In this document: in pieces, positions 1 to 64,000 of the stretch
Layout: each line of letters starts with the position of its first letter
How positions within the stretch are numbered: the first letter of the stretch is position 1
NCBI GenBank assembly: GCA_964589975.1
Contig: CAZPVH010000004.1
Location: 10,469 to 74,468, forward strand
Origin: an uncultured Candidatus Saccharibacteria bacterium
GTDB taxonomy: Bacteria; Patescibacteriota; Minisyncoccia; Phycocordibacterales; CSBR16-119
Direction: 5' to 3'
Length of the DNA: 64,000 bases
Notes under the pieces: generated by a model
The model's database searches: none
What the model saw: only the letters and a program-made list of their open reading frames with translations
What the model was told of the DNA's origin: nothing
Made by a program: the position numbers and the translations under genes

Positions 1-7
1 TATTGCC

Positions 8-361
8 ATGAATACTGATACTTTAAGGGGTAAATTATTGGAAGAGCGTGCACAGATTGAAAAGGAAATGAACGACCTTGGCGTCAGGGACCCTGAAACA
101 GGTGACTGGAGTGTCATGGGTGAGCCTGACGGAGAAGAAGCTGATAAGAACGATATGGGTGATCGTGATGAGGAATTCGCTTCAAAAGCAGATACTCTCT
201 CTCAGCTCGAGCTTCGCTACAAAGACATAAATGACGCGCTTTCAAAGATAGAAATGAATGACGGCTCATTTGGAAAGTGCTCCGTCTGCGGTGCTAGCAT
301 AGAAGAAGACCGCCTTATGGCAAATTCGTCCGCCAAAACCTGCAAGGCGCATATGGAATAA
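8..361 (+). CDS. DksA/TraR-family C4-type zinc-finger protein
   Basis: 117 aa, acidic N-terminal coiled-coil region, C-terminal CxxC-(N17)-CxxC motif (CSVCGAS...CKAHME). ATG at position 8; the N-terminus may continue upstream of the window. Confidence 0.55.
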   Translation: MNTDTLRGKLLEERAQIEKEMNDLGVRDPETGDWSVMGEPDGEEADKNDMGDRDEEFASKADTLSQLELRYKDINDALSKIEMNDGSFGKCSVCGASIEEDRLMANSSAKTCKAHME

Positions 362-385
362 CGAACTTTAAACTCCCGGTAATGA

Positions 386-418
386 CTAAAAACCCTTATT
401 TTATAAGGGTTTTTAGTA
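386..418 (+). terminator. rho-independent terminator
   Basis: Stem AAAAACCCTTA/TAAGGGTTTTT followed by a T-run, directly after the DksA-like stop. Confidence 0.5.
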
Positions 419-447
419 TTGACTTTTAGACAAAAATGTGATACTAT
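419..447 (+). promoter_or_regulatory. sigma70-like promoter TTGACT-N17-TACTAT
   Basis: Canonical -35/-10 spacing about 20 nt upstream of the 466 start. Confidence 0.45.
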
Positions 448-465
448 GTACACAGACCAAAACCC

Positions 466-1077
466 TTGAAAATGAAGAACTTCCAGATACTGATCGGTTT
501 TGCCATGGTGTTCCTTCTCGGAATGCTGTTTGGCCAGAAACTAAGAACGAGCGGGGAGTCTATCGCTCAACCCACTGAAGCGAAGAAGGAATTGGCTGTC
601 GCTTCTCATGAGGACAAGATACTCTCAACGAGAGAAGTGACCGATAAGTCCACGAGCGATGATCCTTTTGAGAGCTATGAATTGCTCAACAAAAAGTTGG
701 AACGCGAGCTCATGTATTTGGCCGATTCCTCCGAGGGTGTATACAAGAGAGGCATGCGTCTCATGGAAGACAAGAAGGAGGCCGACATGAAGGCCGCTCT
801 CGCAGAAGCAAAAGCGTCTGACCCCGTGTCTTTCATTAAGTGGAACGATGCGGCCGATCATTCGAACTTCGCTGAGGCGCAAAAGATGGAGCGTTGCGTG
901 GCCTTCAAGAAATTCCGCGAATGGCGGAAATGGGAATACACGGTTTATCAGCCCTATAACGACTCCGCCTATCAAGTGCATTACAAGTTCGTTAACAGTG
1001 TTAAGAATCGGCATGCAAAGCTTCGTGCAAACATGCTTGATTCATTGGAAAAAGCGACAGGACACGCATGTCCCTAG
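466..1077 (+). CDS. hypothetical membrane-anchored protein
   Basis: 203 aa with an N-terminal TM helix (ILIGFAMVFLLGMLF). TTG start at 466; alternative ATG at 472. Confidence 0.5.
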   Translation: MKMKNFQILIGFAMVFLLGMLFGQKLRTSGESIAQPTEAKKELAVASHEDKILSTREVTDKSTSDDPFESYELLNKKLERELMYLADSSEGVYKRGMRLMEDKKEADMKAALAEAKASDPVSFIKWNDAADHSNFAEAQKMERCVAFKKFREWRKWEYTVYQPYNDSAYQVHYKFVNSVKNRHAKLRANMLDSLEKATGHACP

Positions 1078-1098
1078 CTCAATCCTGCGCAGAAATGA

Positions 1099-1130
1099 AA
1101 GGCCCCTCGTCAAGTGAGGGGCCTTTTTGT
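1099..1130. terminator. bidirectional intrinsic terminator
   Basis: GGCCCCTC-loop-GAGGGGCC stem with a T5 run; lies between the convergent genes 466..1077 (+) and 1132..1518 (-). Confidence 0.6.
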
Positions 1131-1131
1131 T

Positions 1132-1518
1132 TCAATGTTTTACGCGCTGGAACTTCTTATTAAGTGACCTGAAGAAGTCTTTCCCTGTGTCTGAAGCGCC
1201 ACCAGCGGTGAATAGACAAAGAAAGACAGAAGCCATACAGATCTTGGCTACGTTGACTGCCCAGGGAATGGTGTTCAGGTCACCAATTACCCAGAAGGCG
1301 CACGTCACGACCCAAGCCAGAATTCCGCCGGCTATAGCAGTCTCACGCAGATTCCGTTCAGAATGAAGTGCGGCCATGATCGCAGTTATCGTAACCAGTA
1401 CCGCGACAATATTCGCAACATGCGGCCAGGCGTAAAGCCATGAGGTATCCAAGGTAAGCCAGAGGACTGTTGTCAGCGTCTCGTAACGCATAAAGCGACG
1501 ATTGTCGGGTTTCGGCAT
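1132..1518 (-). CDS. hypothetical small integral membrane protein
   Basis: 128 aa with 3–4 predicted TM helices. Confidence 0.5.
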   Translation of the reverse strand: MPKPDNRRFMRYETLTTVLWLTLDTSWLYAWPHVANIVAVLVTITAIMAALHSERNLRETAIAGGILAWVVTCAFWVIGDLNTIPWAVNVAKICMASVFLCLFTAGGASDTGKDFFRSLNKKFQRVKH

Positions 1519-1643
1519 CGGTGGTTGGTTTTTTGCAATACTACAGTATTCTAGTTTTTTGTAAATGACCTTAAATATTCTTTTTCACAATTTTAATTTT
1601 TAAATACTTAATACTGTATACCTAATACTGTATACTTTTAAAC

Positions 1644-3149
1644 ATGTCATTCTCACGAGTGTATTCGGCTCAGGTGAATGTTCTCGATGGACAGCTCATC
1701 ACAGTCGAAACTGACCTCACAAAGAAAACTTTGCATAATTTCATGATTGTCGGCCTGGCAGACAAGGCCGTCGATGAGGCGCGCGACCGCGTTGGTTCGG
1801 CGATAAAGAATTCCGGCTATAAGTCCCCGAAACAATCTAATCAAAAAATTGTGGTCTCGCTCTCGCCAGCATCGGTGAAGAAAGAGGGATCATATTTCGA
1901 CCTTGCCATCGCGCTCGGCTACTTGCTCTCGAACGAAGAACTAAAATTTGATCCCGAAGGCAAGATCTTTATCGGCGAGCTCTCACTCGATGGGGAATTG
2001 AAACCGGTCAAAGGAATTCTCCCTCTTGCCAAATCCGCCAAGGAACTCGGATTCAAGGAAGTTTTTGTTCCAGCGGGTAACGCCAAGGAAGCAGCGCTAA
2101 TTGAAGGCCTCAGTATTTATCCGGTGAAAAACCTAAAGGAGGCAATAGACCACCTAAACGCGGAGAATAAGTTCTGTATAAATTGCCAAGAAGTGACACC
2201 GATCACTTACAAAGAAACTTTCGGAGGAAACGACTTCTCTGATATTCGGGGGCAAGAGCTCGCCAAAAGGGGACTCGAGATTGCCGCGGCCGGCGGGCAT
2301 AACATTGCCATGTATGGGCCGCCCGGAACGGGTAAGACTATGCTCGCCAGGGCATTTTCTGGAATCCTTCCCGGGCTTTCGAAAGATGATGTGCTCGAGG
2401 TTACCGCCATTCACTCTATCGCCGGCATACTTGAGGATTCTTTGGTGACGGAGAGACCTTTTCGAAGCCCGCATTCGACAAGTAGCTATGTTTCGGTAAT
2501 TGGCGGAGGAACATTTCCGAAGCCGGGCGAGGTGACGCTCGCGCACAAGGGCGTACTTTTCCTCGACGAGTTTCCGGAATTCGATAGACGAGTCCTCGAA
2601 TCTCTTCGTCAGCCCCTCGAAGACCGGGTTGTGCACATTTCCCGCGCCAAAGGCTCGGCGTCATATCCGACGAACTTTATTCTGGTCGCGGCCATGAACC
2701 CGCCACCAGCGAACGCGACAGCGGGAGACATTGTCAGGTATCGTCGGAAAATCTCGGGTCCCATTATGGACCGCATCGACCTATGGGTGAATGTTCTAAA
2801 TATTGATTACGACAAATTGGGGTCAAAAGTAAAAGAAGGCGAGGAAAGTTCTGTCATAAAGAAAAGAGTTCTTGCCGCCAGAAAAAAACAAGAAGAGCGA
2901 CTAAAGAATTCTAGAGCTAATACGAATTCAGAGATGGGCGTGAAGGATATTGATAAGCTGATTGAGATTTCAAAAGAAGTGAGAGATATATTAAACACAA
3001 CAGCCAAGAAGCTGAATCTTTCCGCTCGCGCGTATCATAGGGTAATAAAGCTTTCGCGCACAATTGCAGACCTAGACGGTACTGAGAATATTGAGATGAA
3101 GCATGTGCTGGAGGCCCTGCAGTATCGGCCTAAGCAAGAAGAATACTAA
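1644..3149 (+). CDS. comM: YifB/ComM family Mg-chelatase-like AAA+ ATPase
   Basis: N-terminal Lon-like domain; Walker A GPPGTGKTMLA; VLFLDEFPEF Walker B; conserved C-terminal region of the ComM/YifB family. Confidence 0.85.
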   Translation: MSFSRVYSAQVNVLDGQLITVETDLTKKTLHNFMIVGLADKAVDEARDRVGSAIKNSGYKSPKQSNQKIVVSLSPASVKKEGSYFDLAIALGYLLSNEELKFDPEGKIFIGELSLDGELKPVKGILPLAKSAKELGFKEVFVPAGNAKEAALIEGLSIYPVKNLKEAIDHLNAENKFCINCQEVTPITYKETFGGNDFSDIRGQELAKRGLEIAAAGGHNIAMYGPPGTGKTMLARAFSGILPGLSKDDVLEVTAIHSIAGILEDSLVTERPFRSPHSTSSYVSVIGGGTFPKPGEVTLAHKGVLFLDEFPEFDRRVLESLRQPLEDRVVHISRAKGSASYPTNFILVAAMNPPPANATAGDIVRYRRKISGPIMDRIDLWVNVLNIDYDKLGSKVKEGEESSVIKKRVLAARKKQEERLKNSRANTNSEMGVKDIDKLIEISKEVRDILNTTAKKLNLSARAYHRVIKLSRTIADLDGTENIEMKHVLEALQYRPKQEEY

Positions 3150-3176
3150 GGGCTCCGCTACTGCTCCGCTAAAAGA

Positions 3177-3208
3177 GAAAAGCCGCACCTTACGGCGCGG
3201 CTTTTCGA
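3177..3208. terminator. intrinsic terminator (bidirectional)
   Basis: AGCCGCACC-TTAC-GGCGCGGCT hairpin plus T-run between convergent genes. Confidence 0.5.
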
Positions 3209-3249
3209 TCCCGCAGGAGGAAGAGGAGTATGTTTTGCGGAGTACCCCT

Positions 3250-4344
3250 CTAGTACATTTTTTCTAGGATTCCGATTCCATTGATGCCGCTGTTGCCCGT
3301 GCGGATCTCGACGTGAAGGTGTGGTCCAGTGGAGCGTCCGGTTGAGCCAACGCCACCAATGACGTCGCCCTGCTTCACAGTCTGGCCTTGTTTGACAGAA
3401 ATGCTAGAGAGGTGAGCGTAGAGAGTCTGAGTGCCATTGTCGTGTCCGATGATGACGAGTCCGCCGTATCCGCCGTTGTAAGCAGTAGTAGGCTTCACCA
3501 CCATGACGCGACCACTCGCCATTGCCCAGACGGCTGTGCCCGTCTTCGCGCCGATGTCTATAGCTTTATATCGGTCATGAACGCCCTGAGTTTTTACGCC
3601 CTTGACTGGTTTGATGTAGTAGCCGTTTGGAGCTTCCTTTGACGGCGCGCCTTTTGTTGTCGGTTTCTTCGTTTCTGTCGGGGCCTCCATTTCTTCGCCG
3701 TTCGGGATGATGATCTCAGTTCCGACGGCCAAAGCTTCGCCTTCTTCTATACCATTGAAAAGAGAGATTTCGCGGGCGTCAGCTTTGTACTTCTTCGCGA
3801 TGCTTGCAAATGTGTCGCCCTTGGCAACCTTGTGCTTGATTCCGGAGATCGGGAGGATGATAAGCTCCTGGCCAGGTTTTACTGTGCCTTTAACGTCTAT
3901 ATCGTTCGCCCAGCGAATGGTGTTAGGCGAAATTCCGAACATTTCGGCGATCTGGCCCAAAGTGTCGCCCTCGCGGACCGTGTATATAGAGATGTCGTCC
4001 GGGGAAGCGGAAACGATCTTTTCAGCCTCCTTTGTATCAGCGACTGGAGTCGTGTTTGGAACCAGAGCCTCGTCGTCAGTCATTAGAGGGTCCGGGCCGC
4101 CAACGGCGCCTTTCGGATCAGGGCGAGCTTTGGAGTTCAAGAGGGTAAGGGTCTGGGAGTTATAGAGGTTTGTCTCCGGGGAATACAGGTTCTCCTGGTC
4201 AGATCGGGCGACGCTCTGGCTGGAGAGATATGGGAGAACGAAAAAAGCCGCAATAGCTGCCAAAGAAAAACAGGCTTTTTTCGTGAAAAGCCGATTTAAA
4301 AGAGGTTTTTTGATTCCTGCCCCTTTAGCATTGATGGAAGGCAC
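3250..4344 (-). CDS. LysM-domain peptidase M23 (cell-wall endopeptidase)
   Basis: Signal/TM N-terminus; two LysM motifs (YTVREGDTLGQIAEMFGISPNTI, HKVAKGDTFASIAKKYKAD); C-terminal M23 signature GHDNGTQTLYAHL...GSTGRSTGPHLHVE. Confidence 0.85.
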   Translation of the reverse strand: MPSINAKGAGIKKPLLNRLFTKKACFSLAAIAAFFVLPYLSSQSVARSDQENLYSPETNLYNSQTLTLLNSKARPDPKGAVGGPDPLMTDDEALVPNTTPVADTKEAEKIVSASPDDISIYTVREGDTLGQIAEMFGISPNTIRWANDIDVKGTVKPGQELIILPISGIKHKVAKGDTFASIAKKYKADAREISLFNGIEEGEALAVGTEIIIPNGEEMEAPTETKKPTTKGAPSKEAPNGYYIKPVKGVKTQGVHDRYKAIDIGAKTGTAVWAMASGRVMVVKPTTAYNGGYGGLVIIGHDNGTQTLYAHLSSISVKQGQTVKQGDVIGGVGSTGRSTGPHLHVEIRTGNSGINGIGILEKMY

Positions 4345-4596
4345 GGAATCTTGTGAGTTTTTTCTTATAAGCCTATGTTTAACCTTTGTCTTACCTTAGC
4401 ATCCTGTATTTCTGTCGCTCCGGGCTATAAAACAAAAATTTGAGCTATTTCTGACTCCTTGAGGACATCAGAGGTAACCCATGAGAACAATCCTATCGGA
4501 TAGCCCCGGGGGAGTCAACGCAAATGTGGATAACCTCAAAACCTTGACGACAGGTAAAGAAGTATTGTCCACTTGGCCTATTTCTAAAGGCTTTTA

Positions 4597-4611
4597 TGAT
4601 ATAATTTCCCC
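4597..4611 (+). promoter_or_regulatory. extended -10 promoter (TGaTATAAT) 6 nt upstream of the ATG (leaderless)
   Basis: TGATATAAT-TTCCCC-ATG; an identical module sits upstream of the gene at 22315. Confidence 0.45.
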
Positions 4612-7600
4612 ATGAATTTGGAATCTAGAAAAACCAAAGATTTGGGTGAGTTGGCCGATATTCTAAAAACGGCCGAAGCAGAGGATCGGCAGAAGGAGGG
4701 AGTAAGGGCGATGGAGGAGGTCCAAGCTCGGGCCAGAGAAGAAGCCGAAAAGGATAAAGCTGCAGAAAATGTACAGATCGATGTTTCAGGAGTTGAGCCG
4801 GAAGTTACCCAAGAATTCGAAAAGTCTCAAGAACAGCACGGAGGGTACAGATGGGAGAACGGTGACGGGAAGACTTTTCAGCCTCTTTTAAAACAAATAG
4901 ACCGTATCGCCTTGGAAGAACTCACTAAGGCCCAGATAAAGAAATATGCTGAAGAGATCGCCAAGGGGAATTATCCTTCTAAGGCAGGGTCCATAAAATT
5001 TTTTAATGAACACGAACAAGAGATAGACCGAGAGGTGCAGATCATAAAGGCAAAGGATAAGGAAGCAAATCTAAAGGAGACTATTTCAAATAATTTTCCA
5101 AATAGTGAGAAGCCTTCTGGGGCAACCGAGAAGAAGTCGAGTGGTGTTGGCCGCATGAGGTTCGACGGCACTGATCCTTATGGACTTCGGATAAATAAGC
5201 AGATCAGGTATTCCAAATCACCTGAAAATTCAGCCAAATCTGCAGAAACTACAGAATCAGCATTTGCAAGATGGGATGGGAAGCAAGAAAGGATTCATCT
5301 TGAGCCCGGTTCGCAAGTTCGGGCTGGTTCGATTGAGGCGGAGCGCGAACCTGTTGGCCGGCCGGAATCTTTTAAGTTGGACACAAAACCAGAAGGCCTA
5401 CCCAAAGAAGCTCCACGATTTGGAGAGGTGGAATCTCATGCCAGGGCTGGAGGAAAGACCATAATTAGTGAGAAAGCCCCTGCCGCGCCAACTGCTGCTC
5501 CGGAAAAGCCTAACGGGAAGGAACGAGTGGAGAAACCGGTTATTGAAAGGACAGAGGCACCTAAGCCTAATCCTGCGTCAGAAAGACTTCAAACGCCAGC
5601 TGCTGCATTTGAGGGGCGAACGGAAACGAAGTCTGAATCAAATAAGGAGCTTGACGGTCTTGTTCAATTCAATCTCGGAAAATTTGGCATTATTAACGGC
5701 AATGATACCGAAGAAGCTAAGGGCCTCAAGATGGCAGAACTTCGCCGTGAAATACCAGAGTTCTTTGCTCTCTCGTCAGCACAACAGCTCTATGCCCTTG
5801 AGAAGCTTAGTCAGAAAAAGTCACACAATCTAGATGTGGAGACCAAGCGAGCTATCAAAGACGCTGACGCCACTAATAAGAAGGGCGGAATATTCGGACG
5901 TATTGGACGAGGTCTCACCAGAACTGGACGCACTGCGACGCTTCGCAAAAAAACATTGGAAGAGATGAAAAAGGGCGGTCTTGCAAGCTATAAAGAAGAT
6001 CTTCAGGGAATTGCTGGATTCACGCTTGCTCGCGGCAAACAGATCGAGGTTGGAGAGAAGGGTATGGTTATAAAATTCGTTAATCGCGGTGAAGAGGTAG
6101 AAGGAAAGCATGGAAAAATCATAGACGCGTATAACCGCGCTGCCACAGCTTTGGCCGAAACGCCGTACGTTCACACAACAGGCGATCTTACGCCTCTTGA
6201 AATAGTGGCCAGAAATAAATTCAAAAAGGCGGAAAAGGCTTTTGAGGCGGCACGAGCAGAACTTATGGCGTTCGAAGGAAAGGGTCTTCCGCCAGAAGAG
6301 ATGAAAAAGAAAGTTCTTGAATTCTCAAACCTCGATGATGATATTCGTCTGAACCAGGCATACTCATATGATTCAAAAGATCTCTACGGCGATACAAGCA
6401 TTTGGAACAAGATGGGCCAGATCGCGAATGATTACAAGATAACCGAAAAGGGCGGTTACGCTCTATCCGGTTTCGCGGCACGAACAATGGGCAAATACGC
6501 TCTTGGACTCGGCGGCGGCGTAGTCGCGTCTTCATTTATGGGAGGACTCCGCGGCTGGATAAGCAAGCGTCAGGAATTCAAAGAACTTGCAGAGCGAAAA
6601 CGCTCGGGCGATGACGTTAAAGGCAAAGAAGCTGTCGGGGTTAAAGAGGTTATTGACGGCGCTAGCTATGCGGCAAAGATAGACAAGCTTATTGCCGAGA
6701 TAGAAAACGCAAAAAGTCCGAAGCGAGACGCGCTCATCCAGAGTTTGCAGAACCGAGTTATGATTGCGCGCGAGCGTGATGAAATGGGACTTGTAAACTT
6801 TGGCAAAGCTAACAAAGAATTGGCGGCGAAATATGACTTCTTCCGAGCGCTGAAGGCTGCCAATAGAATTCTTCTTGAAACTGATCCGGAGGTCATGAAG
6901 ACGGCTGATGCTGTGGCGGAAAGAATGCAGTCGCTCTATTTCAAAGATGAAATAAAAGATGTAGAAAAGAAAAAAGCGATCAAGGCATCAATCAAGCGTG
7001 GCGCTATAGCTGGGGCAGGATTCTTTGTCGGAGGCTTTATTGCAAACGACCTGGCTTTCCATAATGGCGAATGGACGAAAGGCGCTATCAAAGATGTATC
7101 TGACCTGAGCGAGAAGGCTCTTGGAGAGCTAAAAGAATTCGCCAAGGAAGCAAACGCAGCAGCGAATGTGCAGTTTGCGAAACTGGGAAGACTTGGCCTT
7201 GACGCTATAGACGGAAACAGCGCCATGAATCCTGAAGCTACAGGCATCAATAAGCCTAGTTTCCATAAAGTTGAAGTCATGCCGGAAATTCCACGGCTTG
7301 AGCAGACGTTTTCTATGGTGGGCGGACGAGGAGCGATTGGCGCTATCGATGAACTTCAGGAGAAACTTCTGGCTCGCTATGGCGAGAACATGCCGGAGAA
7401 TTTGAAAGCCTTTATGGCGGCCAAGCCGGAGAAGCTCGCGATTGATTGGGGCTTTTATCGCCCAGGCGAAGAGGCTGAGAGCGCCGCTGTTATGAAAGGC
7501 GCGAAGTTTGGTATTACAAACGAAGGCCAGATTACGTTTGAAGATCATGAGGGCAATGTTGTCAGACTTGGTGGCGGCGAGAAATTTGCCGGCCGAATGT

Positions 7601-8775
7601 ATGACGGTAGTCCAAAGGCGGCAGCTGCCATCGTTGACGAGACCCCGCGAGTTGATTTTGCTGACATTGAGGCGCAGCACCAGGCGACTGGCTGGGAACA
7701 TCAGAACGCTGGTACCGGCGAAATATTCTCAAGAGAAGTTCCTATGCAGCCTGGAATGGGCGGGGCGAATGCGGAGCTCATGGCTTCGACAAGCGGTGGT
7801 CCTGTCGGAGCTGAAACTATTGGCACCATCTCTGGCGTGCCGCCTGAAGGAATGTCAGTCGCGACCCCTGAAATACGGGGAACAGTGGTGGCCAAGTACG
7901 ACGACTTCGGTCGCGTGACTCGCATGGCGTGGGCGCCGCAGAGCAGGATTGATGAAGTCGTAAAATTCAAAGCGACTCCTGATAAATTCCTAGTTGATGA
8001 CCTGGAGCACTCAGGTCTTAAGTACCCGACTCGCTCTTTTGGCACATCAGAGCTTCGAAATACCGAGATGACAAAATACTGCATCTCATATCTTGAGTGG
8101 CGAAACATGCTGAAGTCAGGCGGTTTCCAGCCGGGATCACCGGAGTATAACTACATCACCGGTCAGATGAGACTAGTTGGCTCAGCTATCGAAGCCAAGT
8201 CGGGAGCAATCTTCCGTCCGATCCAAGAAGACGGGATTCTCCGAGGCCTCAAGGCTCCAAGAATAGAAAATATCCCGACAGCTCCAGCGAGTCCGATGCC
8301 ACCAGAGCCGGAAATGCCCAGCGCCAAGGCGCCGGCCCCGGTAGAAGATTTCACCGGTCGCCCAGGCTCATCTGAAGTATTGAAATTCCAGGATGGGAAT
8401 GGGGTAAAAGCCAAGCTTGAATTCTTGAAAGACGAGAACGGAAAGATATATGGCATCGGCAAGGAAAGCGGTATGAAAACGCCTTTTGATAATAATTCCG
8501 AGAAGTTCTTGGAAGATAATTGGAAAGACTTGGCAAAGGCCGAGGCTGAGGCCAAGGGCAAGGATCTTAGAATATTTGAGAAGCAGATAGAGCTCCGAGC
8601 AAAGAACTACGTCCAATACGAAACCCTGATCAAAAGCAGCTTCTTCAAAGATCTTCCGCCAGATGGTCAGGAAGTTATCAAGCAAGAATTGGCGAAAATA
8701 GTGAGTCGCTATGACAAATTCCTCAAAAATGAGCAATATGCCGATATCGCGGCATCTATAAAGGGCAGATCATAA
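4612..8775 (+). CDS. very large (1387 aa) acidic coiled-coil hypothetical protein
   Basis: Single uninterrupted ORF, highly charged K/E-rich, one internal hydrophobic Gly-rich segment, no recognisable catalytic motif. Confidence 0.6.
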   Translation: MNLESRKTKDLGELADILKTAEAEDRQKEGVRAMEEVQARAREEAEKDKAAENVQIDVSGVEPEVTQEFEKSQEQHGGYRWENGDGKTFQPLLKQIDRIALEELTKAQIKKYAEEIAKGNYPSKAGSIKFFNEHEQEIDREVQIIKAKDKEANLKETISNNFPNSEKPSGATEKKSSGVGRMRFDGTDPYGLRINKQIRYSKSPENSAKSAETTESAFARWDGKQERIHLEPGSQVRAGSIEAEREPVGRPESFKLDTKPEGLPKEAPRFGEVESHARAGGKTIISEKAPAAPTAAPEKPNGKERVEKPVIERTEAPKPNPASERLQTPAAAFEGRTETKSESNKELDGLVQFNLGKFGIINGNDTEEAKGLKMAELRREIPEFFALSSAQQLYALEKLSQKKSHNLDVETKRAIKDADATNKKGGIFGRIGRGLTRTGRTATLRKKTLEEMKKGGLASYKEDLQGIAGFTLARGKQIEVGEKGMVIKFVNRGEEVEGKHGKIIDAYNRAATALAETPYVHTTGDLTPLEIVARNKFKKAEKAFEAARAELMAFEGKGLPPEEMKKKVLEFSNLDDDIRLNQAYSYDSKDLYGDTSIWNKMGQIANDYKITEKGGYALSGFAARTMGKYALGLGGGVVASSFMGGLRGWISKRQEFKELAERKRSGDDVKGKEAVGVKEVIDGASYAAKIDKLIAEIENAKSPKRDALIQSLQNRVMIARERDEMGLVNFGKANKELAAKYDFFRALKAANRILLETDPEVMKTADAVAERMQSLYFKDEIKDVEKKKAIKASIKRGAIAGAGFFVGGFIANDLAFHNGEWTKGAIKDVSDLSEKALGELKEFAKEANAAANVQFAKLGRLGLDAIDGNSAMNPEATGINKPSFHKVEVMPEIPRLEQTFSMVGGRGAIGAIDELQEKLLARYGENMPENLKAFMAAKPEKLAIDWGFYRPGEEAESAAVMKGAKFGITNEGQITFEDHEGNVVRLGGGEKFAGRMYDGSPKAAAAIVDETPRVDFADIEAQHQATGWEHQNAGTGEIFSREVPMQPGMGGANAELMASTSGGPVGAETIGTISGVPPEGMSVATPEIRGTVVAKYDDFGRVTRMAWAPQSRIDEVVKFKATPDKFLVDDLEHSGLKYPTRSFGTSELRNTEMTKYCISYLEWRNMLKSGGFQPGSPEYNYITGQMRLVGSAIEAKSGAIFRPIQEDGILRGLKAPRIENIPTAPASPMPPEPEMPSAKAPAPVEDFTGRPGSSEVLKFQDGNGVKAKLEFLKDENGKIYGIGKESGMKTPFDNNSEKFLEDNWKDLAKAEAEAKGKDLRIFEKQIELRAKNYVQYETLIKSSFFKDLPPDGQEVIKQELAKIVSRYDKFLKNEQYADIAASIKGRS

Positions 8776-8795
8776 AGTCTCGTGATATAGTGTTG

Positions 8796-8926
8796 TGATG
8801 AATCCCGTTAGTGACCGCGGTCGCTAGCGAGAATTCGTTATCTGAATATGGAATTCTTACTTTATACAAATATTAGTACTATGGCAGTTTGCGGGACGAC
8901 CGCGACCTGTCACTAACGGGATGAAT
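8796..8926. repeat. MITE-like palindromic element (family 2) with about 24-bp terminal inverted repeats and GATGAAT/ATGAAT flanking direct repeat
   Basis: Left arm GAATCCCGTTAGTGACCGCGGTCG, right arm CGACCGCGACCTGTCACTAACGGGAT. The right arm ends at the ATG of the downstream helicase gene. Confidence 0.45.
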
Positions 8927-10858
8927 TACCTCGAAGGCCTAAACGATCGGCAGAAAGAGGCCGTCCTTCATAAGGACGGCCCTTTGCTCATTGTCGCTGG
9001 CGCGGGCGCGGGGAAGACAAAGACTATCACACACAGGATTGCGTACCTCATCGAGCAAGGTGTGCCGGGAGAACAAATTCTTGCCGTAACCTTCACAAAC
9101 AAAGCCGCCAAAGAGATGAATGAGCGCGTGCAAAGCTTGGTAGCACTGCCGGATTTCGCCGGGAGACCGACTATTTGTACATTTCACTCGCTGGGTGTCA
9201 GGATCCTTAAAGAAAACGCTAGAGCACTCGGACTTTCGCGATTTTTCCCAATCATGGATGACGATGACAGTATGTCTCTCATTAAAGAATCCATGAAAGA
9301 GCTCGGCATTGATCCGAAGACTGTTTCGCCTCGTTCGGTTCGCTCATTCATCTCGCGCTCGAAGAATGATTTTTTATCGGAGCAGGATTTCTCCGATCAG
9401 AATGTGAAGTCGTATCAGCAAGCCATCAATCTTTCTGTTTGGAAAAAATATGAAGAGAAGAAAAAAGCCGCAGGAGGACTTGATTTTGACGACCTCTTGC
9501 TCGAGACAACAAAGCTTCTTCAGAAGAATCCAGAAATACTCGCGGTATATCATGCTCGCTGGAGATACATTCATGTGGATGAGTATCAAGACACGAATAA
9601 AGTGCAGTATGTGCTGACGCAGCTCCTTGCCAAGGCGAGCCGGAACATCTGTGTGGTTGGTGATGGTGACCAAAATATTTACAGTTGGCGTGGTGCCGAC
9701 ATTGTAAACATCTTGAACTTCGAGAAGGACTATCCCGACGCTAAAGTGGTACTACTCGAGGAGAATTATCGCTCGACGAAGACGATACTTCACGCGGCGA
9801 ACTCAGTTATAAAGAAGAATAAAGAACGAAAAGAAAAGAATTTATTTACATCAAACGATGATGGTGACATGGTCTCACTTTTTGAAGCCTATAACGATAG
9901 AATCGAAGCTGAATTTGTGGCCGAGAAATGCGTCGAGCTCATGGATAAAGGAATTAAGCCGGAAGACATTGCCGTTCTTTATCGCGCGAACTTCCAGTCG
10001 CGTCTTCTGGAAGAAAAGATGCTCACATATTCCGTGCCTTATCAGGTACTTGGGGTTAAATTCTTTGATCGAAGAGAGGTGAAAGATGTTTTGTCGTACC
10101 TGCGGCTCGCGTTTAATCCGAATTCCTCTGTCGATATCCGCCGGGCAATATCTTTCCCAAAGCGCGGGCTCGGGAAAGTCGCTGTCGAGAAAATCCTTGC
10201 AGGAGAAAAGGATAAATTACCGATGAAGACACTTATAAAAGTGAATCAGTTTTTTGAATCTATCGAAAAGATGCGCGAATATGCCGAATCGCATCTTCCA
10301 TCAGAGACGTTGAAGTATGTCATCAAAGCTTCCGGCATAGAAGCGGAACTAAAAGCCGGGAAGTCTGACGACGATATCGACCGGCTTGAAAATGTCATGG
10401 AAATGGTTTCGTTCGCAGCTAAATATGACAGTTTTCCACCGATCGAGGGTATTGAAAAACTTATCGAAGAAGCGAGTCTTGCATCTGATCAGGATTCGCT
10501 CTCGTCCGAAGGCGAGGCGAAGAAAGAAAAGAATAAGCGTGGTGTGAAGCTTATGACCGTGCATGCCTCAAAGGGGCTCGAGTTTAAATACGTGTTCATC
10601 GTCGGACTTGAAGGCGAGCTTTTTCCGCATGTCCGCGACGACATGTCGGATATCGAAGAAGAGCGCCGCTTGTTTTACGTTGCCATTACGCGCGCTCGCG
10701 AGAAACTGTTCCTGACTTACGCCACGCTTCGCCAGCTTTTTGGTGAGACCAAACTCCAAATGCCGTCGCAGTTCCTAAATGATGTCCCGCAGGAAATACT
10801 TTTCCGCGAGGAAAGGGAGTCGAGCGGGTTTGGGAATAATGTGATATATCTAGATTGA
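8921..10858 (+). CDS. uvrD: UvrD/PcrA-family ATP-dependent DNA helicase
   Basis: GAGAGKTKT Walker A; helicase motifs TFHSLG, VDEYQDTN, VGDGDQNIYSWRGA, YRS; C-terminal motif VHASKGLEF...LFYVAITRA. Confidence 0.85.
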   Translation: MNYLEGLNDRQKEAVLHKDGPLLIVAGAGAGKTKTITHRIAYLIEQGVPGEQILAVTFTNKAAKEMNERVQSLVALPDFAGRPTICTFHSLGVRILKENARALGLSRFFPIMDDDDSMSLIKESMKELGIDPKTVSPRSVRSFISRSKNDFLSEQDFSDQNVKSYQQAINLSVWKKYEEKKKAAGGLDFDDLLLETTKLLQKNPEILAVYHARWRYIHVDEYQDTNKVQYVLTQLLAKASRNICVVGDGDQNIYSWRGADIVNILNFEKDYPDAKVVLLEENYRSTKTILHAANSVIKKNKERKEKNLFTSNDDGDMVSLFEAYNDRIEAEFVAEKCVELMDKGIKPEDIAVLYRANFQSRLLEEKMLTYSVPYQVLGVKFFDRREVKDVLSYLRLAFNPNSSVDIRRAISFPKRGLGKVAVEKILAGEKDKLPMKTLIKVNQFFESIEKMREYAESHLPSETLKYVIKASGIEAELKAGKSDDDIDRLENVMEMVSFAAKYDSFPPIEGIEKLIEEASLASDQDSLSSEGEAKKEKNKRGVKLMTVHASKGLEFKYVFIVGLEGELFPHVRDDMSDIEEERRLFYVAITRAREKLFLTYATLRQLFGETKLQMPSQFLNDVPQEILFREERESSGFGNNVIYLD

Positions 10859-10859
10859 C

Positions 10860-10944
10860 GCTCCGCAAAACATGAGATTTCCTCACCCTGCGGGAGCGCT
10901 TCACTAGGTCCTCGGGATTCGAAAATCTCATGTTTTGACTCCGC
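10860..10944. repeat. MITE-like palindromic intergenic element (family 1, short copy)
   Basis: 15-bp perfect TIR CAAAACATGAGATTT/AAATCTCATGTTTTG flanked by GCTCCGC / ACTCCGC; the internal CTGCGGG...CTCGGGATTCG motif is shared with the elements at about 22.1 kb and 43.8 kb. Confidence 0.5.
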
Positions 10945-10954
10945 TAAGAGTAAT

Positions 10955-11773
10955 TTGATTAATAGAATGATTATGCGACCAAAGAAATCACTCGGGCAGA
11001 ATTTTTTGAAGAGCGGAAAAGCGCTCGGGGATATTGTTCGTGCGGGGGAGGTGAGTGCCGATGATGTGGTGCTAGAAATTGGTCCGGGGAAGGGAGCGCT
11101 GACGGAGAAACTCCTCGAAACCGGCGCGAAAGTTTTCGCCGTCGAAAAAGATCGTGATTTGATTCCACTTCTCACAGAAAAATTCGCTACATACATTGCT
11201 TCCGGAAAACTAACCCTCATCGAAGCCGACATCCTCGACTTCAATCCTTTAAGCTATAAGCTAAAAGCTAACAGCTATAAGCTCATGGGCAACATCCCGT
11301 ACTACATCACGGGCGCCATCATCCGAAAATTCTTGGAGTCCGATTATCAACCATCGCTTGCCGTTTTTCTAGTCCAAAAAGAAGTCACGGAGAGAATCGT
11401 CGCGCGTGATGGGAAGGAATCGATCTTGTCGCTCTCAGTCAAAGCTTACGGCGAGCCAAAACTCGTGGCCAAAGTCCCAAAAAGATACTTTACTCCGGAA
11501 CCGAAGGTCGATTCAGCCGTGCTTTTAATCGACAATATAAGTAAAAAGAATTTTCGAAATCTCAAGGAGGACGACTTTTTCTTCTTGGTTAAAGCAGCTT
11601 TCGGCCAAAAGAGGAAGACAATGCTAAAAAACCTTACCGGAGCCGGGATTTCCAGGGAAAATCTGGTATTTCAGGCCGAAAATATGGGGCTTGATCCGAA
11701 AATAAGGGCCGAAGACCTAACCATTCAGCAATTTCTGTCTTTAACGAAGGCTCTTTTCCCGAATAAACAGTAG
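10955..11773 (+). CDS. rsmA: 16S rRNA (adenine1518/1519-N6)-dimethyltransferase RsmA/KsgA
   Basis: LGQNFL motif, SAM-binding VLEIGPGKGALT, conserved KsgA C-terminal domain; TTG start. Confidence 0.85.
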   Translation: MINRMIMRPKKSLGQNFLKSGKALGDIVRAGEVSADDVVLEIGPGKGALTEKLLETGAKVFAVEKDRDLIPLLTEKFATYIASGKLTLIEADILDFNPLSYKLKANSYKLMGNIPYYITGAIIRKFLESDYQPSLAVFLVQKEVTERIVARDGKESILSLSVKAYGEPKLVAKVPKRYFTPEPKVDSAVLLIDNISKKNFRNLKEDDFFFLVKAAFGQKRKTMLKNLTGAGISRENLVFQAENMGLDPKIRAEDLTIQQFLSLTKALFPNKQ

Positions 11774-11803
11774 CAAAAACGAGATCCTTGCTATGATAGC
11801 GGT

Positions 11804-12163
11804 ATGAAAGCATTGCGCTATTTATTTTTAATTGTTTTGATTGCGGCCCCCTTATTAACGCTTGCTGCAGTTCTCAGGCCCTTTGGCGGACGCATAGCAA
11901 CAGCGCCTACGCCAGGAGTCTCATGTCCGGCCGGTAAACAGCCCGGCAGTCCTTTTACTGTATTGCCGGTGACACCAATGCCGCCATGGCTAATGGTCGG
12001 AGACTATCATCCCATCTCTACAAAATACCAGCTTGTTCCAAGTGCTTGGATTCTCGGTTTATATATACCTACTCCTATCCCAGAGTGCGCCTCCAACTCT
12101 CTCCCGCCAGTGCCTGTAAGTGGTTTTAGGACGTATATGCACGGAACTTCTGTTTCTTATTAA
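11804..12163 (+). CDS. small secreted Pro-rich protein (possible pilin-like T4SS subunit)
   Basis: 119 aa with a signal peptide, 2 Cys and a Pro-rich mature part; TGcTATGAT-N6-ATG leaderless-type promoter. Confidence 0.45.
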   Translation: MKALRYLFLIVLIAAPLLTLAAVLRPFGGRIATAPTPGVSCPAGKQPGSPFTVLPVTPMPPWLMVGDYHPISTKYQLVPSAWILGLYIPTPIPECASNSLPPVPVSGFRTYMHGTSVSY

Positions 12164-12173
12164 GCAATACAAT

Positions 12174-13079
12174 ATGAACTCAAAGTATCTTCCCAGCAGA
12201 AAATTTGTCATCTTCATCGGCTCAGCCATTCTTCTCGGCGTCCTGATTTGGGTTGGCTCGATGGTCCTCGGGAAGAGCGCGACATATACGAAAAAAGAAA
12301 AAGACAACTCTGTTGCCGGCTCTAGCGAATCAGAGAATTTTTACACCATGGACTCGGACAAAGACGATATCTATGACTGGGAAGAGGGGCTTTGGGGCAC
12401 GGACCCGAACAAAGCCGACACGGACGGCGACGGGGTAAGTGATGGCGAGGATATAAAAGAAAGGAAGGAGGCAATCCAAGATAGAAATGACATAGAAGGG
12501 GAAATAGCGCTTTCTGAAGATTTGAATCAAACAGAAATATTTGCCCGGCAGCTATTTTCAGCTGCATCGCTCGCCAATCAAAGTGGCGGGTTGTCGCCAG
12601 AGTCGCTTAACAACTTTTCTGAGTCGTTTGGTAAATCGATCTCTGGTGCCAGCATTGCTGATCTCTACCGTCCATCTGACCTGAAACTCGGCCAAGTATC
12701 GGCTGCAGAATACAAGAAAGACTTATCGATGATTTTCAAGCCGTACCTGGATTCTAAGTTGTCGACTGAAAGCGCAATATATCTAATGTCTACCGGCAAT
12801 GTTTCGGCAGAAACGGATATTGAAAAGCTTGCCGAGCTGCATCATGGCATCTCTAACTCGCTCGCCTCACTCGAAGTGCCTTTTGCTGTAGCTGGACCGC
12901 ATCTTGCGATGGCCAATAATTCGGCCAAGATCTCGCTCGCTCTTCTGAATCTGAAGAATTTGGAGCAGGATCCAATACTTGCCATGATCGGCCTGCGACA
13001 GTACTTCGAATATTCGACGGAATATGAGAAAGCTTTATCTGATCTCTCCGCATATTTCAAAGCTAATGGTATAATTTAA
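12174..13079 (+). CDS. membrane-anchored protein with thrombospondin-type-3-like Ca-binding Asp repeat
   Basis: N-terminal TM helix and a DPNKADTDGDGVSDGEDIKE motif. Start moved to the internal ATG (MNSKY); the ORF-track start at 12120 overlaps the upstream gene. Confidence 0.55.
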   Translation: MNSKYLPSRKFVIFIGSAILLGVLIWVGSMVLGKSATYTKKEKDNSVAGSSESENFYTMDSDKDDIYDWEEGLWGTDPNKADTDGDGVSDGEDIKERKEAIQDRNDIEGEIALSEDLNQTEIFARQLFSAASLANQSGGLSPESLNNFSESFGKSISGASIADLYRPSDLKLGQVSAAEYKKDLSMIFKPYLDSKLSTESAIYLMSTGNVSAETDIEKLAELHHGISNSLASLEVPFAVAGPHLAMANNSAKISLALLNLKNLEQDPILAMIGLRQYFEYSTEYEKALSDLSAYFKANGII

Positions 13080-15356
13080 ATGTTTTTTATGACTGGACGC
13101 AAAGCTCTGAAAATAATCCTCTCGCTTTTCCTTATAGCAACAATCATGGCGCCAAACGCCCTGCCTTTTTCCGCGAAGTATGCTGCGGCCCAAAGCGCAA
13201 ATGGGGAGCTAAGCGGTTCAGCTGGGACGGGCTTCAATGCTGGGGGAATAATCGCTTCGGCCATCTCGTGTTCTGGTCTCATGGATAAACTGGCTAGTGC
13301 GCTCTCAAGCCTTTTTTCGGTCACCGAAGTTCCGGTCGGCGACGCAGGACTCCGAACAAAGGAGAACTGCATGGACGCTATCGTCCATCAACTCGTAGTT
13401 ATGATCCTCGACAAGATTACGCTTGCGACTGTTGACTGGATTAATAGCGGTTTCGAGGGTCAGCCGCTATATCTTTCTGATCCTGAAGATTTTTTCACAA
13501 ATATTGCCCAGGATGAAATCAATCGTGTTACTGGTTGGTATGGTTGCACGACTGGAAATGTGAATTGCGGCGAAGACTATCCTTTCGGTCAGATTGTCAT
13601 GAGTAATATCATATCGACAATTCAAAGTCAGCTGGCAGCCAATGTCAGATTTTCACTAAACCAGGTTTTGGCTCACGGAACATACGAAGAATACAAGTTT
13701 GATTTCAATGTCGGTGGCTGGGCCGGGTATACAGCCATGCTTCAGCCTAACAACAACATTTTCGGCAACAATTTACTTATTAACAAAGAACTCGGTCGCA
13801 GGATTGGCGGTACATCAATGACTATCAGTCAGAATTTCAAAGCCCAGGTTACTGAGTCCGGAGGTTTTTTGAATCAGCGACGTTGTGTCCTTACCGCTAC
13901 AAACGATCCTGGCGACTACTATATTCCTAAAGACGACGAGATGCATGTTCCTCCTGGAGGACCAATTCCGCAGGCGGTTTACAATGCCGCCAATATGAAC
14001 GGCCCGTACGACGTGCCGACCGAGACGCAACAAGCAACCCTTACCGAGTACACTCTTCGGAGCGAATGCAAAGAGTGGCGCACGACAACTCCCGGAAACA
14101 TCGTCTCGAGCAAAATTACCAGCGCTCTTAACATTTCTGATAACAAATTGATCCAAGCCGATGAAATTTCCGAGAGCCTCGGCCTCATCTTTGACGCGCT
14201 CATCAACCAGCTTGTGAATACCGGCCTTGAATCCCTGAGCTCCTTCGCTTCGAGCGACGGAGGCGGCGGAGGACTCAACAGCGTCTTGGTGGCCCAGGTC
14301 AACGGCGAGCAGCCAGGACAAGTGACGAACGGACAGGCTCCACCTCCGGCTATTGATGCCATTACCGGTACAGGTTACTCGCAAGAGCCGCTACTTTTGG
14401 TACAGCAGCAGTATATCCAGCTTGCTCAACAGGCTGTTCCACAGCTTGATACCCTTATGAAGAAAATACGGGCGCTTGATTATTGTGTTCCTGGACCTCA
14501 TCCTTCTTGGCTTGACGAAGCAGAGGAAAATTTCCAGAACGTGCTTCTGTCCGTACAGCCGTTTGTTTCAAGTAATCCTGATTCCGGCGATGCTGAAGAA
14601 GAAAATCAGTCCTATTATGCCGCTGCCATTAATACCATTACCGGAATCAATATCTCTGAAAGTCCCGCGATGCATAACCATACGCAGTTCACGGCGTTTA
14701 TGAATAACGTCTTTAACAAGTACGCGGCCAGGATGCAGGATACTGCTAACATGGGCTACAGCAGGTTCTTGGCGCCGCCGGCGACTCGAGTTTTCTTGCA
14801 GAACCTGATGGATGAAATGGAAACCTACCAGACGACCTATGATAATTTGAATGAATATTTGACCAACATTACTTCATATATGCCGCAACTGATACAAATT
14901 GACGCTGCGCTCAACGATTTGGCTGATGGAAATGGAGGCGTCTTGGACGAAGATGATCCGCAGGTCCAGGCGCAAATCTCTTTGTTTAATAGTATTTCCG
15001 ATCACTTTGCCACAGAGGCTCAGCTCGACTACCTGGAGGTTAATTATGTTCTATATCAGAACCGTGAGACAACGGTTAATAGTCATATAAACAGTTGCTT
15101 GGCCGAAACGGTGAACGTTCCGTATCAGCCGGATCAACGAGTCATGTATCCGACTCCGATCCTGCCAACATACCAGCAGAACGATGGCGCCGAAATACCT
15201 ACTAACATGCCGAATTTCGATGACGCTTTCCTTCCGGGTGTTGATTTTACAGACAACACTAACGGTGGAGATATCGATGTCTCGTTCGAAAATGTTCAAA
15301 TTATTGGTTCTGAGCCTCTTACCATCTTTGAAACGGTTCTGCAATCAGTCTATTAA
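13080..15356 (+). CDS. large secreted hypothetical protein (758 aa)
   Basis: Signal peptide; Gly/Asn/Gln-rich; lies in the T4SS-like cluster. Alternative start at 13089. Confidence 0.6.
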   Translation: MFFMTGRKALKIILSLFLIATIMAPNALPFSAKYAAAQSANGELSGSAGTGFNAGGIIASAISCSGLMDKLASALSSLFSVTEVPVGDAGLRTKENCMDAIVHQLVVMILDKITLATVDWINSGFEGQPLYLSDPEDFFTNIAQDEINRVTGWYGCTTGNVNCGEDYPFGQIVMSNIISTIQSQLAANVRFSLNQVLAHGTYEEYKFDFNVGGWAGYTAMLQPNNNIFGNNLLINKELGRRIGGTSMTISQNFKAQVTESGGFLNQRRCVLTATNDPGDYYIPKDDEMHVPPGGPIPQAVYNAANMNGPYDVPTETQQATLTEYTLRSECKEWRTTTPGNIVSSKITSALNISDNKLIQADEISESLGLIFDALINQLVNTGLESLSSFASSDGGGGGLNSVLVAQVNGEQPGQVTNGQAPPPAIDAITGTGYSQEPLLLVQQQYIQLAQQAVPQLDTLMKKIRALDYCVPGPHPSWLDEAEENFQNVLLSVQPFVSSNPDSGDAEEENQSYYAAAINTITGINISESPAMHNHTQFTAFMNNVFNKYAARMQDTANMGYSRFLAPPATRVFLQNLMDEMETYQTTYDNLNEYLTNITSYMPQLIQIDAALNDLADGNGGVLDEDDPQVQAQISLFNSISDHFATEAQLDYLEVNYVLYQNRETTVNSHINSCLAETVNVPYQPDQRVMYPTPILPTYQQNDGAEIPTNMPNFDDAFLPGVDFTDNTNGGDIDVSFENVQIIGSEPLTIFETVLQSVY

Positions 15357-15448
15357 GGATAAAAGGTCGGATTTGCACACATTAGAGCCCCGGAAACGGG
15401 GCTCTGGTGCTATAATCTCCATATGCTTGCGCCTTTTGCGCACGATTA

Positions 15449-17788
15449 ATGAAAAAGAAATTCGGCATTGCCATAATGTTTTTTTCGATTGTTCTTGGAA
15501 CTGTTTTTGTTCCGGCTTTTTCAGCATATGCTCAGGCCAATGTCGACACATCTGACTACAACGACTATGAAGCAAGGCTTCAGGATTGCGGGGTTCTGGG
15601 AGATTCCAACCTGACAGCCTGTCTTGTCGAGGCTTTGTATTACTTGGTGCTGACGCCTTCGGCTTGGTTCGCCCGCGTGACTGGTGAACTGTTCGATTAT
15701 TTCGTCCAGTATTCCCTCGACACGAATTCATACCGTGGGAATGACAATTTTATTGAACGCGGTTGGTCTATAGTTCGTGATATTGGAAACGTCCTATTTA
15801 TCTTTGCTCTTCTTTATATTGCCATCACGCACATACTCCAAGCTGGTACGTCAGGGACAAAGAAATTTCTAATCAATCTCATCATTGCGGCGCTGCTGAT
15901 TAACTTCTCGCTCTTTTTCTCTCGCGTCATCATAGATGGTGGGAATGTTCTGGCTCGCGCGTTCTATAACAACATAGAGATCCCGAATGACGACAACCTG
16001 CAGTATCACACTATCTCCCAGGGAATCGTGATGCATGTTAATCCGCAGCGCCTGCTTGGCTCCGAACTTTTTACGCCAAAATATTCGAGTGATCCTGATG
16101 TGCCAGAAGGAAAAGTCGATAACGGGTATGCGGCACTAATTCTCGGTATGGCCACAGCAGTCAATATTGTCATGGGGATCACGTTTCTCTCTGTTGCGCT
16201 TCTCTTCGTTGGTCGCGTTGTGGGACTATGGTTCTTGATGATCTTCTCGCCGTTTGCGCTGGCTTCTATTGCTGTTCCAAATTCCGGCAAGATCTTTGGT
16301 CAGTTTAGCTGGAGCGGCTGGATCGATCAGATATTGAAGCTTTCATTCATGGCGCCGGTCTTCCTGTTTTTCCTCTTTCTCCTCATCATGTTCCTCCAAA
16401 TCATTTTCCAGACGAACGTATCTGACGCTGACAAGACGACAGTGCAGTGGATTCTCGATGTTGTCATACCATTTGTCATGGTCATATTTATTCTCAATAA
16501 GGCAAAGAAAGTCGCGGCAGACATGGCTGGGGAAGCGGGCAGCGCGGTCAAGAGCGCGGTTGGTTCTGCCGCAGGGTTTGCTGTCAGCACTGTGGGTCTC
16601 GGTATTGGGGCTACAGCATACATTGGCCGTAATACTGTCGGTAGGCTCGCATCTTCGTCGATAAAACGTCAACAGTTCCAAGAACGAGTTGCTTTGAATA
16701 ATATGAAAGCCAAGGAGTCTGAGCGAAAAGCTGAACAAGCTACGAACGAAAAAGAACGGTTGGCTCATATTCGTGACGCAGAAAAAGCTCGAGCAGCTGC
16801 GGTAAGAAATGCGATGGTTGTCAATCGAATGGATAAATTTAGAAAGGGTAGCTGGGATATCAGGAAGACCGACTGGATGAAGAAACAAGGAGGCCTGGCC
16901 GGAGTTGCTTATGATGTTGGCGCGAAAGCGGGTGGCTGGTCAAAGTCTCTGGCAGGGGAGTTATTTGATTCAAAGACTAAACTTGATATCGGTAAAGCCA
17001 AAGACACGAGTCGTTCGAAATACGAGGAGGATCAGAAAAAGAAGGATCTTGAAAAGGCAAAACTTTATGATGTGCAGGATCGAGGTGATCTTGAAATGAT
17101 CAAATACGAAGCGCGCAAAGGCTTGAATGGCAAGACGGAAGCTATAGAACGCATTGATGAATACATAGAAGAAACTACTAATTCCAAGAAGATTACAGAA
17201 ACGGAAAGAGAGAGACGGCTTAAAGATGCAGAGAATTGGAAGAAGGCGCTGGTCGCTGCTGTCACTGATAAGGATGTTATAGATGTTATATCGGGTAAAA
17301 AAGCTCAAGAAATTGATAATCCTGCATATCAAGATCTGAAAGAATCGCTGGAAGAGAAGCAGACTCGCAGAAATGAACTGCAGGCAATAAAAAAACGCGA
17401 AGGAAGACTCTTGCCTGAAGAGGAAAGGGAGTTGAATGGACTAGATGGAGAAATAGCGGCAACTAATTTGGAATTGAAGAAAACGAAACAAAAGATAGCT
17501 GACCCTGACAACCCTGGTTATTCTGGCGTTGAAGATCACGCGAAAACAATAGCGGGACAAGCAAGAGACGGCTACGCCACCATTGTTGAGAATAAAAATA
17601 TTACCAACGATATATTTAATCTTGGGGTAGGAAAGAGGGAAGCTGCGGCCAGGGCTGATGAAATAAGACGAGGCGTAAAGCCAGATGACTGGAAAGACAA
17701 GTTCAAGAAACTAGCAAAAGAGGTTGGAATGGATGAAAAACCAAAAGATGAACCAAAGTCTGATGATGGAGGAGGTGATAAAAAATAA
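15449..17788 (+). CDS. VirB6/TrbL-like polytopic membrane protein with long charged coiled-coil C-terminus
   Basis: Signal peptide, at least 5 TM helices in the middle third, a Gly/Ala-rich segment, then about 350 aa of K/E-rich coiled coil. Confidence 0.5.
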   Translation: MKKKFGIAIMFFSIVLGTVFVPAFSAYAQANVDTSDYNDYEARLQDCGVLGDSNLTACLVEALYYLVLTPSAWFARVTGELFDYFVQYSLDTNSYRGNDNFIERGWSIVRDIGNVLFIFALLYIAITHILQAGTSGTKKFLINLIIAALLINFSLFFSRVIIDGGNVLARAFYNNIEIPNDDNLQYHTISQGIVMHVNPQRLLGSELFTPKYSSDPDVPEGKVDNGYAALILGMATAVNIVMGITFLSVALLFVGRVVGLWFLMIFSPFALASIAVPNSGKIFGQFSWSGWIDQILKLSFMAPVFLFFLFLLIMFLQIIFQTNVSDADKTTVQWILDVVIPFVMVIFILNKAKKVAADMAGEAGSAVKSAVGSAAGFAVSTVGLGIGATAYIGRNTVGRLASSSIKRQQFQERVALNNMKAKESERKAEQATNEKERLAHIRDAEKARAAAVRNAMVVNRMDKFRKGSWDIRKTDWMKKQGGLAGVAYDVGAKAGGWSKSLAGELFDSKTKLDIGKAKDTSRSKYEEDQKKKDLEKAKLYDVQDRGDLEMIKYEARKGLNGKTEAIERIDEYIEETTNSKKITETERERRLKDAENWKKALVAAVTDKDVIDVISGKKAQEIDNPAYQDLKESLEEKQTRRNELQAIKKREGRLLPEEERELNGLDGEIAATNLELKKTKQKIADPDNPGYSGVEDHAKTIAGQARDGYATIVENKNITNDIFNLGVGKREAAARADEIRRGVKPDDWKDKFKKLAKEVGMDEKPKDEPKSDDGGGDKK

Positions 17789-17797
17789 AATAAGATC

Positions 17798-18466
17798 ATG
17801 ACGGTAACATCACCTGACAAGTTAATAGAAGAACATTTGGCATCCCTGCCTGAGCCTATTAAAAAGGCCATCGCTTCTTTCGACTGGGCGAGGGAGGTCT
17901 TCGATATTGGTCGAAAGCATAACATGCATATCGATCGCATTGGCGAGCTTCAAACTGAAGTCATGCTTGTCGTATTGGGACTCATTTCTCCTCGGGATTT
18001 CCAGACTGAACTAATGGAGCGAATCGAGCCTAATCACGATATTGCTATAGAAGTTTCTGACGAGGTGAATAAACGCGTCTTTATCCGGATCCGGGAATTC
18101 ATGAAAAAGTATTATGAGGACGACGGCACGCCAAAAGCTGTGGCGGAACCACCCGACGCCATAAAATCCGCCGAGAAAAAGGTGCTTAATGGCGCGGGAA
18201 TTCGGCTTGAGGGCGACCCTGAGCCTGAACCAGCGAAAATCACCATGGGTCCCGCGTCCATTTCGTCCGAAGAAGATGGAATCATCTCGCTTGGATCGTA
18301 TGATGACTCTGATTCGGCAGCGCCAACTCCGAAAATAGATCCGATCGTGCAGAAAGTCGCGCAGACGATGGAGAAACAGGAAGTCAGACCGTCGCCAATC
18401 ACTGTCATCAAGGCCGAGAATGCGCCAAAAGGTTTTTTGGATCCGTATAGAGAAGTTGTTGAGTAA
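17798..18466 (+). CDS. hypothetical cytoplasmic protein
   Basis: 222 aa, acidic, no recognisable motifs. Confidence 0.5.
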   Translation: MTVTSPDKLIEEHLASLPEPIKKAIASFDWAREVFDIGRKHNMHIDRIGELQTEVMLVVLGLISPRDFQTELMERIEPNHDIAIEVSDEVNKRVFIRIREFMKKYYEDDGTPKAVAEPPDAIKSAEKKVLNGAGIRLEGDPEPEPAKITMGPASISSEEDGIISLGSYDDSDSAAPTPKIDPIVQKVAQTMEKQEVRPSPITVIKAENAPKGFLDPYREVVE

Positions 18467-18916
18467 GTAGAAAGTAGTAAGTCGTAAGTCGCACGAACGA
18501 TGAACGAGCAAATAAAAAGAGGGCACAAGGATCTTGTAGTATGGCAAAAGGCCATGGACTTGGTCGAGGAAATTTATAAGTTGATTAAAGAGCTTCCAAA
18601 GGATGAGAAGTTTAATCTGGTTTCACAGATAAGCAGATCAGCTGTATCTATACCCTCAAATATTGCCGAAGGGTATAGAAGGGGGTCTGATAAATCATTC
18701 AAACAATTTTTATTAATTGCCTTCGGTTCAAGCGCCGAACTTGAAACTCAAATTGAGCTGGTCAAGAGACTGGTTTTAGCCCCCAATTTTGATTTTAAAG
18801 CAGTTGATAATCTCTTGTCTGACACCATGAGATTACTGAACGCTTTCATAAAGAAACTAGGTTGATCAAAGAGTTATCCGTGCTACTTACGACTTCCGAC
18901 TTCCAACTTACTGCGT
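18461..18916. repeat. IVS-like hairpin element: heptamer-repeat inverted repeats enclosing the four-helix-bundle gene
   Basis: Left arm GTAAGTAG-AAAGTAG-TAAGTCG-TAAGTCG-CACG (18461–18499). Right arm CGTGCTACTTACGACTTCCGACTTCCAACTTAC (18879–18916). The proximal stem pairs about 17 of 20 nt. Confidence 0.5.
18500..18865 (+). CDS. four-helix-bundle protein (23S rRNA intervening-sequence protein family)
   Basis: 121 aa; WQKAMDL...ELPKDEKFNLVSQISRSAVSIPSNIAEGYRRGS...ELETQIELVKRL matches the TIGR02436-type family. Confidence 0.8.
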   Translation: MNEQIKRGHKDLVVWQKAMDLVEEIYKLIKELPKDEKFNLVSQISRSAVSIPSNIAEGYRRGSDKSFKQFLLIAFGSSAELETQIELVKRLVLAPNFDFKAVDNLLSDTMRLLNAFIKKLG

Positions 18917-18928
18917 TATAATTAACTC

Positions 18929-19345
18929 ATGCGTTTCCAGGTTCCCCAATTCATCGACATCGAAGACAAGATCTTCGGACCGTTCACGTTCAAGCAGTTC
19001 GTCTATTTGGCGGGCGGCGCCGGCGCGTCTTACGCCATTTTCAAGCTTTTGCCTATCTACATCTCCGTTTTGCTTATCTTGCCGATCCTTGGAGTCGCCA
19101 TGGCACTTACTTTTTACAAAGTGAACGGCAAGCCGTTCATTGATATCCTCCAAGCCTGGTTCATATACACCTTCAAATCGAAGCTTTTCATCTGGAAGCA
19201 GCGCAAGGTCGAGAAAAAGAAAGAAGTTGTAGAAAAGAAGCCAGAAGCTCATCCAATGTCGAACATTCCAAAGCTTACGGAGTCGCGTCTCTCAGATATT
19301 TCTTGGAGCCTAGATGTCCTAGACATGCAGCAGAAGGATAAATAA
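18929..19345 (+). CDS. PrgI/VirB3-like small membrane protein of Gram-positive-type T4SS
   Basis: 138 aa; FQVPQFIDIEDKIFGPFTFKQFVYLAGGAG plus two TM helices, typical of the PrgI family; TATAAT-N6-ATG promoter. Confidence 0.6.
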   Translation: MRFQVPQFIDIEDKIFGPFTFKQFVYLAGGAGASYAIFKLLPIYISVLLILPILGVAMALTFYKVNGKPFIDILQAWFIYTFKSKLFIWKQRKVEKKKEVVEKKPEAHPMSNIPKLTESRLSDISWSLDVLDMQQKDK

Positions 19346-19351
19346 TTTTTT

Positions 19352-19996
19352 ATGGCACTTAATGCAAGAGCATCACAGCAGTTCGTTCCGATAAAAGAGA
19401 TCCAAGATGGGATCGTCGTTTTGAAAGACGGCGGTCTTCGGGCAATTCTCATGGCTTCTTCCATTAACCTTTCTCTAAAATCGGAGGATGAGCAAACTGC
19501 GACGATCATGCAGTTCCAAAATTTCTTGAATACGCTCGATTTTTCCATACAGATCTCGGTGCAGTCGAGGAAATTCAATATCACAAACTATGTAGCCCTG
19601 CTTGAGGGTCGGGTTAGGGAGCAGACCGAGCCGCTTCTAAAGATTCAAACTGAAGAATATATTAAATTCATTAAGGATTTTACCGAAACGACCAACATTA
19701 TGACCAAGCACTTTTTCTTGGTCATACCCCTAATGCCACTCAAAGGTGCTGACGGTGGTCTAATGGACAAAGTGCTGCCGGCGAATAAAACAATGACGCG
19801 CGCAGAGAAGGAAGAGGCTTTTAGCGAGGAGCGCTCACAACTTGAACAGCGTATTGCCGTTGTTGAACAGGGACTTTCTCGCATTGGCGTCCGAACTCTT
19901 CAGCTCAAAACGGAGGATGAGGTCGAATTGTTTTATCGCGTCTTCAATCCGGGCGACGCCGAAAGTCCGATTGATATAACTAATCAAGACAAATAA
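19352..19996 (+). CDS. VirB4/TrbE-family conjugal-transfer ATPase, N-terminal domain fragment
   Basis: IPIKEIQDGIVVLKDGGLRAILMASSINLSLKSEDEQ is the typical N-terminus of Gram-positive VirB4 (PrgJ/TcpF/Orf16-like). It ends at a TAA in frame with the next ORF. Confidence 0.6.
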   Translation: MALNARASQQFVPIKEIQDGIVVLKDGGLRAILMASSINLSLKSEDEQTATIMQFQNFLNTLDFSIQISVQSRKFNITNYVALLEGRVREQTEPLLKIQTEEYIKFIKDFTETTNIMTKHFFLVIPLMPLKGADGGLMDKVLPANKTMTRAEKEEAFSEERSQLEQRIAVVEQGLSRIGVRTLQLKTEDEVELFYRVFNPGDAESPIDITNQDK

Positions 19997-19999
19997 TTT

Positions 20000-22072
20000 A
20001 TGGGACTTCTAGATCTCCTCTCGGGGAAAAAACCAAAGAATCCGAAGAAAGAAATCCTGCCGGTATTGCCGGAAGAGATTTATCAGGCTGCGACTTTGGA
20101 GCTTCAGGATATTTTGGCGCCGTCGGCTCTTAAAATATCGCCGAAGGCCCTGAATCTCGGCGACAAAATCGCCCGAACGTATTTCGTCATTTCATACCCA
20201 AGGTTCCTATCAGACAATTGGTTCACTCCAATCATAAACCTCGACAAGATCTTCGATATTGCGATCCACATCCATCCCTTGGATACGAACACCATTCTCC
20301 GAAAATTTCAAAAGAAAGTGGCTGAGGTTCAGAGTCAGGTTAATGTTAGAGAATCAAAAGGCCTTGTGCGTGATCCGGTTCTCGATACGGCGTATCAGGA
20401 TCTTGAAGCTCTTCGTGACTCTTTGCAACAGGCTCAAGACAAGATGTTCGACGTTGGACTCTACATCACCATTTACGCGGATTCCATGCCGGAGCTTTCG
20501 AAGATTGAGAATGAAATCAAGTCGATCCTGGAAGCCAAGCTTGTCTATATCAAGCCAGCGCTATTTCAGCAGGATGTTGGTTTCAATAGCGTGGCGCCGC
20601 TTGCGACAGACTTCTTGGCTGTTCATCAGAAGATGAATACCGAGCCTCTTTCATCCATCTTTCCATTCGTCTCTTTCGATCTTTCGTCCGACAAGGGAAT
20701 TCTTTACGGCATAAATCGTCACAACTCTTCTCTGGTTATTTTCGACCGCTTTTCGCTCGAAAACTATAACTCGGTCACGTTTGCCAAGTCCGGTTCGGGT
20801 AAATCATATTCAACCAAACTAGAGATTCTCCGAACGCTCATGTTCGACGCGGAAGTCATCGTGATCGACCCCGAGAGGGAATACGAATATCTCTCTGAGG
20901 CCATTGGTGGCCGGTATTTCAATATTTCGCTCTCGTCCGAACACCACATCAACCCTTTTGATTTGCCTATTCCGACCGCCGATGAGACGCCGGAAGACGT
21001 TCTTCGCGCCAACACTATCCAGCTGGTTGGAATGTTTCGTATCATGCTCGGGGGCCTCACTCCGGAGGAAGACGCGATTATCGACAAGGCTGTGACAGAG
21101 ACCTACGCTCTAAAAGACATCACGTCAGATTCGGATTTTGCAAACATAGAGCCGCCTCTCCTTTCTGATTTCGAAATGGTTCTCGGTGGAATTGAAGGCT
21201 CAGACTCAATCATGACTCGGCTAGCCAAATACACGAAGGGTTCCTGGAAAAATTTCATTAACCAGCCGACAAACGTTGATATTAACAAGCGTTTTATCGT
21301 TTTCTCTGTTCGCGACATGGAAGACGATTTGAAGCCGGTTGCGATGTATATCGTCACGCACTTTATCTGGAACGCCGTCAGGAAGAATCTCAAAAAGCGC
21401 CTGCTTATCGTTGATGAGGCCTGGTGGATGATGAAGAGCGAAGATACTGCTTCCTTCCTTTACAGTATCGCCAAGCGAGGACGAAAATACTTCCTCGGCC
21501 TCTCAACCATCACTCAGGACGTGAATGACTTCGTGGAGAGCCAGTACGGCATGGCTATTGTCACGAACTCTTCGATGCAGCTACTCCTCAAGCAGTCCAC
21601 GAGCTCGGCCGACGCTCTCCAAAAAGTCTTTAACCTGACGGACGAGGAAAAATATCTCCTGCTCGAATCGGAAGTCGGCGAGGGCATCTTCTTTGCGGGC
21701 TTGAAGCATGTTGCCATAAAGGTCATTGCCTCATACACCGAAGATCAGATCATTACTTCGGACCCATCCCAGGTTTTGGCGATCAAGAAGGCTAAAGAGC
21801 AATTCCGAGAAGACGAAAAGGAGTTCGTGCGTACGGAAGGCGAACGTTTGGCAGGGGCCATGAATATTGAAGAAAGGCCAGAACCGACGTCATCTCCGGT
21901 CGAAGAATCGCCGACTAGACCCGCACAAGTTGTGGCTGAGCCAGAAAATCCAATTCCTCCCGCAAAGTCTACGGGGCCGAGGCCTCAGACAGAAACAGAG
22001 AATCTGGCCGAAGAGAGCGAGGGGCTGTCTGACGAGATTGATGATTTGGAGAAGATGTTTAAAGAATATTAG
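20000..22072 (+). CDS. virB4: VirB4/TrbE-family type IV secretion ATPase (ATPase domain)
   Basis: Walker A FAKSGSGKS, Walker B LLIVDEAWWMM, conserved VirB4 C-terminal motifs; acidic C-terminal tail. Confidence 0.85.
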   Translation: MGLLDLLSGKKPKNPKKEILPVLPEEIYQAATLELQDILAPSALKISPKALNLGDKIARTYFVISYPRFLSDNWFTPIINLDKIFDIAIHIHPLDTNTILRKFQKKVAEVQSQVNVRESKGLVRDPVLDTAYQDLEALRDSLQQAQDKMFDVGLYITIYADSMPELSKIENEIKSILEAKLVYIKPALFQQDVGFNSVAPLATDFLAVHQKMNTEPLSSIFPFVSFDLSSDKGILYGINRHNSSLVIFDRFSLENYNSVTFAKSGSGKSYSTKLEILRTLMFDAEVIVIDPEREYEYLSEAIGGRYFNISLSSEHHINPFDLPIPTADETPEDVLRANTIQLVGMFRIMLGGLTPEEDAIIDKAVTETYALKDITSDSDFANIEPPLLSDFEMVLGGIEGSDSIMTRLAKYTKGSWKNFINQPTNVDINKRFIVFSVRDMEDDLKPVAMYIVTHFIWNAVRKNLKKRLLIVDEAWWMMKSEDTASFLYSIAKRGRKYFLGLSTITQDVNDFVESQYGMAIVTNSSMQLLLKQSTSSADALQKVFNLTDEEKYLLLESEVGEGIFFAGLKHVAIKVIASYTEDQIITSDPSQVLAIKKAKEQFREDEKEFVRTEGERLAGAMNIEERPEPTSSPVEESPTRPAQVVAEPENPIPPAKSTGPRPQTETENLAEESEGLSDEIDDLEKMFKEY

Positions 22073-22075
22073 GAA

Positions 22076-22245
22076 GCTCCGCAGAATGCTTATTTAGGAA
22101 TCCTCCGAGATGCGCGCCCTCCATCCCTCGTAGCCCTCGGAATGGAGAAAACTGGCGCGCCCCCTCACGAAAAAGCTCCTAAAAGGGAGCTTTTTCTGCG
22201 GGTTCGTTCTCGGATTCCTAAATAAGCACTCTGCTCCGCGGAGAG
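22076..22245. repeat. MITE-like palindromic intergenic element (family 1, long copy)
   Basis: 21-bp TIR AGAATGCTTATTTAGGAATCC / GGATTCCTAAATAAGCACTCT with nested GC-rich hairpins. Internal CTGCGGGTTCGTTCTCGGATTCC is conserved with the copy at about 43.8 kb. Flanked by direct GCTCCGC on both sides. Confidence 0.5.
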
Positions 22246-22314
22246 CGGAGAGGTCTCAATAGTTTTCCTACTAGCAGCTTATAACTTCGGACTCGGTTTT
22301 GATATAATATTCCC

Positions 22315-22899
22315 ATGAATCAAGACAATACGGACCCGAAGACTATCAACTCTGATGACCAGAATACGATGGCTGATGCGGGCGTCGACATAACCGGCGG
22401 ATCGGGGGAGAATATTGCCGAAGGCGAGAAGGAACAGGCGTCGGAAGTCATGGATATTGATAGTTCGGCAGATGATGCTACGGCTGAAAAGGCCGGCATA
22501 AAGTTCGTCCAAACCGACAAAACTGATTTATCCGCGATGGCTGAGGCCAAGCAGAAAGCAGCATCTGACTCAAGGGCTCTAGAAGCTGAGTTTAAGGCGG
22601 AGTTTCCGGATTTCAAGGGTCCGCTTAAACCAGAATCAGAAAATGCTGTTATGGGTAAAGTAACTTCGCTCGGAACACTCCTTGCTAAAATTCAGGAAAA
22701 GCTTGGCTTAAAGAAGACATCGGTCCGGGAAGAGCTTGGAAGTCTCAAAAAGATGAAGGATGCTATCGGAAAAGACATTGAAGAGATCAAGGAGCTTGAG
22801 AGTTCAGAGCAAAAGATTAAAGAAGAGATTGGCAAAATTGAGTCCATTAGGAAAGAGGTAGAAGATATAGAAGAGAAGCTCGGAGAAGATTTGAAGTAG
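22315..22899 (+). CDS. acidic coiled-coil hypothetical protein
   Basis: 194 aa, very acidic; preceded by the same TGATATAAT-N6-ATGAAT module as the gene at 4612. Confidence 0.55.
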   Translation: MNQDNTDPKTINSDDQNTMADAGVDITGGSGENIAEGEKEQASEVMDIDSSADDATAEKAGIKFVQTDKTDLSAMAEAKQKAASDSRALEAEFKAEFPDFKGPLKPESENAVMGKVTSLGTLLAKIQEKLGLKKTSVREELGSLKKMKDAIGKDIEEIKELESSEQKIKEEIGKIESIRKEVEDIEEKLGEDLK

Positions 22900-22911
22900 C
22901 AGCTATTTAAA

Positions 22912-23892
22912 ATGACAAATCGGGACTTTTATAAAATATTTTTTGTTGCCGTTTTAGTTCTTTTGCCGTTCTTTTCTTACGCCCAGGTACAAGTTGGTCG
23001 TCGCATTACGCTCGTGGCTTCGCCTCAAAGCCCTGGACCTGGAGAGTCGGTTGTCATCACAGTTTCATCCTCTGAAATAAATATAGATCTTTCCAACATC
23101 GAGTGGTCGGTTGACGGTAAGTCGGCCCAAAAAGGCAAGGGGATGAGAAACTTTTCTTTTACCGCTCCTGGAAATGGAAAATCAAGCACCGTGAGTGTTA
23201 AGGTCTCGCCTCCGACCGGTACCACCGCGAACGAGTCAATAACATTCTCGCCGGCTGATATGGATATCATTTGGGAGGCTGAAAATGCATATACCCCTCC
23301 ATTTTATAAAGGAAAGACGCTACCCTTGAAACAGGGCCAAGTAAAGATAGTGGCAATTCCGAACGTTAGGAGTCAAAGTGGAAATATGATGAAACCATCG
23401 GAGTTTGCCTTCAGCTGGAAGAAAGACGGCCAAAATATGCAGGGCCAGTCTGGCTTCGGCAAGACTAGCTTCTCGTACATGAGTCAGCTTCTTGAAGAGA
23501 CCAATAGGATTGATGTCTTGGCTTCTAACGGCTTGAAACAGGTTGGCGGAGGAATCATTATTTCATATTTCGAGCCAGACTTCGTATTTTATGAAGTAGA
23601 TACATTGCTTGGACCCAAATACCAAAGTGCGCTTCGTGATGGTTTTCGTCCTGAAAAATCGCAGTTAACGCTTGTTGCGGAGCCTTATTTCTTGCCAGCG
23701 AATTGGCAAATAGACCCAGGAACTACTTTTGAGTGGAAAGTAAATAATCAAAAAGTGGGCCCGAAAACGAAGAATACATTGGCTGTAAATGCTGCCTCTC
23801 AGACTAGTAGCTTCAATGTGAGTGTTACATATAATGAGGCTAAGAAACTTTTTCGCAAATTCTCCGAGACAATCAGCATAAATCCTAAATAA
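22912..23892 (+). CDS. secreted hypothetical protein
   Basis: 326 aa with a signal peptide (LLPFFSYAQ). Confidence 0.55.
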   Translation: MTNRDFYKIFFVAVLVLLPFFSYAQVQVGRRITLVASPQSPGPGESVVITVSSSEINIDLSNIEWSVDGKSAQKGKGMRNFSFTAPGNGKSSTVSVKVSPPTGTTANESITFSPADMDIIWEAENAYTPPFYKGKTLPLKQGQVKIVAIPNVRSQSGNMMKPSEFAFSWKKDGQNMQGQSGFGKTSFSYMSQLLEETNRIDVLASNGLKQVGGGIIISYFEPDFVFYEVDTLLGPKYQSALRDGFRPEKSQLTLVAEPYFLPANWQIDPGTTFEWKVNNQKVGPKTKNTLAVNAASQTSSFNVSVTYNEAKKLFRKFSETISINPK

Positions 23893-23893
23893 T

Positions 23894-25393
23894 ATGAGCA
23901 GATCTGCATACAAAAAAATAATTACAGTCGCATTCTTTTTCACCATCGCGGTTGTTTTTATGCCGAGCAAGGCAGACGCAGCGTGTGCAGTTAGTAGTGT
24001 TGCAATGCGTCCGAATGGTGTTCAGCCGACTCAGACAGGCGACACAGATCCGCCAACTCCGGATGATTTTCCAGGACCTAACAATCCGTATAGGAATGAG
24101 AATACGGGTTACGGGAATGAGGGTTATAATGACGACAATCCAAACTTTCCACCGTTTGTGTATGCGGATGTTAGTACCTCTGGCTGTACAAATGATTCTT
24201 TAATTTTTTCGGTAAAGACTCACGTCGAGGCTACTGACGGCGTTGAGGCAGTCCTAGAAGAGATTGTTGTCGTAACGACAAATTCCGATTACGTGTATAT
24301 GCCTGGCCATACGGCCCACAGTAGCTCTTTTACAGTAGCTTACCGCGCGGGTGATCGTTACTGTACAGCTGAAGATTCGGTTTTTGATTGTCAGATATTT
24401 CTTGAGATAAAAAACTCCGATGGTCAACTTTTGTTTTCAAAAGGCACCGCTCAACAGCCAACTCTTTTGTATGAATGTGAATTACCCTGCGGACCCACCG
24501 GCGCAAATTGGCTTTTTGTCGGAGTTCAGGATTTTGGAGTCTCGCTCGACGCGCCGATGGGTGTTGATTTAGGAGACTTTGATTACTTCACTGAGGGGTA
24601 CGACCAGTATCTGGCTCCGTTACCAGGATTCACTGCAACGACCACATCAACCCTAGGCGGTTTTCTGAAAGGTCTTTTCACCGTCCTCGTCATGGTCGCC
24701 GGCATACTGGCATTTATTATGCTTGTGCTTGGTGGTATTACTTATGCGACCGCCGACGCGATCAGCGGGAAAACCAGTGGCAAGGAAATGATGCTAAATG
24801 CGGTCTTGGGACTCATTATCGCTCTTGGAGCATGGGTGATTCTAAACAGCATAAATCCGAACCTGGCTTCAAACCTCTCGATAACCATTCCGAAAGCGAA
24901 CTTCATTCCACGTTACGAGCCTGAAACCGGAGTTGGTGAAAACGTTGAGACGATCACTCTGAACCTTGTTGGCGGCGGCACCACAACCATGACAGCCTGC
25001 GACGAAACGAAAATTGTGCCCATAACAGCCTTTGGTAAGACTTTCCGAATACATCAGGGCCTTGTTACAAATATTCAGGCTGTCGAACAGCAGTGGCTTG
25101 CTATGCCAGAAGATCAGCGCTATAAGATAACCTCGATCGGCGGTTATAATTGTCGAAAGGTTAAAGGTACTCAAACATGGTCGAGTCATGCTTTCGGTAC
25201 TGCAGTTGATATAAATCCGAACAAAAATCCTTTTACCAGCGGACCATTGGTAACCGATATGCCGCCAAGCTTTGTTCAGCTCTGGACAAGTCATGGGTGG
25301 GGCTGGGGAGGAGGTTGGGATAGTGTGAAAGACGCTATGCACTTCAGTAAATATCCGACAGCCGAAGATGGAGACGCTACAATTTCACCATAA
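23894..25393 (+). CDS. membrane-anchored peptidoglycan hydrolase, peptidase M15 (VanY/L-Ala-D-Glu peptidase-like) domain
   Basis: Signal peptide, long central hydrophobic segment, C-terminal SSHAFGTAVDINPN...DAMHFS zinc-binding H-x6-D...H motifs; functional analogue of VirB1/PrgK/TcpG. Confidence 0.65.
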   Translation: MSRSAYKKIITVAFFFTIAVVFMPSKADAACAVSSVAMRPNGVQPTQTGDTDPPTPDDFPGPNNPYRNENTGYGNEGYNDDNPNFPPFVYADVSTSGCTNDSLIFSVKTHVEATDGVEAVLEEIVVVTTNSDYVYMPGHTAHSSSFTVAYRAGDRYCTAEDSVFDCQIFLEIKNSDGQLLFSKGTAQQPTLLYECELPCGPTGANWLFVGVQDFGVSLDAPMGVDLGDFDYFTEGYDQYLAPLPGFTATTTSTLGGFLKGLFTVLVMVAGILAFIMLVLGGITYATADAISGKTSGKEMMLNAVLGLIIALGAWVILNSINPNLASNLSITIPKANFIPRYEPETGVGENVETITLNLVGGGTTTMTACDETKIVPITAFGKTFRIHQGLVTNIQAVEQQWLAMPEDQRYKITSIGGYNCRKVKGTQTWSSHAFGTAVDINPNKNPFTSGPLVTDMPPSFVQLWTSHGWGWGGGWDSVKDAMHFSKYPTAEDGDATISP

Positions 25394-27031
25394 TTGTTTA
25401 TGAGAAACTCAAAAGCATTCAAAATTCTAGCTTTCATCGCGCTCTTCCTCCTCATTATCTTTTCTTGGATTCTCTGGAAAGACGCGCAGGAAAAGAAAAT
25501 TCGCGAGACGCCTCGCAATTCCGGTATCGAGGACCCGTTTGGGGCAGGGGCGGTGGATACAGAGCTCCCAAGCTCCGGCAGCGCTAATCAAGGTACGGGT
25601 ACTACCGGCGGCCAGGATATTCCTGTCTCAAATCCGGTTCCTGATCAGTCGGTAACGGTCGTCGAAGATAGTCCTGCTCTCAGGCAGATTTCTGACAAGC
25701 CGGTTGCCGGCGCTACATTTGTCGTAGAAGAGCGAATAATTCCGGAAGAAGAGAGCGCAACGCCTGCCACAGGACTTATTGAGGTTTATGATTTCTCGGG
25801 GTATAAGACTATCCGTTTTGGTGACAAGGCTGATGAAATTATTGCCATCAAGACCGTACTCAATCGTCAAACGCCTTCGCCGGGACTTACAATAAACAAT
25901 GATTACGATACCGACATGAAGAACGCGACTGTCGATTTTCAGAATAGGTCTGGGTTGCCGGGAGATGGTGTGATTGGCCCGAAGACTTATCAGAAGCTCA
26001 ATTTGCTTCAGGGTATTACCGCTTTTACTTCCACAAAAAAGCCGGCTAACAAGGAATTTGTTCTGATGGCTCGGTTCGTCGATTCCGTAAGCGGCACAGT
26101 TCACGATAGAGCGGTTAGGAAAATGGAAGAAGAGAAAGCCGTGACGAAAACGAGCGTGCCGCGCGTAGTAGAAGCATTCTTTGATTCGACCGGCACAAAT
26201 ATCATCATGCGCTATCTCAAAGATAATATTATCGAAACATATCTCGCTAAACTTACTTTTCCAAAGATTGATCCAAACCTGACTCAAGAAGAGAAGGATA
26301 AGGTGTCTAAAGCCGCTCAAGTTTCCGGAGAGTTTCTTCCGGAAAACATCGAGACGGTTTCCATCTCGCGCGACAAGAAAAGCTTTTTCTATCTGAACCC
26401 TGTGGCGGGCGGTGTGGCCGGTATCACTTATAATTTTGCGACCAAAGCGAAGAAGCAAATTTTTGAAAGCCCTCTTTCAGAGTGGCTGGCTGATTGGGGA
26501 AGCGATGGAAAGATTTCTCTTACTACAAAGGCTTCAGGCTTAGTTCCAGGGTACTCGTATACTATAGATTCAAAGGTCGGTACCATGGCTAGACTTATCG
26601 GCGGCGAAAAAGGCCTGATGACACTTCTCTCGCCTGATGGTAAAAAACTACTTTACTCGACATTTGTGAACTCAAGTATTGAGACATTTATTTATGACCT
26701 TGCCGCTGGAAAATCAACAGGTATATCTCCGGCGGCGCTGCCAGAGAAGTGTGTATGGTCCAAGGATTCTAAAAATGTTTACTGCCTTGCGCCGATCAAG
26801 GCTATGTCCGGAAACATGCCTGACGATTGGTATAAGGGCAAGGTAACGTTTGACGATGCGCTCTGGGTCACGGATCTCATAAACTATAACGGCAACATTA
26901 TCTATGATTTCAAGGCGAAGTCCGGCCAAGGAATCGATGCTGTAAATCCAGTCATGAATGCAACGGAAGATTACATTCTATTCAAGAATAGGAAAGACGG
27001 GACGCTTTGGGGGTACGACTTGAATAAGTGA
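25394..27031 (+). CDS. membrane-anchored protein with peptidoglycan-binding domain and TolB-like beta-propeller region
   Basis: N-terminal TM helix; PG_binding_1-like motif DFQNRSGLPGDGVIGPKTYQKL; SPDGKKLLYS-type propeller repeats. Confidence 0.55.
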   Translation: MFMRNSKAFKILAFIALFLLIIFSWILWKDAQEKKIRETPRNSGIEDPFGAGAVDTELPSSGSANQGTGTTGGQDIPVSNPVPDQSVTVVEDSPALRQISDKPVAGATFVVEERIIPEEESATPATGLIEVYDFSGYKTIRFGDKADEIIAIKTVLNRQTPSPGLTINNDYDTDMKNATVDFQNRSGLPGDGVIGPKTYQKLNLLQGITAFTSTKKPANKEFVLMARFVDSVSGTVHDRAVRKMEEEKAVTKTSVPRVVEAFFDSTGTNIIMRYLKDNIIETYLAKLTFPKIDPNLTQEEKDKVSKAAQVSGEFLPENIETVSISRDKKSFFYLNPVAGGVAGITYNFATKAKKQIFESPLSEWLADWGSDGKISLTTKASGLVPGYSYTIDSKVGTMARLIGGEKGLMTLLSPDGKKLLYSTFVNSSIETFIYDLAAGKSTGISPAALPEKCVWSKDSKNVYCLAPIKAMSGNMPDDWYKGKVTFDDALWVTDLINYNGNIIYDFKAKSGQGIDAVNPVMNATEDYILFKNRKDGTLWGYDLNK

Positions 27032-27109
27032 TTAGATTCTATTGGTTAGAGAAAAAACGAGCCGACAGGCTCGTTTTTTCTCCATAAGTTATTAACTGAT
27101 CAACAGAAG

Positions 27110-27700
27110 CTACTTTTTCGTTTCAGGTTTCGTCATGATTTTGTCGACGACACCGTATTTTTTGGCCTCGTCAGCATCCATCCAGTAGTCACGGTCGACG
27201 TCTTTCTCGATCCGTTCGACTTTCTGTCCAGTGACTTTCGAGAGCATCCGATTAAGCTTGTCTTTAATTTTAAGAATATTCTGTGCTGTAATGGCAATGT
27301 CTGAGGCCTGGCCGGAAATACCGCCGAGAGGCTGGTGGATCATTACTTCGGCGTTAGGGAGAGCATAGCGCTTGCCTTTCTGTCCATGAGCCAGGAGGAG
27401 GGCTGCGCCTGAAGCCGCGATGCCGACACAGATCGTAGAGACATCAGGCTTCACGTGATTCATGGCGTCTATCATGGCCATGGTGCCGGAGACAGCTCCG
27501 CCCGGTGAATTTATGTAGAGGTAAATATCTTTCTTTGGGTCTTCAGATTCAAGAAAAAGAAGCTGGGCGATGATGGTGTTCGCTGTGCGGTCGTCGATCT
27601 CTCCGGTCAAGAAGATAATACGTTCGCGAAGAAGGCGAGAGTAAATATCGTACGCTCGCTCGCCGAATTGGGATTTTTCGATGACGGTTGGGATTAGCAT
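27110..27700 (-). CDS. clpP: ATP-dependent Clp protease proteolytic subunit
   Basis: Ser-His-Asp triad context [11 protein letters not shown] ... MIHQPLGG; full-length, 196 aa. Confidence 0.9.
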
Positions 27701-27736
27701 GTTGAGTGAATTAGATGATAATGGTTACAGTTTACA

Positions 27737-28756
27737 CTACTTCTGGCTTTCGAGGAATTTCATCACCTCTTCGTTTTCGAGGACGGATTCGATGTACGCG
27801 CGAGCGTTATTCTCATCTACGTCCTTATAGTTTTCCATAACTTTCTTCACCTCAGCGTTTACAGCGTCTGCCGGAGCTTTTATTTTCTCGGCCTTGGCAA
27901 TTTCAGCGACTACGAGCTGGAGCTTGGCGCGCTTTTCGGCGTTCTCTCGCCAATCCTTTCTCATGTCTTCAGGAGTCTTGCCAAGGTTTTTCATGTAGTC
28001 ATCGTACTTTAGTCCCATGCCTTCAATATCGGCTTTCATTTTGGATTCCATTTTCATGATTTCGGAATCAATTAGCACTTCTGGGACATCGATTGGGGTG
28101 TTTTCGATTATCTTTTCTATAATCTCGAGCCTTCTTTTGTCCTTGGCGCGGAACTCTTTCTCACTGCGGATATTCTCTGTGATCTTGGTTTTGAAATCCT
28201 GTAGACTTTCGAATCCGCCAAGCTTTTTTATGTATTCCTCATCAATCTCGGGAAGGGGTGCGTCAGCAGGAATCTCAGCGCCTTTGGCCTCTTCCTTTTG
28301 CTTCATCATTTGGACGTTCTTTAGTACGCCTTCGATCTCGGCGGGGGTAACTTCAGTTTTTATTTCATCTTTGTTAAAACTCTTGGCGATTGATTTATAA
28401 TCGGCAAGCTTTACTTCTGGAAGCGTCGCAACAGTAATGCTAAACCCGAGGGGATTGCCCTTGGCTAGCTTTGTAATATTTATGCGAGGATAGCCGATGG
28501 CGTCAATCTTGTGTTCAGTCAGAATTTTAGGATACTGCTTCGATAGTGCTGTCTGAGCCATTTCTTCGAGTATTGCCATTTCATTCACATTCTTCTCAAC
28601 AATATTTGCAGGAATGTGGCCTGGGCGGAAGCCGTCGACTTTGACGTGCTCTCCAAGGTGCTTCAGGGCGCCGGCGCGGAAAGACTCAAAAGTCTCCGCG
28701 TCAATTTCGCCTTTAATCTCAACCATACCTTTGTCTAGTTTTTTGATTTCAACCAT
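27737..28756 (-). CDS. tig: trigger factor
   Basis: N-terminal ribosome-binding domain (GFRPGHIP) and C-terminal chaperone domain. Start set at the internal ATG that abuts the ppa stop; the ORF track extends it to 28813. Confidence 0.8.
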   Translation of the reverse strand: MVEIKKLDKGMVEIKGEIDAETFESFRAGALKHLGEHVKVDGFRPGHIPANIVEKNVNEMAILEEMAQTALSKQYPKILTEHKIDAIGYPRINITKLAKGNPLGFSITVATLPEVKLADYKSIAKSFNKDEIKTEVTPAEIEGVLKNVQMMKQKEEAKGAEIPADAPLPEIDEEYIKKLGGFESLQDFKTKITENIRSEKEFRAKDKRRLEIIEKIIENTPIDVPEVLIDSEIMKMESKMKADIEGMGLKYDDYMKNLGKTPEDMRKDWRENAEKRAKLQLVVAEIAKAEKIKAPADAVNAEVKKVMENYKDVDENNARAYIESVLENEEVMKFLESQK

Positions 28757-28757
28757 A

Positions 28758-29300
28758 TTATTTATTTCCGAACTTTTCTTCATAGAGTTTGATCGACTTC
28801 TCGACGGCTGCAAGTGCGGCAGCCTTGTCAGAGATCTTGCCGATAGTCACGACTCCTTTCTCGCCCTTCTTGAGTTCCTTGTAAGTCTCGAAGAAGTGCA
28901 CATACTCCTTAAGATTGTGCTTGTTGATGTCAGAGAGATCTTTGGTATCTTCCCAGCGCTTATCATCAACCGGAACGCCGATTATCTTGTAATCAGATTC
29001 GCCGCCGTCGATCATTTCCATGACTGCTACCGGACGAACTTTAACCAACACGCCGACATTCAATGGAAAAGTTGTTAGGACAATAACATCAAGCGCGTCG
29101 CCGTCTTCCCAGAGCGTTTGCGGCACAAAGCCGTAGTCAAAAGGGTAGGGCGCAGAGCTGTAGTTTGCGCGATCGAGCGCGATAAGTCCGGTTTCTTTGT
29201 CGATCTCATACTTATTCGGAGAGTTCTTTGGGATTTCGATAATGACGTTCACTTCTTCCGGGATATTCTTTCCGCGCGTTACTTCATGCCATAGATTCAT
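28758..29300 (-). CDS. ppa: inorganic pyrophosphatase
   Basis: Family I PPase motifs (DGDALDVIVL, KIIGV) and Asp cluster. Confidence 0.9.
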   Translation of the reverse strand: MNLWHEVTRGKNIPEEVNVIIEIPKNSPNKYEIDKETGLIALDRANYSSAPYPFDYGFVPQTLWEDGDALDVIVLTTFPLNVGVLVKVRPVAVMEMIDGGESDYKIIGVPVDDKRWEDTKDLSDINKHNLKEYVHFFETYKELKKGEKGVVTIGKISDKAAALAAVEKSIKLYEEKFGNK

Positions 29301-29324
29301 ATGTTTTTCTGACTAATTTAATAA

Positions 29325-30626
29325 TTATTCAGCAGCCTTCTCCTCAGAGGATTCCTCTGTTGTTTCAGTTGGAGCTTCTTCTTTTGCCTCCTCGATAGCT
29401 TCCTCGATTATTTCTTCAGCAGATTCCGTCGGTTTCTCGTCGACAATCTCGTCGTCGGTGTCGGCTTTTGGCGCGCCTTTTCCTTTGATATCGATTCTGT
29501 AGCCGGTAAGCTTCGCTGCCAAACGGACATTTTGTCCACCTTTGCCGATAGCGAGCGAGAGCTGGTCTTCGGCGACTTCTATTTCAGCGATTTTTTCGTC
29601 TGCTTTGATGTTGATATCAAGTATTTTCGCAGGAGAGAGAGACGCCGCGACAAATTCAGCCGGGTCGGAGCTCCATTCAATGATGTCGATCTTCTCGCCT
29701 CCTAGCTCATTCATGACCGTTGTCACGCGAACACCTTTCTGGCCTACACATGAGCCGATTGGGTCGATAGAGTCGTCGTGTGACATGACTGCCATCTTTG
29801 AGCGACTACCTGCCTCGCGAGCGATTGATTTGATCTCAACAGTGCCGCTTGCGATTTCAGGAGACTCGATGGCAAAGAGCGACTCAAGGAATCTTGGGTG
29901 TGAACGGGAGAGGTCGAGGTTTACTCCGCGGCCGGTTTCTTCAACCGCCATGAGGTAAGCCTTGATGCGCTGGCCCTGCATGAATCGTTCGCCGAAGATC
30001 TGCTCTTCGCGCGGCAGGATTCCTGTTGCTCGGTGGAAATCAACGAATAGAACTCCGCGATCGATCTTCTGAACGGTTCCAGTAACAATCTCACCTTCTT
30101 TTCCGCCGTATTCTTCCATGACAGCACCGCGCTCCGCTTCGCGGATGCGCTGGATGATGACCTGCTTCGCGGTCTGAGCGGCAATTCGGCCGAAGTCATC
30201 CTTCATCTCGAGAGGGAAGACGATCTCTTCGCCGAGCTCAGAGCCCTTCTTTATCTTTTTAGCGTCTTCAAGGAGAATATGTTTCTCAGGATTGTAAACG
30301 GGAAGAGGCTCCGGTTCATTCGGATCTTTTTCCACCACCGGCTCAAAGCGCGAAGGGCGGCGCTCGTCGTCTCCAAAGTCTGCTTCTTCTCCCTCGGCCA
30401 GGAACCTTACCGTCGTATCATCAACGACTATTTTTACTTGATAAAACTCCATTCCGCCGGAATCCATATCGAGCTTTACTCTCACGATCTGGCCTTTCTT
30501 GCCGTAATCTTTTTTATAAGCCGCGGCCAAGGATTGCTCTATGGCGTCTACTATTTTGTCCCTAGGAATCTTGCGCTCCTCTTCCAGTTGCATAAGCGCT
30601 GATTTCAATGTCTTTAAGTCCAACAT
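29325..30626 (-). CDS. nusA: transcription termination/antitermination factor NusA
   Basis: N-terminal domain, S1 and two KH domains (GxxG motifs), acidic C-terminal tail. Confidence 0.9.
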   Translation of the reverse strand: MLDLKTLKSALMQLEEERKIPRDKIVDAIEQSLAAAYKKDYGKKGQIVRVKLDMDSGGMEFYQVKIVVDDTTVRFLAEGEEADFGDDERRPSRFEPVVEKDPNEPEPLPVYNPEKHILLEDAKKIKKGSELGEEIVFPLEMKDDFGRIAAQTAKQVIIQRIREAERGAVMEEYGGKEGEIVTGTVQKIDRGVLFVDFHRATGILPREEQIFGERFMQGQRIKAYLMAVEETGRGVNLDLSRSHPRFLESLFAIESPEIASGTVEIKSIAREAGSRSKMAVMSHDDSIDPIGSCVGQKGVRVTTVMNELGGEKIDIIEWSSDPAEFVAASLSPAKILDINIKADEKIAEIEVAEDQLSLAIGKGGQNVRLAAKLTGYRIDIKGKGAPKADTDDEIVDEKPTESAEEIIEEAIEEAKEEAPTETTEESSEEKAAE

Positions 30627-30754
30627 ATATTTAATTGTTACTCCTATTAAATTTTAAACCCTTAATAAAATAGCCCTGGAGGCCAGGACAATCACGCTTC
30701 TATAATAATATTCCACATCAAATAAGTCAAATGTTATGTGCGGCGTGATAAAAT

Positions 30755-33727
30755 ATGGCAATGAAAAAACTTTCAGATGAATTCGTGCTTTCGGTCGGGA
30801 TGCTCCTTACGGCGTTTTTGATTTTTCAAGCAGCTATTATCCCCGGGATGTACAACAAAGATCAAACAGCTGCAGTTTTTACATCTAAGAAAGATTCGTT
30901 TGAAATCAGTCCTTCCAAGTCAAACCCAAAAGTATTTAGTTTTGAATATAAATTTGAAACTTTAAAATCTGGCAAAGAAGCTTACTTTGATATACCGATT
31001 AGGAGGTTTGATGACAAAAGAACTTCTCTTGGCGCGGACAATGAGATTTTTGGCAACATAAGAGACGCATGGAACTATCCTGTCAGAGAAAATGCGTTCA
31101 TGAATGCTCGTGGTGGGGGAGAAAAAAGAGGCGGAGATGACCGCTCTGATGAAGATCCAGACGTTCTTGGGCAAGTGAACTGTCGAGCAAATACTGATAT
31201 TGATGGCTATTTTAAAGCTTATTTTGAGGATGTGGCGCTGGGGAATGGTGTCGGTTACGCGGATCAGATTTTTGGAGAGGCTAGGCGAAACGAAGTCTGT
31301 CAGGTTCTACAGGATATCTCAGAACTCATCAATCTTGATGAGACGGACGTAACTCCTGATATTATATTCATGGCAGACCCTGGAAATATTCCGCCAAATG
31401 CACTGGCAGGAGCTTCATCCTATTTTAACAATGCCTCGATTGGGCCGGACAACGGATTTCTACATCGCCACATCATCTCGGAGGAAGATCCAACGCCGGC
31501 AGACGGAATGTTTGATGCTTATGTTGTCACAAATTTTAATGGTATCAGCTGGGATGTTGATACGGATTTGAATCCTGGCACATATGACATGTATTCCGTC
31601 CTGTATCACGAAATATTACACGCCCTTGGTTTCAGGGGACTTCTACCTGCTGTTATAACTAATTCAGGTTCTACGTTCCATCACGATACATTTGACAGCT
31701 TCTCATTCAAGGATGATTCTTTAGCGGATCAGTTCATTGATCCGAGTGACTTTAGTCTTGATGTATTTAACGGAGCCCCATCGCCTTGGTTTGTTACAAA
31801 CGATGTTGTTTATAGGGGCACGAGGAATTTGGACGGGGCAGTTCCTGACGGCATCAGGCCTATTTATAGCCCGATTGGGTGGCAGCAGGGCTCGTCTCTG
31901 TCACACTTTGATATGGCGAGAGCGAATGGCGAGGTCTACGTTATGCATCCATCAATTGGCACCAATACCGAGCGTTCGATTCACGAGCATGAAAAGGAGG
32001 TTTTATGCCACCTAGGCTATGTGGTAGAGGGGGTGAGTGGCTGCGAAGACGCGACGCCTTGGGCCGAAAATGATGTCGCGGCCCTACAGACTGGAAGCGC
32101 GATTTGCATTGAACCGCTTTTAAATGATTTTTCTCTTGAAAATGGGACTGTCCGCCTCAATGAGGTTATTCCTATAGATATTCAAGCAGGGGATGTTATT
32201 GCGTACCATAGTACTGTTAACTGCACAGGTGCGCCGCTCCCGGATGCTGATTGGGCCAGGACCATATTATTTGAATCAACAAGCAATGATAGCGTAAGAC
32301 TTCTGGCTTATAGGGATAGAGATACTGCCTCGGATAGGTTGTCGAATCAGGCAATTATCAAGATTGTGGGAGATTGCAGCAATGATCCAGATGAATATGT
32401 CTGCAATGGAGATTTCGAGATGACAACTGCCCCAAATGACGCATTCATTTCCTGTCCGAACGGCTGGGACCCCTTCATTTCCGCGACTACTTACTGGTGT
32501 AACGCATACGACGATGGCGCCTATGTTCTTTCGGCAAATCAGCAGATGGACATAGTTGTTCCAGAGAACGATGATTATATTGCAGATGTTAATCCTTTGC
32601 CTTGGGCCTTCTCTAACAAGCTTCGTCAGCCACTCGTTGCCGGGGAAGATTACATTTTGTCTTTCGATATGTGGGGCCACATGGATTATATACCTCCGGC
32701 GCTCATAATCGGTTTAAATATGGAGCCATTGGTCGGCCACACCGCTGAAACATGGTATGCCGACGCGGAGTCTTTTCCCGATCAGACTATACCGGTAACC
32801 CAATTGGGAGAGCCGATTTCTCAAACCATCCTAAATGTCTGGTGGGATCATTACGAAATTCCATTCACGGCGAATGACAACTATGAATCTCTTATTTTTG
32901 GATCAGATATATACAAATTATTCCTAGACAATATATCTATCAAGCGAGCAGATATTTTTGAAGAAGGCGGATTAAATACAGTTCAGGGCAAGGTTTATTA
33001 TGATCTCAATTCAAACGGTCAGCTAGAGACAGGCGAGAGCGGGTTGAGCGGTATAACAGTTGGAATATTTCCGCTTGGTTCAACAATACCGCTTGCCACC
33101 ACAACGACAGAAGATGGTGTAAATCTCGGTGAATACGTGTTTGAAAATATGCCCGACAATGTATATAGAATGGTCCTCATGGATGAATCTGTTTTTCCAT
33201 CTGTTACCGAACCAGCGTCTAATAGCTTATTGCCGGGGTACAACCATGCAGTGCATACGTATATCGTCGATGGCGAGACGTCCGAAGGTAATGATTTTGG
33301 TGTCACGCTCGAGGTTGGTCAAATGCCGAATATTCATCTAAAGAAAGGGTTGGCGGATTCCTCGCTCTCTCTTATTGATCGCAATATTACATGGCAGATT
33401 GAGGCTACAAATACGGGAGAAATCGCTGCTCATAACGTTAATATTTCAGACCCTATTCCACTCGGACTTATATACTATAGCCACGTTACACCATCTCCAA
33501 ACATTTATAGCCCAGATACCCATATCTGGAATCTCCCGGTCGTTCAGTCGGGCCAGACGATCGTTCTCCAGATCACCATGAAAGTTCCGCTAGGAACTTG
33601 CGGCAAAAAAGACAATACGGCCAACCTGGTATCTCTAAATGAAGTCGATAGCGATCCAGCTGACAATGTCGCATCGGCGACAATCAAGCTTCGACCGTGC
33701 GGAAATCAAATTGAATCAGTGAAGTAG
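30755..33727 (+). CDS. large secreted protein with HExxH zinc-metallopeptidase-like motif, CnaB/SdrD-type and DUF11 repeat domains
   Basis: Signal peptide, YSVLYHEILHALGF, a CnaB-like segment (VQGKVYYDLNSNGQLETGESGLSGITVG) and a DUF11-like C-terminus. The true start is probably the ATG at 30761 (TGaTAAAAT-N6-ATG). Confidence 0.6.
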   Translation: MAMKKLSDEFVLSVGMLLTAFLIFQAAIIPGMYNKDQTAAVFTSKKDSFEISPSKSNPKVFSFEYKFETLKSGKEAYFDIPIRRFDDKRTSLGADNEIFGNIRDAWNYPVRENAFMNARGGGEKRGGDDRSDEDPDVLGQVNCRANTDIDGYFKAYFEDVALGNGVGYADQIFGEARRNEVCQVLQDISELINLDETDVTPDIIFMADPGNIPPNALAGASSYFNNASIGPDNGFLHRHIISEEDPTPADGMFDAYVVTNFNGISWDVDTDLNPGTYDMYSVLYHEILHALGFRGLLPAVITNSGSTFHHDTFDSFSFKDDSLADQFIDPSDFSLDVFNGAPSPWFVTNDVVYRGTRNLDGAVPDGIRPIYSPIGWQQGSSLSHFDMARANGEVYVMHPSIGTNTERSIHEHEKEVLCHLGYVVEGVSGCEDATPWAENDVAALQTGSAICIEPLLNDFSLENGTVRLNEVIPIDIQAGDVIAYHSTVNCTGAPLPDADWARTILFESTSNDSVRLLAYRDRDTASDRLSNQAIIKIVGDCSNDPDEYVCNGDFEMTTAPNDAFISCPNGWDPFISATTYWCNAYDDGAYVLSANQQMDIVVPENDDYIADVNPLPWAFSNKLRQPLVAGEDYILSFDMWGHMDYIPPALIIGLNMEPLVGHTAETWYADAESFPDQTIPVTQLGEPISQTILNVWWDHYEIPFTANDNYESLIFGSDIYKLFLDNISIKRADIFEEGGLNTVQGKVYYDLNSNGQLETGESGLSGITVGIFPLGSTIPLATTTTEDGVNLGEYVFENMPDNVYRMVLMDESVFPSVTEPASNSLLPGYNHAVHTYIVDGETSEGNDFGVTLEVGQMPNIHLKKGLADSSLSLIDRNITWQIEATNTGEIAAHNVNISDPIPLGLIYYSHVTPSPNIYSPDTHIWNLPVVQSGQTIVLQITMKVPLGTCGKKDNTANLVSLNEVDSDPADNVASATIKLRPCGNQIESVK

Positions 33728-33828
33728 ATTTTGTTGGTTATCCACAAAGATTATATATAGAATCACTCGGTACGCGGCTCAGGTGTTATGATAGTACTAT
33801 CAATTAGAACTAAGCTTGTTTTTTATTT

Positions 33829-34131
33829 ATGAATTCGCAAACGCAAATCAAAAAGAAGTCTCAATGGTTTCTGTATGCCCTTCTTGTAGTTTTGGTAATC
33901 ATCGTACTTATCATAATGATTGGTAAAAATAAGCAAGAAAAGATTTCGGATGATCGTCGCGATCAAATAATAGAGCTTCTGAGGGCTAGAAACACTGCAA
34001 ACTCAAACCTGACACCGGAACAGCAAGCCCAGGTTGTAGATAAACTTCGCGCAGGCAATAAAACCAACAAGAGCAATCTTAATGAGGAGCAAATGCAGCA
34101 GGTCATGGACTCGCTCCGATCGAGGCAATAA
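33829..34131 (+). CDS. small TM protein with internal duplicated LRARN/LRAGN motif
   Basis: 100 aa with an N-terminal TM helix and repeated Q-rich segments. Confidence 0.45.
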   Translation: MNSQTQIKKKSQWFLYALLVVLVIIVLIIMIGKNKQEKISDDRRDQIIELLRARNTANSNLTPEQQAQVVDKLRAGNKTNKSNLNEEQMQQVMDSLRSRQ

Positions 34132-34143
34132 TCTCATGACTTT

Positions 34144-36468
34144 ATGGTCCGTTTCCTTTTAAAAAGCAAGACCAGGAAAATCAGAACCTCCATTATCGCG
34201 GGGGCTCTGATTGTTTTCGGAGCTATTTTCTTTGGTTTCGGTGGCGCGCAGGCGGCTCCAAACTTTGATCCGATTCCTGCAGATTCTGAGCCAGGAGATA
34301 TTTCCGGATTTGCTTGGATGGGAACTGATATTAATAATCCGGGACAGAGTGAGGGAGGAGGGGGGTGGCTTAATATGAGTTGCAAAACTTCTTATTGCTA
34401 CGACTGGAATGGCAACGGCTCTTTAGAAGATAATGAAAAGTGGGGCGTCACCATAAATTTGAGCCACACGGCTTCTGCTGGAAGTTTCTCTGGCTATGCC
34501 TGGAGTTCAAATTACGGATGGCTGGCATTTAGGGGTCCAGGAATATCGAGATGCTGGACACAGCATCCAGGTATAACCACCGATGGAATGGTTCAGGCAG
34601 ACATATGGGGCGGTGGAAGTTTGATCGATGTTACGGGGTGGGCTCAATTCGTGGCTGGGGGAGATAATGATCTTGATGGTTGGGACGGTTGCGTTGCTTT
34701 TAGTGGTGCGAATCACGGCGTAAAGCTCAACATGGATACTGGGGATCTCGAGGGTTGGGCCTGGGGTGGTCCGGTTGTGGGTTGGATCAGTTTCCAGACG
34801 CCAGAATGTCCAGAGTGCAATACCAGCGTTAACCTAGGGGGAACTCCGCAGCTCACTTTCTGGGCAAGCCCAACAGTACTTACTCCCGGCATAACCAGCT
34901 CGACTCTCCATTGGACGTCAAATACTGTAAACGGGAATTACGTGGCTACGTGTACGGATTATAATAATACTAGTAATTACACCCATTGGAGAAGTGTCGG
35001 CATGCCGACCGTCACTAATGTAGGAGAAATCAGTACAAGTGAGGGCAATCTGCCTAATGGGACCCATCCGATAAATAACGTGACCCAGACTACTACGTAT
35101 AGTCTTACATGCCAAGACAGGTTCGGCGAGGATTTGCCGACCCAGTATGTGACGGTGACTGTACAAGTACCTGGCTGTACTGATCCATTGGCTCCAAACT
35201 ACAATCCGCTCGCGAACATTGATGATGGTAGTTGCGGAGGCGCCGGTACGCCAACTGTTACACTAAACGTTATTACAAATGGTTCTCCTGATAATACATT
35301 GCCAGAAGGCAGTAGTAACGCTACCGACTATCAAGTGAGTCCGCGATGGGTATTCACTAATAGAAACCAATTTGCTTCGGCATACTGTACTCAGTCATTC
35401 AAAGACGAGAACGGTGTGACACAGAACTTGAATGCATGGACCGGATCACAATTATCTAACCCAACGCTTGTTGGAAACAATCCATTCGATACTTCAGGTA
35501 ACAGCTGGGTTACAACGACAAATATCGCAACGTACGCGGATGACGCGCCGGTCGGTTCAGTGTTCACCTTTACTATCTCTTGTGTGGATCTTGGTGGGGT
35601 TACTCATTCTGCGAGTGATACGGTGATAATTGTTGCCGGACCAATCGATCCGCCAACACCGTCACTTGCGCTCTTCGCTGAGAATCCGACCATTATTATT
35701 GGTAGCGGTAATTATGACGAAAAGCTTTGGTGGTCATCTAACAATCCTAGCGAGCTTGAATCCTGTACAGGCGACTTCGTTCGAACTTCTCCTTCAGCGC
35801 AGAACCCGAACTTGGTTGGTTGGGAAACAGGTAATCTGCCTGAGCCGAACGTTAACCAAAATCCTGGCCACACCGCCCATCAAACTGCATTCAACACTTT
35901 GGCCGCAGGCGTAACATCTCCAGCGACATATAGATTTACCCTCACTTGTGACGATGATTTGCATCCTGGTGAAGAAGTTAGCGCTTCAACCAACATACAG
36001 TTTATTGATACTCCGGTCTCGACCGAGCCACCATTCGTTTCGCTATCTATTAAGACGCCTGATACGAACCCAGTCGGAGGCGGATCAGAGCAGATTCCAG
36101 CTGGTGGTATTGACCCATTCACCCTCAAGTGGTCAGCTCTCAATGTTCACGGATGTAAGGCAGCATCCGATCAGTACTTGCCAGGCGGCACATCTCCTGT
36201 AAGCAGCAATGCGAACTGGGACGGTCAACCTGTTCCTGACGATGGTGATCCTACAGACTCATCGATGGTAGAGAAAACCTTCCCTATACTGCCTCCGGAT
36301 AACATGAACACGATTTTCTTCATCACTGACTGTGTTCCTGATGATCCGACAACATTTGGAAGTGCGCCGTTACCTGATGTGTGGGTATGTATGTCGATCA
36401 CCGGACAAGCATTCCAGTCATGTAGTCCGTCTGGACCAGGTCGACCACCGGCTTACATAGAAATCTAA
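34144..36468 (+). CDS. large secreted hypothetical protein (774 aa)
   Basis: Signal peptide; Trp/Gly/Thr-rich predicted beta-rich domains; no catalytic motif recognised. Confidence 0.6.
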   Translation: MVRFLLKSKTRKIRTSIIAGALIVFGAIFFGFGGAQAAPNFDPIPADSEPGDISGFAWMGTDINNPGQSEGGGGWLNMSCKTSYCYDWNGNGSLEDNEKWGVTINLSHTASAGSFSGYAWSSNYGWLAFRGPGISRCWTQHPGITTDGMVQADIWGGGSLIDVTGWAQFVAGGDNDLDGWDGCVAFSGANHGVKLNMDTGDLEGWAWGGPVVGWISFQTPECPECNTSVNLGGTPQLTFWASPTVLTPGITSSTLHWTSNTVNGNYVATCTDYNNTSNYTHWRSVGMPTVTNVGEISTSEGNLPNGTHPINNVTQTTTYSLTCQDRFGEDLPTQYVTVTVQVPGCTDPLAPNYNPLANIDDGSCGGAGTPTVTLNVITNGSPDNTLPEGSSNATDYQVSPRWVFTNRNQFASAYCTQSFKDENGVTQNLNAWTGSQLSNPTLVGNNPFDTSGNSWVTTTNIATYADDAPVGSVFTFTISCVDLGGVTHSASDTVIIVAGPIDPPTPSLALFAENPTIIIGSGNYDEKLWWSSNNPSELESCTGDFVRTSPSAQNPNLVGWETGNLPEPNVNQNPGHTAHQTAFNTLAAGVTSPATYRFTLTCDDDLHPGEEVSASTNIQFIDTPVSTEPPFVSLSIKTPDTNPVGGGSEQIPAGGIDPFTLKWSALNVHGCKAASDQYLPGGTSPVSSNANWDGQPVPDDGDPTDSSMVEKTFPILPPDNMNTIFFITDCVPDDPTTFGSAPLPDVWVCMSITGQAFQSCSPSGPGRPPAYIEI

Positions 36469-36618
36469 AAGAAAAATCAAAAACTTCGCATTAGCGAAGT
36501 TTTTGATTGAGTGGGTTTTCCACAAACTGTATGACAAATGTCAACAGGGAAGAGCCATGAAGTGATATTATAGAAGAAGCTTTAGAAATTATTAGTCGCA
36601 TTATTTTTATTATTTGTT

Positions 36619-39600
36619 ATGTCATCTTTTAGAACCAAAGTCGCCGCCGCAGTTTTCACAATCGTCGCTCTCACATTCGGGCCATACGCGGCTCTCGCGC
36701 AGAACTCCTGGACTCCGCCGACACAGGCTCCGACCGGCGGCAACGTTCCGGCTCCGGTAAACGTCGGAATATCCGACCAGACCAAGCTTGGACCTTTGTC
36801 GATAAAGGGCGCTTTCAAGAGCCTCTCCACTTCTACGCTCTCTGGTGATGTTGTCACTCAGCCTGACACCAGTGGCTTTGGCTTCATGGCAAACTTTCTT
36901 GAGACATTCTTCTATAACAATGTCTATGTGGGAGATGCAACTCCTTTCAATGGTTCCGGTAATGAAATCCCGGTAGACTTCAATGTCTACGGTAAGTTCA
37001 AATATCAAACAGCAGATAATGCCGGCAATCCTGAGCCAGTAAATCCTGGTGACATTCTCGTGGCCAATGACGAGGGCTACACCGAATGGGCTGACCCATC
37101 AACTATTTCAGGTGGCGGTTCAGACCCAAGATTGCCAAATGGTACATCAAAAGGCGACACATTATATTGGGATCCGACCACTAGTAAATGGGTGGTAGCA
37201 TCAAATGTTCAAATAAGTCCAAATGTTTTTGAGTCTCTTCGAGCTACTGGCACAAATGGAGGACTTCATGTTTTGAATGACGGCTCAGTGGTTTCTGATT
37301 ACCGAGCTTCTTTTACCGGCGGACTCAAAGTAACTCTTCCGAGCGGCGCTCCGACACCTGGACAGGTTCTTGAAACATCAGACAACCAAGGAAACATAGC
37401 TTGGGGAGATGGACTACCTCCGGGAGGAAATAATGGTGATGTTTTGGTGTGGAACAGTACTACTAATCAATGGGAATCGACGACTTTCAATGTAACTGGA
37501 AGTCTTCCTCCGGGTAACTCAACCGGCCAGTCTCTTCGATGGACCGGTACTGCATGGCAGGTGACGGATGCTGTTAAGACTCCGAGCGATACAACTGTCC
37601 AGATTGGCGCCAACGCAAGCAACACCGCAGTCATGATTGGAAACACGGTCAACACGTCGTTCATGCAGATCAATTCCAACAGTTTAAATTTAAACCCTGA
37701 CGCTATCAGTATCCCTCTAAACGGCACAGCCGCTGCTGGTAAGGTTCTGGCCTCAAGTAATAACACTGGTGCCCTGGCTTGGACAGATGTCTCAAGTCTT
37801 CCCGGGGGACTTCCCGCAGGAACAACTGGTCAGACCCTTTGGCACAACGGCACATCATGGCAACCTACAAGCAAACTTATTTGGAACGGCGCAGGAGAAG
37901 TCTTAAAGTTTGAAGGATCGGGTCTTCTTTTGAAGGGGGAGGGCGGCGCACTCGACCCAGCTGAGGGACGATTCTTGCAGTCTAAAAATGATCAGGGGGA
38001 AGTAGTATGGAATAAATACTTTGTTTATAAAGACATACCTTATGTAGATGATGGTGTAGACAAGCATATCGACTCTATCGAGATTCTTGAAAGCAATGGT
38101 GATGATACCAGGACTTCTGGACTGGCTAACTATGGCGAATATACTTACCTTGCGAATCGTTTAGAAGTCGATGGTCTTACGTTCCTAAATAACGACACAG
38201 AGGTTAACGGCGAGTCTATATTAAATGGCAATACCACAATTTCTACTAGTGGAGACCTGTGGCTTGAGGGAATCGACGCCCTGCCACCGACACAGATGGA
38301 TCTTAATGGCAATCCTGTATCGATGAATTACAACCTAGAGTCTCTTTGTATAAATAGACAAGATTTCAAGGTCGTCCTCTGTGATCCAGGCGCGGGCAAA
38401 CCAAAGCCTCAAGTTATTGGAACATTTACAGAGACTTTTGGTCCTGGTTCTGGCACAGGCGTATCATTCCCAAGACCTAATCAGGCCCCAGGTCCTGTTG
38501 AGGTGAAAATGTGTGCTGCTGGCGGTGGTGGTGGTGGTGGTGGACGTGGATTTGAGATTGATCTTAATGAATATGGTCACGGTGGTGGTGGTGGTGGTGG
38601 TGGTGGTAAGGGGCAATGTTCGACAACTACAATAAATCCTGGTGATGGAGAAGAAATCACATGGACATCGATAGGCGCAGGTGGTTCTGGAGGAAGTCCG
38701 GGAAATATTGATGTGGTCTATGGTTACGGCGAGCCGTATCAGGTAAATGCTAATACTGCAGCTACAAGCGGTCAGCCTGGAGGAGGTACTCAGGTTTATT
38801 TTGAAGGAAATCTATTGGCTAGTCTAATGGGCGGATCAGGTGGTTATGCGGGCGGAAATGCTAGTACTAGCGGACAAGGTATCGGTGGAAGTGGTGGTTC
38901 GAGTGATTTAACAGTTGCTACTGTTTGGTGGCATAAGGGTGCCAACGGTCAAATAGACTCAGAGGGTGGCAATGGTGGTCATGGTGGTAAAGGAGAAGAT
39001 AATGCTTCTGGGCAGGGTGGTGAGGGTGGTGGTTCTGGTCAATTTCAAAGTGGCCAACAATTTGGTGGAAATGGAATGCAGGGAGCTGCTGGTTATGGCG
39101 GCGGTGGCGGTGGCGGCGCATCTGGAAAGTGGTACGATTACGCCTATACTTTAAGTAATCAGAATGATGATGATAACGCTTACGTTAGTCATGGAGGCTG
39201 GGGCGGAAATGGCGGAAGTGGTTATGTTGCTATTACCTACAACATATATCTTCCAGATCCGGAACCTATTACTGAACAGCTCTTTACAGAATCAGGCACG
39301 TTTAACATAAATGTTATTCCGACAAATGTTGTTGATGTTACTATCGAAGCTTGGGGAGGCGGCGGTGGCGGAGGACTTGCTCAAAACGCTGTTGGTGGTC
39401 TGTCCGGAAGCCACAATAGATACGGCGGCGGCGGAGGTTCTGGAGGCTATGCGAAGACGATTATTCCGAGAGCAAACCTCACAAATACTCTGAATGTAAT
39501 CGTTGGCGGAGGAGGAGCAGCCTCAGCTAATGGTGGACCAAGTAGTGTTGTCGGGGGCGGTCAGATTGTTACGGCATACGGTGGTGAGGGCGGAAAAGAC

Positions 39601-39861
39601 TCGATCCAGAACGCAGCATGTACAGCCGGAGGTAATGGAGGTACGAATAACTACGGACAGGATCAGGCGGTAGACGGAGGCGACGGAGGAGCTTGTGGAG
39701 TTCTCCAGGTCAACCCACCTGTTGTCGGGGCTGGCCAGGGTGGAGTCCAGTCTGTCGGTGGTTATGGCACAGGAGGCAACGGAGCTAAACTGTTCGGTTC
39801 AGGAGCTAGTCCTGTAGCGGCCCAGAGTGGTCAGGCCGGACGAGTTCTCATCTCTTGGTAA
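36619..39861 (+). CDS. giant secreted Gly-rich repeat protein (1080 aa)
   Basis: Signal peptide; N-terminal half has at least 6 degenerate G(D/Q)xL-x(8–12)-W repeats of about 38 aa; C-terminal half has poly-Gly runs and GGxGG repeats. Confidence 0.65.
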   Translation: MSSFRTKVAAAVFTIVALTFGPYAALAQNSWTPPTQAPTGGNVPAPVNVGISDQTKLGPLSIKGAFKSLSTSTLSGDVVTQPDTSGFGFMANFLETFFYNNVYVGDATPFNGSGNEIPVDFNVYGKFKYQTADNAGNPEPVNPGDILVANDEGYTEWADPSTISGGGSDPRLPNGTSKGDTLYWDPTTSKWVVASNVQISPNVFESLRATGTNGGLHVLNDGSVVSDYRASFTGGLKVTLPSGAPTPGQVLETSDNQGNIAWGDGLPPGGNNGDVLVWNSTTNQWESTTFNVTGSLPPGNSTGQSLRWTGTAWQVTDAVKTPSDTTVQIGANASNTAVMIGNTVNTSFMQINSNSLNLNPDAISIPLNGTAAAGKVLASSNNTGALAWTDVSSLPGGLPAGTTGQTLWHNGTSWQPTSKLIWNGAGEVLKFEGSGLLLKGEGGALDPAEGRFLQSKNDQGEVVWNKYFVYKDIPYVDDGVDKHIDSIEILESNGDDTRTSGLANYGEYTYLANRLEVDGLTFLNNDTEVNGESILNGNTTISTSGDLWLEGIDALPPTQMDLNGNPVSMNYNLESLCINRQDFKVVLCDPGAGKPKPQVIGTFTETFGPGSGTGVSFPRPNQAPGPVEVKMCAAGGGGGGGGRGFEIDLNEYGHGGGGGGGGGKGQCSTTTINPGDGEEITWTSIGAGGSGGSPGNIDVVYGYGEPYQVNANTAATSGQPGGGTQVYFEGNLLASLMGGSGGYAGGNASTSGQGIGGSGGSSDLTVATVWWHKGANGQIDSEGGNGGHGGKGEDNASGQGGEGGGSGQFQSGQQFGGNGMQGAAGYGGGGGGGASGKWYDYAYTLSNQNDDDNAYVSHGGWGGNGGSGYVAITYNIYLPDPEPITEQLFTESGTFNINVIPTNVVDVTIEAWGGGGGGGLAQNAVGGLSGSHNRYGGGGGSGGYAKTIIPRANLTNTLNVIVGGGGAASANGGPSSVVGGGQIVTAYGGEGGKDSIQNAACTAGGNGGTNNYGQDQAVDGGDGGACGVLQVNPPVVGAGQGGVQSVGGYGTGGNGAKLFGSGASPVAAQSGQAGRVLISW
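38521..38612 (+). repeat. (GGT)n microsatellites inside the Gly-rich gene
   Basis: Two runs of 7–8 GGT units encoding Gly8–Gly9. Confidence 0.7.
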
Positions 39862-39883
39862 ACAAAAATTATTAATAACAGCA

Positions 39884-39909
39884 AAAAACCCGGATATCCG
39901 GGTTTTTTG
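39884..39909 (+). terminator. intrinsic terminator
   Basis: AAAAAACCCGGATATCCGGGTTTTTTGC, a perfect hairpin with a T6 run. Confidence 0.7.
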
Positions 39910-39914
39910 CTACA

Positions 39915-40697
39915 ATGATGTGTATGAAAAAGGACAAGATTTTGATAGTTGGCAATTGGAAGGCGAATCCTGATAGTTTGCGCCTCGCCAAATCTATACT
40001 GAGCGGTTTGCAGAAAGCTTCGGCCAAATCAAAAAACATTGATGTGGTGGTCTGTCCGCCGGTCATCTACCTTGAAAGTCTCCGAAATCAGGCGAGAGGC
40101 ATATCTCTAGGCGCGCAGGATCTCTTCACCGAGCCGAACGGCGCTTTTACCGGTGAAGTCGGTTATGTGTCACTCCTTGAGACAAAGATCAAATATGCCA
40201 TCATTGGTCACTCAGAGCGACGTGAGGCTGGAGAGACAGATGAAGAAATCGGCAAGAAGATAAAAACCGCTCTTTCTGTCGGAATCAGTCCGATTCTATG
40301 CATAGGCGAGAAGTTCCGCGACAAGGACATGTCGTACCTGGGCGTCCTAAAGCAGCAGCTCTTGGTCGCTTTCAAGGAGGTGCCAAAGGCGAAGGTGCGG
40401 AATGTAATTGTAGCCTATGAGCCCGTTTGGGCTATCGGTAAAGGCGCTGAACGTGCAGCTAGGCCGGACGAGATCAAAGAAGTAGTTATATTTATTCGCC
40501 GAGTAGTAGGAGATATGTATAAAACAAGCGCTGTGCCGCCAATCAAGATTATATATGGTGCATCTGTTGATGGAAATAATGCTAAATATATTGTTGAAGA
40601 GAGTGGTGTAGGGGGGCTTCTGGTTGGTCGCGCGAGTTTAGCCCCGAAAGTTTGGGGTGAGATAGTCAAAGCATTGAGCCAAATAAAATATGATTAA
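39915..40697 (+). CDS. tpiA: triosephosphate isomerase
   Basis: VGNWKAN, catalytic AYEPVWAIGKG; the likely true start is the third ATG at 39924 (TACAAT-N7-ATG). Confidence 0.9.
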   Translation: MMCMKKDKILIVGNWKANPDSLRLAKSILSGLQKASAKSKNIDVVVCPPVIYLESLRNQARGISLGAQDLFTEPNGAFTGEVGYVSLLETKIKYAIIGHSERREAGETDEEIGKKIKTALSVGISPILCIGEKFRDKDMSYLGVLKQQLLVAFKEVPKAKVRNVIVAYEPVWAIGKGAERAARPDEIKEVVIFIRRVVGDMYKTSAVPPIKIIYGASVDGNNAKYIVEESGVGGLLVGRASLAPKVWGEIVKALSQIKYD

Positions 40698-41838
40698 GAA
40701 CCTGCAAGAAGTTAGGAATCTGAAGGATCGGCGCGTCTTAGTGCGTGTTGACTGGAACGTGCCTGTCGGTGATGATGGGCGTGTTGATGAAAGCGAAGCT
40801 TTTCGTGTAACCAAAAGTCTGGAGACCATAAAATATCTTAGGGATTCTGGAGCTAAAACTATTGTCATGAGTCATATTGGGCGGGGCAAGAAGGACTCAC
40901 TTTATCCGGTTGCAGAATATACAAAGAATCTTTTGCCGATTCGCTTTATCGCAACGTGGGACCACGAAGCAATTTTGGGCGCGGTTTCAAACATGTCTGG
41001 CGGAGATGTAATTCTGCTTGAGAATTTACGGCAGAATACTGGAGAAGAAGAGAATAGTGAGAAATTCGCAAGCTTCCTCTCGACTCTCGGAGATATGTAT
41101 GTAAATGAGGCGTTTGCAGTGTCTCATCGCGCGCACGCATCTCTGTCAGCAATCACACAGTATTTGCCTTCCTACGCCGGTCTTTGGCTACAGAAAGAAA
41201 TATCAAATCTCCAGAAAGTTATGCAAGAGCCCGAGCGGCCGTTTCTCTTTATCCTTGGCGGAGCGAAGTTTGATACAAAAATATCTCTTATTAGAAAATT
41301 TGAAGGCGTTGCCGACGAGATATTCATTGGGGGTGCTTTGGCGAATAATTTTTTTAAGCGCCTTGGGATGGAGATAGGGAAGTCTTTGGTGGATGATTCC
41401 GAGGACACGACCGAATTTTTTCACAAAGATCATGTGAGTATTCCGTTTGACGTTATAGTGAAACCGGAAAATAAAAGCATCGAACTTCCATTAATTCAAA
41501 AAACGGACACCATAGTTGATATTGGGGCTGAAACCCTTGTAGAGCTTAAAAAGAAAATTTCGAATGCTAAGACTATCCTCTGGAATGGGCCGCTTGGTTT
41601 ATACGAAGAAGGTTTTGACGGCTCAAGTAAGTCTATATTAGAAGCAATCGGTGAGTCAGGAGCTTTTTCTGTAATTGGAGGAGGGGATACGGTGAAGCTT
41701 GTGATGGAGCTTGGATTAGAAGACAAACTGTCATTTGTTTCAACCGGTGGAGGGGCTATGCTCGAGTTTCTGGGTGCAGGAACACTGCCTGGAATTCAAG
41801 CCCTCGATCAAGATGGTCAGATTTCCACAGACGAATAA
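40690..41838 (+). CDS. pgk: phosphoglycerate kinase
   Basis: RVDWNVP N-terminal motif and the PGK hinge and C-terminal nucleotide-binding motifs; 8-nt overlap with tpiA. Confidence 0.9.
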   Translation: MIKNLQEVRNLKDRRVLVRVDWNVPVGDDGRVDESEAFRVTKSLETIKYLRDSGAKTIVMSHIGRGKKDSLYPVAEYTKNLLPIRFIATWDHEAILGAVSNMSGGDVILLENLRQNTGEEENSEKFASFLSTLGDMYVNEAFAVSHRAHASLSAITQYLPSYAGLWLQKEISNLQKVMQEPERPFLFILGGAKFDTKISLIRKFEGVADEIFIGGALANNFFKRLGMEIGKSLVDDSEDTTEFFHKDHVSIPFDVIVKPENKSIELPLIQKTDTIVDIGAETLVELKKKISNAKTILWNGPLGLYEEGFDGSSKSILEAIGESGAFSVIGGGDTVKLVMELGLEDKLSFVSTGGGAMLEFLGAGTLPGIQALDQDGQISTDE

Positions 41839-41892
41839 TTTAAGTAGGTTTATAATGTAAGAAGCTTATTTTTAACAACAAGTCTATTTATT

Positions 41893-42630
41893 ATGAAAAA
41901 GAAGAATCTATTAACAGAACGTCGGATGCTCATTGGTCTCATCGCCCTCTTGTTTGTGATGGGCTTCATCCATACCATGGGAATTCTAACACTTACGAAC
42001 AAACTTGGTAGCCGCGTAGACTTATCGACGCAGACAGCCCAGGTCGCCACACTTAGTATCTGTTTGCAAATAACACCGGCATACAATATTACTACTACTG
42101 GAGAAATTCTCGGTTGGGATGGTGGCCCTGGTGTAGCTCAGCATATGTATTGGAACATTAAAAACCTTTGTTCTACCAATATTAGAATAATTAATGTTGC
42201 TAATTTGAACATATCAGAGCCAAATTTGTTCACTGTTCAAGCAAGAAATCAAAATGGCTCAATAGTTCCAATTTTAGGCTCAGGTTTATCAACCTACGGA
42301 ATAGGTGCTTATTATGAGTTTGTTAACTGTGCAACATGTAGTAACACATGGGTTCCTTCAACAGTACCAAATTCTAATTATCAAATATCTACCTCTGTTA
42401 TTCCTCCACAAGCGACGCGTTTAATTGATTTGTCTGCGGTTTACTCTAGGGGCGGCTCAGGTTCAGATGCTCCGATAAGAATTGCTCCTAAAGCTATAAA
42501 GTGGGTCATGGAAAGTTCTGTAGCTGATAACAATATTTCTGCAACTGATATATTGACCACTCAAGTTGGTACAACGAATGCTAATTATTGGGCACCGGAT
42601 TTCATCGATGCTGATAATTATGTTAACTAG
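41893..42630 (+). CDS. secreted hypothetical protein
   Basis: 245 aa with a signal peptide/TM helix; Thr/Asn-rich. Confidence 0.55.
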   Translation: MKKKNLLTERRMLIGLIALLFVMGFIHTMGILTLTNKLGSRVDLSTQTAQVATLSICLQITPAYNITTTGEILGWDGGPGVAQHMYWNIKNLCSTNIRIINVANLNISEPNLFTVQARNQNGSIVPILGSGLSTYGIGAYYEFVNCATCSNTWVPSTVPNSNYQISTSVIPPQATRLIDLSAVYSRGGSGSDAPIRIAPKAIKWVMESSVADNNISATDILTTQVGTTNANYWAPDFIDADNYVN

Positions 42631-42649
42631 GTATTAAAACAAATGACAA

Positions 42650-42682
42650 GGCCCTCTCGTTCGAGAGGGCCTTTCATTTTTA
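42650..42682. terminator. bidirectional intrinsic terminator
   Basis: AAGGCCCTCTCG-TTCG-AGAGGGCCTT between convergent genes. Confidence 0.65.
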
Positions 42683-42697
42683 CGCCTTAGGGGCGCT

Positions 42698-43711
42698 TTA
42701 GCGTTTTGTGATCGTGCGGGCTGTTCCGTCCTGGAACCGGACAACATAGTTGCCAGGGATGAAAGACGTTCCGTCGATTGCTCCGCTGTTGTCAGTTTGT
42801 CCGGTCCAGACAACGCGTCCATTCATGTCGGTTACAACTGCCGATTTCGAGACGGTTGTGACCCGGCACTTGTCGAAGAATGGATTCGGGTATGACTGGA
42901 AGCTGTTGGTGACAACTTCTTCCGTGCTCGTGCTCATGTCGCCTGCCAGGAAGCAGTCGGACTCAGTGGTTACAATGACCGCGGAGAACGATGTGCCAAA
43001 GCCGATGTCAGCGAGACCGTTCTCACTATGGAGCAGTCGAAGCTCGATCTTGAGATCGGTGGGGAGGCCATCGTAGATGAAGCTGAAGCTGTAGTGGTCC
43101 GATGTGTTCCAGTACTGCTCTTGCTGTTGCGATTCCAGGACTTCGAGCGTTGCGCAGTTGATCAGTCGGGCTTCCACGAAGGAGCGTTTCTGTCCGCAGT
43201 CATTGTAGACCGTGGATGCGATATTCCAATCGAGAGCGTGAACCTGACAGCAAACCTGTCCAACGATGGCAGTCGGTGCTTCCTCGAAGTCGAAGATGAC
43301 CGGAGTATTGTAGACCTGAGCCCAGGTTTCTGAGCCGTTGGTATTAGTGCCAGCGCACCAGACGTATTGACCGTTTTCGATCGTGAAGAGATCGAGAACT
43401 ACCGAAGCGAACTCGTAGCTCGCATTTGGCACCATCGGTACGTATGTCACCGACATGGTGTCCAGTCCCGGGGAGTCGATGAAGTAGTTGGTCGTGGTCG
43501 GCTGACCATTGATGGTCGCTACGACAACTTTCGGGTTGTTATCCGACCATTCGGTGCTGAAGACGACGAGAACTTCACCGGCTTTGTAGCAGATAGGGCC
43601 GATGTTTTGGCCGGCTTGGCACTGCCAGTCGAGTATGTCGACCGAAGAGGCAAGGGAAGTTCCCACGCTAACACTGGCGCAAAACGCTAAAGTGACGAAG
43701 AGCTTGTTCAT
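42698..43711 (-). CDS. secreted protein with T9SS-type (Por_Secre_tail-like) C-terminal sorting domain
   Basis: Signal peptide; C-terminal 70 aa SYPNPFFDKCRVTT...VTDMNGRVVWTG...GNYVVRFQDGTARTITKR match the type A T9SS CTD consensus (YPNPF, DxxGRxV, GxYxV, K-rich end). Confidence 0.55.
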   Translation of the reverse strand: MNKLFVTLAFCASVSVGTSLASSVDILDWQCQAGQNIGPICYKAGEVLVVFSTEWSDNNPKVVVATINGQPTTTNYFIDSPGLDTMSVTYVPMVPNASYEFASVVLDLFTIENGQYVWCAGTNTNGSETWAQVYNTPVIFDFEEAPTAIVGQVCCQVHALDWNIASTVYNDCGQKRSFVEARLINCATLEVLESQQQEQYWNTSDHYSFSFIYDGLPTDLKIELRLLHSENGLADIGFGTSFSAVIVTTESDCFLAGDMSTSTEEVVTNSFQSYPNPFFDKCRVTTVSKSAVVTDMNGRVVWTGQTDNSGAIDGTSFIPGNYVVRFQDGTARTITKR

Positions 43712-43769
43712 GGGTTATGGTTGTTTTTCTGAATATTACCATGAAAGCCTATAAAAGTCAAATTGGGCT

Positions 43770-43930
43770 CCCCAGAATGTGTTATTTGGGATTCTGCGAG
43801 ACGCCCGCCAGCCTTCCTCCGAGCACTCGGAAGGCTCATGAAGCACTAGTAGGCGGGCGCCCTCACGGCCTGTGCGCAGGCCTGCGGGTTCGTTCTCGAA
43901 TCCCAAAAAACACATTCTGCTTCGCTGGAA
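43770..43930. repeat. MITE-like palindromic intergenic element (family 1, long copy)
   Basis: 20-bp TIR GAATGTGTTATTTGGGATTC / GAATCCCAAAAAACACATTC; internal CTGCGGGTTCGTTCTCGAATCCC; about 80% identity over both ends to the copy at about 22.1 kb. Confidence 0.5.
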
Positions 43931-43939
43931 GGGGGGAGA

Positions 43940-44344
43940 TTAGAGATTAGCCTTTATTTTTTCAGCAAATTCAGACATTTCACCGGTTGAGTCATATGAT
44001 ACTTCCGGGCGAGTTGATATGTGCACCTCGCTTTCGTTGTAGCGTGGGATGAGATGGATATGGAAATGTGGTACCTCATTACCAACAACGCCAATTTGGA
44101 CATAATCGCATGGTATTCCTGAACGCATCGCATTTATAATCTCCTTGGCTTTGATGAAAATTTCTCCTACGAGCTCGTCGGGGGCTTCATGAATCCATGT
44201 GTAATGTGCCTTTGGTATTAATAGGGTGTGACCTTTTGTAACTGGGTGAATGTCCAAAAATGCCAAGAATTTTTCATCCTCGTAAACCTTTGTCGCAGGG
44301 ATCTCCCCATCGATTATCTTCTCGAATATCGTTTTCATAGTCAC
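43940..44344 (-). CDS. HIT-family (histidine triad) nucleotide hydrolase
   Basis: HxHxHxx motif HFHIHLIP; 134 aa. Confidence 0.85.
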   Translation of the reverse strand: MTMKTIFEKIIDGEIPATKVYEDEKFLAFLDIHPVTKGHTLLIPKAHYTWIHEAPDELVGEIFIKAKEIINAMRSGIPCDYVQIGVVGNEVPHFHIHLIPRYNESEVHISTRPEVSYDSTGEMSEFAEKIKANL

Positions 44345-44370
44345 ATTTTATCACATGTTATACTTGGCAA

Positions 44371-46071
44371 ATGTCTTTAAAGGAAATCCCCACCGAAATT
44401 GAAAATGAGCTCGTAAAATACCCGCCTCTCACGAGGCGTCTATTGTGGAATAGGGGAATAACTTCTGCGGATGAAGCGGAAGAGTTTATGAATCCTTCTT
44501 ACGAGCAGCATATTCATGATCCTTTTCTCATGAAGAGTCTCGAAAGGGGTGTTGATCAGATTTACACGGCTATAAAAGCTGACCAGAAGATTTGTATCTT
44601 TGCGGACTATGACTGCGACGGAATTCCTGGAGCTGTGATGTGGGATGATTTCTTTAAGAAAATCAATTTTACAAATTACCAGATATATATTCCTGATAGA
44701 CATAAAGAAGGGTACGGACTCGGCATGGAATCTATCAAAGAGATTTATGAAGCTGGCGCGAAGCTTCTCATCACACTTGATCTCGGGATTACCGCCGTAG
44801 AAGAAGTCGAATATGCGAAAACTTTGGGACTCCCTATAATTATTACTGATCACCACCTTCCTCAGGAAAAATTACCAGATACCTTGATTATTAATCCCAA
44901 ACAAAAGGGTGATACTTATCCGGATAACATGCTATGTGGTTCGGGCGTAGCTTTTAAAGTAATCCAAGGCTTTATCAAGAAGTATGGAGATGAATTTCAG
45001 ATTCCGGCAGGGTTCGATAAGTGGTTGCTCGACATGGCAGGACTTGCAACGCTCGCAGATATGGTGCCACTACGACATGAAAATAGGGCTATCGCCCACT
45101 TCGGACTTAAGGTTCTCAGAAAAACTCGCCGCCCGGGACTACTTCGGCTCCTCCGGAAAGTAAATGTCGACCCGCAGAATTTGCAGGAAGACGATGTTAC
45201 TTTTTCTATATGCCCGAAACTTAACGCCGCGAGTCGAATGGACTCGCCCATGCGCGCATTTGAACTCCTGGCCGCTCCCGAAGAATCTTCGGCGGCGCTT
45301 CACGCAGATCACCTCATAAAGATAAATGACGAGCGAAAACTTCTTGTCGCGCACATCATGAAGTCAGTTAAGAAAACTTTTAGTCATGAATCGAGAAGCC
45401 AGAAAGCAGTAATTGTTATCGGTGATCCGACATGGCGCGTTGGGGTCCTTGGGCTCGTGGCGGGTAAGATTGTCGACGAATACAAGCGCCCAGCATTCGT
45501 TTGGGGGCTCGAAGGCGGAACGGTGATCAAGGGATCATGTCGTTCGGACGGGACTATGAACTTGGTGGAGATGATGGCGCATTTGCCCGACGGCAGCCTT
45601 CTTGATTTCGGCGGACATGCAGGCGCCGGGGGGTTCTCGGTCACACACGAAGGGATTCATTTTTTGGAAGAGCGCCTCATTGAAGCGCATGGAAAGACGA
45701 AGAAAATTATTATTGATTCTGAAGAAAAAAACTTTGACGACAAACTATCGCTAGACGATGTGAATGCGCGAACCTTTATGGAAATTGATAAGCTCGCGCC
45801 ATTCGGGGTAGGGAATCCGAAGCCGGTATTTATGTTCGAAAACATTTTGATCGACGAAGTAAAGATCTTTGGCAAAGCCAAGGATCATTTAGAGCTCGCC
45901 TTCAAAGACTCACGTGGCGGACGAGTAAAAGCGATCGCCTTTTTTAAGAAACCTGAGGATTACGGAGACAAAATCTCGGTAGGAAAGAAAATAAATCTCC
46001 TCGCCAACATTGAAAAATCTATCTTTGGCTGGAAACAGGAAATCCGTCTTCGGATATCAGACATATCCTAA
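44371..46071 (+). CDS. recJ: single-stranded-DNA-specific exonuclease RecJ
   Basis: DHH motifs (DYDCDGI, ITDHH), DHHA1 domain with GGHAGAGG, C-terminal OB-fold region. Confidence 0.85.
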   Translation: MSLKEIPTEIENELVKYPPLTRRLLWNRGITSADEAEEFMNPSYEQHIHDPFLMKSLERGVDQIYTAIKADQKICIFADYDCDGIPGAVMWDDFFKKINFTNYQIYIPDRHKEGYGLGMESIKEIYEAGAKLLITLDLGITAVEEVEYAKTLGLPIIITDHHLPQEKLPDTLIINPKQKGDTYPDNMLCGSGVAFKVIQGFIKKYGDEFQIPAGFDKWLLDMAGLATLADMVPLRHENRAIAHFGLKVLRKTRRPGLLRLLRKVNVDPQNLQEDDVTFSICPKLNAASRMDSPMRAFELLAAPEESSAALHADHLIKINDERKLLVAHIMKSVKKTFSHESRSQKAVIVIGDPTWRVGVLGLVAGKIVDEYKRPAFVWGLEGGTVIKGSCRSDGTMNLVEMMAHLPDGSLLDFGGHAGAGGFSVTHEGIHFLEERLIEAHGKTKKIIIDSEEKNFDDKLSLDDVNARTFMEIDKLAPFGVGNPKPVFMFENILIDEVKIFGKAKDHLELAFKDSRGGRVKAIAFFKKPEDYGDKISVGKKINLLANIEKSIFGWKQEIRLRISDIS

Positions 46072-46106
46072 AGATTTGGTGATAGAATAAGAAAAAACAA
46101 ACGCAA

Positions 46107-46478
46107 ATGAGGATTATTTTGCTCGCTCTTTCGCTTAGTATCGCGATGAGCGTATCTGCCCAGCTTACTTTCGGGTATCCGGAAGATCGAGACACGATTC
46201 TGCCTTCGTTCGGAACTTTGGCAGAAAACTCGGTTTACGAATATTTGAAGACTTCGCCCGCCTTACCGGAAGGGTGGACAATCCTTTCTGTTTCACCGGT
46301 CACGATAAAGATGTGGTCTGTTCATGCCGGTTGGGACATCATCTCGCTCGATCCGGCCGAGGGAGGGGCCAGAGGATTTCTTTATGATTTTAGCTGGAAC
46401 GCCACAGAACTCCCGGATTCGACAATCGAATCTCGTCTCGTGGAAATCCTTGTTCACAAAGAGAAAAGCCCCCGCTAG
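46107..46478 (+). CDS. small secreted hypothetical protein
   Basis: 123 aa with a signal peptide. Confidence 0.5.
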   Translation: MRIILLALSLSIAMSVSAQLTFGYPEDRDTILPSFGTLAENSVYEYLKTSPALPEGWTILSVSPVTIKMWSVHAGWDIISLDPAEGGARGFLYDFSWNATELPDSTIESRLVEILVHKEKSPR

Positions 46479-46492
46479 GGGGCCTTTCATTA
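46466..46492. terminator. bidirectional intrinsic terminator
   Basis: GCCCCCGCTAGGGGGC hairpin; overlaps the rplT 3' end on the opposite strand. Confidence 0.6.
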
Positions 46493-46837
46493 TTTAGTGA
46501 CTGAGTCGAAGATTCTCTTGAAAGCTTCAGGATGATTCTTGGCGATGTCTGCTAAAACCTTTCGATCGAGTCCAACTTTTTTCTTGTTGAGGGCCTCGAT
46601 GAAGCGAGAGTATGTCATGCCGAGAGGTCGGACAGCGGCGTTAATCTTTGCTTGCCAGAGAGCGCGAGCGTCAGCCTTCTTGTCCTTTCGGTGGGCGAAA
46701 GCGTGGGCTCCGGCATGTTTGATGGCAACCTTTGCCTCGCGCTCCTTTGTTGATCGTCCAAAACGATAGCCTTTGACTTTCGCCAAGACATTCTTGCGCC
46801 TCTTCAGGGAAATTGTTCCTCGTTTTACTCTTGCCAT
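46490..46837 (-). CDS. rplT: 50S ribosomal protein L20
   Basis: MARVKRG...KRRKNVLAKVKGYRF, full L20 signature. Confidence 0.92.
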   Translation of the reverse strand: MARVKRGTISLKRRKNVLAKVKGYRFGRSTKEREAKVAIKHAGAHAFAHRKDKKADARALWQAKINAAVRPLGMTYSRFIEALNKKKVGLDRKVLADIAKNHPEAFKRIFDSVTK

Positions 46838-46840
46838 ATA

Positions 46841-47074
46841 TTATTTGCTAGCTTCTGTACTGGTAACCTTTGGCTTTCTGATGCGGATGTTCGTGTGAGG
46901 GAAGTATCGGGCGCGATCCTTGTTTGAAAGGCGGAAGTCGATACCTACTTTGCCCTGGAGCTGCTTGCGGCGCTTCTGCTTTGCATTGAAATGGTTAAAG
47001 CCCGGCTTTCGCGCTTTGAGCTTGCCGTTCTTTGTCACCTTTATTCTTTTTGTTAGTGATTTCTTCGTTTTCAT
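46841..47074 (-). CDS. rpmI: 50S ribosomal protein L35
   Basis: 77 aa, basic; conserved infC-rpmI-rplT order. Confidence 0.88.
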   Translation of the reverse strand: MKTKKSLTKRIKVTKNGKLKARKPGFNHFNAKQKRRKQLQGKVGIDFRLSNKDRARYFPHTNIRIRKPKVTSTEASK

Positions 47075-47080
47075 AAAATA

Positions 47081-47599
47081 TTATTGATTCTTCTTTGTGA
47101 GGTCTCTTTCGAGCGTCGCCGCAACTCCTCGTGGGCTCGGCTTTACCGCTTCGGCGATTTTGAAATTCGTGGTGATGAGCTCAAGGATTCTTTCTAGGCG
47201 CTCCTTCTTGAAATTCATTTCGCTGTACTTTGCGCGTCCTACGAGATAGAGCTCAACTTTGACCCGGTGACCTTCCTCGAGCCACTCGGATGCTTTTCTC
47301 GCCTTGAGAGCCAGGTCGGCCGGTCCGGTCGCGATCTTTATTTGGATCGATTTCGTCTCGGTCTTGTGGGCTTTCGCCTTCACTTCCTTGGCCTTCTTTT
47401 TTTGCTCGTACTCGAATTTACCATAATCCATTATTTTTGCAATGGGCGGCACGGCATTTGGAGAAATCTCGATAAGATCGAGTCCTCGTTCCTCGGCGAG
47501 AGCAATAGCGTCGCGGGTTTTAATGACCGTAGACGATTCGCCATCGACAAGCCTGACTTCGAGTGAGCGTATTTCGTTATTTATTCTGTTTCGTATCAA
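47081..47599 (-). CDS. infC: translation initiation factor IF-3
   Basis: INxEIR N-terminus, EVRLIDxxG and the IF3 C-terminal domain. Confidence 0.9.
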   Translation of the reverse strand: MIRNRINNEIRSLEVRLVDGESSTVIKTRDAIALAEERGLDLIEISPNAVPPIAKIMDYGKFEYEQKKKAKEVKAKAHKTETKSIQIKIATGPADLALKARKASEWLEEGHRVKVELYLVGRAKYSEMNFKKERLERILELITTNFKIAEAVKPSPRGVAATLERDLTKKNQ

Positions 47600-47730
47600 A
47601 TTGATGTAGCAATAAGCAAAAGATTATTGGTGAGGCGATTGTAGCTTGAAAAATAAGGGAAGTCAATGAGAATCAGCGATATTATTGACAAATTAAAAAT
47701 TAAAGGTAATGTTCGAACAAAACAGATCCA

Positions 47731-48246
47731 ATGAAAAAGACGATTTTCGGAATCATCGCCATACTGGCGATCGGTTGCACTACCGCCCCAACGGACGTAT
47801 TGCAGAGCAATGCTTTGCCAAAGACACCTGATGCTGATCAGGCTTCTCGTGTGATGGGCCCGCATGGTTGCGGTCCGCTCGGTAACGCCAAGGTGGAGCA
47901 GTATTCGGACGATGCCCGCATCATTGAGACCATTGGCTGTATGGCTCGCGCAGTGCCACTGAATGATAAATGGCATGACACAATCTATGTGAACGTTTGC
48001 GATATGTATTGGCCAGAAGATGAGGCGCTGCCTGATCTGAGTCCCGGCGCAACGATTCACATATGCGCCATGCGTTATGTGAAGGAAGACGAGAGAGGAC
48101 ATGAATTAGAAAGCAAGACGCCTTGGGAATACGTACTTTGGTACAGTATCCCGGGCCCGCTTGCTGCCACTGACAAGAAATTCGATATCAAGCTGGAGTC
48201 GGCCAAAAGCTTGGTGGCCCCGATCGATTCGATCACTTTCCGATGA
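47731..48246 (+). CDS. hypothetical lipoprotein
   Basis: Signal peptide with lipobox LAIGC; Cys-rich mature protein. Confidence 0.6.
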   Translation: MKKTIFGIIAILAIGCTTAPTDVLQSNALPKTPDADQASRVMGPHGCGPLGNAKVEQYSDDARIIETIGCMARAVPLNDKWHDTIYVNVCDMYWPEDEALPDLSPGATIHICAMRYVKEDERGHELESKTPWEYVLWYSIPGPLAATDKKFDIKLESAKSLVAPIDSITFR

Positions 48247-48265
48247 CCACCCGTTCCTTTCTTGA

Positions 48266-48290
48266 AAGCCCCGCGTGAGCGGGGCTTTTT
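48266..48290 (+). terminator. intrinsic terminator
   Basis: AAAGCCCCGC-GTGA-GCGGGGCTTTTT. Confidence 0.7.
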
Positions 48291-48499
48291 CGCTCCTAAA
48301 TACTTGACTCCACGAAACTTCTCATATAGTATGACCGTAACGCCGAAGTGAAGACTCCTGTCGTATGTCCCGCCAGTCTGGTGGGCTCAATTTTTCAGGA
48401 CTTTGCTCGGACTATTATAAAAATTAGGATGTTGACTGCTTTAATCCCTTTTGCGCGTTCTCGCGGACGGAGGTTAGGACAGCCAACCAATGTAATTAT

Positions 48500-49702
48500 A
48501 TGGCAGAAGTATTTGATAGAAGTAAGCCGCACGTAAACATTGGTACTATCGGTCACGTTGACCATGGTAAGACCACTCTTACGGCGTCTATTTTGCATGT
48601 TTTAGACATGAATAAGGCCGCTGGCTACGGAGCCCGCGTCGAGGGAATCGATGGTATTGATAACGCGCCTGAGGAAAAGGCTCGTGGTATTACTATCGCC
48701 CTTCACCACTCAGAGTACTGGACACCAAACAGGCACTACGCCCACATCGATGCCCCAGGACACGCTGACTACATTAAGAACATGATCACCGGTGCCGCTC
48801 AGATGGACGGCGCGATCCTCGTCGTGGCTGCTACAGACGGCGCCATGCCACAGACTCGCGAACACGTTCTCCTTGCAAAGCAGGTTGGTGTTCCAAAGAT
48901 GATTGTCTTCTTGAACAAAGTAGACATGGTTGATGACAAGGACATGGTTGATCTAGTCGAAGAAGAAATCCGAGAGCTTCTCACGAAGAACGGTTTCGAC
49001 GGCGCAAACACTCCGGTTATCAAGGGGTCAGGTCTCAAGGCTCTTGAAGCCAAGGATCCTTCTGATGAATGGGCTCAGAAAGTTTTGGAGCTCATGAACA
49101 CAGTTGATACATACATCCCGAATCCAGTTCGAGACACTGAGAAGCCATTCCTTATGCCTATCGAGGATATCTTCTCAATTGAAGGCCGCGGAACTGTTGT
49201 TACCGGTAAAATCGAACGAGGTATTGTAAAGGTTGGCGAGGACGTCGAGATTGTTGGTATCAAGCCAACAGCAAAGACGACTGTCACAGGAATTGAGATG
49301 TTCAACAAGCAGCTTTCAGAGGGTATGGCTGGCGACAACGCTGGTATCCTCCTCCGAGGCGCGAAGAAGGAAGACGTTCACCGAGGTCAGGTCCTCGCGA
49401 AAGTTGGTTCAGTTACTCCACACACTGATTTCGAGTGCGAAGTCTACATCTTGAAGAAAGAAGAAGGCGGCCGACACACTCCATTCTTCAAAGGCTACAA
49501 ACCTCAGTTCTACATCCGAACAACTGACGTCACTGGTGATGTTACTATCCCAGAGGGAACAGAGATGGTTATGCCTGGAGATACAGTTAAGCTAACGGTT
49601 TCTCTCGTAGCGCCGGTCGCTATGGAAGACCAGATGCGTTTCGCTATCCGTGAGGGTGGTAAGACTGTCGGTGCCGGAGTCGTTACAAAGATCATCAAAT
49701 AA
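48500..49702 (+). CDS. tuf: elongation factor Tu
   Basis: [25 protein letters not shown]-type motifs; 400 aa. Confidence 0.97.
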
Positions 49703-49727
49703 TACGACCCACTTATAGCTCATTAAT

Positions 49728-50078
49728 ATGGCAACCAAAAAAGCACAATCAAAAACAGCTAAAAAAACAGACTCTGTGATGTTACGGATCCGGGTCAGGG
49801 CTTACGAGAATAAGATTCTTGATAATTCTGTTAAACAGATTATCGATACCGCGCTTCGTCATGATGCAGGTATCCTCGGCCCTGTTCCGCTTCCAACAGA
49901 GATTAAGAAATACACGGTGAACGCCAGCCCTTTCGTTTACAAAGATGCGCGAGAACAATTCGAGATACGAACGCACAAGCGACTCATCGATATCTTGAAC
50001 CCATCTGCGAAGACGATAGAAGCACTCACGAACTTGAACCTCCCATCCGGAGTAGAGATCGACGTGAAGATGGTCTAA
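49728..50078 (+). CDS. rpsJ: 30S ribosomal protein S10
   Basis: [12 protein letters not shown]...GPVPLPT signature; has an N-terminal K-rich extension. Confidence 0.95.
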
Positions 50079-50143
50079 CTGTATAGCTACAATGCCCTTT
50101 TAAAAGAGACGCCTTGTCAGGCGCTCTTGGGTAACTTAACTAT

Positions 50144-50764
50144 ATGATCAAATTTATATTAGGAAAAAAACTGAATATGACGCAGTTCTTCGACGAAGAC
50201 GGCAAGGTTTTCCCTGCAACTCTCGTTGAGGCTGGCCCAGTCAAAGTCATCCAGGTGAAAACGCCGGAAACTGACGGATATAATGCTATCCAGTTTGGAT
50301 ACGGCGAGATAAAGGAGTCTCGGCTCAATAAATCAACCAAAGGCCATCTAAAAGGTCTCGGAAATTTCCGACACCTCAAAGAATATCGCCTCTCTGAGAC
50401 AAACGATATGAAGGTCGGCGATACGCTTGATGCGGCAACATTCACACCGGGAGATACCATCACAGTAGAAGGCGTCTCAAAAGGAAAAGGATTCCAGGGT
50501 GTTGTTAAGCGCCACGGTTTCAAGGGTGGACGACGCTCTCACGGCCAGAAGCACTCTGAGCGTGAAGCTGGAACCATTTCCGGAGGTGGCGGACGAGCCG
50601 GAGGCCGAGTGGCCAAGGGTATTCGCATGGCCGGCCGCATGGGCGGCGACATTGTCACGGTGAAGAACTTGAAGGTTCTCGCTATTGATGCAGAAAACAA
50701 TCAGATGCTCGTAAAGGGCGCGATCCCGGGTCGACGGGGGACATTGGTAACTATTACCGGCTAG
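50144..50764 (+). CDS. rplC: 50S ribosomal protein L3
   Basis: KLNMTQFFDEDGKV, FQGVVKRHGFKGG. Confidence 0.95.
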   Translation: MIKFILGKKLNMTQFFDEDGKVFPATLVEAGPVKVIQVKTPETDGYNAIQFGYGEIKESRLNKSTKGHLKGLGNFRHLKEYRLSETNDMKVGDTLDAATFTPGDTITVEGVSKGKGFQGVVKRHGFKGGRRSHGQKHSEREAGTISGGGGRAGGRVAKGIRMAGRMGGDIVTVKNLKVLAIDAENNQMLVKGAIPGRRGTLVTITG

Positions 50765-50775
50765 AGATTAGATAT

Positions 50776-50812
50776 GGATCCCGTTAGAGGCCGCGATCGC
50801 GGACGATAACGG
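50776..50812. repeat. short palindromic element related to family 2 (collapsed TIR-only copy)
   Basis: ATCCCGTTAGAGGCCGCGATCGCGGACGATAACGG shares the ATCCCGTTAG..CCGCG..TCGC arm with the element at 8796–8926. Confidence 0.35.
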
Positions 50813-50822
50813 AAAAAAATTT

Positions 50823-51560
50823 ATGAAAACACAAAACTCACAAAAGAATACTGAAGTTTCAGAAACCTCAAGATCGCGATCTGCCTCTAACGGGATGGAA
50901 GCAACCATCTACAACAAAGAAGGAAAAGCAGCAGGGAAAATAGAATTGCCAGCGGATATCTTTGGTCTCTCTTGGAATGCCGACTTGGTTCACCAGGTCA
51001 TGACTTCGATGAACCAGAACGCGCGAGCGAACACAGCTTCGACTAAAGATCGATCTGAGGTCTCGGGTACTGGCGCGAAGCCTTGGAAGCAGAAGGGAAC
51101 AGGCCGCGCGCGACATGGTTCACGCCGTTCTCCAATCTGGGTCAAAGGAGGCGTGGCTCATGGTCCGAATCCTGACCGAAACTACACAAAGAAGATCAAC
51201 AAGAAGATGAGCGCCAAAGCTCTCTTTACCGCAATATCAAAGAAGATGAAAGACGGAGAGGTTCTTTTCGTCGATACGCTCTCGATGGGAGAGATGAAAA
51301 CGAAGGAAGCTGCAAAGGCACTCATGGCTCTTGGTGGCATTACCGGCTTCGAGCGCCTCCAAGGCTCAAAGAAAGTTGTTGCGCACATCGCAACCGCGAA
51401 GCGCGAAGATAATACCGCAAAGAGCTTCAACAACATTCCGTTCGTCGAAGTTGGCGAGATCCGAAACATCAATCTTCTCGACGTCATCAATCATCGTTAC
51501 CTTATCATTGAAAGCCCAAAGGAGTCTGTCGAATTCCTGGCCTCTAAGCTAGCAAAATAA
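50823..51560 (+). CDS. rplD: 50S ribosomal protein L4
   Basis: PWKQKGTGRARHGS...GGVAHGP; N-terminal 24-aa extension. The start could be the internal ATG at about 50895. Confidence 0.92.
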   Translation: MKTQNSQKNTEVSETSRSRSASNGMEATIYNKEGKAAGKIELPADIFGLSWNADLVHQVMTSMNQNARANTASTKDRSEVSGTGAKPWKQKGTGRARHGSRRSPIWVKGGVAHGPNPDRNYTKKINKKMSAKALFTAISKKMKDGEVLFVDTLSMGEMKTKEAAKALMALGGITGFERLQGSKKVVAHIATAKREDNTAKSFNNIPFVEVGEIRNINLLDVINHRYLIIESPKESVEFLASKLAK

Positions 51561-51561
51561 T

Positions 51562-51969
51562 ATGGGAATCTTTTCTAAGAAGACAGACGAAAAAGAAGCA
51601 AAGAAGCCAGCGGCTAAAAAGGCGACAAAGAAGACAGAAGACAAGGTTGTCTCTGCAGAACCAAAAGCTTCGAAGCCTCTCAAGGCAGAGGCAATGGACT
51701 TTGCTGGAGTTCTCCGAAATCCTAGGATCACGGAAAAGGCGGCCCATATCTCTGACCAGAATGTTTACACTTTCGATGTTGCGCCAGGCGCTTCAAAGAT
51801 TGAGATTATGAAAGCCATCAAGGCCATCTACAAGCTCTCTCCGATAAAGGTTAACGTTTCCGCTATTCCGACCAAGCGCGTCTTCCGAGCGAAGCACATT
51901 GGCGTGAAGCGCGGTGGCCGAAAGGCTTACGTCTACCTCCGAAAGGGAGACAAGATAGAATTTATTTAA
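51562..51969 (+). CDS. rplW: 50S ribosomal protein L23
   Basis: L23 core (VLRNPRITEKA...YTFDV...) with a K/A-rich N-terminal extension. Confidence 0.92.
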   Translation: MGIFSKKTDEKEAKKPAAKKATKKTEDKVVSAEPKASKPLKAEAMDFAGVLRNPRITEKAAHISDQNVYTFDVAPGASKIEIMKAIKAIYKLSPIKVNVSAIPTKRVFRAKHIGVKRGGRKAYVYLRKGDKIEFI

Positions 51970-52022
51970 TTAATTAGCAGTCTGAGAACCATCACTGTTA
52001 CTCACTATAGATTGCAAATACC

Positions 52023-52877
52023 ATGAAGAAATATAAACCAACATCAGCAGGAAGGCGCGGCATGACGGTAGTAACCTACCGCGGCGTCCTTTCTAAATCA
52101 AAGCGCCATAAGCGCTTGTCAGTCGGCAAGAAGGGCCAGGGTGGCCGAAACAATCAGGGCCGCATCACCGTTCCTCACCAGGGCGGCGGCCACAAGCAGG
52201 CCTACCGACAGGTAGACTTCCTCTACAACAAGCAGGATATCCCGGCGAAATTCACGACGGTGGAATACGATCCGAATCGAAACGCTTTCATCTCACTCGC
52301 GGTTTACGCGGATGGAGAAAAGCGCTATGTCGTCTTCCCGAAAGGCGCAAAAATCGGTGACAAATTTATCGTCGGCAAGAACGTAGATGTGAAGACCGGA
52401 AATCGTCTGCCGCTCGTTGCGATTCCAGTCGGTACTTTTGTCTACAACGTTGAGATCAAAACGAACGGTGGCGCCAAGCTTGCTCGTTCTGCCGGATCAT
52501 TCCTCCAGGTCGTCGCTCACGACGAAGGCAAGACGTTCCTCAAGATGCCATCGACCGAAGTCCGCAAGGTTCCTTCAACTGCATGGGCATGCGTCGGCGA
52601 AGTTTCAAACTCTGAGTGGAAGCTTACAAACTTCGGTAAGGCTGGACGGTCTCGCTGGAAGGGCATTCGTCCGACTGTTCGCGGTTCTGCCATGAGCCCA
52701 GTCGATCACCCACACGGAGGAGGCGAGGGCCGACAGGGAATCGGTCTACGCCGAGGACCAAAGACTCGTCACGGAAAGCTTGCGTATGGCGTCAAAACCC
52801 GAAAGTCAAAGAAATACTCAAACAACCAGATCGTTACTCGCCGAAAGACGAAGCGAAATCAGCAGACGGTTGTCTAA
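52023..52877 (+). CDS. rplB: 50S ribosomal protein L2
   Basis: GRNNQGRITV...HQGGGHKQ..., SPVDHPHGGGEG. Confidence 0.96.
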   Translation: MKKYKPTSAGRRGMTVVTYRGVLSKSKRHKRLSVGKKGQGGRNNQGRITVPHQGGGHKQAYRQVDFLYNKQDIPAKFTTVEYDPNRNAFISLAVYADGEKRYVVFPKGAKIGDKFIVGKNVDVKTGNRLPLVAIPVGTFVYNVEIKTNGGAKLARSAGSFLQVVAHDEGKTFLKMPSTEVRKVPSTAWACVGEVSNSEWKLTNFGKAGRSRWKGIRPTVRGSAMSPVDHPHGGGEGRQGIGLRRGPKTRHGKLAYGVKTRKSKKYSNNQIVTRRKTKRNQQTVV

Positions 52878-52913
52878 TAGGTAACAGGAAACAGGTTACA
52901 GGTTACAGAAAAG

Positions 52914-52939
52914 AAAGCGCCCCGCAAGGGGCGTTTTCC
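52914..52939 (+). terminator. intrinsic terminator after rplB
   Basis: AAAGCGCCCCGCAAGGGGCGTTTTCC; its position interrupts the usual rplB-rpsS cotranscription. Confidence 0.65.
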
Positions 52940-52966
52940 CATTCCTACATTTGTTATAATCCTCAC

Positions 52967-53590
52967 ATGAAACTCAATTTCAAATATGACCAAGAGAAAG
53001 ATGTAGAGAACTTCATCAAATCTGCCAAATCCGTAAACAGCAAGAAGCCGACAGGCGTCATGCAGAAATATATTGATATTTACGGAGAGAGCTTTGAGAC
53101 AGAAAAACTAAACGAATTCATTACGGAAATGTTAAATGGTGTAGATGTAAACCAAATCATTTCAGATATTACGGCGAAGTGGTCAGCCATGGAAGATGAA
53201 TTCATCATGCGCTCAGAAAAGATCTTCGGCTGCAAATATCAGGTGGAGGAAGTGACGGTATTCCTTACGACGAATTCCAGATGTACATATAATACGCTTG
53301 AGAAATATTTTTTCGTGAGCATTCCACGGGCAGATGTAGCGCATGTGACGATCATGCATGAGCTTTTACATTTCTATACGAAAGAAGCATTCGAGGATTT
53401 CATACCAAAAGAAAAATACAATGATATAAAAGAAGCGCTTACGGTCTTACTAAACGTAGAATATGCTGACCTGATGGGGGATAAAAAAGACGAAGGATAT
53501 CCTCAGCATACGCAAATGCGCCAGAAAATCATCGACTTGTGGTTAGAAGGCAAAAATATGAAGGAAATAGTGGCTATTTTGGCCGGTTAA
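52967..53590 (+). CDS. hypothetical protein with HExxH motif (putative zinc-dependent hydrolase)
   Basis: 207 aa, VTIMHELLHFYTKEAF; TGtTATAAT-N6-ATG leaderless-type promoter. Confidence 0.5.
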   Translation: MKLNFKYDQEKDVENFIKSAKSVNSKKPTGVMQKYIDIYGESFETEKLNEFITEMLNGVDVNQIISDITAKWSAMEDEFIMRSEKIFGCKYQVEEVTVFLTTNSRCTYNTLEKYFFVSIPRADVAHVTIMHELLHFYTKEAFEDFIPKEKYNDIKEALTVLLNVEYADLMGDKKDEGYPQHTQMRQKIIDLWLEGKNMKEIVAILAG

Positions 53591-53595
53591 TTTTC

Positions 53596-53624
53596 TTGAC
53601 TTATACTTATAAATATGGTATGAT
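53596..53624 (+). promoter_or_regulatory. sigma70-like promoter TTGACT-N17-TATGAT with about 75-nt hairpin-containing leader
   Basis: Canonical spacing; the leader contains TTTGGTTGGTTG...CAACCAACTAAA inverted repeat. Confidence 0.4.
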
Positions 53625-53701
53625 ATAATTAGATAGGGGTTTGGTTGGTTGCTATAGGAGGTTTAATAAGCCTTTTATAACAACCAACTAAATCTTGAAA
53701 A

Positions 53702-53953
53702 ATGACTGGCTACGAAGTCTGCATGGTAGTCCTTGCCCTGTGTGTCGCTTTTCTTGGCCTCACTCTCTTTCTCTACATCAAGACAGGTGACGGTGGCAAC
53801 TGGGAATGGTTTTTTAGTAAGTCATACAGAAAGGAATTTGAATGGCAGAGGCACAAATGGGAGCGTTTTCGCTACCTTAGTCAGGACTATGAAGGTGAGG
53901 AAGTCCCTCCTACAGTAAAGAGCGCGAATGACGATAACGATGACTGCGACTAG
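53702..53953 (+). CDS. small membrane protein, Trp-rich with acidic tail
   Basis: 83 aa with one TM helix and C-terminal NDDNDDCD. Confidence 0.45.
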   Translation: MTGYEVCMVVLALCVAFLGLTLFLYIKTGDGGNWEWFFSKSYRKEFEWQRHKWERFRYLSQDYEGEEVPPTVKSANDDNDDCD

Positions 53954-53999
53954 GAAAGGTGGCCGGTTTGGGTGAATAACTCAGACCGGCTTTTCGTTT

Positions 54000-54491
54000 A
54001 TGTCATATGCTAAAATAATTACCATGATGACGCGACGCCAAAAAGTCTGGAGGAACAGAATCATTGTCTTTTTCATTTTTCCGCTAGCCGTAATCCTGCC
54101 TATTGTTTTGATAGACAAGAAGCCTGTAGATGAGAGAGGGGTTGAGGTCCCAGAAGGTCTTGAGCTAAATGAACAGGGGTTTTTGGTTGAAAAAACTGAT
54201 GGAGGTCCAACCGTGGAAGAAGAAACGGCTTGGGCTACTGCGGAGAATGGTTTACCAGCAGGTTGGGCTATTTGGTCTGATGAGATTAGCGGAAGGCCAG
54301 TAGAGAAGTATGCACCGGTAAAAGACATGCCAAGTTTTGTTGTAAAAATAGAGGCTACCATTACTGACAAACTTGTTCGTCCTTACGAGTGTGTTGGTCC
54401 AGATGATGTGGTGTTCTGTGTCGTAGGGAATAATCCTGACGTCCTGCGTTATTTTAAAGTCCTTAAGTACTATTACGAACCAGAAGAATAA
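54000..54491 (+). CDS. membrane-anchored hypothetical protein
   Basis: 163 aa with an N-terminal TM helix. Confidence 0.5.
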   Translation: MSYAKIITMMTRRQKVWRNRIIVFFIFPLAVILPIVLIDKKPVDERGVEVPEGLELNEQGFLVEKTDGGPTVEEETAWATAENGLPAGWAIWSDEISGRPVEKYAPVKDMPSFVVKIEATITDKLVRPYECVGPDDVVFCVVGNNPDVLRYFKVLKYYYEPEE

Positions 54492-54501
54492 AGACTCGGG
54501 G

Positions 54502-55005
54502 TTGACGGATACCTTGCTTGATGATAGAAAGGAATTAAACAAGCACTCAAACAAAAGAAGAATGAAGAAAGTATTAGGCATCGACTGCGGGAATGTGATC
54601 CTCTGTCAGATGAACGGCACTCCGGTACAGGGAAGTGTCGAAGCTATCCGGTCCATCGTAGATTCCGGAATGTTCCACGACATCTGGCTGGTGTCGAAGT
54701 GCGGCCCGCGCGTGCAATCGCTTACCCGCGAATGGCTCGCGAATCTTGATTTCTGGAAGCGAACCGGCATAAAGGGTAGCAATATCGAATTCTGCCTGAA
54801 GTTCTGGGAAAAGGGACCGATCTGCGAGCGCCTCGGCGTAACGCATTTCATCGATGATCGGCCGAAAGTACTGAACTGTCTGACTACGGTCGGAACGCTC
54901 TATGCTTTCAATCCTGAACCACGCTCATTGTCGGACTATCAGCGTCCGAACCCCATGATCGTTGTACGCTCATGGGATGAACTCTTGAAGGATCTATTCA
55001 AATAG
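54502..55005 (+). CDS. HAD-superfamily-like hydrolase (5'(3')-deoxyribonucleotidase-like)
   Basis: VLGIDCGNVI (degenerate motif I) and THFIDDRPKV (motif IV-like); low confidence. Confidence 0.4.
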   Translation: MTDTLLDDRKELNKHSNKRRMKKVLGIDCGNVILCQMNGTPVQGSVEAIRSIVDSGMFHDIWLVSKCGPRVQSLTREWLANLDFWKRTGIKGSNIEFCLKFWEKGPICERLGVTHFIDDRPKVLNCLTTVGTLYAFNPEPRSLSDYQRPNPMIVVRSWDELLKDLFK

Positions 55006-55013
55006 ATCAAAAA

Positions 55014-55040
55014 CCACCGGCCATTGGCCGGTTTTGTGTT
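55014..55040 (+). terminator. intrinsic terminator
   Basis: CCGGCCATTGGCCGG palindrome plus a T-rich tail. Confidence 0.6.
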
Positions 55041-55091
55041 TTCATTGCAATTAATTAAGCAGCAGAGTAGACTTTTTTCAAAACTGAACCA

Positions 55092-55514
55092 ATGGCAAAA
55101 AAGAAAACTCCACGCATGACATATTCGTTCATGGTAGAGGCAACTAAGACAGGCTTTTCGGCTCATTCACTGCAATACGGCGCTGTTGTCGCAACAACAG
55201 GCGATACATTGGAGCAGCTCCGAACAAATGCCGCCGCGGCGATCAATCTGACTGGTAAAGCCAAAGGAACGGTGTCTGCCTGGGATATTTGCCTCAGTAT
55301 GGATGTGCGAACCTTTTTCAAGGGTAACAGGATCCTGAAGGTAGGACCTCTGGCGAAGCGGATCAATATGGACTCTACGCTTCTCTCTCAGTATGTGAGC
55401 GGCAAGAAGAAACCATCCGAAGCACAGATTGCGAGGATTACAGCCGGTATCAGAGAAATAGCCACTGAACTCTCAACGATCTCGTTTCTGGTTCCACAGA
55501 AGAAGCCTGGGTAA
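55092..55514 (+). CDS. HicB-like antitoxin-fold protein with C-terminal XRE-type HTH (orphan; no hicA nearby)
   Basis: N-terminal UPF0150/HicB-like segment TYSFMVEATKTGFSAHSLQYGAVVATTGDTLEQL; C-terminal INMDSTLLSQYVSGKKKPSEAQIARI, an HTH. Confidence 0.45.
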   Translation: MAKKKTPRMTYSFMVEATKTGFSAHSLQYGAVVATTGDTLEQLRTNAAAAINLTGKAKGTVSAWDICLSMDVRTFFKGNRILKVGPLAKRINMDSTLLSQYVSGKKKPSEAQIARITAGIREIATELSTISFLVPQKKPG

Positions 55515-55530
55515 CAACCCGGGCTTTCTG

Positions 55531-55559
55531 TTTGACATATAAAACCCTATCTGCTAGTA
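55531..55559 (+). promoter_or_regulatory. sigma70-like promoter TTGACA-N17-TAGTAT restoring transcription of rpsS-...-rplE
   Basis: 25 of 29 nt identical to the promoter at 59922–59949 (shared AAAACCCTATCTGCTA core). Confidence 0.6.
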
Positions 55560-55565
55560 TCCTCT

Positions 55566-55660
55566 CATTCGGCCTTTTGGCCCGAATTTTTTTGAAAAGT
55601 AAATATTGAGATGGCGGTGAGCCCGAAGGCGACTTCGGAACCACGACCTAGCCATGTATA
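55566..55660 (+). promoter_or_regulatory. leader region with terminator-like hairpin plus T7 run and a 17-codon uORF (possible attenuator)
   Basis: ATTCGGCC-TTTT-GGCCCGAAT followed by TTTTTTT; downstream ATG GCG GTG AGC ... TAT TGA (MAVSPKATSEPRPSHVY) contains a second hairpin CCGAAG-GCGA-CTTCGG. Confidence 0.3.
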
Positions 55661-55677
55661 TTGATTTTCGTACTTAA

Positions 55678-56040
55678 ATGACACGATCACTTAAAAAAGG
55701 TCCATACGTAGATATAAAGCTATTGAAAAAAATAGCTGGAAAGAAGCCCCAAGCAACTGGGGTTATTAACACGTGGGCGCGCGCGTCCCAGATCGCTCCT
55801 GAAATGGTCGGGTTCGTTTTTGGCGTGCACAACGGCCGCGAGCACATCAAAGTCCTTGTTTCTGAAGACATGGTCGGACACAGGCTCGGCGAATTTTCTC
55901 CGACCCGTAAGTTCCACCGACATGGCGGTAAGCTAATGAAGGAGCTTGAGCAGAAGAAGAAAGAGGGCGAGGTCGCTGCCGCGCAGGCTGCAAAGGCTGC
56001 CGCTGACGCTGGGTCATCTAAGACGCCAGCTAAGAAATAA
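55678..56040 (+). CDS. rpsS: 30S ribosomal protein S19
   Basis: SLKKGPYVD...HNGREH...GHRLGEF, plus a K/A-rich C-terminal extension. Confidence 0.95.
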
Positions 56041-56042
56041 TT

Positions 56043-56495
56043 ATGAAAGCCATACTTAAAAACTATCGGCAGTCTCCACGGAAGGTTCGCCTGGTGGCTA
56101 GATCTGTGCGCGGAAAGACTCCGGCGCAGGCTCTCATGATTCTTGATTTCATGCCAAAGCGTGCTGCTGAACCAATAATGAAACTCATCGTTTCAGCTGT
56201 TGCGAATGCTAAAGTAAATAACAACGTAGACGTTGCCGACCTTATCATCAAAGGCATTGAGATAAATGGTGGTGTAACCCTCAAGCGTTTCCGACCGCGA
56301 GCACGAGGCTCTGCATACCGCATCAACAAACGCACCAGCCACATCGTGGTGACTTTGGACAAGAAGCCTGGAAAGGGTGGCGTTGTCGCCGAGGCTCCAA
56401 AGGCTGAGGCTAAAGTCGCGAAGCCAGCAGCAGCAAAAAAAGCTGCGCCGAAAAAGGCGGCGGTAAAGAAAGCGGTTAAGAAAAAGGCCGAATAA
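56043..56495 (+). CDS. rplV: 50S ribosomal protein L22
   Basis: L22 core plus an AKP/KKA-rich C-terminal extension. Confidence 0.93.
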   Translation: MKAILKNYRQSPRKVRLVARSVRGKTPAQALMILDFMPKRAAEPIMKLIVSAVANAKVNNNVDVADLIIKGIEINGGVTLKRFRPRARGSAYRINKRTSHIVVTLDKKPGKGGVVAEAPKAEAKVAKPAAAKKAAPKKAAVKKAVKKKAE

Positions 56496-56499
56496 TTTT

Positions 56500-57186
56500 A
56501 TGTCAAAGAAAGTAAACCCATATTCACATAGACTAGTAGTTCTCCGAGATTGGAAATCTCGCTGGTTTTCTACGGGCAAGAAATTCGCCGAGACTCTAAA
56601 GGCGGATATCCTCATCCGAGACTTCTTGAAGAAGAAGCTTCGCGCCGCTTACATTTCATCTGTTGAGATTGAGCGTTCTCGAAAGGGAGCTAGAATCATC
56701 ATCAAGACTTCACGACCTGGCGTCATCATTGGCCGCTCTGGCGAAGGCGCAAAGAAGCTCCGCGAGGATATATTGAAAATGATGAAGAAGGCTGGTCTTC
56801 CAGTTCTCGAGGAGATGAAGATCGATATTCAGGAAGTTACAAATCCTGACGCAGACGCTCAGATCGTTGCGTATTCTATTGTCGAAGGCCTAGAGAAGCG
56901 ACTTCCGTTCAAGCGTGTTATCAAAATGACTCTTGAAAAGGTCATGGCGTCGCGCGAGGTAAAGGGTGCTCGAATTGTCGTCTCCGGACGATTGAACGGC
57001 GCTGATATGGCTCGTCGAGAGGAAGTTAAGCAGGGCTCGATCCCTCTTCAGACTCTCCGCGCCGATGTCGACTTTGCTCGAGAGCGAGCAGTTCTCTCAT
57101 ACGGAACTCTCGGTATCCGCGTTTGGATTTACCGAGGAGAAGTCTTCGAGAAAGATCGCGCTAATTCAGCCGCTAGGAATAAATAA
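56500..57186 (+). CDS. rpsC: 30S ribosomal protein S3
   Basis: KH domain and the S3 C-terminal domain (GRLNGADMAR). Confidence 0.95.
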   Translation: MSKKVNPYSHRLVVLRDWKSRWFSTGKKFAETLKADILIRDFLKKKLRAAYISSVEIERSRKGARIIIKTSRPGVIIGRSGEGAKKLREDILKMMKKAGLPVLEEMKIDIQEVTNPDADAQIVAYSIVEGLEKRLPFKRVIKMTLEKVMASREVKGARIVVSGRLNGADMARREEVKQGSIPLQTLRADVDFARERAVLSYGTLGIRVWIYRGEVFEKDRANSAARNK

Positions 57187-57196
57187 CTAAACTTTT

Positions 57197-57622
57197 ATGC
57201 TTTTCCCTAAGAAAGTAAAATTTAGAAAGTGGCAGACAGGCCGGAAAAATCCGGAGAAATTGAAGCGCCCAGATACGCGCGGAAACTCTGTCGACTTCGG
57301 ATCATATGGTCTCAAAGCTGAGTCCATGGCTCGAGTCACTTCTGCTCAGATCGAGTCTGCTCGAAAGGCTATGGTTCGCCACCTCACAAAGGAGGGTAAG
57401 ACCTGGATTCGAATTTTCCCTGATCGTCCTATAACGGCCAAGGCCGCAGAGGTGGGTATGGGTAAGGGTAAAGGAGACCTGAAGGGCTACTGTTTCGAAG
57501 TTCACCCAGGCCGCATCATTTTCGAAGCTGACGGCGCTACACCTGAACTCTGCAAAGAAGCTCTCAGGAAAGCCGGAACGAAATTGCCGTGCAAGACCCG
57601 CGTAGTTGCGAGAAATAAATAA
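57197..57622 (+). CDS. rplP: 50S ribosomal protein L16
   Basis: KKVKFRKWQTGR..., RMGKGKG. Confidence 0.95.
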   Translation: MLFPKKVKFRKWQTGRKNPEKLKRPDTRGNSVDFGSYGLKAESMARVTSAQIESARKAMVRHLTKEGKTWIRIFPDRPITAKAAEVGMGKGKGDLKGYCFEVHPGRIIFEADGATPELCKEALRKAGTKLPCKTRVVARNK

Positions 57623-57631
57623 AACTGTAAT

Positions 57632-57817
57632 ATGGCAAATATTGACCTAAAATCAAAGAAAGTCGAGGATCTCGTAAAGGAGATGAATGAAGCGGCTCTG
57701 GATCTACAGAAATCCCGCTTTAACGTCGCCGGCACGAAGAGCCAGAGAGCGAACCCATCAAAGCTCAGGAAGACGATCGCTCGGATAAAGACCGAGCTTC
57801 GCTCCCGAAATAAATAA
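57632..57817 (+). CDS. rpmC: 50S ribosomal protein L29
   Basis: 61 aa, coiled-coil, conserved position. Confidence 0.9.
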   Translation: MANIDLKSKKVEDLVKEMNEAALDLQKSRFNVAGTKSQRANPSKLRKTIARIKTELRSRNK

Positions 57818-57822
57818 ACTAT

Positions 57823-58071
57823 ATGGAAACAACGAACAAAAAACCAAAGACACTCCAGGGTACAGTCGTGAAAGACGGTAATGATAAGACTGTGGTCGTT
57901 TCCGTGCCTCGCTTCGTTAAGCACCCTAAATACCAGAAGTTCTTCAAGAAGGACAAGCGCTACCAGGCTCACGATGAGGCTAACGCTTACAAAGTGGGGG
58001 ACAAGGTAGAGATGGTAGAAGGAAAGCCGAAGTCTAGGACCAAGCGCTTTACCGTAACTAAAAAGATTTAA
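57823..58071 (+). CDS. rpsQ: 30S ribosomal protein S17
   Basis: GTVVKDGNDKTVVV...KYQKFFKKDKRYQAHDE. Confidence 0.93.
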   Translation: METTNKKPKTLQGTVVKDGNDKTVVVSVPRFVKHPKYQKFFKKDKRYQAHDEANAYKVGDKVEMVEGKPKSRTKRFTVTKKI

Positions 58072-58074
58072 TTT

Positions 58075-58446
58075 ATGTTGCAAGACGGATCAAATGTAAA
58101 AATCGCGGATAACGGAGGCGGAACAGACGCCAGGATCTTCAAAGTTCTTGGCGGTTCTAAACGCCGCTACGCCGAAATCGGCGACTTGGTCGTGATCGCG
58201 GTCAAGAAGGCTCAGCCTCGAAAGATGATCAAGAAGAAAGACGTTCATCACGCTATCGTCGTCCGCCAGCAGAAGCCATTTCGGCGAAAGGACGGATCAT
58301 ATATCTCTTTTGACGACAATGCAGTGGTCATCATCGAAAAGGGCAAGTTTGAGCCAAAGGCTGGACGCATCTTCGGTCCTATTCCTAGAGAGATCGGCGA
58401 GCTCGGTTATCAGAAGATCGTGTCATTAGCCCCTGAGGTTCTATAA
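58075..58446 (+). CDS. rplN: 50S ribosomal protein L14
   Basis: MLQDGSNVKIADNGG...IGDLVVIAVKKA. Confidence 0.95.
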   Translation: MLQDGSNVKIADNGGGTDARIFKVLGGSKRRYAEIGDLVVIAVKKAQPRKMIKKKDVHHAIVVRQQKPFRRKDGSYISFDDNAVVIIEKGKFEPKAGRIFGPIPREIGELGYQKIVSLAPEVL

Positions 58447-58450
58447 TTTT

Positions 58451-58666
58451 ATGAAAATCAAGAAAGGCGACAATGTAAAAGTCCTCACGGGAGGAGACAA
58501 AGGAAAGACTGGCAAGGTCACGCAGGTTTTGCGCGAGGAAAACCGCGTCGTTGTCGAGGGCGTAAATGTCCGAAAGGTCCACAAGAAGAAGACAGCCGGA
58601 AAAGCTGGCTCAATCATCGAAGTCGCCATGCCAATCAACGCTTCTAATGTCGCCGTCGTAAAATAA
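58451..58666 (+). CDS. rplX: 50S ribosomal protein L24 (short form)
   Basis: KOW motif IKKGDNVKVLTGGDKGKTGKV; 71 aa. Confidence 0.88.
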   Translation: MKIKKGDNVKVLTGGDKGKTGKVTQVLREENRVVVEGVNVRKVHKKKTAGKAGSIIEVAMPINASNVAVVK

Positions 58667-58677
58667 TTTTTAATACC

Positions 58678-59217
58678 ATGGAAACAACAAAGCAAAAACT
58701 AGCAAAAGCCTACGAAGTTCTGAAGCCTAAGTTCGGCTACAAGAATTCTTTGTCATCCCCAAGACTTCTAAAGGTCGTTGTTTCTTCCGGCACAGGCTCA
58801 AAGATGAAGAACGACAAGAACAAGAATGAATTCATCGCCGGCCGCCTCGGTAAAATCACCGGCCAGAAACCATCGCCTCGCCAGGCTAAGCAGTCCATTG
58901 CTTCCTTTAAGCTCCGACAGGGAGAAGTTATCGGCCAGATGGTCACGCTTCGCGGCGAGCGCATGTATGCCTTCGTCGATAAGCTCATCAACATTGCTTT
59001 CCCCCGAACGAAAGACTTCCGCGGACTCGAGTCAAAGGGAATCGATGACGTTGGAAACCTGACAATCGGCATCAAAGAGCACACGATCTTCCCGGAAACA
59101 GGGGACGAAGAGCTCAAGGATGTCTTCAGCCTCGCCATCACTTTTGTCACTACTGCGAAAAATAAAGAAGAAGCAAAAGCGTTCTTCGATTATCTCGGAA
59201 TCCCGTTTAAGAAATAA
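58678..59217 (+). CDS. rplE: 50S ribosomal protein L5
   Basis: PRLLKVVVSSGTG...FKLRQGEVIG...GIKEHTIFPE. Confidence 0.95.
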   Translation: METTKQKLAKAYEVLKPKFGYKNSLSSPRLLKVVVSSGTGSKMKNDKNKNEFIAGRLGKITGQKPSPRQAKQSIASFKLRQGEVIGQMVTLRGERMYAFVDKLINIAFPRTKDFRGLESKGIDDVGNLTIGIKEHTIFPETGDEELKDVFSLAITFVTTAKNKEEAKAFFDYLGIPFKK

Positions 59218-59229
59218 ATTTAATGAAAC

Positions 59230-59265
59230 AAAAGCTCTCGTTTGACGAGGGCTTTTGTTTTTTGG
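59230..59265 (+). terminator. intrinsic terminator after rplE
   Basis: AGCTCTCGT-TTG-ACGAGGGCT hairpin plus a T-rich run; breaks the usual rplE-rpsN linkage. Confidence 0.6.
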
Positions 59266-59634
59266 GCGATTGGTGTAAGGTGGGGCAAAACTTTATCCAT
59301 GGAAAAGCTACAAGAAGTCCTTGAACACCTGACTCGGATCAAAGAAGTTCGTCGCCGCAACAGTCCCTTTGGTCTTCCACCCGGAGAGTCTCCCAAATTC
59401 TTTAGCAACGAAGAAGGGCAACTGAATGAAAGGTTGGAAAGACATATCGGTGCTCTAGCCGAACATCTAAGTGACTTTGTAGCCCTGCGGAACCAGCTTG
59501 GCAGAGAATCATATGAAAAAGTTCTTGCCGATACGAAGAAGACCTTGGTTAACCTTGTCTGTGACGCTATTTGGATGGTCCATGGCTATGATGTGACAGC
59601 CGAAGAGATCTTTGCCGCCATTCCAGAGAAATGA
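59242..59634 (+). CDS. hypothetical protein inserted between rplE and rpsN
   Basis: 130 aa (or 111 aa from the ATG at 59301); helical, no confident family assignment. Confidence 0.45.
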   Translation: MTRAFVFWAIGVRWGKTLSMEKLQEVLEHLTRIKEVRRRNSPFGLPPGESPKFFSNEEGQLNERLERHIGALAEHLSDFVALRNQLGRESYEKVLADTKKTLVNLVCDAIWMVHGYDVTAEEIFAAIPEK

Positions 59635-59646
59635 AGCCCGCAGCAG

Positions 59647-59680
59647 AAAGCCCGTTCGCGGGCTTTCTTGTTTTTAGAAA
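59647..59680 (+). terminator. intrinsic terminator
   Basis: AAAGCCCG-TTCG-CGGGCTTT, a perfect 8-bp stem with a UUCG loop, plus CTTGTTTTT. Confidence 0.7.
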
Positions 59681-59685
59681 TAAGT

Positions 59686-59895
59686 GTGATAATCTCTCTC
59701 CTAGAAGCTTCAACAACTCTGCCCTGAATAAACCTACCAAAACAGGAAATAAAAGGGATAACAGAGGGCGCAAGGATGTGCCATGAGTTGGAAGGTTTAG
59801 ACCCTTCGGACTCTACGTCCAAACAGTTCTCTAGGTACAAATTGTAGCTTGGGCTTTAGGGGCGCTTTTGGGCGCCCCTTCTCTTTTTCCTTGCC
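59686..59895 (+). ncRNA. candidate small RNA (about 200 nt) with its own extended -10 promoter and terminator
   Basis: TGTGATAAT at 59685–59693; C-UUCG-G tetraloop hairpin; terminal hairpin GGGGCGC-TTTTGG-GCGCCCC followed by TTCTCTTTTT; no ORF longer than 30 codons. Confidence 0.25.
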
Positions 59896-59921
59896 CGTCC
59901 GTAGACTCTGGCGTAGGCGGG

Positions 59922-59949
59922 TTGACATAAAATCCCTATCTGCTAATAT
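59922..59949 (+). promoter_or_regulatory. sigma70-like promoter TTGACA-N16-TAATAT restoring transcription of rpsN-...-secY
   Basis: Near-duplicate of the promoter at 55531–55559. Confidence 0.6.
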
Positions 59950-60038
59950 GCCCTTGTCCCGTTCAATCCCCGTATCTCCTTCTTGGCCCAAAGGACCCGG
60001 AAGCAAATATAGGCGATATTAGCGGGGCGTTAAAAAAT

Positions 60039-60308
60039 ATGGCTAAAAAATCAGTTACAGCGCGAAATAACAAGCGCATCAAACTTCATGCAAAGTACGC
60101 CAAAAAGAGGGCGGAACTTAAGGCTGCCGGAGACTACGAAGGCCTCCAGAAGCTTCCAAAGAACTCCTCTCCATCACGCCTGAAGAACCGATGCGGTATC
60201 ACCAGCCGTCCGCGAGGCTATATGCGTGATTTTGGACTTTCTCGCATCAAGTTCCGAGAGCTCGCGTCAGTCGGCGAGATTCCGGGCGTAAGGAAGTCAT
60301 CCTGGTAA
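60039..60308 (+). CDS. rpsN: 30S ribosomal protein S14 (long, non-zinc type)
   Basis: 89 aa, [28 protein letters not shown]. Confidence 0.93.
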
Positions 60309-60314
60309 TTCTAT

Positions 60315-60704
60315 ATGGATAAGATTGCAAACATGCTCATAATGCTGAAGAACGCGGGAATTGCCGGCAAGCCTCTTGTTGTTGTTCCTCATTCAGCTCT
60401 AAAGGAAGCCATCGGACAGTGCCTAGTGAAGGGTAAATTTGTCGAGAAGGTTTCAAAGAAGACTCTCGAAGGAAACAAGGCGGTTCTTGAAATCACTCTC
60501 CTCCGCACAGGACGCGAGCCTCGTATTACACAGGTAGAGCGAATCTCAAAGCCTTCAAAGCGAGTGTATATCAAAGCAAAAGACATTAAGCCTGTCCGCC
60601 AGGGATACGGCATGATGGTGCTTTCGACTCCGAAAGGCGTTTTGATCGCGGACGATGCTCGCAAAGAATTGGTCGGCGGTGAAGCTCTATTCCGAATCTG
60701 GTAA
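60315..60704 (+). CDS. rpsH: 30S ribosomal protein S8
   Basis: DKIANMLIMLKNA...GMMVLSTPKGV. Confidence 0.95.
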   Translation: MDKIANMLIMLKNAGIAGKPLVVVPHSALKEAIGQCLVKGKFVEKVSKKTLEGNKAVLEITLLRTGREPRITQVERISKPSKRVYIKAKDIKPVRQGYGMMVLSTPKGVLIADDARKELVGGEALFRIW

Positions 60705-60714
60705 TCATAAATAT

Positions 60715-61251
60715 ATGTCACGAGTTGGTAAACAAATCCTAAAGGTTCCCGCTGGCGTCGAGCTATCACTCGCCGGAGGCAATTTGACTGTCAAAGGTCC
60801 GAAAGCTACTCTCGCGCGCCCATTCAAAACAAACATCATTGATATAAAGATCGATAATGGCGAAGTTTCTTTTGTTCCAAAGAACGAAGAGAATTCCACG
60901 AAGGCTCTCTGGGGAACATACGCTTCTCATGTTCGAAACATGATCAAAGGCGTTACTGACGGATACGAAAAGAAGCTCGAACTCGAAGGAGTCGGCTTCA
61001 AGTCTGAAGTTCAGGGTACGAACCTAAAGTTCGCACTCGGCTTCTCTCATCCGGTTATCATGCCGATCCCAGAAGGCCTCAAAGTTACTGCGGAAAAGAA
61101 CCTCATCACGGTGAGCGGAGCGGACAAGGAGCTTGTCGGCGAATTCAGCGCAAATGTCCGAGGCAAGAAGCCGCCTGAGCCGTACAAAGGGAAGGGTATC
61201 CATTACCAGGGCGAATACATCCGCCGCAAGCAGGGCAAGAAAGCCGTCTAA
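60715..61251 (+). CDS. rplF: 50S ribosomal protein L6
   Basis: MSRVGKQILKVPAGV...; start set at the internal ATG after the rpsH stop, because the ORF-track start at 60655 overlaps rpsH. Confidence 0.93.
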   Translation: MSRVGKQILKVPAGVELSLAGGNLTVKGPKATLARPFKTNIIDIKIDNGEVSFVPKNEENSTKALWGTYASHVRNMIKGVTDGYEKKLELEGVGFKSEVQGTNLKFALGFSHPVIMPIPEGLKVTAEKNLITVSGADKELVGEFSANVRGKKPPEPYKGKGIHYQGEYIRRKQGKKAV

Positions 61252-61260
61252 AATAATTTT

Positions 61261-61611
61261 ATGCAAGCTAGAAAACAAAGGCAATCAAGGCGAGACAGAA
61301 TCAAGCGAAAGATCCGCTCAAAGGTGGCTGGTTCGGCTATGCGACCACGTCTTTCGGTGTACCGCTCAAACAAGAATATCTACGCTCAGATCATCAACGA
61401 TGAGACTGGCACGACTATTGTTTCCGCTTCTGATATCAAGACAAAGACTGGTACCAAGCGAGACAGGGCTATCGAGGTTGGTAAAATTATTGCCAAGCTC
61501 GCAAAGGATGCTGGCGTGACCGCGATCGTTTTCGACAGGAACGGCTTTAATTACACAGGTCGGATCAAGCTTTTGGCAGACAGCGCCCGCGAGGGAGGTT
61601 TAACCTTTTAA
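61261..61611 (+). CDS. rplR: 50S ribosomal protein L18
   Basis: RPRLSVYRSNKNIYAQIIND... Confidence 0.93.
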   Translation: MQARKQRQSRRDRIKRKIRSKVAGSAMRPRLSVYRSNKNIYAQIINDETGTTIVSASDIKTKTGTKRDRAIEVGKIIAKLAKDAGVTAIVFDRNGFNYTGRIKLLADSAREGGLTF

Positions 61612-61619
61612 TCAATTAT

Positions 61620-62225
61620 ATGGACGAAGTAAAACCAACAACATCAACAGCATCAGAAGGGCAGAAGCCGGCGTCTTCGTATCGAGGAGGCGGAAAGTCT
61701 TTTGACCGTGGAGGTTCGCGAGGCGGACGACGCCCAGTCGAGCGCCGCGAGAAGCCTGAATTCGACCAGAAAATTCTCTCAATCCGACGTGTTACCCGTG
61801 TTGTTTCCGGCGGACGACGATTCTCATTCTCCGTCACTATGCTTGTTGGAGACAAGAAAGGCCGAGTGGGTCTTGGACTTGGGAAATCTGCGGACACAAC
61901 TCTTGCTATTAATAAGGCTGTGGCATCTGGCAAGAAGCACATGATCACGGTCCGAACGACTCCTGATATGTCTATCTCTCACTCAGTCGAAGGAAAGTTC
62001 AAGGCTTCTCGCGTCATGCTCATGCCAAACAAAGGCAAGGGTCTCGTTGTCGGCGGTGCTATCCGCGACATCATCGTCCTCGCCGGGCTCAAGAACATTA
62101 CAGGCAAGATCTTCTCCCGCTCAAAGACTCATCTCAATAACGCCAAGGCCGCAATGAATGCCCTTCAAGATCTCAAAGCGCCAAAGAAAGTAAAGGTCGC
62201 TGCGCCGGCTGAAGTAGCAGAGTAA
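61620..62225 (+). CDS. rpsE: 30S ribosomal protein S5
   Basis: S5 dsRBD and C-terminal domain (RVTRVVSGGRRFSF, GLGLGKS) with an R/G-rich N-terminal extension. Confidence 0.95.
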   Translation: MDEVKPTTSTASEGQKPASSYRGGGKSFDRGGSRGGRRPVERREKPEFDQKILSIRRVTRVVSGGRRFSFSVTMLVGDKKGRVGLGLGKSADTTLAINKAVASGKKHMITVRTTPDMSISHSVEGKFKASRVMLMPNKGKGLVVGGAIRDIIVLAGLKNITGKIFSRSKTHLNNAKAAMNALQDLKAPKKVKVAAPAEVAE

Positions 62226-62234
62226 TAAAATTTT

Positions 62235-62684
62235 ATGCAAACTAATAATCTAGTTCGAAAAACGAAGAACAAGAAGACAAAGCTCATCGGCCGAGGCGGC
62301 AAGAGGGGCAAGACTTCTGGACGCGGAACAAAAGGACAGTGGGCTCACGGCAGCCACGGCGTCCGTCCTGAGATGCGAGACATCGTCAAGAAGTTCCCGA
62401 AACTCCGCGGACACGGAAAGAACCGCGGACGCACGGTTAATTCTTCTGTCGTTCGCGAGACTCCAATCAATCTTTCCACGCTTGAAGAGAACTTCAAAGC
62501 AGGGGACAAGGTCACCTTGGACGCGCTACTTGAGAAGAAGCTCGTGAATAAATCCGGTGGCAAGAATCCGTCAGTAAAGATCTTGGCCGGTGGTGAAATA
62601 TCTAAGAAGCTTTCAGTCATCGGCTTCAGCATGTCGGCCGCAGCGCGAGCCGCTATCGAAAAAGCCGGCGGCGAGGTAAAATAA
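62235..62684 (+). CDS. rplO: 50S ribosomal protein L15
   Basis: GRGGKRGKTSGRGTKGQ...; directly follows rpsE with no L30 gene between them. Confidence 0.93.
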   Translation: MQTNNLVRKTKNKKTKLIGRGGKRGKTSGRGTKGQWAHGSHGVRPEMRDIVKKFPKLRGHGKNRGRTVNSSVVRETPINLSTLEENFKAGDKVTLDALLEKKLVNKSGGKNPSVKILAGGEISKKLSVIGFSMSAAARAAIEKAGGEVK

Positions 62685-62688
62685 ACCC

Positions 62689-63957
62689 ATGTCTTTTTGG
62701 CAAAAACTTAAAATAGTATTCACAGATAAATACATCAGGAGAAAGATAATCTTCGTTCTTCTTATTTTGGCGGTCTTCCGTCTCTTGGCGGCAATTCCGA
62801 TTCCAGGAGTTGATGCATTTCGTCTTCAGGGATTTTTGGACTCTAACCAGTTCCTGGGACTACTCAACATCTTTTCTGGGGGCGGACTTTCAGCGCTTTC
62901 CATTGTCATGATGGGCGTTGGTCCATACATCACATCTTCCATCATTATGCAGCTTTTGACGTTGATGTCTCCGCGTCTCAAGTCTATGTATCACGAAGAA
63001 GGAGCCGAAGGGCGACTTCGTTTTTCACAGTACGCTCGTTACTTGACCGTTCCATTGTCTCTAATCCAGGCATACGCACTGCTCGCCATATTGGCAAGCC
63101 AAGGAGTCTTGGAGCCACTTTCAGCCTACGATAAAGCCATCGCCATGATTGTTGTTACGGCTGGATCAATGCTTCTTGTATGGCTTGGTGAGCTCATAAC
63201 AGAAAGGGGAATTGGCAACGGTGTGTCGGTGCTTATCTTTGCAGGTATTGTCGCAGCTCTGCCAGCCTCCATCAGTCAGCTCGCTTTCACATATGATCCG
63301 TCACAGCTCGTAATGTACATTGGTTTCTTGGCTGTTACTGTTGTGCTCATCGCCGGTATTGTTGTTATTACTGAGGCGGAGAGACTTCTTCCAATCACTC
63401 ATACGAAACAGGCTAGAGCAGGCGGGGCTATGACTTCTCAGTCTTCATATCTTCCGCTTCGCATAAATCAGGCCGGTGTGATGCCAGTTATCTTCGCTCT
63501 TTCAGTTCTAATGTTCCCGCAGCTTATAGCTAATTTCTTTGTTAATTCTTCTCACGCTTGGCTTCAGTCTGTAAGTCAGGGGCTCACATGGTTCCTCGCA
63601 GAGCAGTGGCTCTACGCGGCGGTTTACTTCCTCCTCGTATTCCTCTTTACTTACTTCTACACGGCGGTGACTTTTGACCCGGAAGCTGTGGCGACGAATC
63701 TTCAGAAGAACGGCGCTTTCGTTCCAGGTATCAGACCGGGACAATCAACGACAGAATATATTGGCAAGATTGTGAGTCGGATCACTTTTATGGGCGCGAT
63801 CTTCTTGGGTGTCATAGCAGTTCTACCAATCGTTATGCAGCAGCTTACGGGTCTTCAGACTCTTGCGATTGGAGGCACGGCAGTGCTCATCGTTGTCTCA
63901 GTTATCCTTGATATCTTGAAGAAGGTAGAAGGCCAAGTGTCAATGCGTCAATACTAG
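62689..63957 (+). CDS. secY: preprotein translocase subunit SecY
   Basis: 422 aa with 10 TM helices and conserved SecY motifs (GIGNGVS, plug region). Confidence 0.95.
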   Translation: MSFWQKLKIVFTDKYIRRKIIFVLLILAVFRLLAAIPIPGVDAFRLQGFLDSNQFLGLLNIFSGGGLSALSIVMMGVGPYITSSIIMQLLTLMSPRLKSMYHEEGAEGRLRFSQYARYLTVPLSLIQAYALLAILASQGVLEPLSAYDKAIAMIVVTAGSMLLVWLGELITERGIGNGVSVLIFAGIVAALPASISQLAFTYDPSQLVMYIGFLAVTVVLIAGIVVITEAERLLPITHTKQARAGGAMTSQSSYLPLRINQAGVMPVIFALSVLMFPQLIANFFVNSSHAWLQSVSQGLTWFLAEQWLYAAVYFLLVFLFTYFYTAVTFDPEAVATNLQKNGAFVPGIRPGQSTTEYIGKIVSRITFMGAIFLGVIAVLPIVMQQLTGLQTLAIGGTAVLIVVSVILDILKKVEGQVSMRQY

Positions 63958-63965
63958 AATATGAA

Positions 63966-64000
63966 AAGTAAAGCGCCCGCTTCAAACGCGGGCGCTTTAC
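63966..64000 (+). terminator. intrinsic terminator (truncated by window end)
   Basis: AAAGCGCCCGC-TTCAAA-CGCGGGCGCTTT. Confidence 0.55.

Follow-up and report, generated by a model that had tools for sequence, protein, structure and literature searches.

Does an extended -10 box that ends six nucleotides before an ATG place the start of the transcript on the start codon itself? The gene at 4612 raises this question in the 64,000-nucleotide stretch of DNA analysed here (the window). Within its ORF no start codon precedes this ATG, which lies behind a 267-nt upstream gap with a divergent neighbour, and the best -35 match of its promoter is 1/6. The first-pass annotation had read at least seven genes with such a box as leaderless.

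Motif counts, spacing and individual starts

Motif frequencies were compared with those in 200 dinucleotide shuffles of the window. The full motif TG.TATAAT-N6-ATG was found 4 times versus 0.01 expected (400-fold enrichment), and the relaxed form TG.TA...T-N6-ATG 11 times versus 1.42 expected (shuffle maximum, 5); the count against shuffled controls proposed in the first-pass annotation thus came out far above background. The hexamer TATAAT alone was only mildly enriched (32 versus 23.8 expected), as it would be if the pattern were a compositional or chance artefact of the A/T-rich intergenic background beside ATG codons. This reading is refuted, with practically no probability left to it, by the enrichment of the full motif and by several further results: the histogram of -10-to-ATG spacings has a single sharp peak at N6/N7 in the window (7 at N6 and 2 at N7, ORFs of at least 60 codons); the peak is also present in 106 kb from relatives (8 and 11), where the pattern is kept in orthologues; it comprises 15 + 13 = 28 sites with ATG and 0 with GTG and TTG, and control triplets show no spacing peak either; and the histogram is flat, with no N6/N7 peak, across unrelated bacterial loci totalling 792 kb. 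These negative-control loci were distant TpiA loci (≤43% identity) from a scan of metagenome contigs with TpiA alignment; the same protein gave a single match among genome contigs, a distant Acidimicrobiales locus (L003, 34% identity).

Leaderless-type sites were assigned to 9-11 genes of the window, about 11 of about 35 transcription units (Table 1). Each of the 11 sites follows an upstream gap (30-267 nt) or a terminator or has a divergent neighbour, i.e. it belongs to the first gene of its unit; operon-internal genes (median gap, 6 nt) lack the TGn motif. A looser criterion, TAnnnT without TG, also catches operon-internal TAAAAT contexts containing stop codons (17798, 61261, 62689), and non-extended cases therefore need positional support. 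A few start assignments rest on the choice among close in-frame start codons, at 30755/30761, 39915/39924, 54000/54024 and 44344/44338. The ATG at 30755 immediately adjoins the -10, and that at 54000 lies at the end of the T-tract of a terminator (53961-53991) placed immediately upstream of 54024.

Most of the sites listed earlier (4612, 11804, 22315, 30761, 52967 and, at N7, tpiA at 39924) do have an extended -10. The gene at 18929 does not, since CGT precedes its hexamer. The two "probable" cases among the nine listed sites, 13080 and 36619, are not of the leaderless type: 13080 reads TGGTATAAT-N4-ATG, and the N12 spacing of its orthologues, together with a second ATG at N13 in the window (13089), indicates a leader of about 6 nt; 36619 lacks a -10 at N5-7 and has a longer leader that is conserved among relatives. 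Sites absent from the earlier list were 44371(+), 44338(-), 54024 (N7), 1644 (TATACT-N7), a possible leaderless start and the weakest case of the set, and two N6 sites before very short ORFs (8798 and 15423). The stop of the mini-ORF at 15423 overlaps the ATG of the gene at 15449 (TAATG). Its role as a conserved coupling device was rejected, the 5' ATG being ATA in locus L094 and absent from L093, where the leader differs; the site is most likely just the promoter of an mRNA with a 26-nt leader.

Table 1 Positions of leaderless-type starts, other promoters, insertions and the ribosomal-protein operon in the window.
Position	Strand	Sequence	Gene or context
1628..1646	+	TATACT-N7-ATG; TG touches the hexamer, non-canonical	Mg-chelatase/ComM-like gene 1644-3149
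4597..4614	+	TGATATAAT-ttcccc-ATG (N6)	gene 4612-8775, 1387 aa
8783..8800	+	TGATATAGT-N6-ATG	former leaderless start of uvrD/pcrA-like gene; 9-codon ORF now follows
8804..8920	+	CCCGTTAG...CTAACGGG	117-bp palindromic MITE-like insertion; duplicated ATGAAT at flanks
11789..11806	+	TGCTATGAT-N6-ATG	gene 11804-12163, 119 aa
15408..15425	+	TGCTATAAT-N6-ATG	8-codon ORF follows (MLAPFAHD, stop)
18914..18931	+	TATAAT-N6-ATG, no TGn	PrgI-family gene 18929-19345
22300..22317	+	TGATATAAT-N6-ATG	gene 22315-22899, acidic, 194 aa
30746..30763	+	TGATAAAAT-N6-ATG	DUF11/SdrD_B surface protein gene (start 30761), 988 aa
39908..39926	+	TGCTACAAT-N7-ATG	tpiA (start 39924)
44336..44353	-	TGATAAAAT-N6-ATG	HIT-family gene, 44338 down to 43940
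44356..44373	+	TGTTATACT-N6-ATG	recJ-like gene 44371-46071
48304..48332	+	TTGACT-17-TAGTAT	leadered tuf gene lies 167 nt downstream; represents the other promoter class
50780..50894	+		second copy of the insertion, between L3 stop and true L4 start 50895; ATGGA on both flanks
52952..52969	+	TGTTATAAT-N6-ATG	gene 52967-53590, 207 aa, inserted between L2 and S19 genes
54008..54026	+	TGCTAAAAT-N7-ATG	gene 54024-54491, 155 aa; probable start
55678..63957	+	internal starts TAA-N1-12-(T-rich)-ATG, no SD	ribosomal-protein/secY operon

Conservation and promoter class

The relatives compared were syntenic loci in which TpiA is 60-85% identical. TG-n-TAnAnT and the ATG are retained in orthologues of tpiA, recJ, HIT, prgI, uvrD and others, with spacer and -35 region drifting to background identity. 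In a phylogenetic footprint (pairwise identity over 8 orthologue families), identity was about 0.3 upstream, 0.77/0.74 at the TG, 0.36 at the base between TG and hexamer, 0.94/1.0/0.55/1.0/0.72/0.94 over the hexamer, 0.30-0.55 over the spacer and 1.0 at the ATG. The -10 of tpiA stands at N6/N7 in 8 of 8 distinct clade loci (window counted), and the N-termini of TpiA homologues align to the ATG at 39924 beside the -10, not to the annotated ATG at 39915. The same arrangement was found in orthologues of the recJ-like gene (L006, L007 and L090, all N6), the HIT-family gene (L005, L006 and L007, N6/N7), the gene at 11804 (L093:6284, TGGTATGAT-N6; L094:6112, TGCTATGAT-N6) and the PrgI-family gene at 18929 (L093:13070, TGGTATAAT-N6; L094:13478, TATAAT-N6). 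Orthologues of the gene at 22315 (BLASTP 1e-68 to 7e-41; alignment beginning within the first 10 residues) have N7 at L094:18161 and N6 at L007:419 and L090:919. About 10 kb gained by contig extension (L092, L001) added two further leaderless-type starts.

The genes at 4612 and 22315 had been described as sharing a 24-nt identical module. Aligned on the ATG they match at 19 of 21 bases, from the TG to the second codon, with longest exact runs of 9; the shared stretch consists of TGATATAAT, 4 of 6 spacer bases and ATGAAT. That the two genes carry copies of one duplicated or mobile promoter-and-start cassette is very improbable. The match does include a common CCC-ATG-AAT, and 7 of 9 non-consensus positions agree (p ~1e-3 per pair, ~0.06 over ~45 promoter pairs by hand estimate), but both flanks are at background identity, the DNA similarity stopping at the edges of the functional elements, the encoded proteins are unrelated (BLASTP E = 0.59) and the remaining leaderless promoters have unrelated spacers. 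Moreover, orthologues of 22315 keep only the -10-N6/7-ATG, having retained neither ATTCCC as spacer nor AAT as codon; they differ in spacers and second codons (taccct-ATGGCA, taagtc-ATGCCA, atggaac-ATGAAT), which argues against inheritance of the shared bases as a cassette. Both proteins had been called acidic as well, which holds for 22315 (23.7% D+E versus 14.9% K+R) and not for 4612 (15.7% versus 15.4%).

Extended -10 sigma-70-type promoters, with TGn, function without a -35 (the E. coli galP1 class) and are common in Firmicutes and Campylobacterota. The leaderless-type promoters of the window resemble them in that TG stands one base before a TAnAAT hexamer (9 of 11 have TGn) and a -35 is neither recognisable nor conserved: in 10 of 11 the closest match to it reaches 3/6 at most, the same as the random distribution, and none of these promoters was detected by a two-hexamer promoter scan. 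They differ in that the class is tied here to leaderless starts, whereas leadered genes carry a clear TTGAC(T/A) -35; about 10 promoters of the form TTGAC(T/A)-16/17-TAnnnT were found in the window, nine with 17-nt spacing and all at leadered genes.

Start contexts and a palindromic element at start codons

Outside the leaderless set, SD-like 4-mers precede 3.9% of 129 starts, fewer than the 11.5% of random positions; in the window, SD-like words precede 3 of 63 starts versus 20-55% in most control loci, two of which (L010 and L017) resemble the window. At positions -17 to -1 of the non-leaderless starts G makes up 6-12% versus 24% in the background, A is 40-53% and T reaches 55% at -1; TAAT occurs in 60 of 129 versus 10.6 expected, AATAAT in 22 of 129, and the CA-rich word CAACCA, a conceivable substitute for SD, 8 times versus 0.5 expected. 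The SD depletion, the loss of G and the enrichment of TAAT/AATAAT support the earlier suggestion that initiation is largely SD-independent. For the anti-SD, neither the window nor 123 kb of related loci gave an Rfam match to 16S rRNA, and the ~10 kb of contig extension contained no rRNA.

These A/T-rich start contexts, together with the TAAAAT-like strings that precede operon-internal genes too, would suit a different reading, in which TAnnnT at 6-7 nt from the ATG acts in translation and not as a promoter (as an A/T-rich non-SD element that binds ribosomes or S1, the mRNAs being leadered and their promoters located farther upstream). We consider it improbable. The conserved TG two bases upstream and the invariant T1/A2/A4/T6 are RNA-polymerase contacts and not a generic A/T-rich stretch, the motif is confined to unit-first genes, and internal genes have a different motif without TG. 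Space for a promoter farther upstream is also lacking where a terminator hairpin directly precedes the motif (39924, where the hairpin's T-tract merges into the TG; 54024; tpiA of L091); a terminator-like hairpin also lies ~20 nt upstream of 52967. The promoters of the HIT-family gene at 44338(-) and the recJ-like gene at 44371(+) stand back-to-back with their ATGs 33 nt apart. Finally, the same TGnTAnnnT occurs farther upstream of the leadered genes 33829, 43711 and 53702, clearly acting as a -10.

The sequence features favour a promoter. The window probably comes from a Parcubacteria/Paceibacteria-type member of the CPR in which -35-less extended -10 promoters give rise to leaderless mRNAs that are translated independently of SD. 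The best named matches of EF-Tu and TpiA are from Patescibacteria/Paceibacterota/Parcubacteria, and the ribosomal-protein operon of the window has no L30 gene between S5 and L15. The earlier placement of the start site on the start codon agrees with the spacing, the unit-first position, the ATG specificity and the conservation in orthologues despite spacer divergence. About one third of the transcription units would be driven by -35-less extended -10 promoters (TGnTAnAAT) ending 6, sometimes 7, nt before the ATG. Sigma-70-type RNA polymerase would initiate ~7 nt downstream of the hexamer, so that the transcript would begin on the A of the AUG or one base before it and would be leaderless; we infer the start on the A from the spacing, and at N7 a leader of 1 nt is conceivable. 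A ribosome with initiator tRNA would then bind the 5'-terminal AUG directly, with no ribosome-binding site, a mode of recruitment that is deduced here, as is the state of the 16S anti-SD. Operon-internal genes, which start 0-12 nt past the preceding stop (mostly TAA) in T/A-rich, G-poor sequence, would suit stop-start coupling, and leadered first genes would combine full TTGAC(T/A)-17-TAnnnT promoters with A/C-rich or A/T-rich unstructured leaders.

A separate observation concerns a palindromic mobile element of ~120 bp that appears to insert specifically at start codons and to duplicate ATGRA. One copy (8804..8920; RNA fold -49.6 kcal/mol, z -6.0) separates the promoter and ATG at 8798 from the uvrD ATG at 8921, and at L094:1637 the same promoter stands directly on the uvrD ATG (TGATATAGT-gttctg-ATGAATTAT). 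For the second copy an empty site was found at L3/L4 in L007, and L4 read from 50895 has 221 aa, as in L007. In all, nhmmer detected 5 copies (E 6e-32 to 1e-10), with perfect terminal repeats of 8-12 nt, the ATGRA target duplication in 4 of 4 clade copies and four filled/empty orthologous site pairs; the targets are uvrD, ribosomal protein L4 and two secretion-cluster genes. No autonomous parent IS with the same termini was seen in ~235 kb of clade sequence, and Rfam at a permissive threshold gave no match for 8760-8960. A scan of viral contigs for the element termini gave 20 matches, which were judged to be chance matches since they had no extended repeats, CCGCG sub-termini or ATG flanks.

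Bacterial MITEs include the Correia elements of Neisseria and the palindromic elements of Rickettsia. The present element is like them in being short (~120 bp), non-coding and multicopy, with terminal inverted repeats, target-site duplication and filled/empty sites, and in being co-transcribed with genes as a strong hairpin; it differs in that its target-site duplication consists of the start codon itself (ATGRA). Insertion would turn a leaderless or coupled gene into a short mini-ORF, likewise leaderless or coupled, followed by a very stable hairpin whose 3' foot abuts the real ATG. A speculative and rather unlikely interpretation is that in this clade a start codon and the bases immediately around it suffice as an expression module and that the ATGRA-targeting MITE exploits this module. 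If so, and if L4 and the other targets are still expressed, ribosomes would have to reach the second ATG by an unusual route (candidates are reinitiation, unwinding of the hairpin by translation of the mini-ORF, or shunting across the hairpin), and this would be a new interplay of mobile DNA and SD-less translation.

Consequences and likeness to known systems

Gene-start prediction is directly affected, as software geared to SD or longest-ORF rules assigns wrong starts in genomes of this kind. The deposited calls place tpiA at 39915, take 54000 rather than 54024 and start the gene at 15449 nine codons past its first ATG (770 versus 779 aa); under a longest-ORF rule L4 is lengthened to 50823 and runs through the mobile element. 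Candidate-phyla bacteria are mostly uncultured and have reduced ribosomes, the anti-SD being missing in about half of Parcubacteria, and the combination of leaderless mRNAs from -35-less extended -10 promoters with stop-start coupling in G-poor contexts offers a specific model, open to testing, of the way protein synthesis may start in them. Expression constructs for these lineages could also be designed around the compact TGnTAtAAT-N6-ATG unit.

The anti-SD motif CCTCCT was detected in only 48% of Parcubacteria in a study that concluded that an SD helix does not form (Tsurumaki et al. 2022, PMC9297842). The broad group is the same as here, and the anti-SD loss reported there fits the SD depletion found here; that study examined rRNA and ribosomal proteins, whereas the present analysis concerns mRNA start regions and promoters. 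Regarding leaderless genes in Saccharibacteria, Parcubacteria, Patescibacteria or the CPR, the searchable literature yielded only incidental mentions in reference lists. The result is a known gene-start architecture, real and conserved, in a lineage for which no report was found. Since Actinobacteria, Deinococcus and archaea are already familiar hosts of this architecture, what the main finding adds is its occurrence in a further lineage.

Bacterial leaderless genes are recognised by a Pribnow box at 6-8 nt from their start, and in group C of GeneMarkS-2 (Actinobacteria and Deinococcus-Thermus, e.g. Mycobacterium tuberculosis and Deinococcus deserti) such genes head ~25-50% of transcription units (PMC6028130). 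The window resembles this group in having a TAnnnT -10 shortly before the start codon of operon-first genes and no RBS (11 of ~35 units, at N6/N7). It differs in its host, a Parcubacteria-type CPR bacterium, in the TGn of 9 of 11 promoters with ATG as the only start codon, and in its remaining genes, which use SD sites in group C, whereas SD is depleted everywhere here. Group B (non-SD initiation in Bacteroidota) is characterised by A-rich upstream regions with almost no SD and a motif defined as non-promoter (PMC6028130). The starts of the window are likewise A-rich, G-poor and nearly SD-free, in first and internal genes alike; however, Bacteroidota mRNAs are leadered while many units here look leaderless, and internal genes here have a T/A-rich motif (TAAT/AATAAT, with T at -1) in close coupling with the stop codon before it. 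With a leaderless -10 pattern and SD-poor remaining genes, the organism combines the patterns of groups C and B.

Coupling of the extended -10 motif to ATG

Counts on both strands of the window were compared with 200 dinucleotide-preserving shuffles. The first-pass annotation had described a recurrent TGnTATAAT-N6-ATG architecture (N6, 6 nt between the -10 hexamer and ATG), and the motif lies far above background: TG.TATAAT-N6-ATG was observed 4 times (expected 0.01) and TG.TA...T-N6-ATG 11 times (expected 1.42, shuffle maximum 5). Without the ATG condition TG.TA...T was not enriched (99 vs 94 expected), indicating that the signal is the coupling of the motif to ATG at a set distance. The spacing histogram of the window (N0-N20) has its sole peak at N6, with 11 sites, seven of which begin ORFs of at least 60 codons, and N7 holds 2 further sites. 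In the window plus its relatives ATG gave 15 N6 and 13 N7 sites, GTG and TTG gave 0 sites at these spacings and control triplets showed no peak. The histogram of the relatives (106 kb) again peaked at N6/N7 (8 + 11); that of unrelated bacterial loci (792 kb) was flat. Site density was 1.3-2.8 per 10 kb in the clade and mostly 0-0.5 in the controls, the clade exception being L089 (score 0), whose -10 boxes lack TG. The TGnTAnnnT-N6-ATG pattern is real and strongly non-random.

The nine sites originally listed stood in part: five genes carry TGn at N6 and tpiA carries it at N7, 18929 lacks TG, 13080 has an N4 spacing and no -10-like hexamer was found at N5-7 of 36619. Four sites missed in that list were recovered by the spacing scan. 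The ORF from ATG 4612 has 1387 codons and no earlier start codon, and the recJ and HIT ATGs lie back-to-back at a distance of 33 nt.

Coordinates of the start sites, promoters and palindromic elements (window positions unless a locus is named)
Feature	Position	Strand	Sequence or context
Gene 4612	4597-4614	+	TGATATAAT-ttcccc-ATG; ATG 4612
N6 genes	4612, 11804, 22315, 30761, 52967		TGnTAnnnT-N6-ATG (sequence read directly)
tpiA	39924		TGCTACAAT-N7-ATG
PrgI-family gene	18929		TATAAT-N6-ATG, no TG
Gene 13080	13080		TGGTATAAT-N4-ATG
recJ-like	44371		recovered by scan
HIT family	44338	-	recovered by scan
Gene 54024	54024		N7; recovered by scan
Gene 1644	1644		TATACT-N7; weaker recovery
TTGAC(T/A)-class promoters	419-447, 48304-48332, 53596-53624, 55532-55560, 59922-59949	+	
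TTGAC(T/A)-class promoters	4518-4490, 30730-30702, 43761-43733, 47666-47638	-	
Palindromic element, 117 bp	8804-8920		CCCGTTAG...CTAACGGG, between duplicated ATGAAT copies
Second copy	50780-50894		between L3 and true L4 start 50895; ATGGA flanks
Copies in L094	6509-6623, 18789-18903		ATGAA flanks on both
Copy in L012 (unrelated contig)	4477-4604		left side without ATG

The genes at 4612 and 22315 had been said to share an identical 24-nt module, as if a promoter and start cassette had been duplicated. Aligned on the ATG, they match at 19 of 21 bases: TGATATAAT, ATGAAT and 4 of the 6 spacer positions. A duplicated cassette finds no support: flank identity is at background, the proteins are unrelated (E = 0.59) and the 22315 orthologues keep neither the spacer nor the second codon; two strong promoters converging on one consensus explains the likeness. 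The 22315 protein is acidic, as had been stated of both; the 4612 protein is not.

With a gene set derived from ORF length and codon usage, each of the 11 sites stands before a gene with an upstream gap of 30-267 nt, a terminator hairpin or a neighbour transcribed divergently. The T-tract of the terminator upstream of tpiA continues directly into TG, leaving no space for a -35. Some 35 genes of the window are possible first genes of a transcription unit, so the eleven sites would make about 30% of these of leaderless type. Among same-strand adjacent pairs 32 of 57 are less than 30 nt apart (median 6), and 71% of stop codons are TAA. In the S10 operon the L2 and S19 genes are separated by five family-less genes (52967-55514), which have leaderless-type promoters of their own (52967, 54024), terminators and one full promoter (53596-53624). 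Genes 1518(-) and 1644(+) diverge from an intergenic region containing two direct copies of TAATACTGTATAC (1594-1636); this repeat overlaps the -10 proposed for 1644 and may bind a regulator.

Conservation of the promoters among relatives

Scans of genome and metagenome collections did not reach close relatives. Exact-protein look-ups with homologues of TpiA and of the 15449 protein gave the syntenic loci L004-L007, L089-L091, L093 and L094 (TpiA 60-85% identical), as well as two extensions of the window's own genome (L092, L001). Among named relatives, the best matches to EF-Tu (83-91% identity) and TpiA come from MAGs of Patescibacteria, Paceibacterota or Parcubacteria; the ribosomal-protein operon lacks the L30 gene between S5 and L15. 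No tRNA or Rfam match was found in the window, and no rRNA gene in the window or related loci.

A -10 at N6 or N7 precedes tpiA in all 8 distinct clade loci, window included, L089 being the TGn exception (AAATATAAT). The spacing is N6 for recJ in 4 loci (the fifth recJ-bearing locus, L091, is the sole case with no clear -10), N6/N7 for HIT and for the 22315 family in 4 loci each, and N6 for prgI and the 11804 family in 3 loci each. Orthology of the 22315 family was established by BLASTP (1e-68 to 7e-41, alignments beginning within the first 10 residues), and the N-termini of TpiA homologues align with ATG 39924, not with the annotated 39915. Pairwise identity per position among orthologues was about 0.3 from -36 to -10 relative to the hexamer end, 0.77 and 0.74 at the T and G of TGn, 0.36 at the base between TG and hexamer, 0.94, 1.00, 0.55, 1.00, 0.72 and 0.94 at hexamer positions 1-6, 0.30-0.55 in the spacer and 1.00 at the ATG. 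This footprint matches the contacts that RNA polymerase would make with an extended -10 promoter, plus the start codon. No -35 is conserved among orthologues at these promoters, where its match is no better than random, and a two-hexamer promoter scan detected 0 of them.

Directly upstream of TGn, L006 carries AAAAAGTAGGTGTGGGGG at tpiA, HIT and recJ (9965-9990, 14430-14450, 14480-14505) and L007 carries GCAATCTGGCCCCGC at HIT and recJ (12470-12500, 12545-12570); each is lineage-specific, is missing from the window and could be an operator or UP-like element. Two distant TpiA loci (38-39% identity), L010 and L017, have 3 and 2 TGnTAnnnT-N6/7-ATG sites per ~20 kb and few SD-like starts (2/23 and 0/21), suggesting that the trait may reach past the immediate clade.

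Orphan sites and a start-codon-associated palindromic element

At site 15423, TGCTATAAT-N6-ATG opens an 8-codon ORF (MLAPFAHD*) from the predicted +1, its TAA overlapping the start codon of gene 15449 (TAATG). The 5' ATG is ATA in L094 and is not conserved in L093 either, so the mini-ORF is probably incidental, and the site is best read as a putative promoter whose mRNA would have a 26-nt leader. Deposited calls set the tpiA start at 39915 and, for the 15449 gene, choose a start 9 codons 3' of the first ATG (770 vs 779 aa). For the gene listed at 12120 (GTG), ATG 12174 is the most likely start.

Site 8798, TGATATAGT-N6-ATG, begins an ORF just 9 codons long. L094 has this promoter directly on the uvrD/pcrA-like ATG (TGATATAGT-gttctg-ATGAATTAT); in the window the true uvrD ATG is 8921, 3' of a palindromic element whose RNA is predicted to form a long hairpin (-49.6 kcal/mol, z -6.0) with its 3' foot adjoining that ATG. 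The five copies measure ~115-128 bp and share the termini CCCGTTAG...CTAACGGG and a sub-terminal CCGCG(A/G)TC. Each of the four clade copies lies exactly at a start codon, its left flank being ATGRA(T) and its right flank the ATGRA that belongs to the gene, and for all of them relatives have empty orthologous sites; they hit a uvrD/pcrA-like gene, the gene for ribosomal protein L4 and two secretion-cluster genes. After insertion a short ORF remains on the original start, followed by a highly stable hairpin that ends at the true ATG. Start-codon flank duplication together with filled and empty sites indicates that the element acts like a MITE that duplicates the start codon as its target. Rfam gave no match, and viral contigs scanned for the termini only chance-like ones. 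The longest-ORF rule shifts the L4 start 24 codons 5', to 50823, across the element (50823-50894); orthologues agree with a start at 50895, which gives 221 aa, the length in L007. The element is the least expected observation here and merits separate study.

Two putative initiation modes and comparison with known systems

Leadered first genes (tuf, the S19 and S14 operons, infC, nusA, an M23 peptidase and others) use another promoter class, TTGAC(T/A)-16/17-TAnnnT (17 nt in 9 of 10), with leaders of 18-167 nt. Promoters with a -35 at leadered genes and without one at leaderless-type genes thus form two classes tracking two initiation modes. The claim that initiation is largely independent of Shine-Dalgarno (SD) sequences was supported at 129 non-leaderless starts (window plus relatives), where SD-like 4-mers occur at 3.9% vs 11.5% at random positions. 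Upstream of the same starts G is down to 6-12% at -17 to -1 (background 24%), A is raised to 40-53%, and position -1 is T in 55% of cases. The enriched words TAAT (60 vs 10.6 expected), AATAA (41 vs 4.6) and AATAAT (22 vs 1.4) are partly due to a preceding TAA stop 0-12 nt away.

Several leadered genes show further motifs. GAAGCTT(A/T) lies a few bases 3' of the -10 at 33829, 36619 and 41893 (33790-33828, 36570-36618, 41845-41892) and is kept in orthologues from L004-L006, L089 and L091. GTAAGT/ACTTAC repeats (18460-18499, 18880-18915) flank gene 18500-18865; low-complexity repeat leaders, also of (R)GCTAA and TACTTAC, precede leadered genes (nusA, clpP and L20 in L006/L007; 14575-14620 in L094). 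CA-rich words stand just 5' of several leadered starts (CAACCA, 8 vs 0.5 expected).

In sigma-70 promoters, a -10 hexamer ending 6 nt 5' of ATG places +1 at the A of AUG. The -10-to-start spacing serves as a criterion for recognising bacterial leaderless genes (PMC6028130). Leaderless, SD-independent initiation is here a well supported, unproven prediction from spacing, genomic position, codon specificity and comparative conservation. The literature searched held no paper tying leaderless genes to CPR, Parcubacteria or Saccharibacteria; the architecture is already known, and the lineage appears to be new for it. The absence of SD fits the detection of an anti-SD motif in only 48% of Parcubacteria (PMC9297842). 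Among the GeneMarkS-2 start-pattern classes, the leaderless -10 signature is common to group C and this organism, and its absence of SD resembles group B.

Follow-up and report, generated by a model that had tools for sequence, protein, structure and literature searches.

The UvrD/PcrA helicase gene of an uncultured Candidatus Saccharibacteria bacterium begins within the right arm of a palindrome, in a stretch of 64,000 nt that is called the window throughout. The question raised by this locus is how such a sequence came to lie across the first codon of a gene, and how the gene behind it is still expressed. A sequence-only reading had reported inverted arms at 8796-8926 and a GATGAAT repeat whose right copy is the helicase start. 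Both observations hold. The arms comprise 14 + 8 bp with a 4-nt bulge on the 3' strand and enclose an AT-rich interior of 73 nt (Table 1). GATGAAT occurs at 8797-8803 and again at 8920-8926, and the ATG at 8921 opens the UvrD/PcrA frame, whose N-terminus MNYLEGLN matches that of 40 orthologues. When folded as RNA, this sequence (element A) reaches -51.7 kcal/mol (z = -5.9), and none of 200 shuffled sequences folds equally well. The two-arm pattern ATCCCGTTAG-N85-115-CTAACGGGAT is found twice in the window and not once in 100 shuffles of it.

The same reading had proposed an insertion with target-site duplication at, or creating, a start codon, and empty sites at both uvrD and rplD bear this proposal out directly. 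Four relatives (UvrD identity 93, 93, 87, and 73%) carry an empty uvrD site in the same helicase start context. The spacer between the stop codon of the upstream gene and the uvrD ATG is 22 nt in these four relatives and 145 nt in the window, and the excess of 123 nt equals the distance from the left ATG (ATG#1) to the right ATG (ATG#2). The window and the four orthologous upstream regions have the flank TGnTATAGTGT...ATGAAT(T) in common, with conservation reaching the insertion site. The empty allele of one relative (L121) reads TATAGTGTTCTG-ATGAATTATC, and the occupied allele of the window reads TATAGTGTTGTG-ATGA[element]GAATTACC. Because the orthologous spacers measure 22 and 145 nt, element A is an insertion with target duplication. 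The rplD site is likewise empty in L4 relatives of >90, 85, and 79% identity, in which the rplC-rplD spacer is 9-10 nt; the rplD insertion is common to two other close relatives (L125 and L129). Empty alleles contain one ATGRA motif and occupied alleles contain two.

The palindrome between rplC and rplD had been described as a collapsed, arms-only relative at 50776-50812. This description needs correction, since the segment is actually the left arm plus a local palindrome of a full 119-nt copy at 50778-50896 (element B). Its right arm GCCTCTAACGGGAT provides the rplD ATG (50895), ATGGA stands on either side, and its fold has a z-score of -5.1. Elements A and B both possess the 4-nt bulge, and their inner four P1 pairs and P2 differ by compensatory changes. 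Copy B is located within the S10 operon.

Table 1. Coordinates of the two elements, their host genes and associated signals in the window.
Feature	Position	Strand	Basis or remark
Element A, 121 nt between the outer palindrome ends, both included	8802..8922	+	arms, fold, empty sites
Element A, P1 5' strand ATCCCGTTAGTGAC	8802..8815	+	partner 8909-8922; P1 pairs 12-14 covary across the family
Element A, P2 5' strand CGCGGTCG	8816..8823	+	partner 8897-8904; compensatory changes over 34 copies
Element A, P2 3' strand CGACCGCG	8897..8904	+	pairing with P2 5' strand
Element A, 4-nt bulge ACCT, 3' strand	8905..8908	+	conserved; family consensus AYCT
Element A, P1 3' strand GTCACTAACGGGAT	8909..8922	+	includes UAA 8914-8916 and A, T of ATG#2
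Left target duplicate ATGAAT (ATG#1)	8798..8803	+	empty site in L121: CTG ATGAAT TATC
Right target duplicate ATGAAT, true uvrD/pcrA start	8921..8926	+	orthologue N-termini, empty sites
uvrD/pcrA (helicase, 645 aa), host of element A	8921..10858	+	ORF opened by ATG 8921
uORF1 from ATG#1, MNPVSDRGR, stop TAG	8798..8827	+	translated frame; stop 8825-8827
uORF2, 22 codons MEFLLYTNISTMAVCGTTATCH, start in loop	8848..8916	+	stop is UAA 8914-8916, 4 nt before uvrD ATG
Extended -10-like box TGATATAGT, 6 nt 5' of ATG#1	8783..8791	+	invariant TGnTATAGTGT; promoter role inferred
Element B, 119 nt	50778..50896	+	arms, fold, pattern scan
Element B, P1	50778-50791 paired with 50883-50896	+	
Element B, P2	50792-50798 paired with 50872-50878	+	
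Element B, bulge ATCT	50879-50882	+	
Left target duplicate ATGGA (ATG#1 of copy B)	50774..50778	+	
uORF from copy B ATG#1, MDPVRGRDRGR, stop TAA	50774..50809	+	
Internal ATG in rplD frame	50823..50894	+	24-aa extension in gene calls (245-aa L4)
rplD (L4), native start MEATIYNKEGK	50895..51560	+	221 aa as in orthologues

The repeat is far from unique, as further copies exist well beyond the full-length second one in the window. A scan of one genome per species with the pattern ATCCCGTTAG-N85-115-CTAACGGGAT gave at least 119 loci with the same termini, nearly all of them in Patescibacteria. The hosts among the matches listed include Saccharibacteria, many Parcubacteria lineages, Levybacteria, and Kerfeldbacteria, together with a few MAGs labelled Omnitrophota, Sedimentisphaerales, or Gammaproteobacteria. 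Copies are about 105-135 nt long, their reading frames are short and not conserved from copy to copy, and the highly variable interiors fall into several subtypes. Several genomes yielded 3-4 sampled copies; near-identical pairs are present in L065 and L071, and a tandem double insertion at a single ATG in L062, L105, and L017. Searches of openly accessible full-text literature found no published description of the family. Searches of Rfam 15 with the whole window (gathering scores) and with both copies (E up to 10) returned nothing relevant, which excludes the ribozymes, leaders, and CPR motifs held in that database.

An ATG stands at one end of 130 of the 134 exact-termini copies among the matches listed, a count that, like those below, is not fully independent, family copies sharing ancestry. 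In 118 of these 130 copies, what follows the ATG is an ORF that either has at least 60 aa or runs off the end of the locus. When a site is called start-like if it has a long ORF downstream and a closed frame upstream, 80.5% of the element sites among the matches listed qualify, vs. 10.5% of 4496 other ATGRA sites in the same DNA. None of the copies listed splits or interrupts an ORF. The host genes are unrelated to one another (121 Pfam families in 115 genes among the matches listed) and include those for topoisomerase I, SSB, PheT, L9, L17, and adenylate kinase. Start-codon insertion characterizes the family as a whole and is not a coincidence confined to uvrD.

These observations are best explained, with a probability of roughly 0.7, by a non-autonomous hairpin mobile element that targets the ATG-R-A of start codons, is moved in trans, and keeps its host gene expressed by the hand-over of ribosomes from an upstream short frame (uORF). 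The element inserts at the ATG-R-A of a start codon and duplicates the motif. Since the element ends in ...CTAACGGGAT, the right junction always re-creates an intact ATG in front of the untouched ORF, and the original ATG remains at the left and slowly decays. Tolerance at essential genes would follow from the fact that the element brings its own means of delivering ribosomes to the rebuilt ATG.

Why start codons are so strongly overrepresented is a separate question. Of the 366 ATGRA sites in the window, 329 lie within ORFs, 18 coincide with gene starts, and 19 are intergenic. With 18 sites against 19, a scheme in which insertion is lethal inside genes and neutral between them predicts a ratio of about 1:1, far from the start excess observed. 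Part of the excess is attributable to selection, because insertion elsewhere is harmful in genomes that are 92% coding. We propose that purifying selection against copies elsewhere would act together with protection from deletion: start-codon copies would be shielded from streamlining, as an imprecise loss would take the promoter or the ATG with it. There may also be a mechanistic bias toward initiation regions, for example toward DNA opened at leaderless promoters; such a bias is not general, because copy B sits inside the S10 operon. The bolder view, that mechanistic targeting (of DNA opened by initiating RNA polymerase at leaderless genes, or by a new folded-strand enzyme) and not selection after insertion produces the pattern, is considered unlikely.

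The termini ATCCCGTTAGA.../...TCTAACGGGAT form inverted repeats of 11-14 bp, extended in one large subfamily by P2, a second stem of 8 bp beyond a 4-nt bulge on the 3' strand. The terminal stem P1 has 14 bp. Its pair 11 is nearly invariant and its pairs 12-14 covary, being variously A-T, G-C, C-G, or T-A. Pairs 11-14 comprise 20 distinct 4-mers and are all paired in 116 of 128 copies among the matches listed, vs. 33.8 with shuffled partners. The outer 10 bp are fixed by the exact search pattern, so that their invariance is partly an artefact; outer-arm variants with compensatory changes (ACCCCGTTAG/CTAACGGGGT and ATCACGTTAG/CTAACGTGAT) do occur. RNAalifold analysis of 34 copies of the window subtype gave 21 pairs (14 in P1 and 7 in P2) and the 4-nt 3' bulge AYCT, with double compensatory changes at 8 of the 21 pairs. 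Non-Watson-Crick pairs on the sense strand of these 34 copies are G.U in 21 cases and A.C in 3. The preponderance of G.U over A.C, combined with the covariation, indicates that pairing matters in the single-stranded sense strand, most simply in mRNA. A single hairpin formed from both ends is the dominant structure, and local hairpins near each end are present in some subtypes. With the 3'-side bulge as orientation marker, 80 copies are forward relative to the gene and 5 are reversed, i.e., 94% of the 85 marked copies among the matches listed share one polarity; the reversed copies could stem from flipping of the interior between the inverted arms. A folded-strand enzyme would account better than a classical double-strand TIR transposase for the conserved bulge on one side, the G.U excess on one strand, and the fixed polarity.

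The flanks bear on the chemistry of insertion. Across 128 copies among the matches listed, the left flank is A110 T111 G107 R118 (A89/G29), the element runs from ATCCCG to CGGGAT, and the right flank is G128 R117 (A92/G25) A116; the flank pair ATGA/GAA occurs 71 times and ATGG/GGA 21 times among the matches listed. The base after the ATG is the same on both sides and differs between copies of the same genome and subfamily (ATGG in L007, ATGT in L089). Because this base matches on both flanks and varies with the target, the repeat derives from the target. Such target-dependent duplicated nucleotides make a staggered cut the likeliest chemistry, with a duplication of 2 nt (GR, if the ends are the perfect ATCCCG...CGGGAT) or of 5 nt (ATGRA); selection on sense-strand features would then account for the polarity. 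The mobilizing enzyme is proposed to act in trans. No transposase and no recombinase or integrase gene was found in the 64-kb window; a search of 0.96 Mb of loci for an autonomous copy, with relaxed arms separated by 300-4000 nt, returned noise only, and viral contigs gave no match to the two-arm pattern. Unpaired arms in the loci, considered as possible long copies, proved to be degenerate short copies. Staggered-cut transposition in trans is ranked first among the mechanisms, followed by an HUH-type and then by a recombinase-type mechanism.

The HUH-type alternative is a single-strand (Y1-type) element resembling PATEs or REPINs, in which folded ssDNA is inserted 3' of ATGR, the right end of the element is itself ATGR, and the duplication is only apparent. 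The folded-strand anatomy, with its conserved extrahelical bulge and compensatory stem changes, would suit such an enzyme, as would a polarity that is fixed relative to an asymmetric target, and Y1_Tnp-like genes do occur in these genomes. However, a right end carried by the element does not predict that the post-ATG base is identical on the two sides and varies with the target, as it does even among related copies of one genome. Furthermore, IS200/IS605 elements have two separate subterminal hairpins, whereas the ends here mainly form one together, although some subtypes add local hairpins near each end. Y1_Tnp/RAYT-like genes are present in 6 of the at least 119 loci and in L121, where one adjoins uvrD. 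A link between these genes and the family was considered and rejected: each is flanked, as RAYTs are, by small palindromes of its own, which are unrelated to the family and genome-specific, and not by ATCCCGTTAG. A Y1-type origin is accordingly regarded as rather improbable.

A serine or tyrosine recombinase acting on a circular or hairpin intermediate was also considered. The joined ends ...TCTAACGGGAT-GR-ATCCCGTTAGA... would form an inverted-repeat core, with the crossover matched in AT-GR-AT. This is textbook core-site geometry, and the exact junction is seen in tandem copies (L062 and L105). An asymmetric core would explain the fixed polarity, and the need for a matched crossover would explain the ATGRA(T) required in the target. 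Against this, the crossover bases (GA, GG, GC, and GT) differ among related copies, which is hardly allowed by enzymes that need identical overlaps, the target lacks arm-like conservation outside ATGRA, and no recombinase gene is linked to the element. Recombination of this kind has, in our estimate, a small chance of being correct and stands behind the Y1-type proposal.

The sense-strand pairing might instead suggest a cis-regulatory RNA of the host, such as a translational operator, a thermosensor, or a riboswitch-like structure, that sequesters the start codon and is not a selfish insertion. A very stable hairpin does hide the A and U of the start codon, its pairing is apparently under selection, and in some copies an internal CGGGA-type motif could pair alternatively with the 5' arm. 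Such a role is very hard to reconcile with presence or absence that differs among close relatives at the same gene, with the range of Pfam families given above, with tandem double copies, and with highly variable interiors that match no Rfam family. Single copies may have been domesticated as regulators.

Once the element is in place, the native initiation signals of the host gene would serve ATG#1. Each of the five uvrD upstream regions (the window and four relatives) has the motif TGnTATAGTGT at a distance of 6-8 nt from the ATG. The position of this extended -10 box implies that the uvrD mRNA would be leaderless or nearly so; a consensus scan found no -35/-10 pair. Across the family, -10-like hexamers peak 6-9 nt 5' of ATG#1 and SD motifs are rare (among the matches listed), from which many host genes look leaderless, with no SD for ATG#2. 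In element A, the A and U of ATG#2 are buried in the very stable stem and lack an SD. An SD within the arm was considered and rejected, as the only candidate, CGGG, directly precedes the AUG and is both too near and too weak. ATG#1 is absent or mutated (to GTG, CTG, ATA, and ACG among others) in 18 of 128 copies among the matches listed (14%), and because of this loss it is judged dispensable.

Reading frames within the elements point to a way in which ribosomes may reach ATG#2. The ATG#1 frame (MNPVR.../MDPVR...) crosses the entire element without a stop in 37 of 110 copies among the matches listed, vs. 10.8 expected from interior shuffles; for the other two frames the figures are only 11 and 12 copies among the matches listed. 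Sorted by where the ATG#1 frame would end, it is open in 53% of the copies in which it ends at the UAA of CUAACGGGAUG, in 28% of those in which it ends at the UGA of AUGA, and in 7% of those in which it would fuse to the gene. If a frame may begin at any ATG, 70 of 128 copies among the matches listed (55%) have one ending at the arm UAA, vs. 26.9 expected. Frames ending at the overlapping UGA are not enriched (23 vs. 21.3 expected in the 128 copies among the matches listed). In-frame N-terminal fusion was rejected as a general solution, with 19 observed vs. 27.2 expected. The UAA frame stays open for a median of 20 codons, vs. 11 for the gene's own frame. In 60 copies it starts at an internal ATG, with a median start at nt 47, in the A-rich loop, and a median length of about 20 codons. 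No coupled frame of any kind is present in 30 of 128 copies among the matches listed, which means that coupling is not the sole route to expression.

These patterns suggest that termination-reinitiation keeps the host gene expressed. According to this model, which is drawn from sequence features, a short frame would begin either with the original ATG on the left (MNPVR...) or with one inside the A-rich loop, and its translation through the 3' strand of the hairpin would melt the stem. The frame would then stop at the UAA in the conserved arm CUAACGGGAUG, 4 nt before the AUG, so that terminating ribosomes would reinitiate on the gene. The candidate hand-over frame in copy A is 8848-8916; uORF1, by comparison, stops 93 nt short of the gene. 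Efficient reinitiation requires the stop and the start to be no more than a few nucleotides apart (PMC10666635). In E. coli and Haloferax reporters, 5-70% is lost at +2 nt, a gap of about 20 nt almost abolishes coupling, and a gap of 38 nt reduced reinitiation by 80-100% in E. coli (PMC10666635). Copy B lacks a frame that ends at the UAA; instead, its internal ATG at 50823 is in frame with rplD, and translation from it would yield an N-terminally extended L4.

The weakest of the explanations considered, to which we give almost no credence, is that the element is removed or skipped at expression, as a tiny intron between the ATGRA repeats or by a ribosomal hop from AUG#1 to AUG#2; matching codons around a stable hairpin do resemble take-off and landing sites, and the native initiation signals do lie 5' of ATG#1, but 14% of copies no longer have an intact ATG#1, no ORF is interrupted by any copy and long upstream in-frame stretches are nonsense, neither splicing nor hopping predicts the enrichment of UAA frames, and Rfam revealed no known ribozyme or intron signature. 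The candidates for split genes were the five longest in-frame stretches upstream, and the four of them that were inspected appear non-coding.

Among bacterial MITEs, those transcribed as hairpins include Correia elements (Neisseria), ERIC/IRU (enterobacteria), RUP (Streptococcus pneumoniae), and Nezha (cyanobacteria). They are non-coding elements of about 100-150 bp with terminal inverted repeats and a short target duplication, are mobilized in trans, occur in many copies and subfamilies per lineage, and form a long hairpin in mRNA. Their insertion sites are TA or AT-rich intergenic sequences, both orientations occur, and they are not known to have any relation to start codons. The start-codon family shares with them a short non-coding sequence, terminal inverted repeats, a target duplication shown by empty sites, and dispersed copies. 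The MITE trait not found here is a related autonomous IS with the same ends, of which none was seen in the window, in the 0.96 Mb of loci, or in the viral contigs. Unlike MITEs, the family targets ATG-R-A, rebuilds the start codon, shows a 16:1 polarity, and is enriched for a frame stopping 4 nt before the gene. It is thus apparently an undescribed, large, start-codon-specific variant of MITE-like elements. The wider claim, that it represents an undescribed class of mobile elements with a start-codon niche and a portable stop-restart device (a hairpin with uORF-UAA-N4-AUG) that would keep even essential, leaderless genes expressed, spread through the whole Patescibacteria radiation and possibly Omnitrophota and Planctomycetota, we hold to be slightly better than an even bet.

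REPIN/RAYT systems and PATEs also consist of hairpin repeats of about 100 nt with compensatory pairing and fixed polarity. Their enzyme recognizes a folded strand, no target duplication is made, and REPINs flank their own RAYT gene. The start-codon family differs from IS200/IS605-derived PATEs, which have their conserved target tetranucleotide on the 5' flank only, in that the bases after the ATG match on both flanks, a target-derived duplication, and from REPIN/RAYT in that the Y1-like genes in the loci and in L121 carry other palindromes. Rickettsia palindromic elements (RPEs) are selfish palindromes of similar size that persist in essential genes and are compatible with their expression. 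RPEs, however, lie in frame inside ORFs and are translated, whereas the elements described here occupy the first codon and stay outside the protein, except for the possible extension in copy B. Bypass elements (T4 gene 60; byp in Magnusiomyces mitochondria) resemble the family in being mobile hairpins with identical flanking codons behind which the downstream frame is still reached. They differ from it in lying inside ORFs and needing the take-off codon, whereas the family sits at start codons, its left ATG decays, and stop-restart is favored. As selfish inserts tolerated within genes, RPEs and the mitochondrial byp elements are the nearest in spirit.

Gene pairs coupled by termination-reinitiation also have a stop codon within a few nt of the AUG and an upstream frame that melts structure (PMC6728339, PMC10666635). 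The proposed junction here is UAA-CGGG-AUG, and unlike in coupled gene pairs the upstream frame is a short, non-conserved frame on a mobile element and not a gene. Integron attC sites (60-140 nt) are likewise imperfect palindromes used as a folded strand with extrahelical bases, and the GTTAGA/TCTAAC boxes of the family resemble the attC core GTTRRRY/RYYYAAC. The order of the boxes, however, is the reverse of that in attC (GTT at the 5' side and AAC at the 3' side, on both strands), the integrase, cassette array, and attI of an integron are all missing, and the neighbors are housekeeping genes. Unlike cis-regulatory RNA families, the elements show no association with a class of genes, differ in presence and absence among close relatives, and have no Rfam match.

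The family would represent a route by which selfish DNA enters extremely compact genomes, namely by occupying the first codon of a gene, rebuilding that codon, and bringing a device for translational hand-over. It may offer a natural setting in which to study termination-reinitiation, and initiation at leaderless or SD-poor genes, within an uncultivated radiation. It also points to a transposition enzyme whose target is very short and defined and which could find practical use. The presence or absence of individual copies provides strain-level markers. The elements also cause systematic annotation errors, as in the case of L4, which is called with a false 24-aa extension (245 aa, vs. 221 aa in orthologues).

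Tandem pairs of start-codon hairpins, with the two elements separated by the dinucleotide GA alone and both inserted at a single start codon, were found at three loci (L062, L105 and L017; see table), and the L105 pair is composed of two different subtypes. The start site that an element rebuilds is therefore a target anew.

In the rplC-rplD intergenic region, the spacer of 9-10 nt that precedes the left-behind original start (ATG#1) varies by allele (window 50765-50773 versus L126, L127 and L128). In alleles that carry the element the sequence is TAG AGATTAGAT; in those that lack it, the sequence is TAA TCTAATTTTT or TCTAATTCTT. The spacer of the occupied alleles resembles a reverse-complemented version of the spacer at empty sites, and the TCTAAT of the latter is similar to the TCTAAC of the element arm. 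Downstream, public gene calls give L4 a length of 245 aa with its start at an ATG within the element (copy B); L4 orthologues have 221 aa and the N-terminus MEATIYNKEGK. Systematic mis-annotation of start sites is a likely effect of this family.

Coordinates and carriers of the features discussed
Feature	Location	Remarks
Tandem element pair, one start codon	L062 5471-5712
Tandem element pair, one start codon	L105 6502-6722
Tandem element pair, one start codon	L017 7672-7897
L4 (rplD) as publicly called	window 50823-51560	P0121
Carriers labelled non-Patescibacteria	L018, L084	Omnitrophota
Carriers labelled non-Patescibacteria	L063, L080	Sedimentisphaerales; L063 contig 210 kb
Carriers labelled non-Patescibacteria	L046, L052, L072	labelled Gammaproteobacteria
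Carrier labelled non-Patescibacteria	L061	WOR-3
Y1/RAYT-like gene, 204 aa, HYH motif	L121 3947-4645	between uvrD and ksgA
Unrelated inverted repeat, 28-nt arms	window 10866-10937	occupies place of L121 Y1 gene
Second element family, ~150 nt, two copies	window 22081-22234; 43773-43919
121-aa protein	window 18500-18865	23S rRNA intervening-sequence/bAvd-like four-helix-bundle type
Type IV secretion-like cluster	window 18929-25393	PrgI, VirB4/TraG-like ATPase, T4SS pilin, peptidoglycan hydrolase

Typical start-codon hairpins also occur in MAGs labelled non-Patescibacteria, and the majority of these copies sit at starts flanked by ATGA...GAA, reflecting either horizontal spread beyond the CPR or mis-binning or mislabelling. 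Loci from Prevotellaceae (L006) and Coriobacteriaceae (L009) fit the search pattern but lack the family features.

Extended -10-like boxes are situated 6-8 nt upstream of the start codon at window 8783-8797 and likewise in the left flanks of L007, L008, L022, L028, L054, L056 and L089. TANNNT is most frequent at -15, -13 and -12 relative to the start codon, and SD motifs are rare. The proximity of these boxes to starts, together with the rarity of SD motifs, suggests that leaderless genes are common in these genomes.

In L121, a relative whose UvrD is 93% identical to that of the window, the Y1/RAYT-like gene is bordered by ACCCCGAGGTC...GACCTCGGGGGT hairpins and followed, on the side away from uvrD, by an rRNA adenine dimethylase gene (ksgA). 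It is absent from the corresponding window position. Similar Y1 genes are present in L008, L019, L037, L086 and L115, with flanking palindromes specific to each genome.

The ~150-nt family, probably 'Family 1' of the sequence-only reading, is unrelated to the start-codon hairpins. Both copies lie between genes, neither at a start codon, and had no match in Rfam. Their inverted arms of 22-23 nt (GCAGAATGCTTATTTAGGAATCC / GGATTCCTAAATAAGCACTCTGC) enclose a structured, GC-rich interior, CTGCGGGTTCGTTCTCG is common to both close to the 3' arm, and the copies show compensatory differences from each other. As to other genes of the window, Pfam returned zero matches for the large ones at 4612-8775 and 13080-17788, and the bAvd-like 121-aa gene adjoins the type IV secretion-like cluster.

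Follow-up and report, generated by a model that had tools for sequence, protein, structure and literature searches.

Bacterial MITEs, such as the Correia elements of Neisseria, the pneumococcal RUP and the enterobacterial ERIC, have conserved ends and a free interior, the ends being conserved because the transposase binds them. PATEs, which are derived from IS200/IS605, carry separate subterminal hairpins on the left and on the right and have no long stem joining their ends. The attC sites of integrons are imperfect palindromes of 60-140 bp that follow ORFs; their structure is conserved and the bottom strand is the functional one. The intervening sequences (IVS) of 23S rRNA are excised by RNase III. 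REPs and REPINs, which are mobilised by RAYT (TnpA_REP, an HUH Y1 enzyme), form a long hairpin with compensatory changes, are recognised as single strands and leave asymmetric excision remnants (Bertels & Rainey 2011, PMC3116915; Corneloup et al. 2021, PMC8266576), and they are defined by a GTAG next to a short conserved palindrome, by the inverted arrangement of two such units and by a RAYT gene that is flanked by the repeats (PMC8266576, PMC3116915).

The window that we analysed is a stretch of 64,000 nucleotides, and it carries three copies of what is apparently an undescribed family of small hairpin-forming DNA elements with a conserved structured core. The members are dispersed palindromic elements of 75-175 nt; the family is multi-copy and non-coding, with three copies of 85-165 bp in the 64 kb and further copies in 8 other contigs. 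The preliminary description had singled out an 85-bp palindrome with a perfect 15-bp inverted repeat, together with two longer relatives, and had placed all three in intergenic spacers at gene ends. All of this proved to be real: the short copy (c1, 10860-10944) pairs 10866-10880 with 10923-10937, the longer copies are present at 22076-22239 (c2) and 43767-43925 (c3), and each of the three is intergenic at a gene end. The spacer of c1 runs from PcrA to RsmA, that of c2 from a VirB4-like gene to an unknown gene and that of c3 from HIT to a 337-aa gene. When the inverted repeats of the 64-kb window were ranked by arm length, c1 came first and c2 and c3 second and third; the motif CCTCAC..CTGCGGG..CTCG occurs three times in the window where 0.01 occurrences are expected, and the z-scores of the plus-strand folds relative to shuffled sequence were -8.9 for c2, -4.8 for c3 and -2.9 for c1. 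A second inverted-repeat family was also seen in the window, at 8795-8929 and 50778-50896. It has a 5' arm ATCCCGTTAG.G.CCGCG.TCGC and, about 90 nt downstream, the complement CTAACGGGATG, within which lies an ATG that is a start codon (pcrA at 8921; ATG at 50895); from its sequence it looks like a leader that would sequester the start codon.

The nearest known counterparts of the family are the REPINs/REPs mobilised by RAYT and then the bacterial MITEs, but the elements fit neither class in its defining features. The elements are like REPINs and REPs in being short extragenic non-coding palindromes at gene 3' ends that form a long hairpin with compensatory changes, and the likeness would extend to recognition as a single strand, asymmetric excision remnants and mobilisation in trans. 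Unlike REPs, they have no GTAG-plus-palindrome unit at their ends (GTAG has no fixed place beside the stem and is found only in some hairpin-A regions), their stem sequence is not conserved within the genome, they contain an internal three-way-junction core that is common to classes and they are flanked by a 7-nt direct repeat. There is also no RAYT gene beside the hairpins, and the hairpins on either side of the Y1/HUH gene in the related contigs L037 and L049 are GC-rich direct repeats of the IS200 kind, with no relation to the family. With MITEs the elements share a size of 85-165 bp, terminal inverted repeats, flanking direct repeats, an intergenic position, multiple subtypes, truncated copies and insertion polymorphism between strains. 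The MITE arrangement is, however, reversed, since the interior is conserved and the ends are free but paired; in addition the flanks are all one sequence rather than varying from site to site, one strand is favoured in folding and there is no known parent IS. The stems thus differ from the conserved terminal inverted repeats of a classical MITE, because only the pairing and some 5-7 terminal bases are kept at the ends and it is the interior core that is conserved.

The comparison with PATEs rests on a putative strand-specific ssDNA intermediate, on insertion beside a fixed short sequence that then stands at the border of the element and on the IS200-like Y1 gene of the close relatives L037 and L049. 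However, the hairpins that flank this Y1 gene (ACACCCCGAGGTCCGACCTCGGGGGT) are unrelated to the family, and the orientation of the elements with respect to replication is opposite to the preference of IS608. Like attC sites, the elements are palindromes placed immediately behind ORFs, structure is conserved rather than sequence and the presumed functional strand is complementary to the coding strand, but the ends lack RYYYAAC and GTTRRRY boxes, the neighbours are core housekeeping genes rather than cassettes and the invariant internal core has no attC counterpart. The 23S rRNA IVS are similar in that a long closing stem brackets a variable insert and in their sporadic occurrence among relatives, whereas the family lies in mRNA spacers and not in rRNA. 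The window also has a gene for a PF05635 ("23S rRNA IVS protein"/bAvd-like) product of 121 aa, at 18500-18865 within the region 18466-18930 of a T4SS-like operon, and a long inverted repeat (GTAGTAAGTCGTAAGTCGCACG / CGTGCTACTTACGACTTCCGACTT) encloses this gene. L037 and L042 have the gene in the corresponding position and L038 and L040 lack it, and so it behaves as a small gene cassette that comes and goes. Finally, in contrast to retron ncRNAs, the elements have no reverse transcriptase directly downstream; their neighbours are rsmA, a T4SS-like gene, HIT, secY and ribosomal-protein genes.

Full-length elements have a closing stem, P1, of 20-28 bp, a three-way junction and two variable hairpins, A and B. 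About 35 junction bases are nearly invariant and read, on the window minus strand, CGAG-NN(N)-CGAA-CCCGCAG-(hairpin B)-CGUGAGGG-...-CGCAG. Type A elements have a small P3 hairpin (UGCG-GUUA-CGCA), type B elements a UUC loop with extra junction bases and a core spacer of 3 nt, and type C elements a long hairpin A. The P3 helix CUUGCG/CGCAGG is conserved over 6 bp, and its U·G pair exists on the minus strand only. The sequence of P1 is different in every copy and its pairing is kept: both partners have changed in 16 of 19 pairs, and the share of paired cells is 95.7%, against 38-53% when the partner was slid, and none of 500 shuffles matched the observed values. Hairpin B has no conserved sequence and varies from 8 to about 118 nt, but it is a hairpin in every copy, and one compensatory change (CAAC/GTTG to CGAC/GTCG) separates its two versions in the orthologous pair L024/L035. 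As the hairpin lengths vary, the family has no conserved reading frame. A terminal motif, roughly RRAA(C)ATG...CAT(G)TTYY and covering some 5-7 terminal bases, is common within the window lineage only, where the element ends are AAAACAT...ATGTTTT, AGAATG...CATTCT and GAAATG...CATTTC. Global pairwise identities between elements are inflated by gaps and were left out of the results.

A search of the whole window against Rfam 15, whose families include ribozymes, riboswitches, Y RNA, retron msr, 6S and omega/HEARO RNAs, gave zero matches at the gathering score, and a search at E up to 10 with c2 and four element-carrying loci gave only noise; ARAGORN found no tRNA or tmRNA in the window. The statement that no such family is known in CPR genomes fits these zero matches and the literature on CPR repeats and structured RNAs, as absence of evidence only. 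We considered several resemblances to known motifs and dropped them all: a tRNA T-arm, a sarcin-ricin-like AGUACGA and the Ro site of Y RNA, and likewise the hammerhead, twister-sister and pistol cores and the group I P/Q elements, fail across subtypes or in helix order.

The covariance model, which was built from seven copies, places both long window copies on the minus strand as full-length type C elements, c2 (22076-22239) with 74.9 bits and c3 (43767-43925) with 80.7 bits, and their P1 stems have 21-23 bp. In c2 the flanking heptamers are at 22076-22082 and 22233-22239, and P1 is formed by 22081-22103 paired with 22212-22234. These arms enclose hairpin A (22112-22160), the core CCCTCACG (22162-22169), hairpin B (22170-22195) and CTGCGGGTTCGTTCTCG (22196-22212). 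Just outside c2, on the minus strand, GGAGA-GCGGAG (22240-22250) is the complement of the heptamer and can lengthen the stem (P0); the analogue in c3 is GGGGAG, which pairs with a mutated left flank, GCTCCCC. Such an extension is present in these two copies only and is not conserved in L046. The flanks of c3 are GCTCCCC at 43767-43773 and GCTTCGC at 43919-43925, its P1 pairs 43773-43794 with 43898-43919 and its core is at 43860-43898. Its orientation is sense with respect to the HIT gene, whose 3' UTR contains it, and the next promoter comes after it. Copies of the window lineage stand at G(A)CTCCGC directly after stop codons, with the heptamer on both sides. GCTCCGC itself occurs 14 times in the window where 8.9 occurrences are expected; this is not an enrichment, and the idea of an uptake-type signal was dropped.

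The left flank of c1 is an exact GCTCCGC (10860-10866) that begins one base past the stop codon of the PcrA/UvrD helicase gene (TGA, 10856-10858). The preliminary description had placed the heptamer on both sides of c1, and for the left side this is correct; the right flank, GACTCCGC (10937-10944), is the heptamer with one inserted A, so that the exact direct repeat is only CTCCGC. The same right flank recurs in L037. The closing stem of c1, again on the minus strand, has CAAAACATGAGATTTCC (10866-10882) as its left and GAAAATCTCATGTTTTG (10921-10937) as its right arm in plus coordinates. Within these, C10866-T10880 (CAAAACATGAGATTT) and A10923-G10937 (AAATCTCATGTTTTG) form 15 bp that are all paired, and beyond them the plus strand has a C·A, equivalent to a G·U on the minus strand, and then a C-G pair. 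As read from the sequence, a tandem G·A may extend the long stem on the minus strand. In the interior (10883-10920, minus strand) the outer junction segments of a type-B element, TCACCCTGCGG and GGTCCTCGGGATTC, are kept and the P2/hairpin-B core is gone. This can be seen from an alignment with the type-B element of L039, which lies at a different locus: 75 of 86 positions match (about 87% identity), identical blocks of 13 and 15 nt (CCTCACCCTGCGG and GGTCCTCGGGATTCG) correspond to the two outer junction segments of the full-length element, and what c1 lacks is some 30 nt that hold CCCTCACG-hairpin B-CTGCGGG. Judged from this alignment, c1 is a type-B element whose core has been lost by an internal deletion of about 30 nt. 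Because that segment is missing, the literal CTGCGGG of c1 is not homologous to that of the long copies, with which it had earlier been equated. With filters off, the covariance model finds c1 weakly on the minus strand (18.3 bits, E 0.047) and with 9.5 bits on the plus strand. Without its core c1 is probably immobile, and what persists in the pcrA-rsmA spacer would be a simple long hairpin.

All the elements favour the same strand when folded. With RNA parameters the minus-sense fold was more stable for 13 of 13 elements, and with DNA parameters for 4 of 5. The minus strand folds better because most of the stem mismatches that can be read from the sequences are A·C in plus orientation and therefore G·U on the minus strand; the count from the model alignment is less one-sided (9 G·U against 5 A·C), since P3 is misaligned there in type C. 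So the folding models suggest that a single-stranded form of fixed polarity, corresponding to the window minus strand, is under selection, and this fits RNA and DNA alike, as the DNA parameters give the same bias. Seven copies stand between genes of one direction. In six of them (c1, c2, L024, both copies of L035, and L031) the folded strand is antisense to these genes, two of the six lying inside a ribosomal-protein operon between rplO and secY; in the seventh, c3, it is sense. The absolute orientation of all three window copies is the same, and, as GC skew is positive throughout the window, the folded strand is the leading-strand template. A scan found no consistent promoter or terminator on the folded strand, and no minus-strand promoter or terminator signals adjacent to c1 or c2, which we counted against an independent gene.

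To compare the same sites in related genomes, orthologous loci were fetched through homologues of PcrA, the VirB4-like protein and RecJ; a look-up of the window's VirB4-like protein by exact sequence gave no record. The relatives have PcrA proteins that are 87-93% identical and pcrA third codon positions that are only 46-51% identical; neutral (synonymous) sites are hence saturated, so that gains and losses must be old and re-insertion, gene conversion and retention are inseparable. The 3' end of the ComM-like gene gives the fullest series. There the window has a remnant, GCTCCGC-TACT-GCTCCGC (3152-3169), right after the stop codon, with both flanks and no hairpin; L039 has a full type-B element; L037 has the same flanks and termini (AAAACATG...CATGTTTT) around an unrelated interior; and L049 and L038 are empty, with one heptamer-like sequence (G(A)CTCCG or GCTCC). 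The flank at this locus is thus single in the empty sites (L049, L038) and double in the filled ones (L037, L039), as a duplication on insertion would have it. Next to the remnant, at 3170-3205, a bidirectional terminator follows the ComM-like gene, and it is also found in the orthologous spacers of L037, L038, L039 and L049, where the hairpin is kept by compensatory changes (GCCGCACC../..GCGCGGC against CAGCGCC../..GGCGCTG). It serves as an internal control that functional hairpins covary at such divergence.

The c1 site is empty in L037, L038, L039, L040 and L049, most of which, L040 excepted, carry other inserted genes there, and the c2 site is empty in L040, L042, L043 and L044. The insert that distinguishes the window from L043 at c2 includes both heptamers together with GGAGAGCGGAG.... 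The empty c2 sites of the distant L040, L042 and L043 have no heptamer; the heptamer therefore does not look like a clean target-site duplication. The flanks may belong to the insert, or else represent a duplicated target or a core for recombination. Between genes, the relatives have many short tandem motifs (ctataacc three times, ACGTAG repeats, AGCTTATAGC and TTAGCCGTTAGCC; L037 4770-4800, L042 12045-12135, L040 12065-12150 and L038 9590-9620), which pair with complementary runs farther downstream, so that genes come to lie between the arms of long imperfect stems.

The c3 site is different: of five related contigs examined, four carry an element there (L045, L046, L047 and L050). Had there been just three copies of the family, all kept in place in relatives, an ancient conserved hairpin would have been the simpler account; this is not what is seen for c1, c2 and the ComM-3' site, and syntenic retention holds only for c3, at the 3' end of the HIT gene. 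It reaches L050, with a RecJ identity of 70%, and suggests either a benefit to the host or a very hot target. In the fifth contig, L051, the site reads GCTACC-TAATATAGGTTTT-GACTCCGC, with 13 nt between the flanks, so that the flanks are kept and the interior is deleted; with the window ComM-3' remnant (3152-3169), this makes two remnants of that kind. Which type of element the HIT site carries follows neither RecJ identity nor the host tree: the hairpin-A loop of c3 in the window is that of L050, and L045/L046, with about 90% RecJ identity, carry a c2-type loop. Several compensated changes separate P1 of L045/L046 from that of c3. In L045/L046 and in L050 the core has decayed and P1 is intact, P1 of L050 being a perfect 25 bp; stems that stay perfect while the core decays, in these copies and in c1, suggest that the stem alone may be selected.

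Beyond these relatives, a scan of a public genome collection for the core gave 32 matches, of which 29 were chance matches in GC-rich genomes; the others were two copies in one Saccharibacteria MAG (L023, L024) and one copy in a Paceibacteria MAG (L031). A metagenome scan gave only two true matches, on the contigs L033 and L035, the latter an orthologue of L024. So few metagenome matches were found because the pattern was strict and type B, with its 3-nt spacer, was missed, and the reported distribution is for this reason a lower bound. Two pattern scans of a viral-contig collection gave nothing real. The covariance model finds 11 members from nine sources with E below 1e-5, contigs of the window's relatives included; about 15 elements were seen in total, and the family is present in at least three CPR lineages. 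In L035, a Saccharibacteria-like contig, the type-B element at 1423-1597 lies inside a ribosomal-protein operon and has a hairpin B expanded to about 118 nt, which shows that this position tolerates large inserts.

Taken together, the gains, losses and remnants, the common flank and termini, the exchanged interior in L037, the likeness between loci and the truncated derivatives argue for a mobile family; c1 and the L039 element, in particular, are more alike than saturated neutral DNA allows, and they stand at different loci. These patterns indicate a non-autonomous mobile family, or at least active turnover with exchange between copies. The preliminary description had left three options, and of these a non-autonomous transposon is best supported, by the presence and absence at sites, by the remnants and by the cross-locus identity of about 87%. 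To this reading as a whole, in which the elements are REPIN- or MITE-like and move via a single-stranded intermediate, we give an even chance of being right. New copies would then arise from master copies through such an intermediate, which could be ssDNA, as for REP/REPIN and IS200/IS605 with their HUH Y1 enzymes, or RNA, and the invariant core might be the handle by which an enzyme acting in trans recognises it. Descent of the copies from masters in this way would best explain the fixed folding polarity. However, the conserved part is the interior core and not the ends, which is typical of functional RNAs rather than MITEs. Transposition of IS608 type as ssDNA prefers the lagging-strand template, and the position of the folded strand on the leading-strand template counts against the ssDNA version. 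A cognate transposase with matching inverted repeats, a search for which had been suggested, was not found, as gene tables and tblastn searches of the window and of about 400 kb of related loci revealed no transposase, integrase or reverse transcriptase with matching ends. The only nearby Y1/HUH gene is the IS200-like gene of L037 and L049, and as a helper it was rejected, since it is absent from the window and its flanking hairpins are unrelated to the family. That IS200-like element lies in the 3' end of pcrA (L037 11950-12690; L049 9035-9760), encodes a 204-aa Y1/HUH transposase with the motifs NHYHL and YIDLNPV, and has a copy of the hairpin ACACCCCGAGGTCCGACCTCGGGGGTTAAG on each side, the two in direct orientation. 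It supplies the last 14 or so codons of the helicase in recoded form, and the original codons remain downstream.

An alternative explanation is that the elements are a structured non-coding RNA family that serves the host, as sRNA genes or as cis-acting 3'- or 5'-UTR elements, and that their dispersal is incidental; the core would then bind a conserved CPR protein or ligand and the long stem would be a helix for RNase III processing or for stabilisation. This would account well for a core that is nearly invariant across CPR classes when the stems only covary, for G·U wobbles that define one sense strand, for the 6-bp P3 with its U·G on one strand only and for c3, which is kept to 70% RecJ identity in a sense 3' UTR. 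We nevertheless think it unlikely, because six of the seven copies are antisense to co-directional flanking genes, including those between rplO and secY in a ribosomal-protein operon, because the folded strand has no consistent promoter or terminator, because c1, L045/L046 and L050 have an intact stem but a core that has decayed or gone, because presence varies at three of the four sites among related genomes and because no Rfam family was matched. The elements might also be simple gene-end terminators, or protectors of mRNA 3' ends, that are inherited vertically and are alike by convergence. Their positions just after stop codons, the maintained stem pairing and the terminator-like hairpin B of c2 (A5-stem-T5) are what this would predict, but we consider it very improbable: the scan found no intrinsic terminator at c1 or c2, which also speaks against the REP/BIME-like structured terminators proposed earlier, and around c3 it called just one, a plus-strand stem of 5 pairs that covers the left flank and runs against the direction of the local genes. 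Moreover, genuine terminators with a GC stem and a T run stand beside the ComM-site elements, c1 and c2 fold better on the strand antisense to the mRNA, and convergence cannot explain a 35-nt core, common flanks and termini or 87% identity between non-orthologous copies.

A further possibility joins mobility to RNA, in that a core-sense transcript would be the intermediate and would be copied into DNA by a reverse transcriptase encoded elsewhere. The elements would then be SINE-like or retrozyme-like, or a new small ribozyme, and their masters would follow a gene in the sense direction; c3 does so, within the 3' UTR of an expressed gene and ahead of the next promoter. The single fold polarity with its G·U pairs, the three-way junction with invariant bases, the decay of copies after insertion and flanking direct repeats that vary between 6 and 8 nt, as they would after staggered nicks, are all consistent with such a cycle. 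However, the window and the related loci showed no reverse transcriptase, Rfam gave no similar ribozyme or retron RNA even at E up to 10, the elements lack a 3' tail of templated or poly-A-like kind, and ssDNA fits the strand bias equally well; we regard this route as distinctly unlikely. The bolder version, in which the core is a new class of structured RNA, catalytic or bound by an enzyme, that propagates itself through an RNA intermediate across CPR/Patescibacteria and whose DNA copies are insertions and their decay products, is in our view doubtful.

An invariant core, ends that are free but paired and one favoured strand match no described class of bacterial repeat, and this architecture points to an enzyme or RNA activity that might be traced by phylogenetic profiling. 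The elements would be useful as markers of strain-level variation in metagenomes, and they are a likely cause of contig breaks and of mis-called small ORFs in CPR assemblies. The CPR/Patescibacteria have tiny, streamlined genomes that are generally thought to be repeat-poor. A dispersed family that turns over, even inside ribosomal-protein operons, suggests that such reduced genomes tolerate a selfish or semi-domesticated element.
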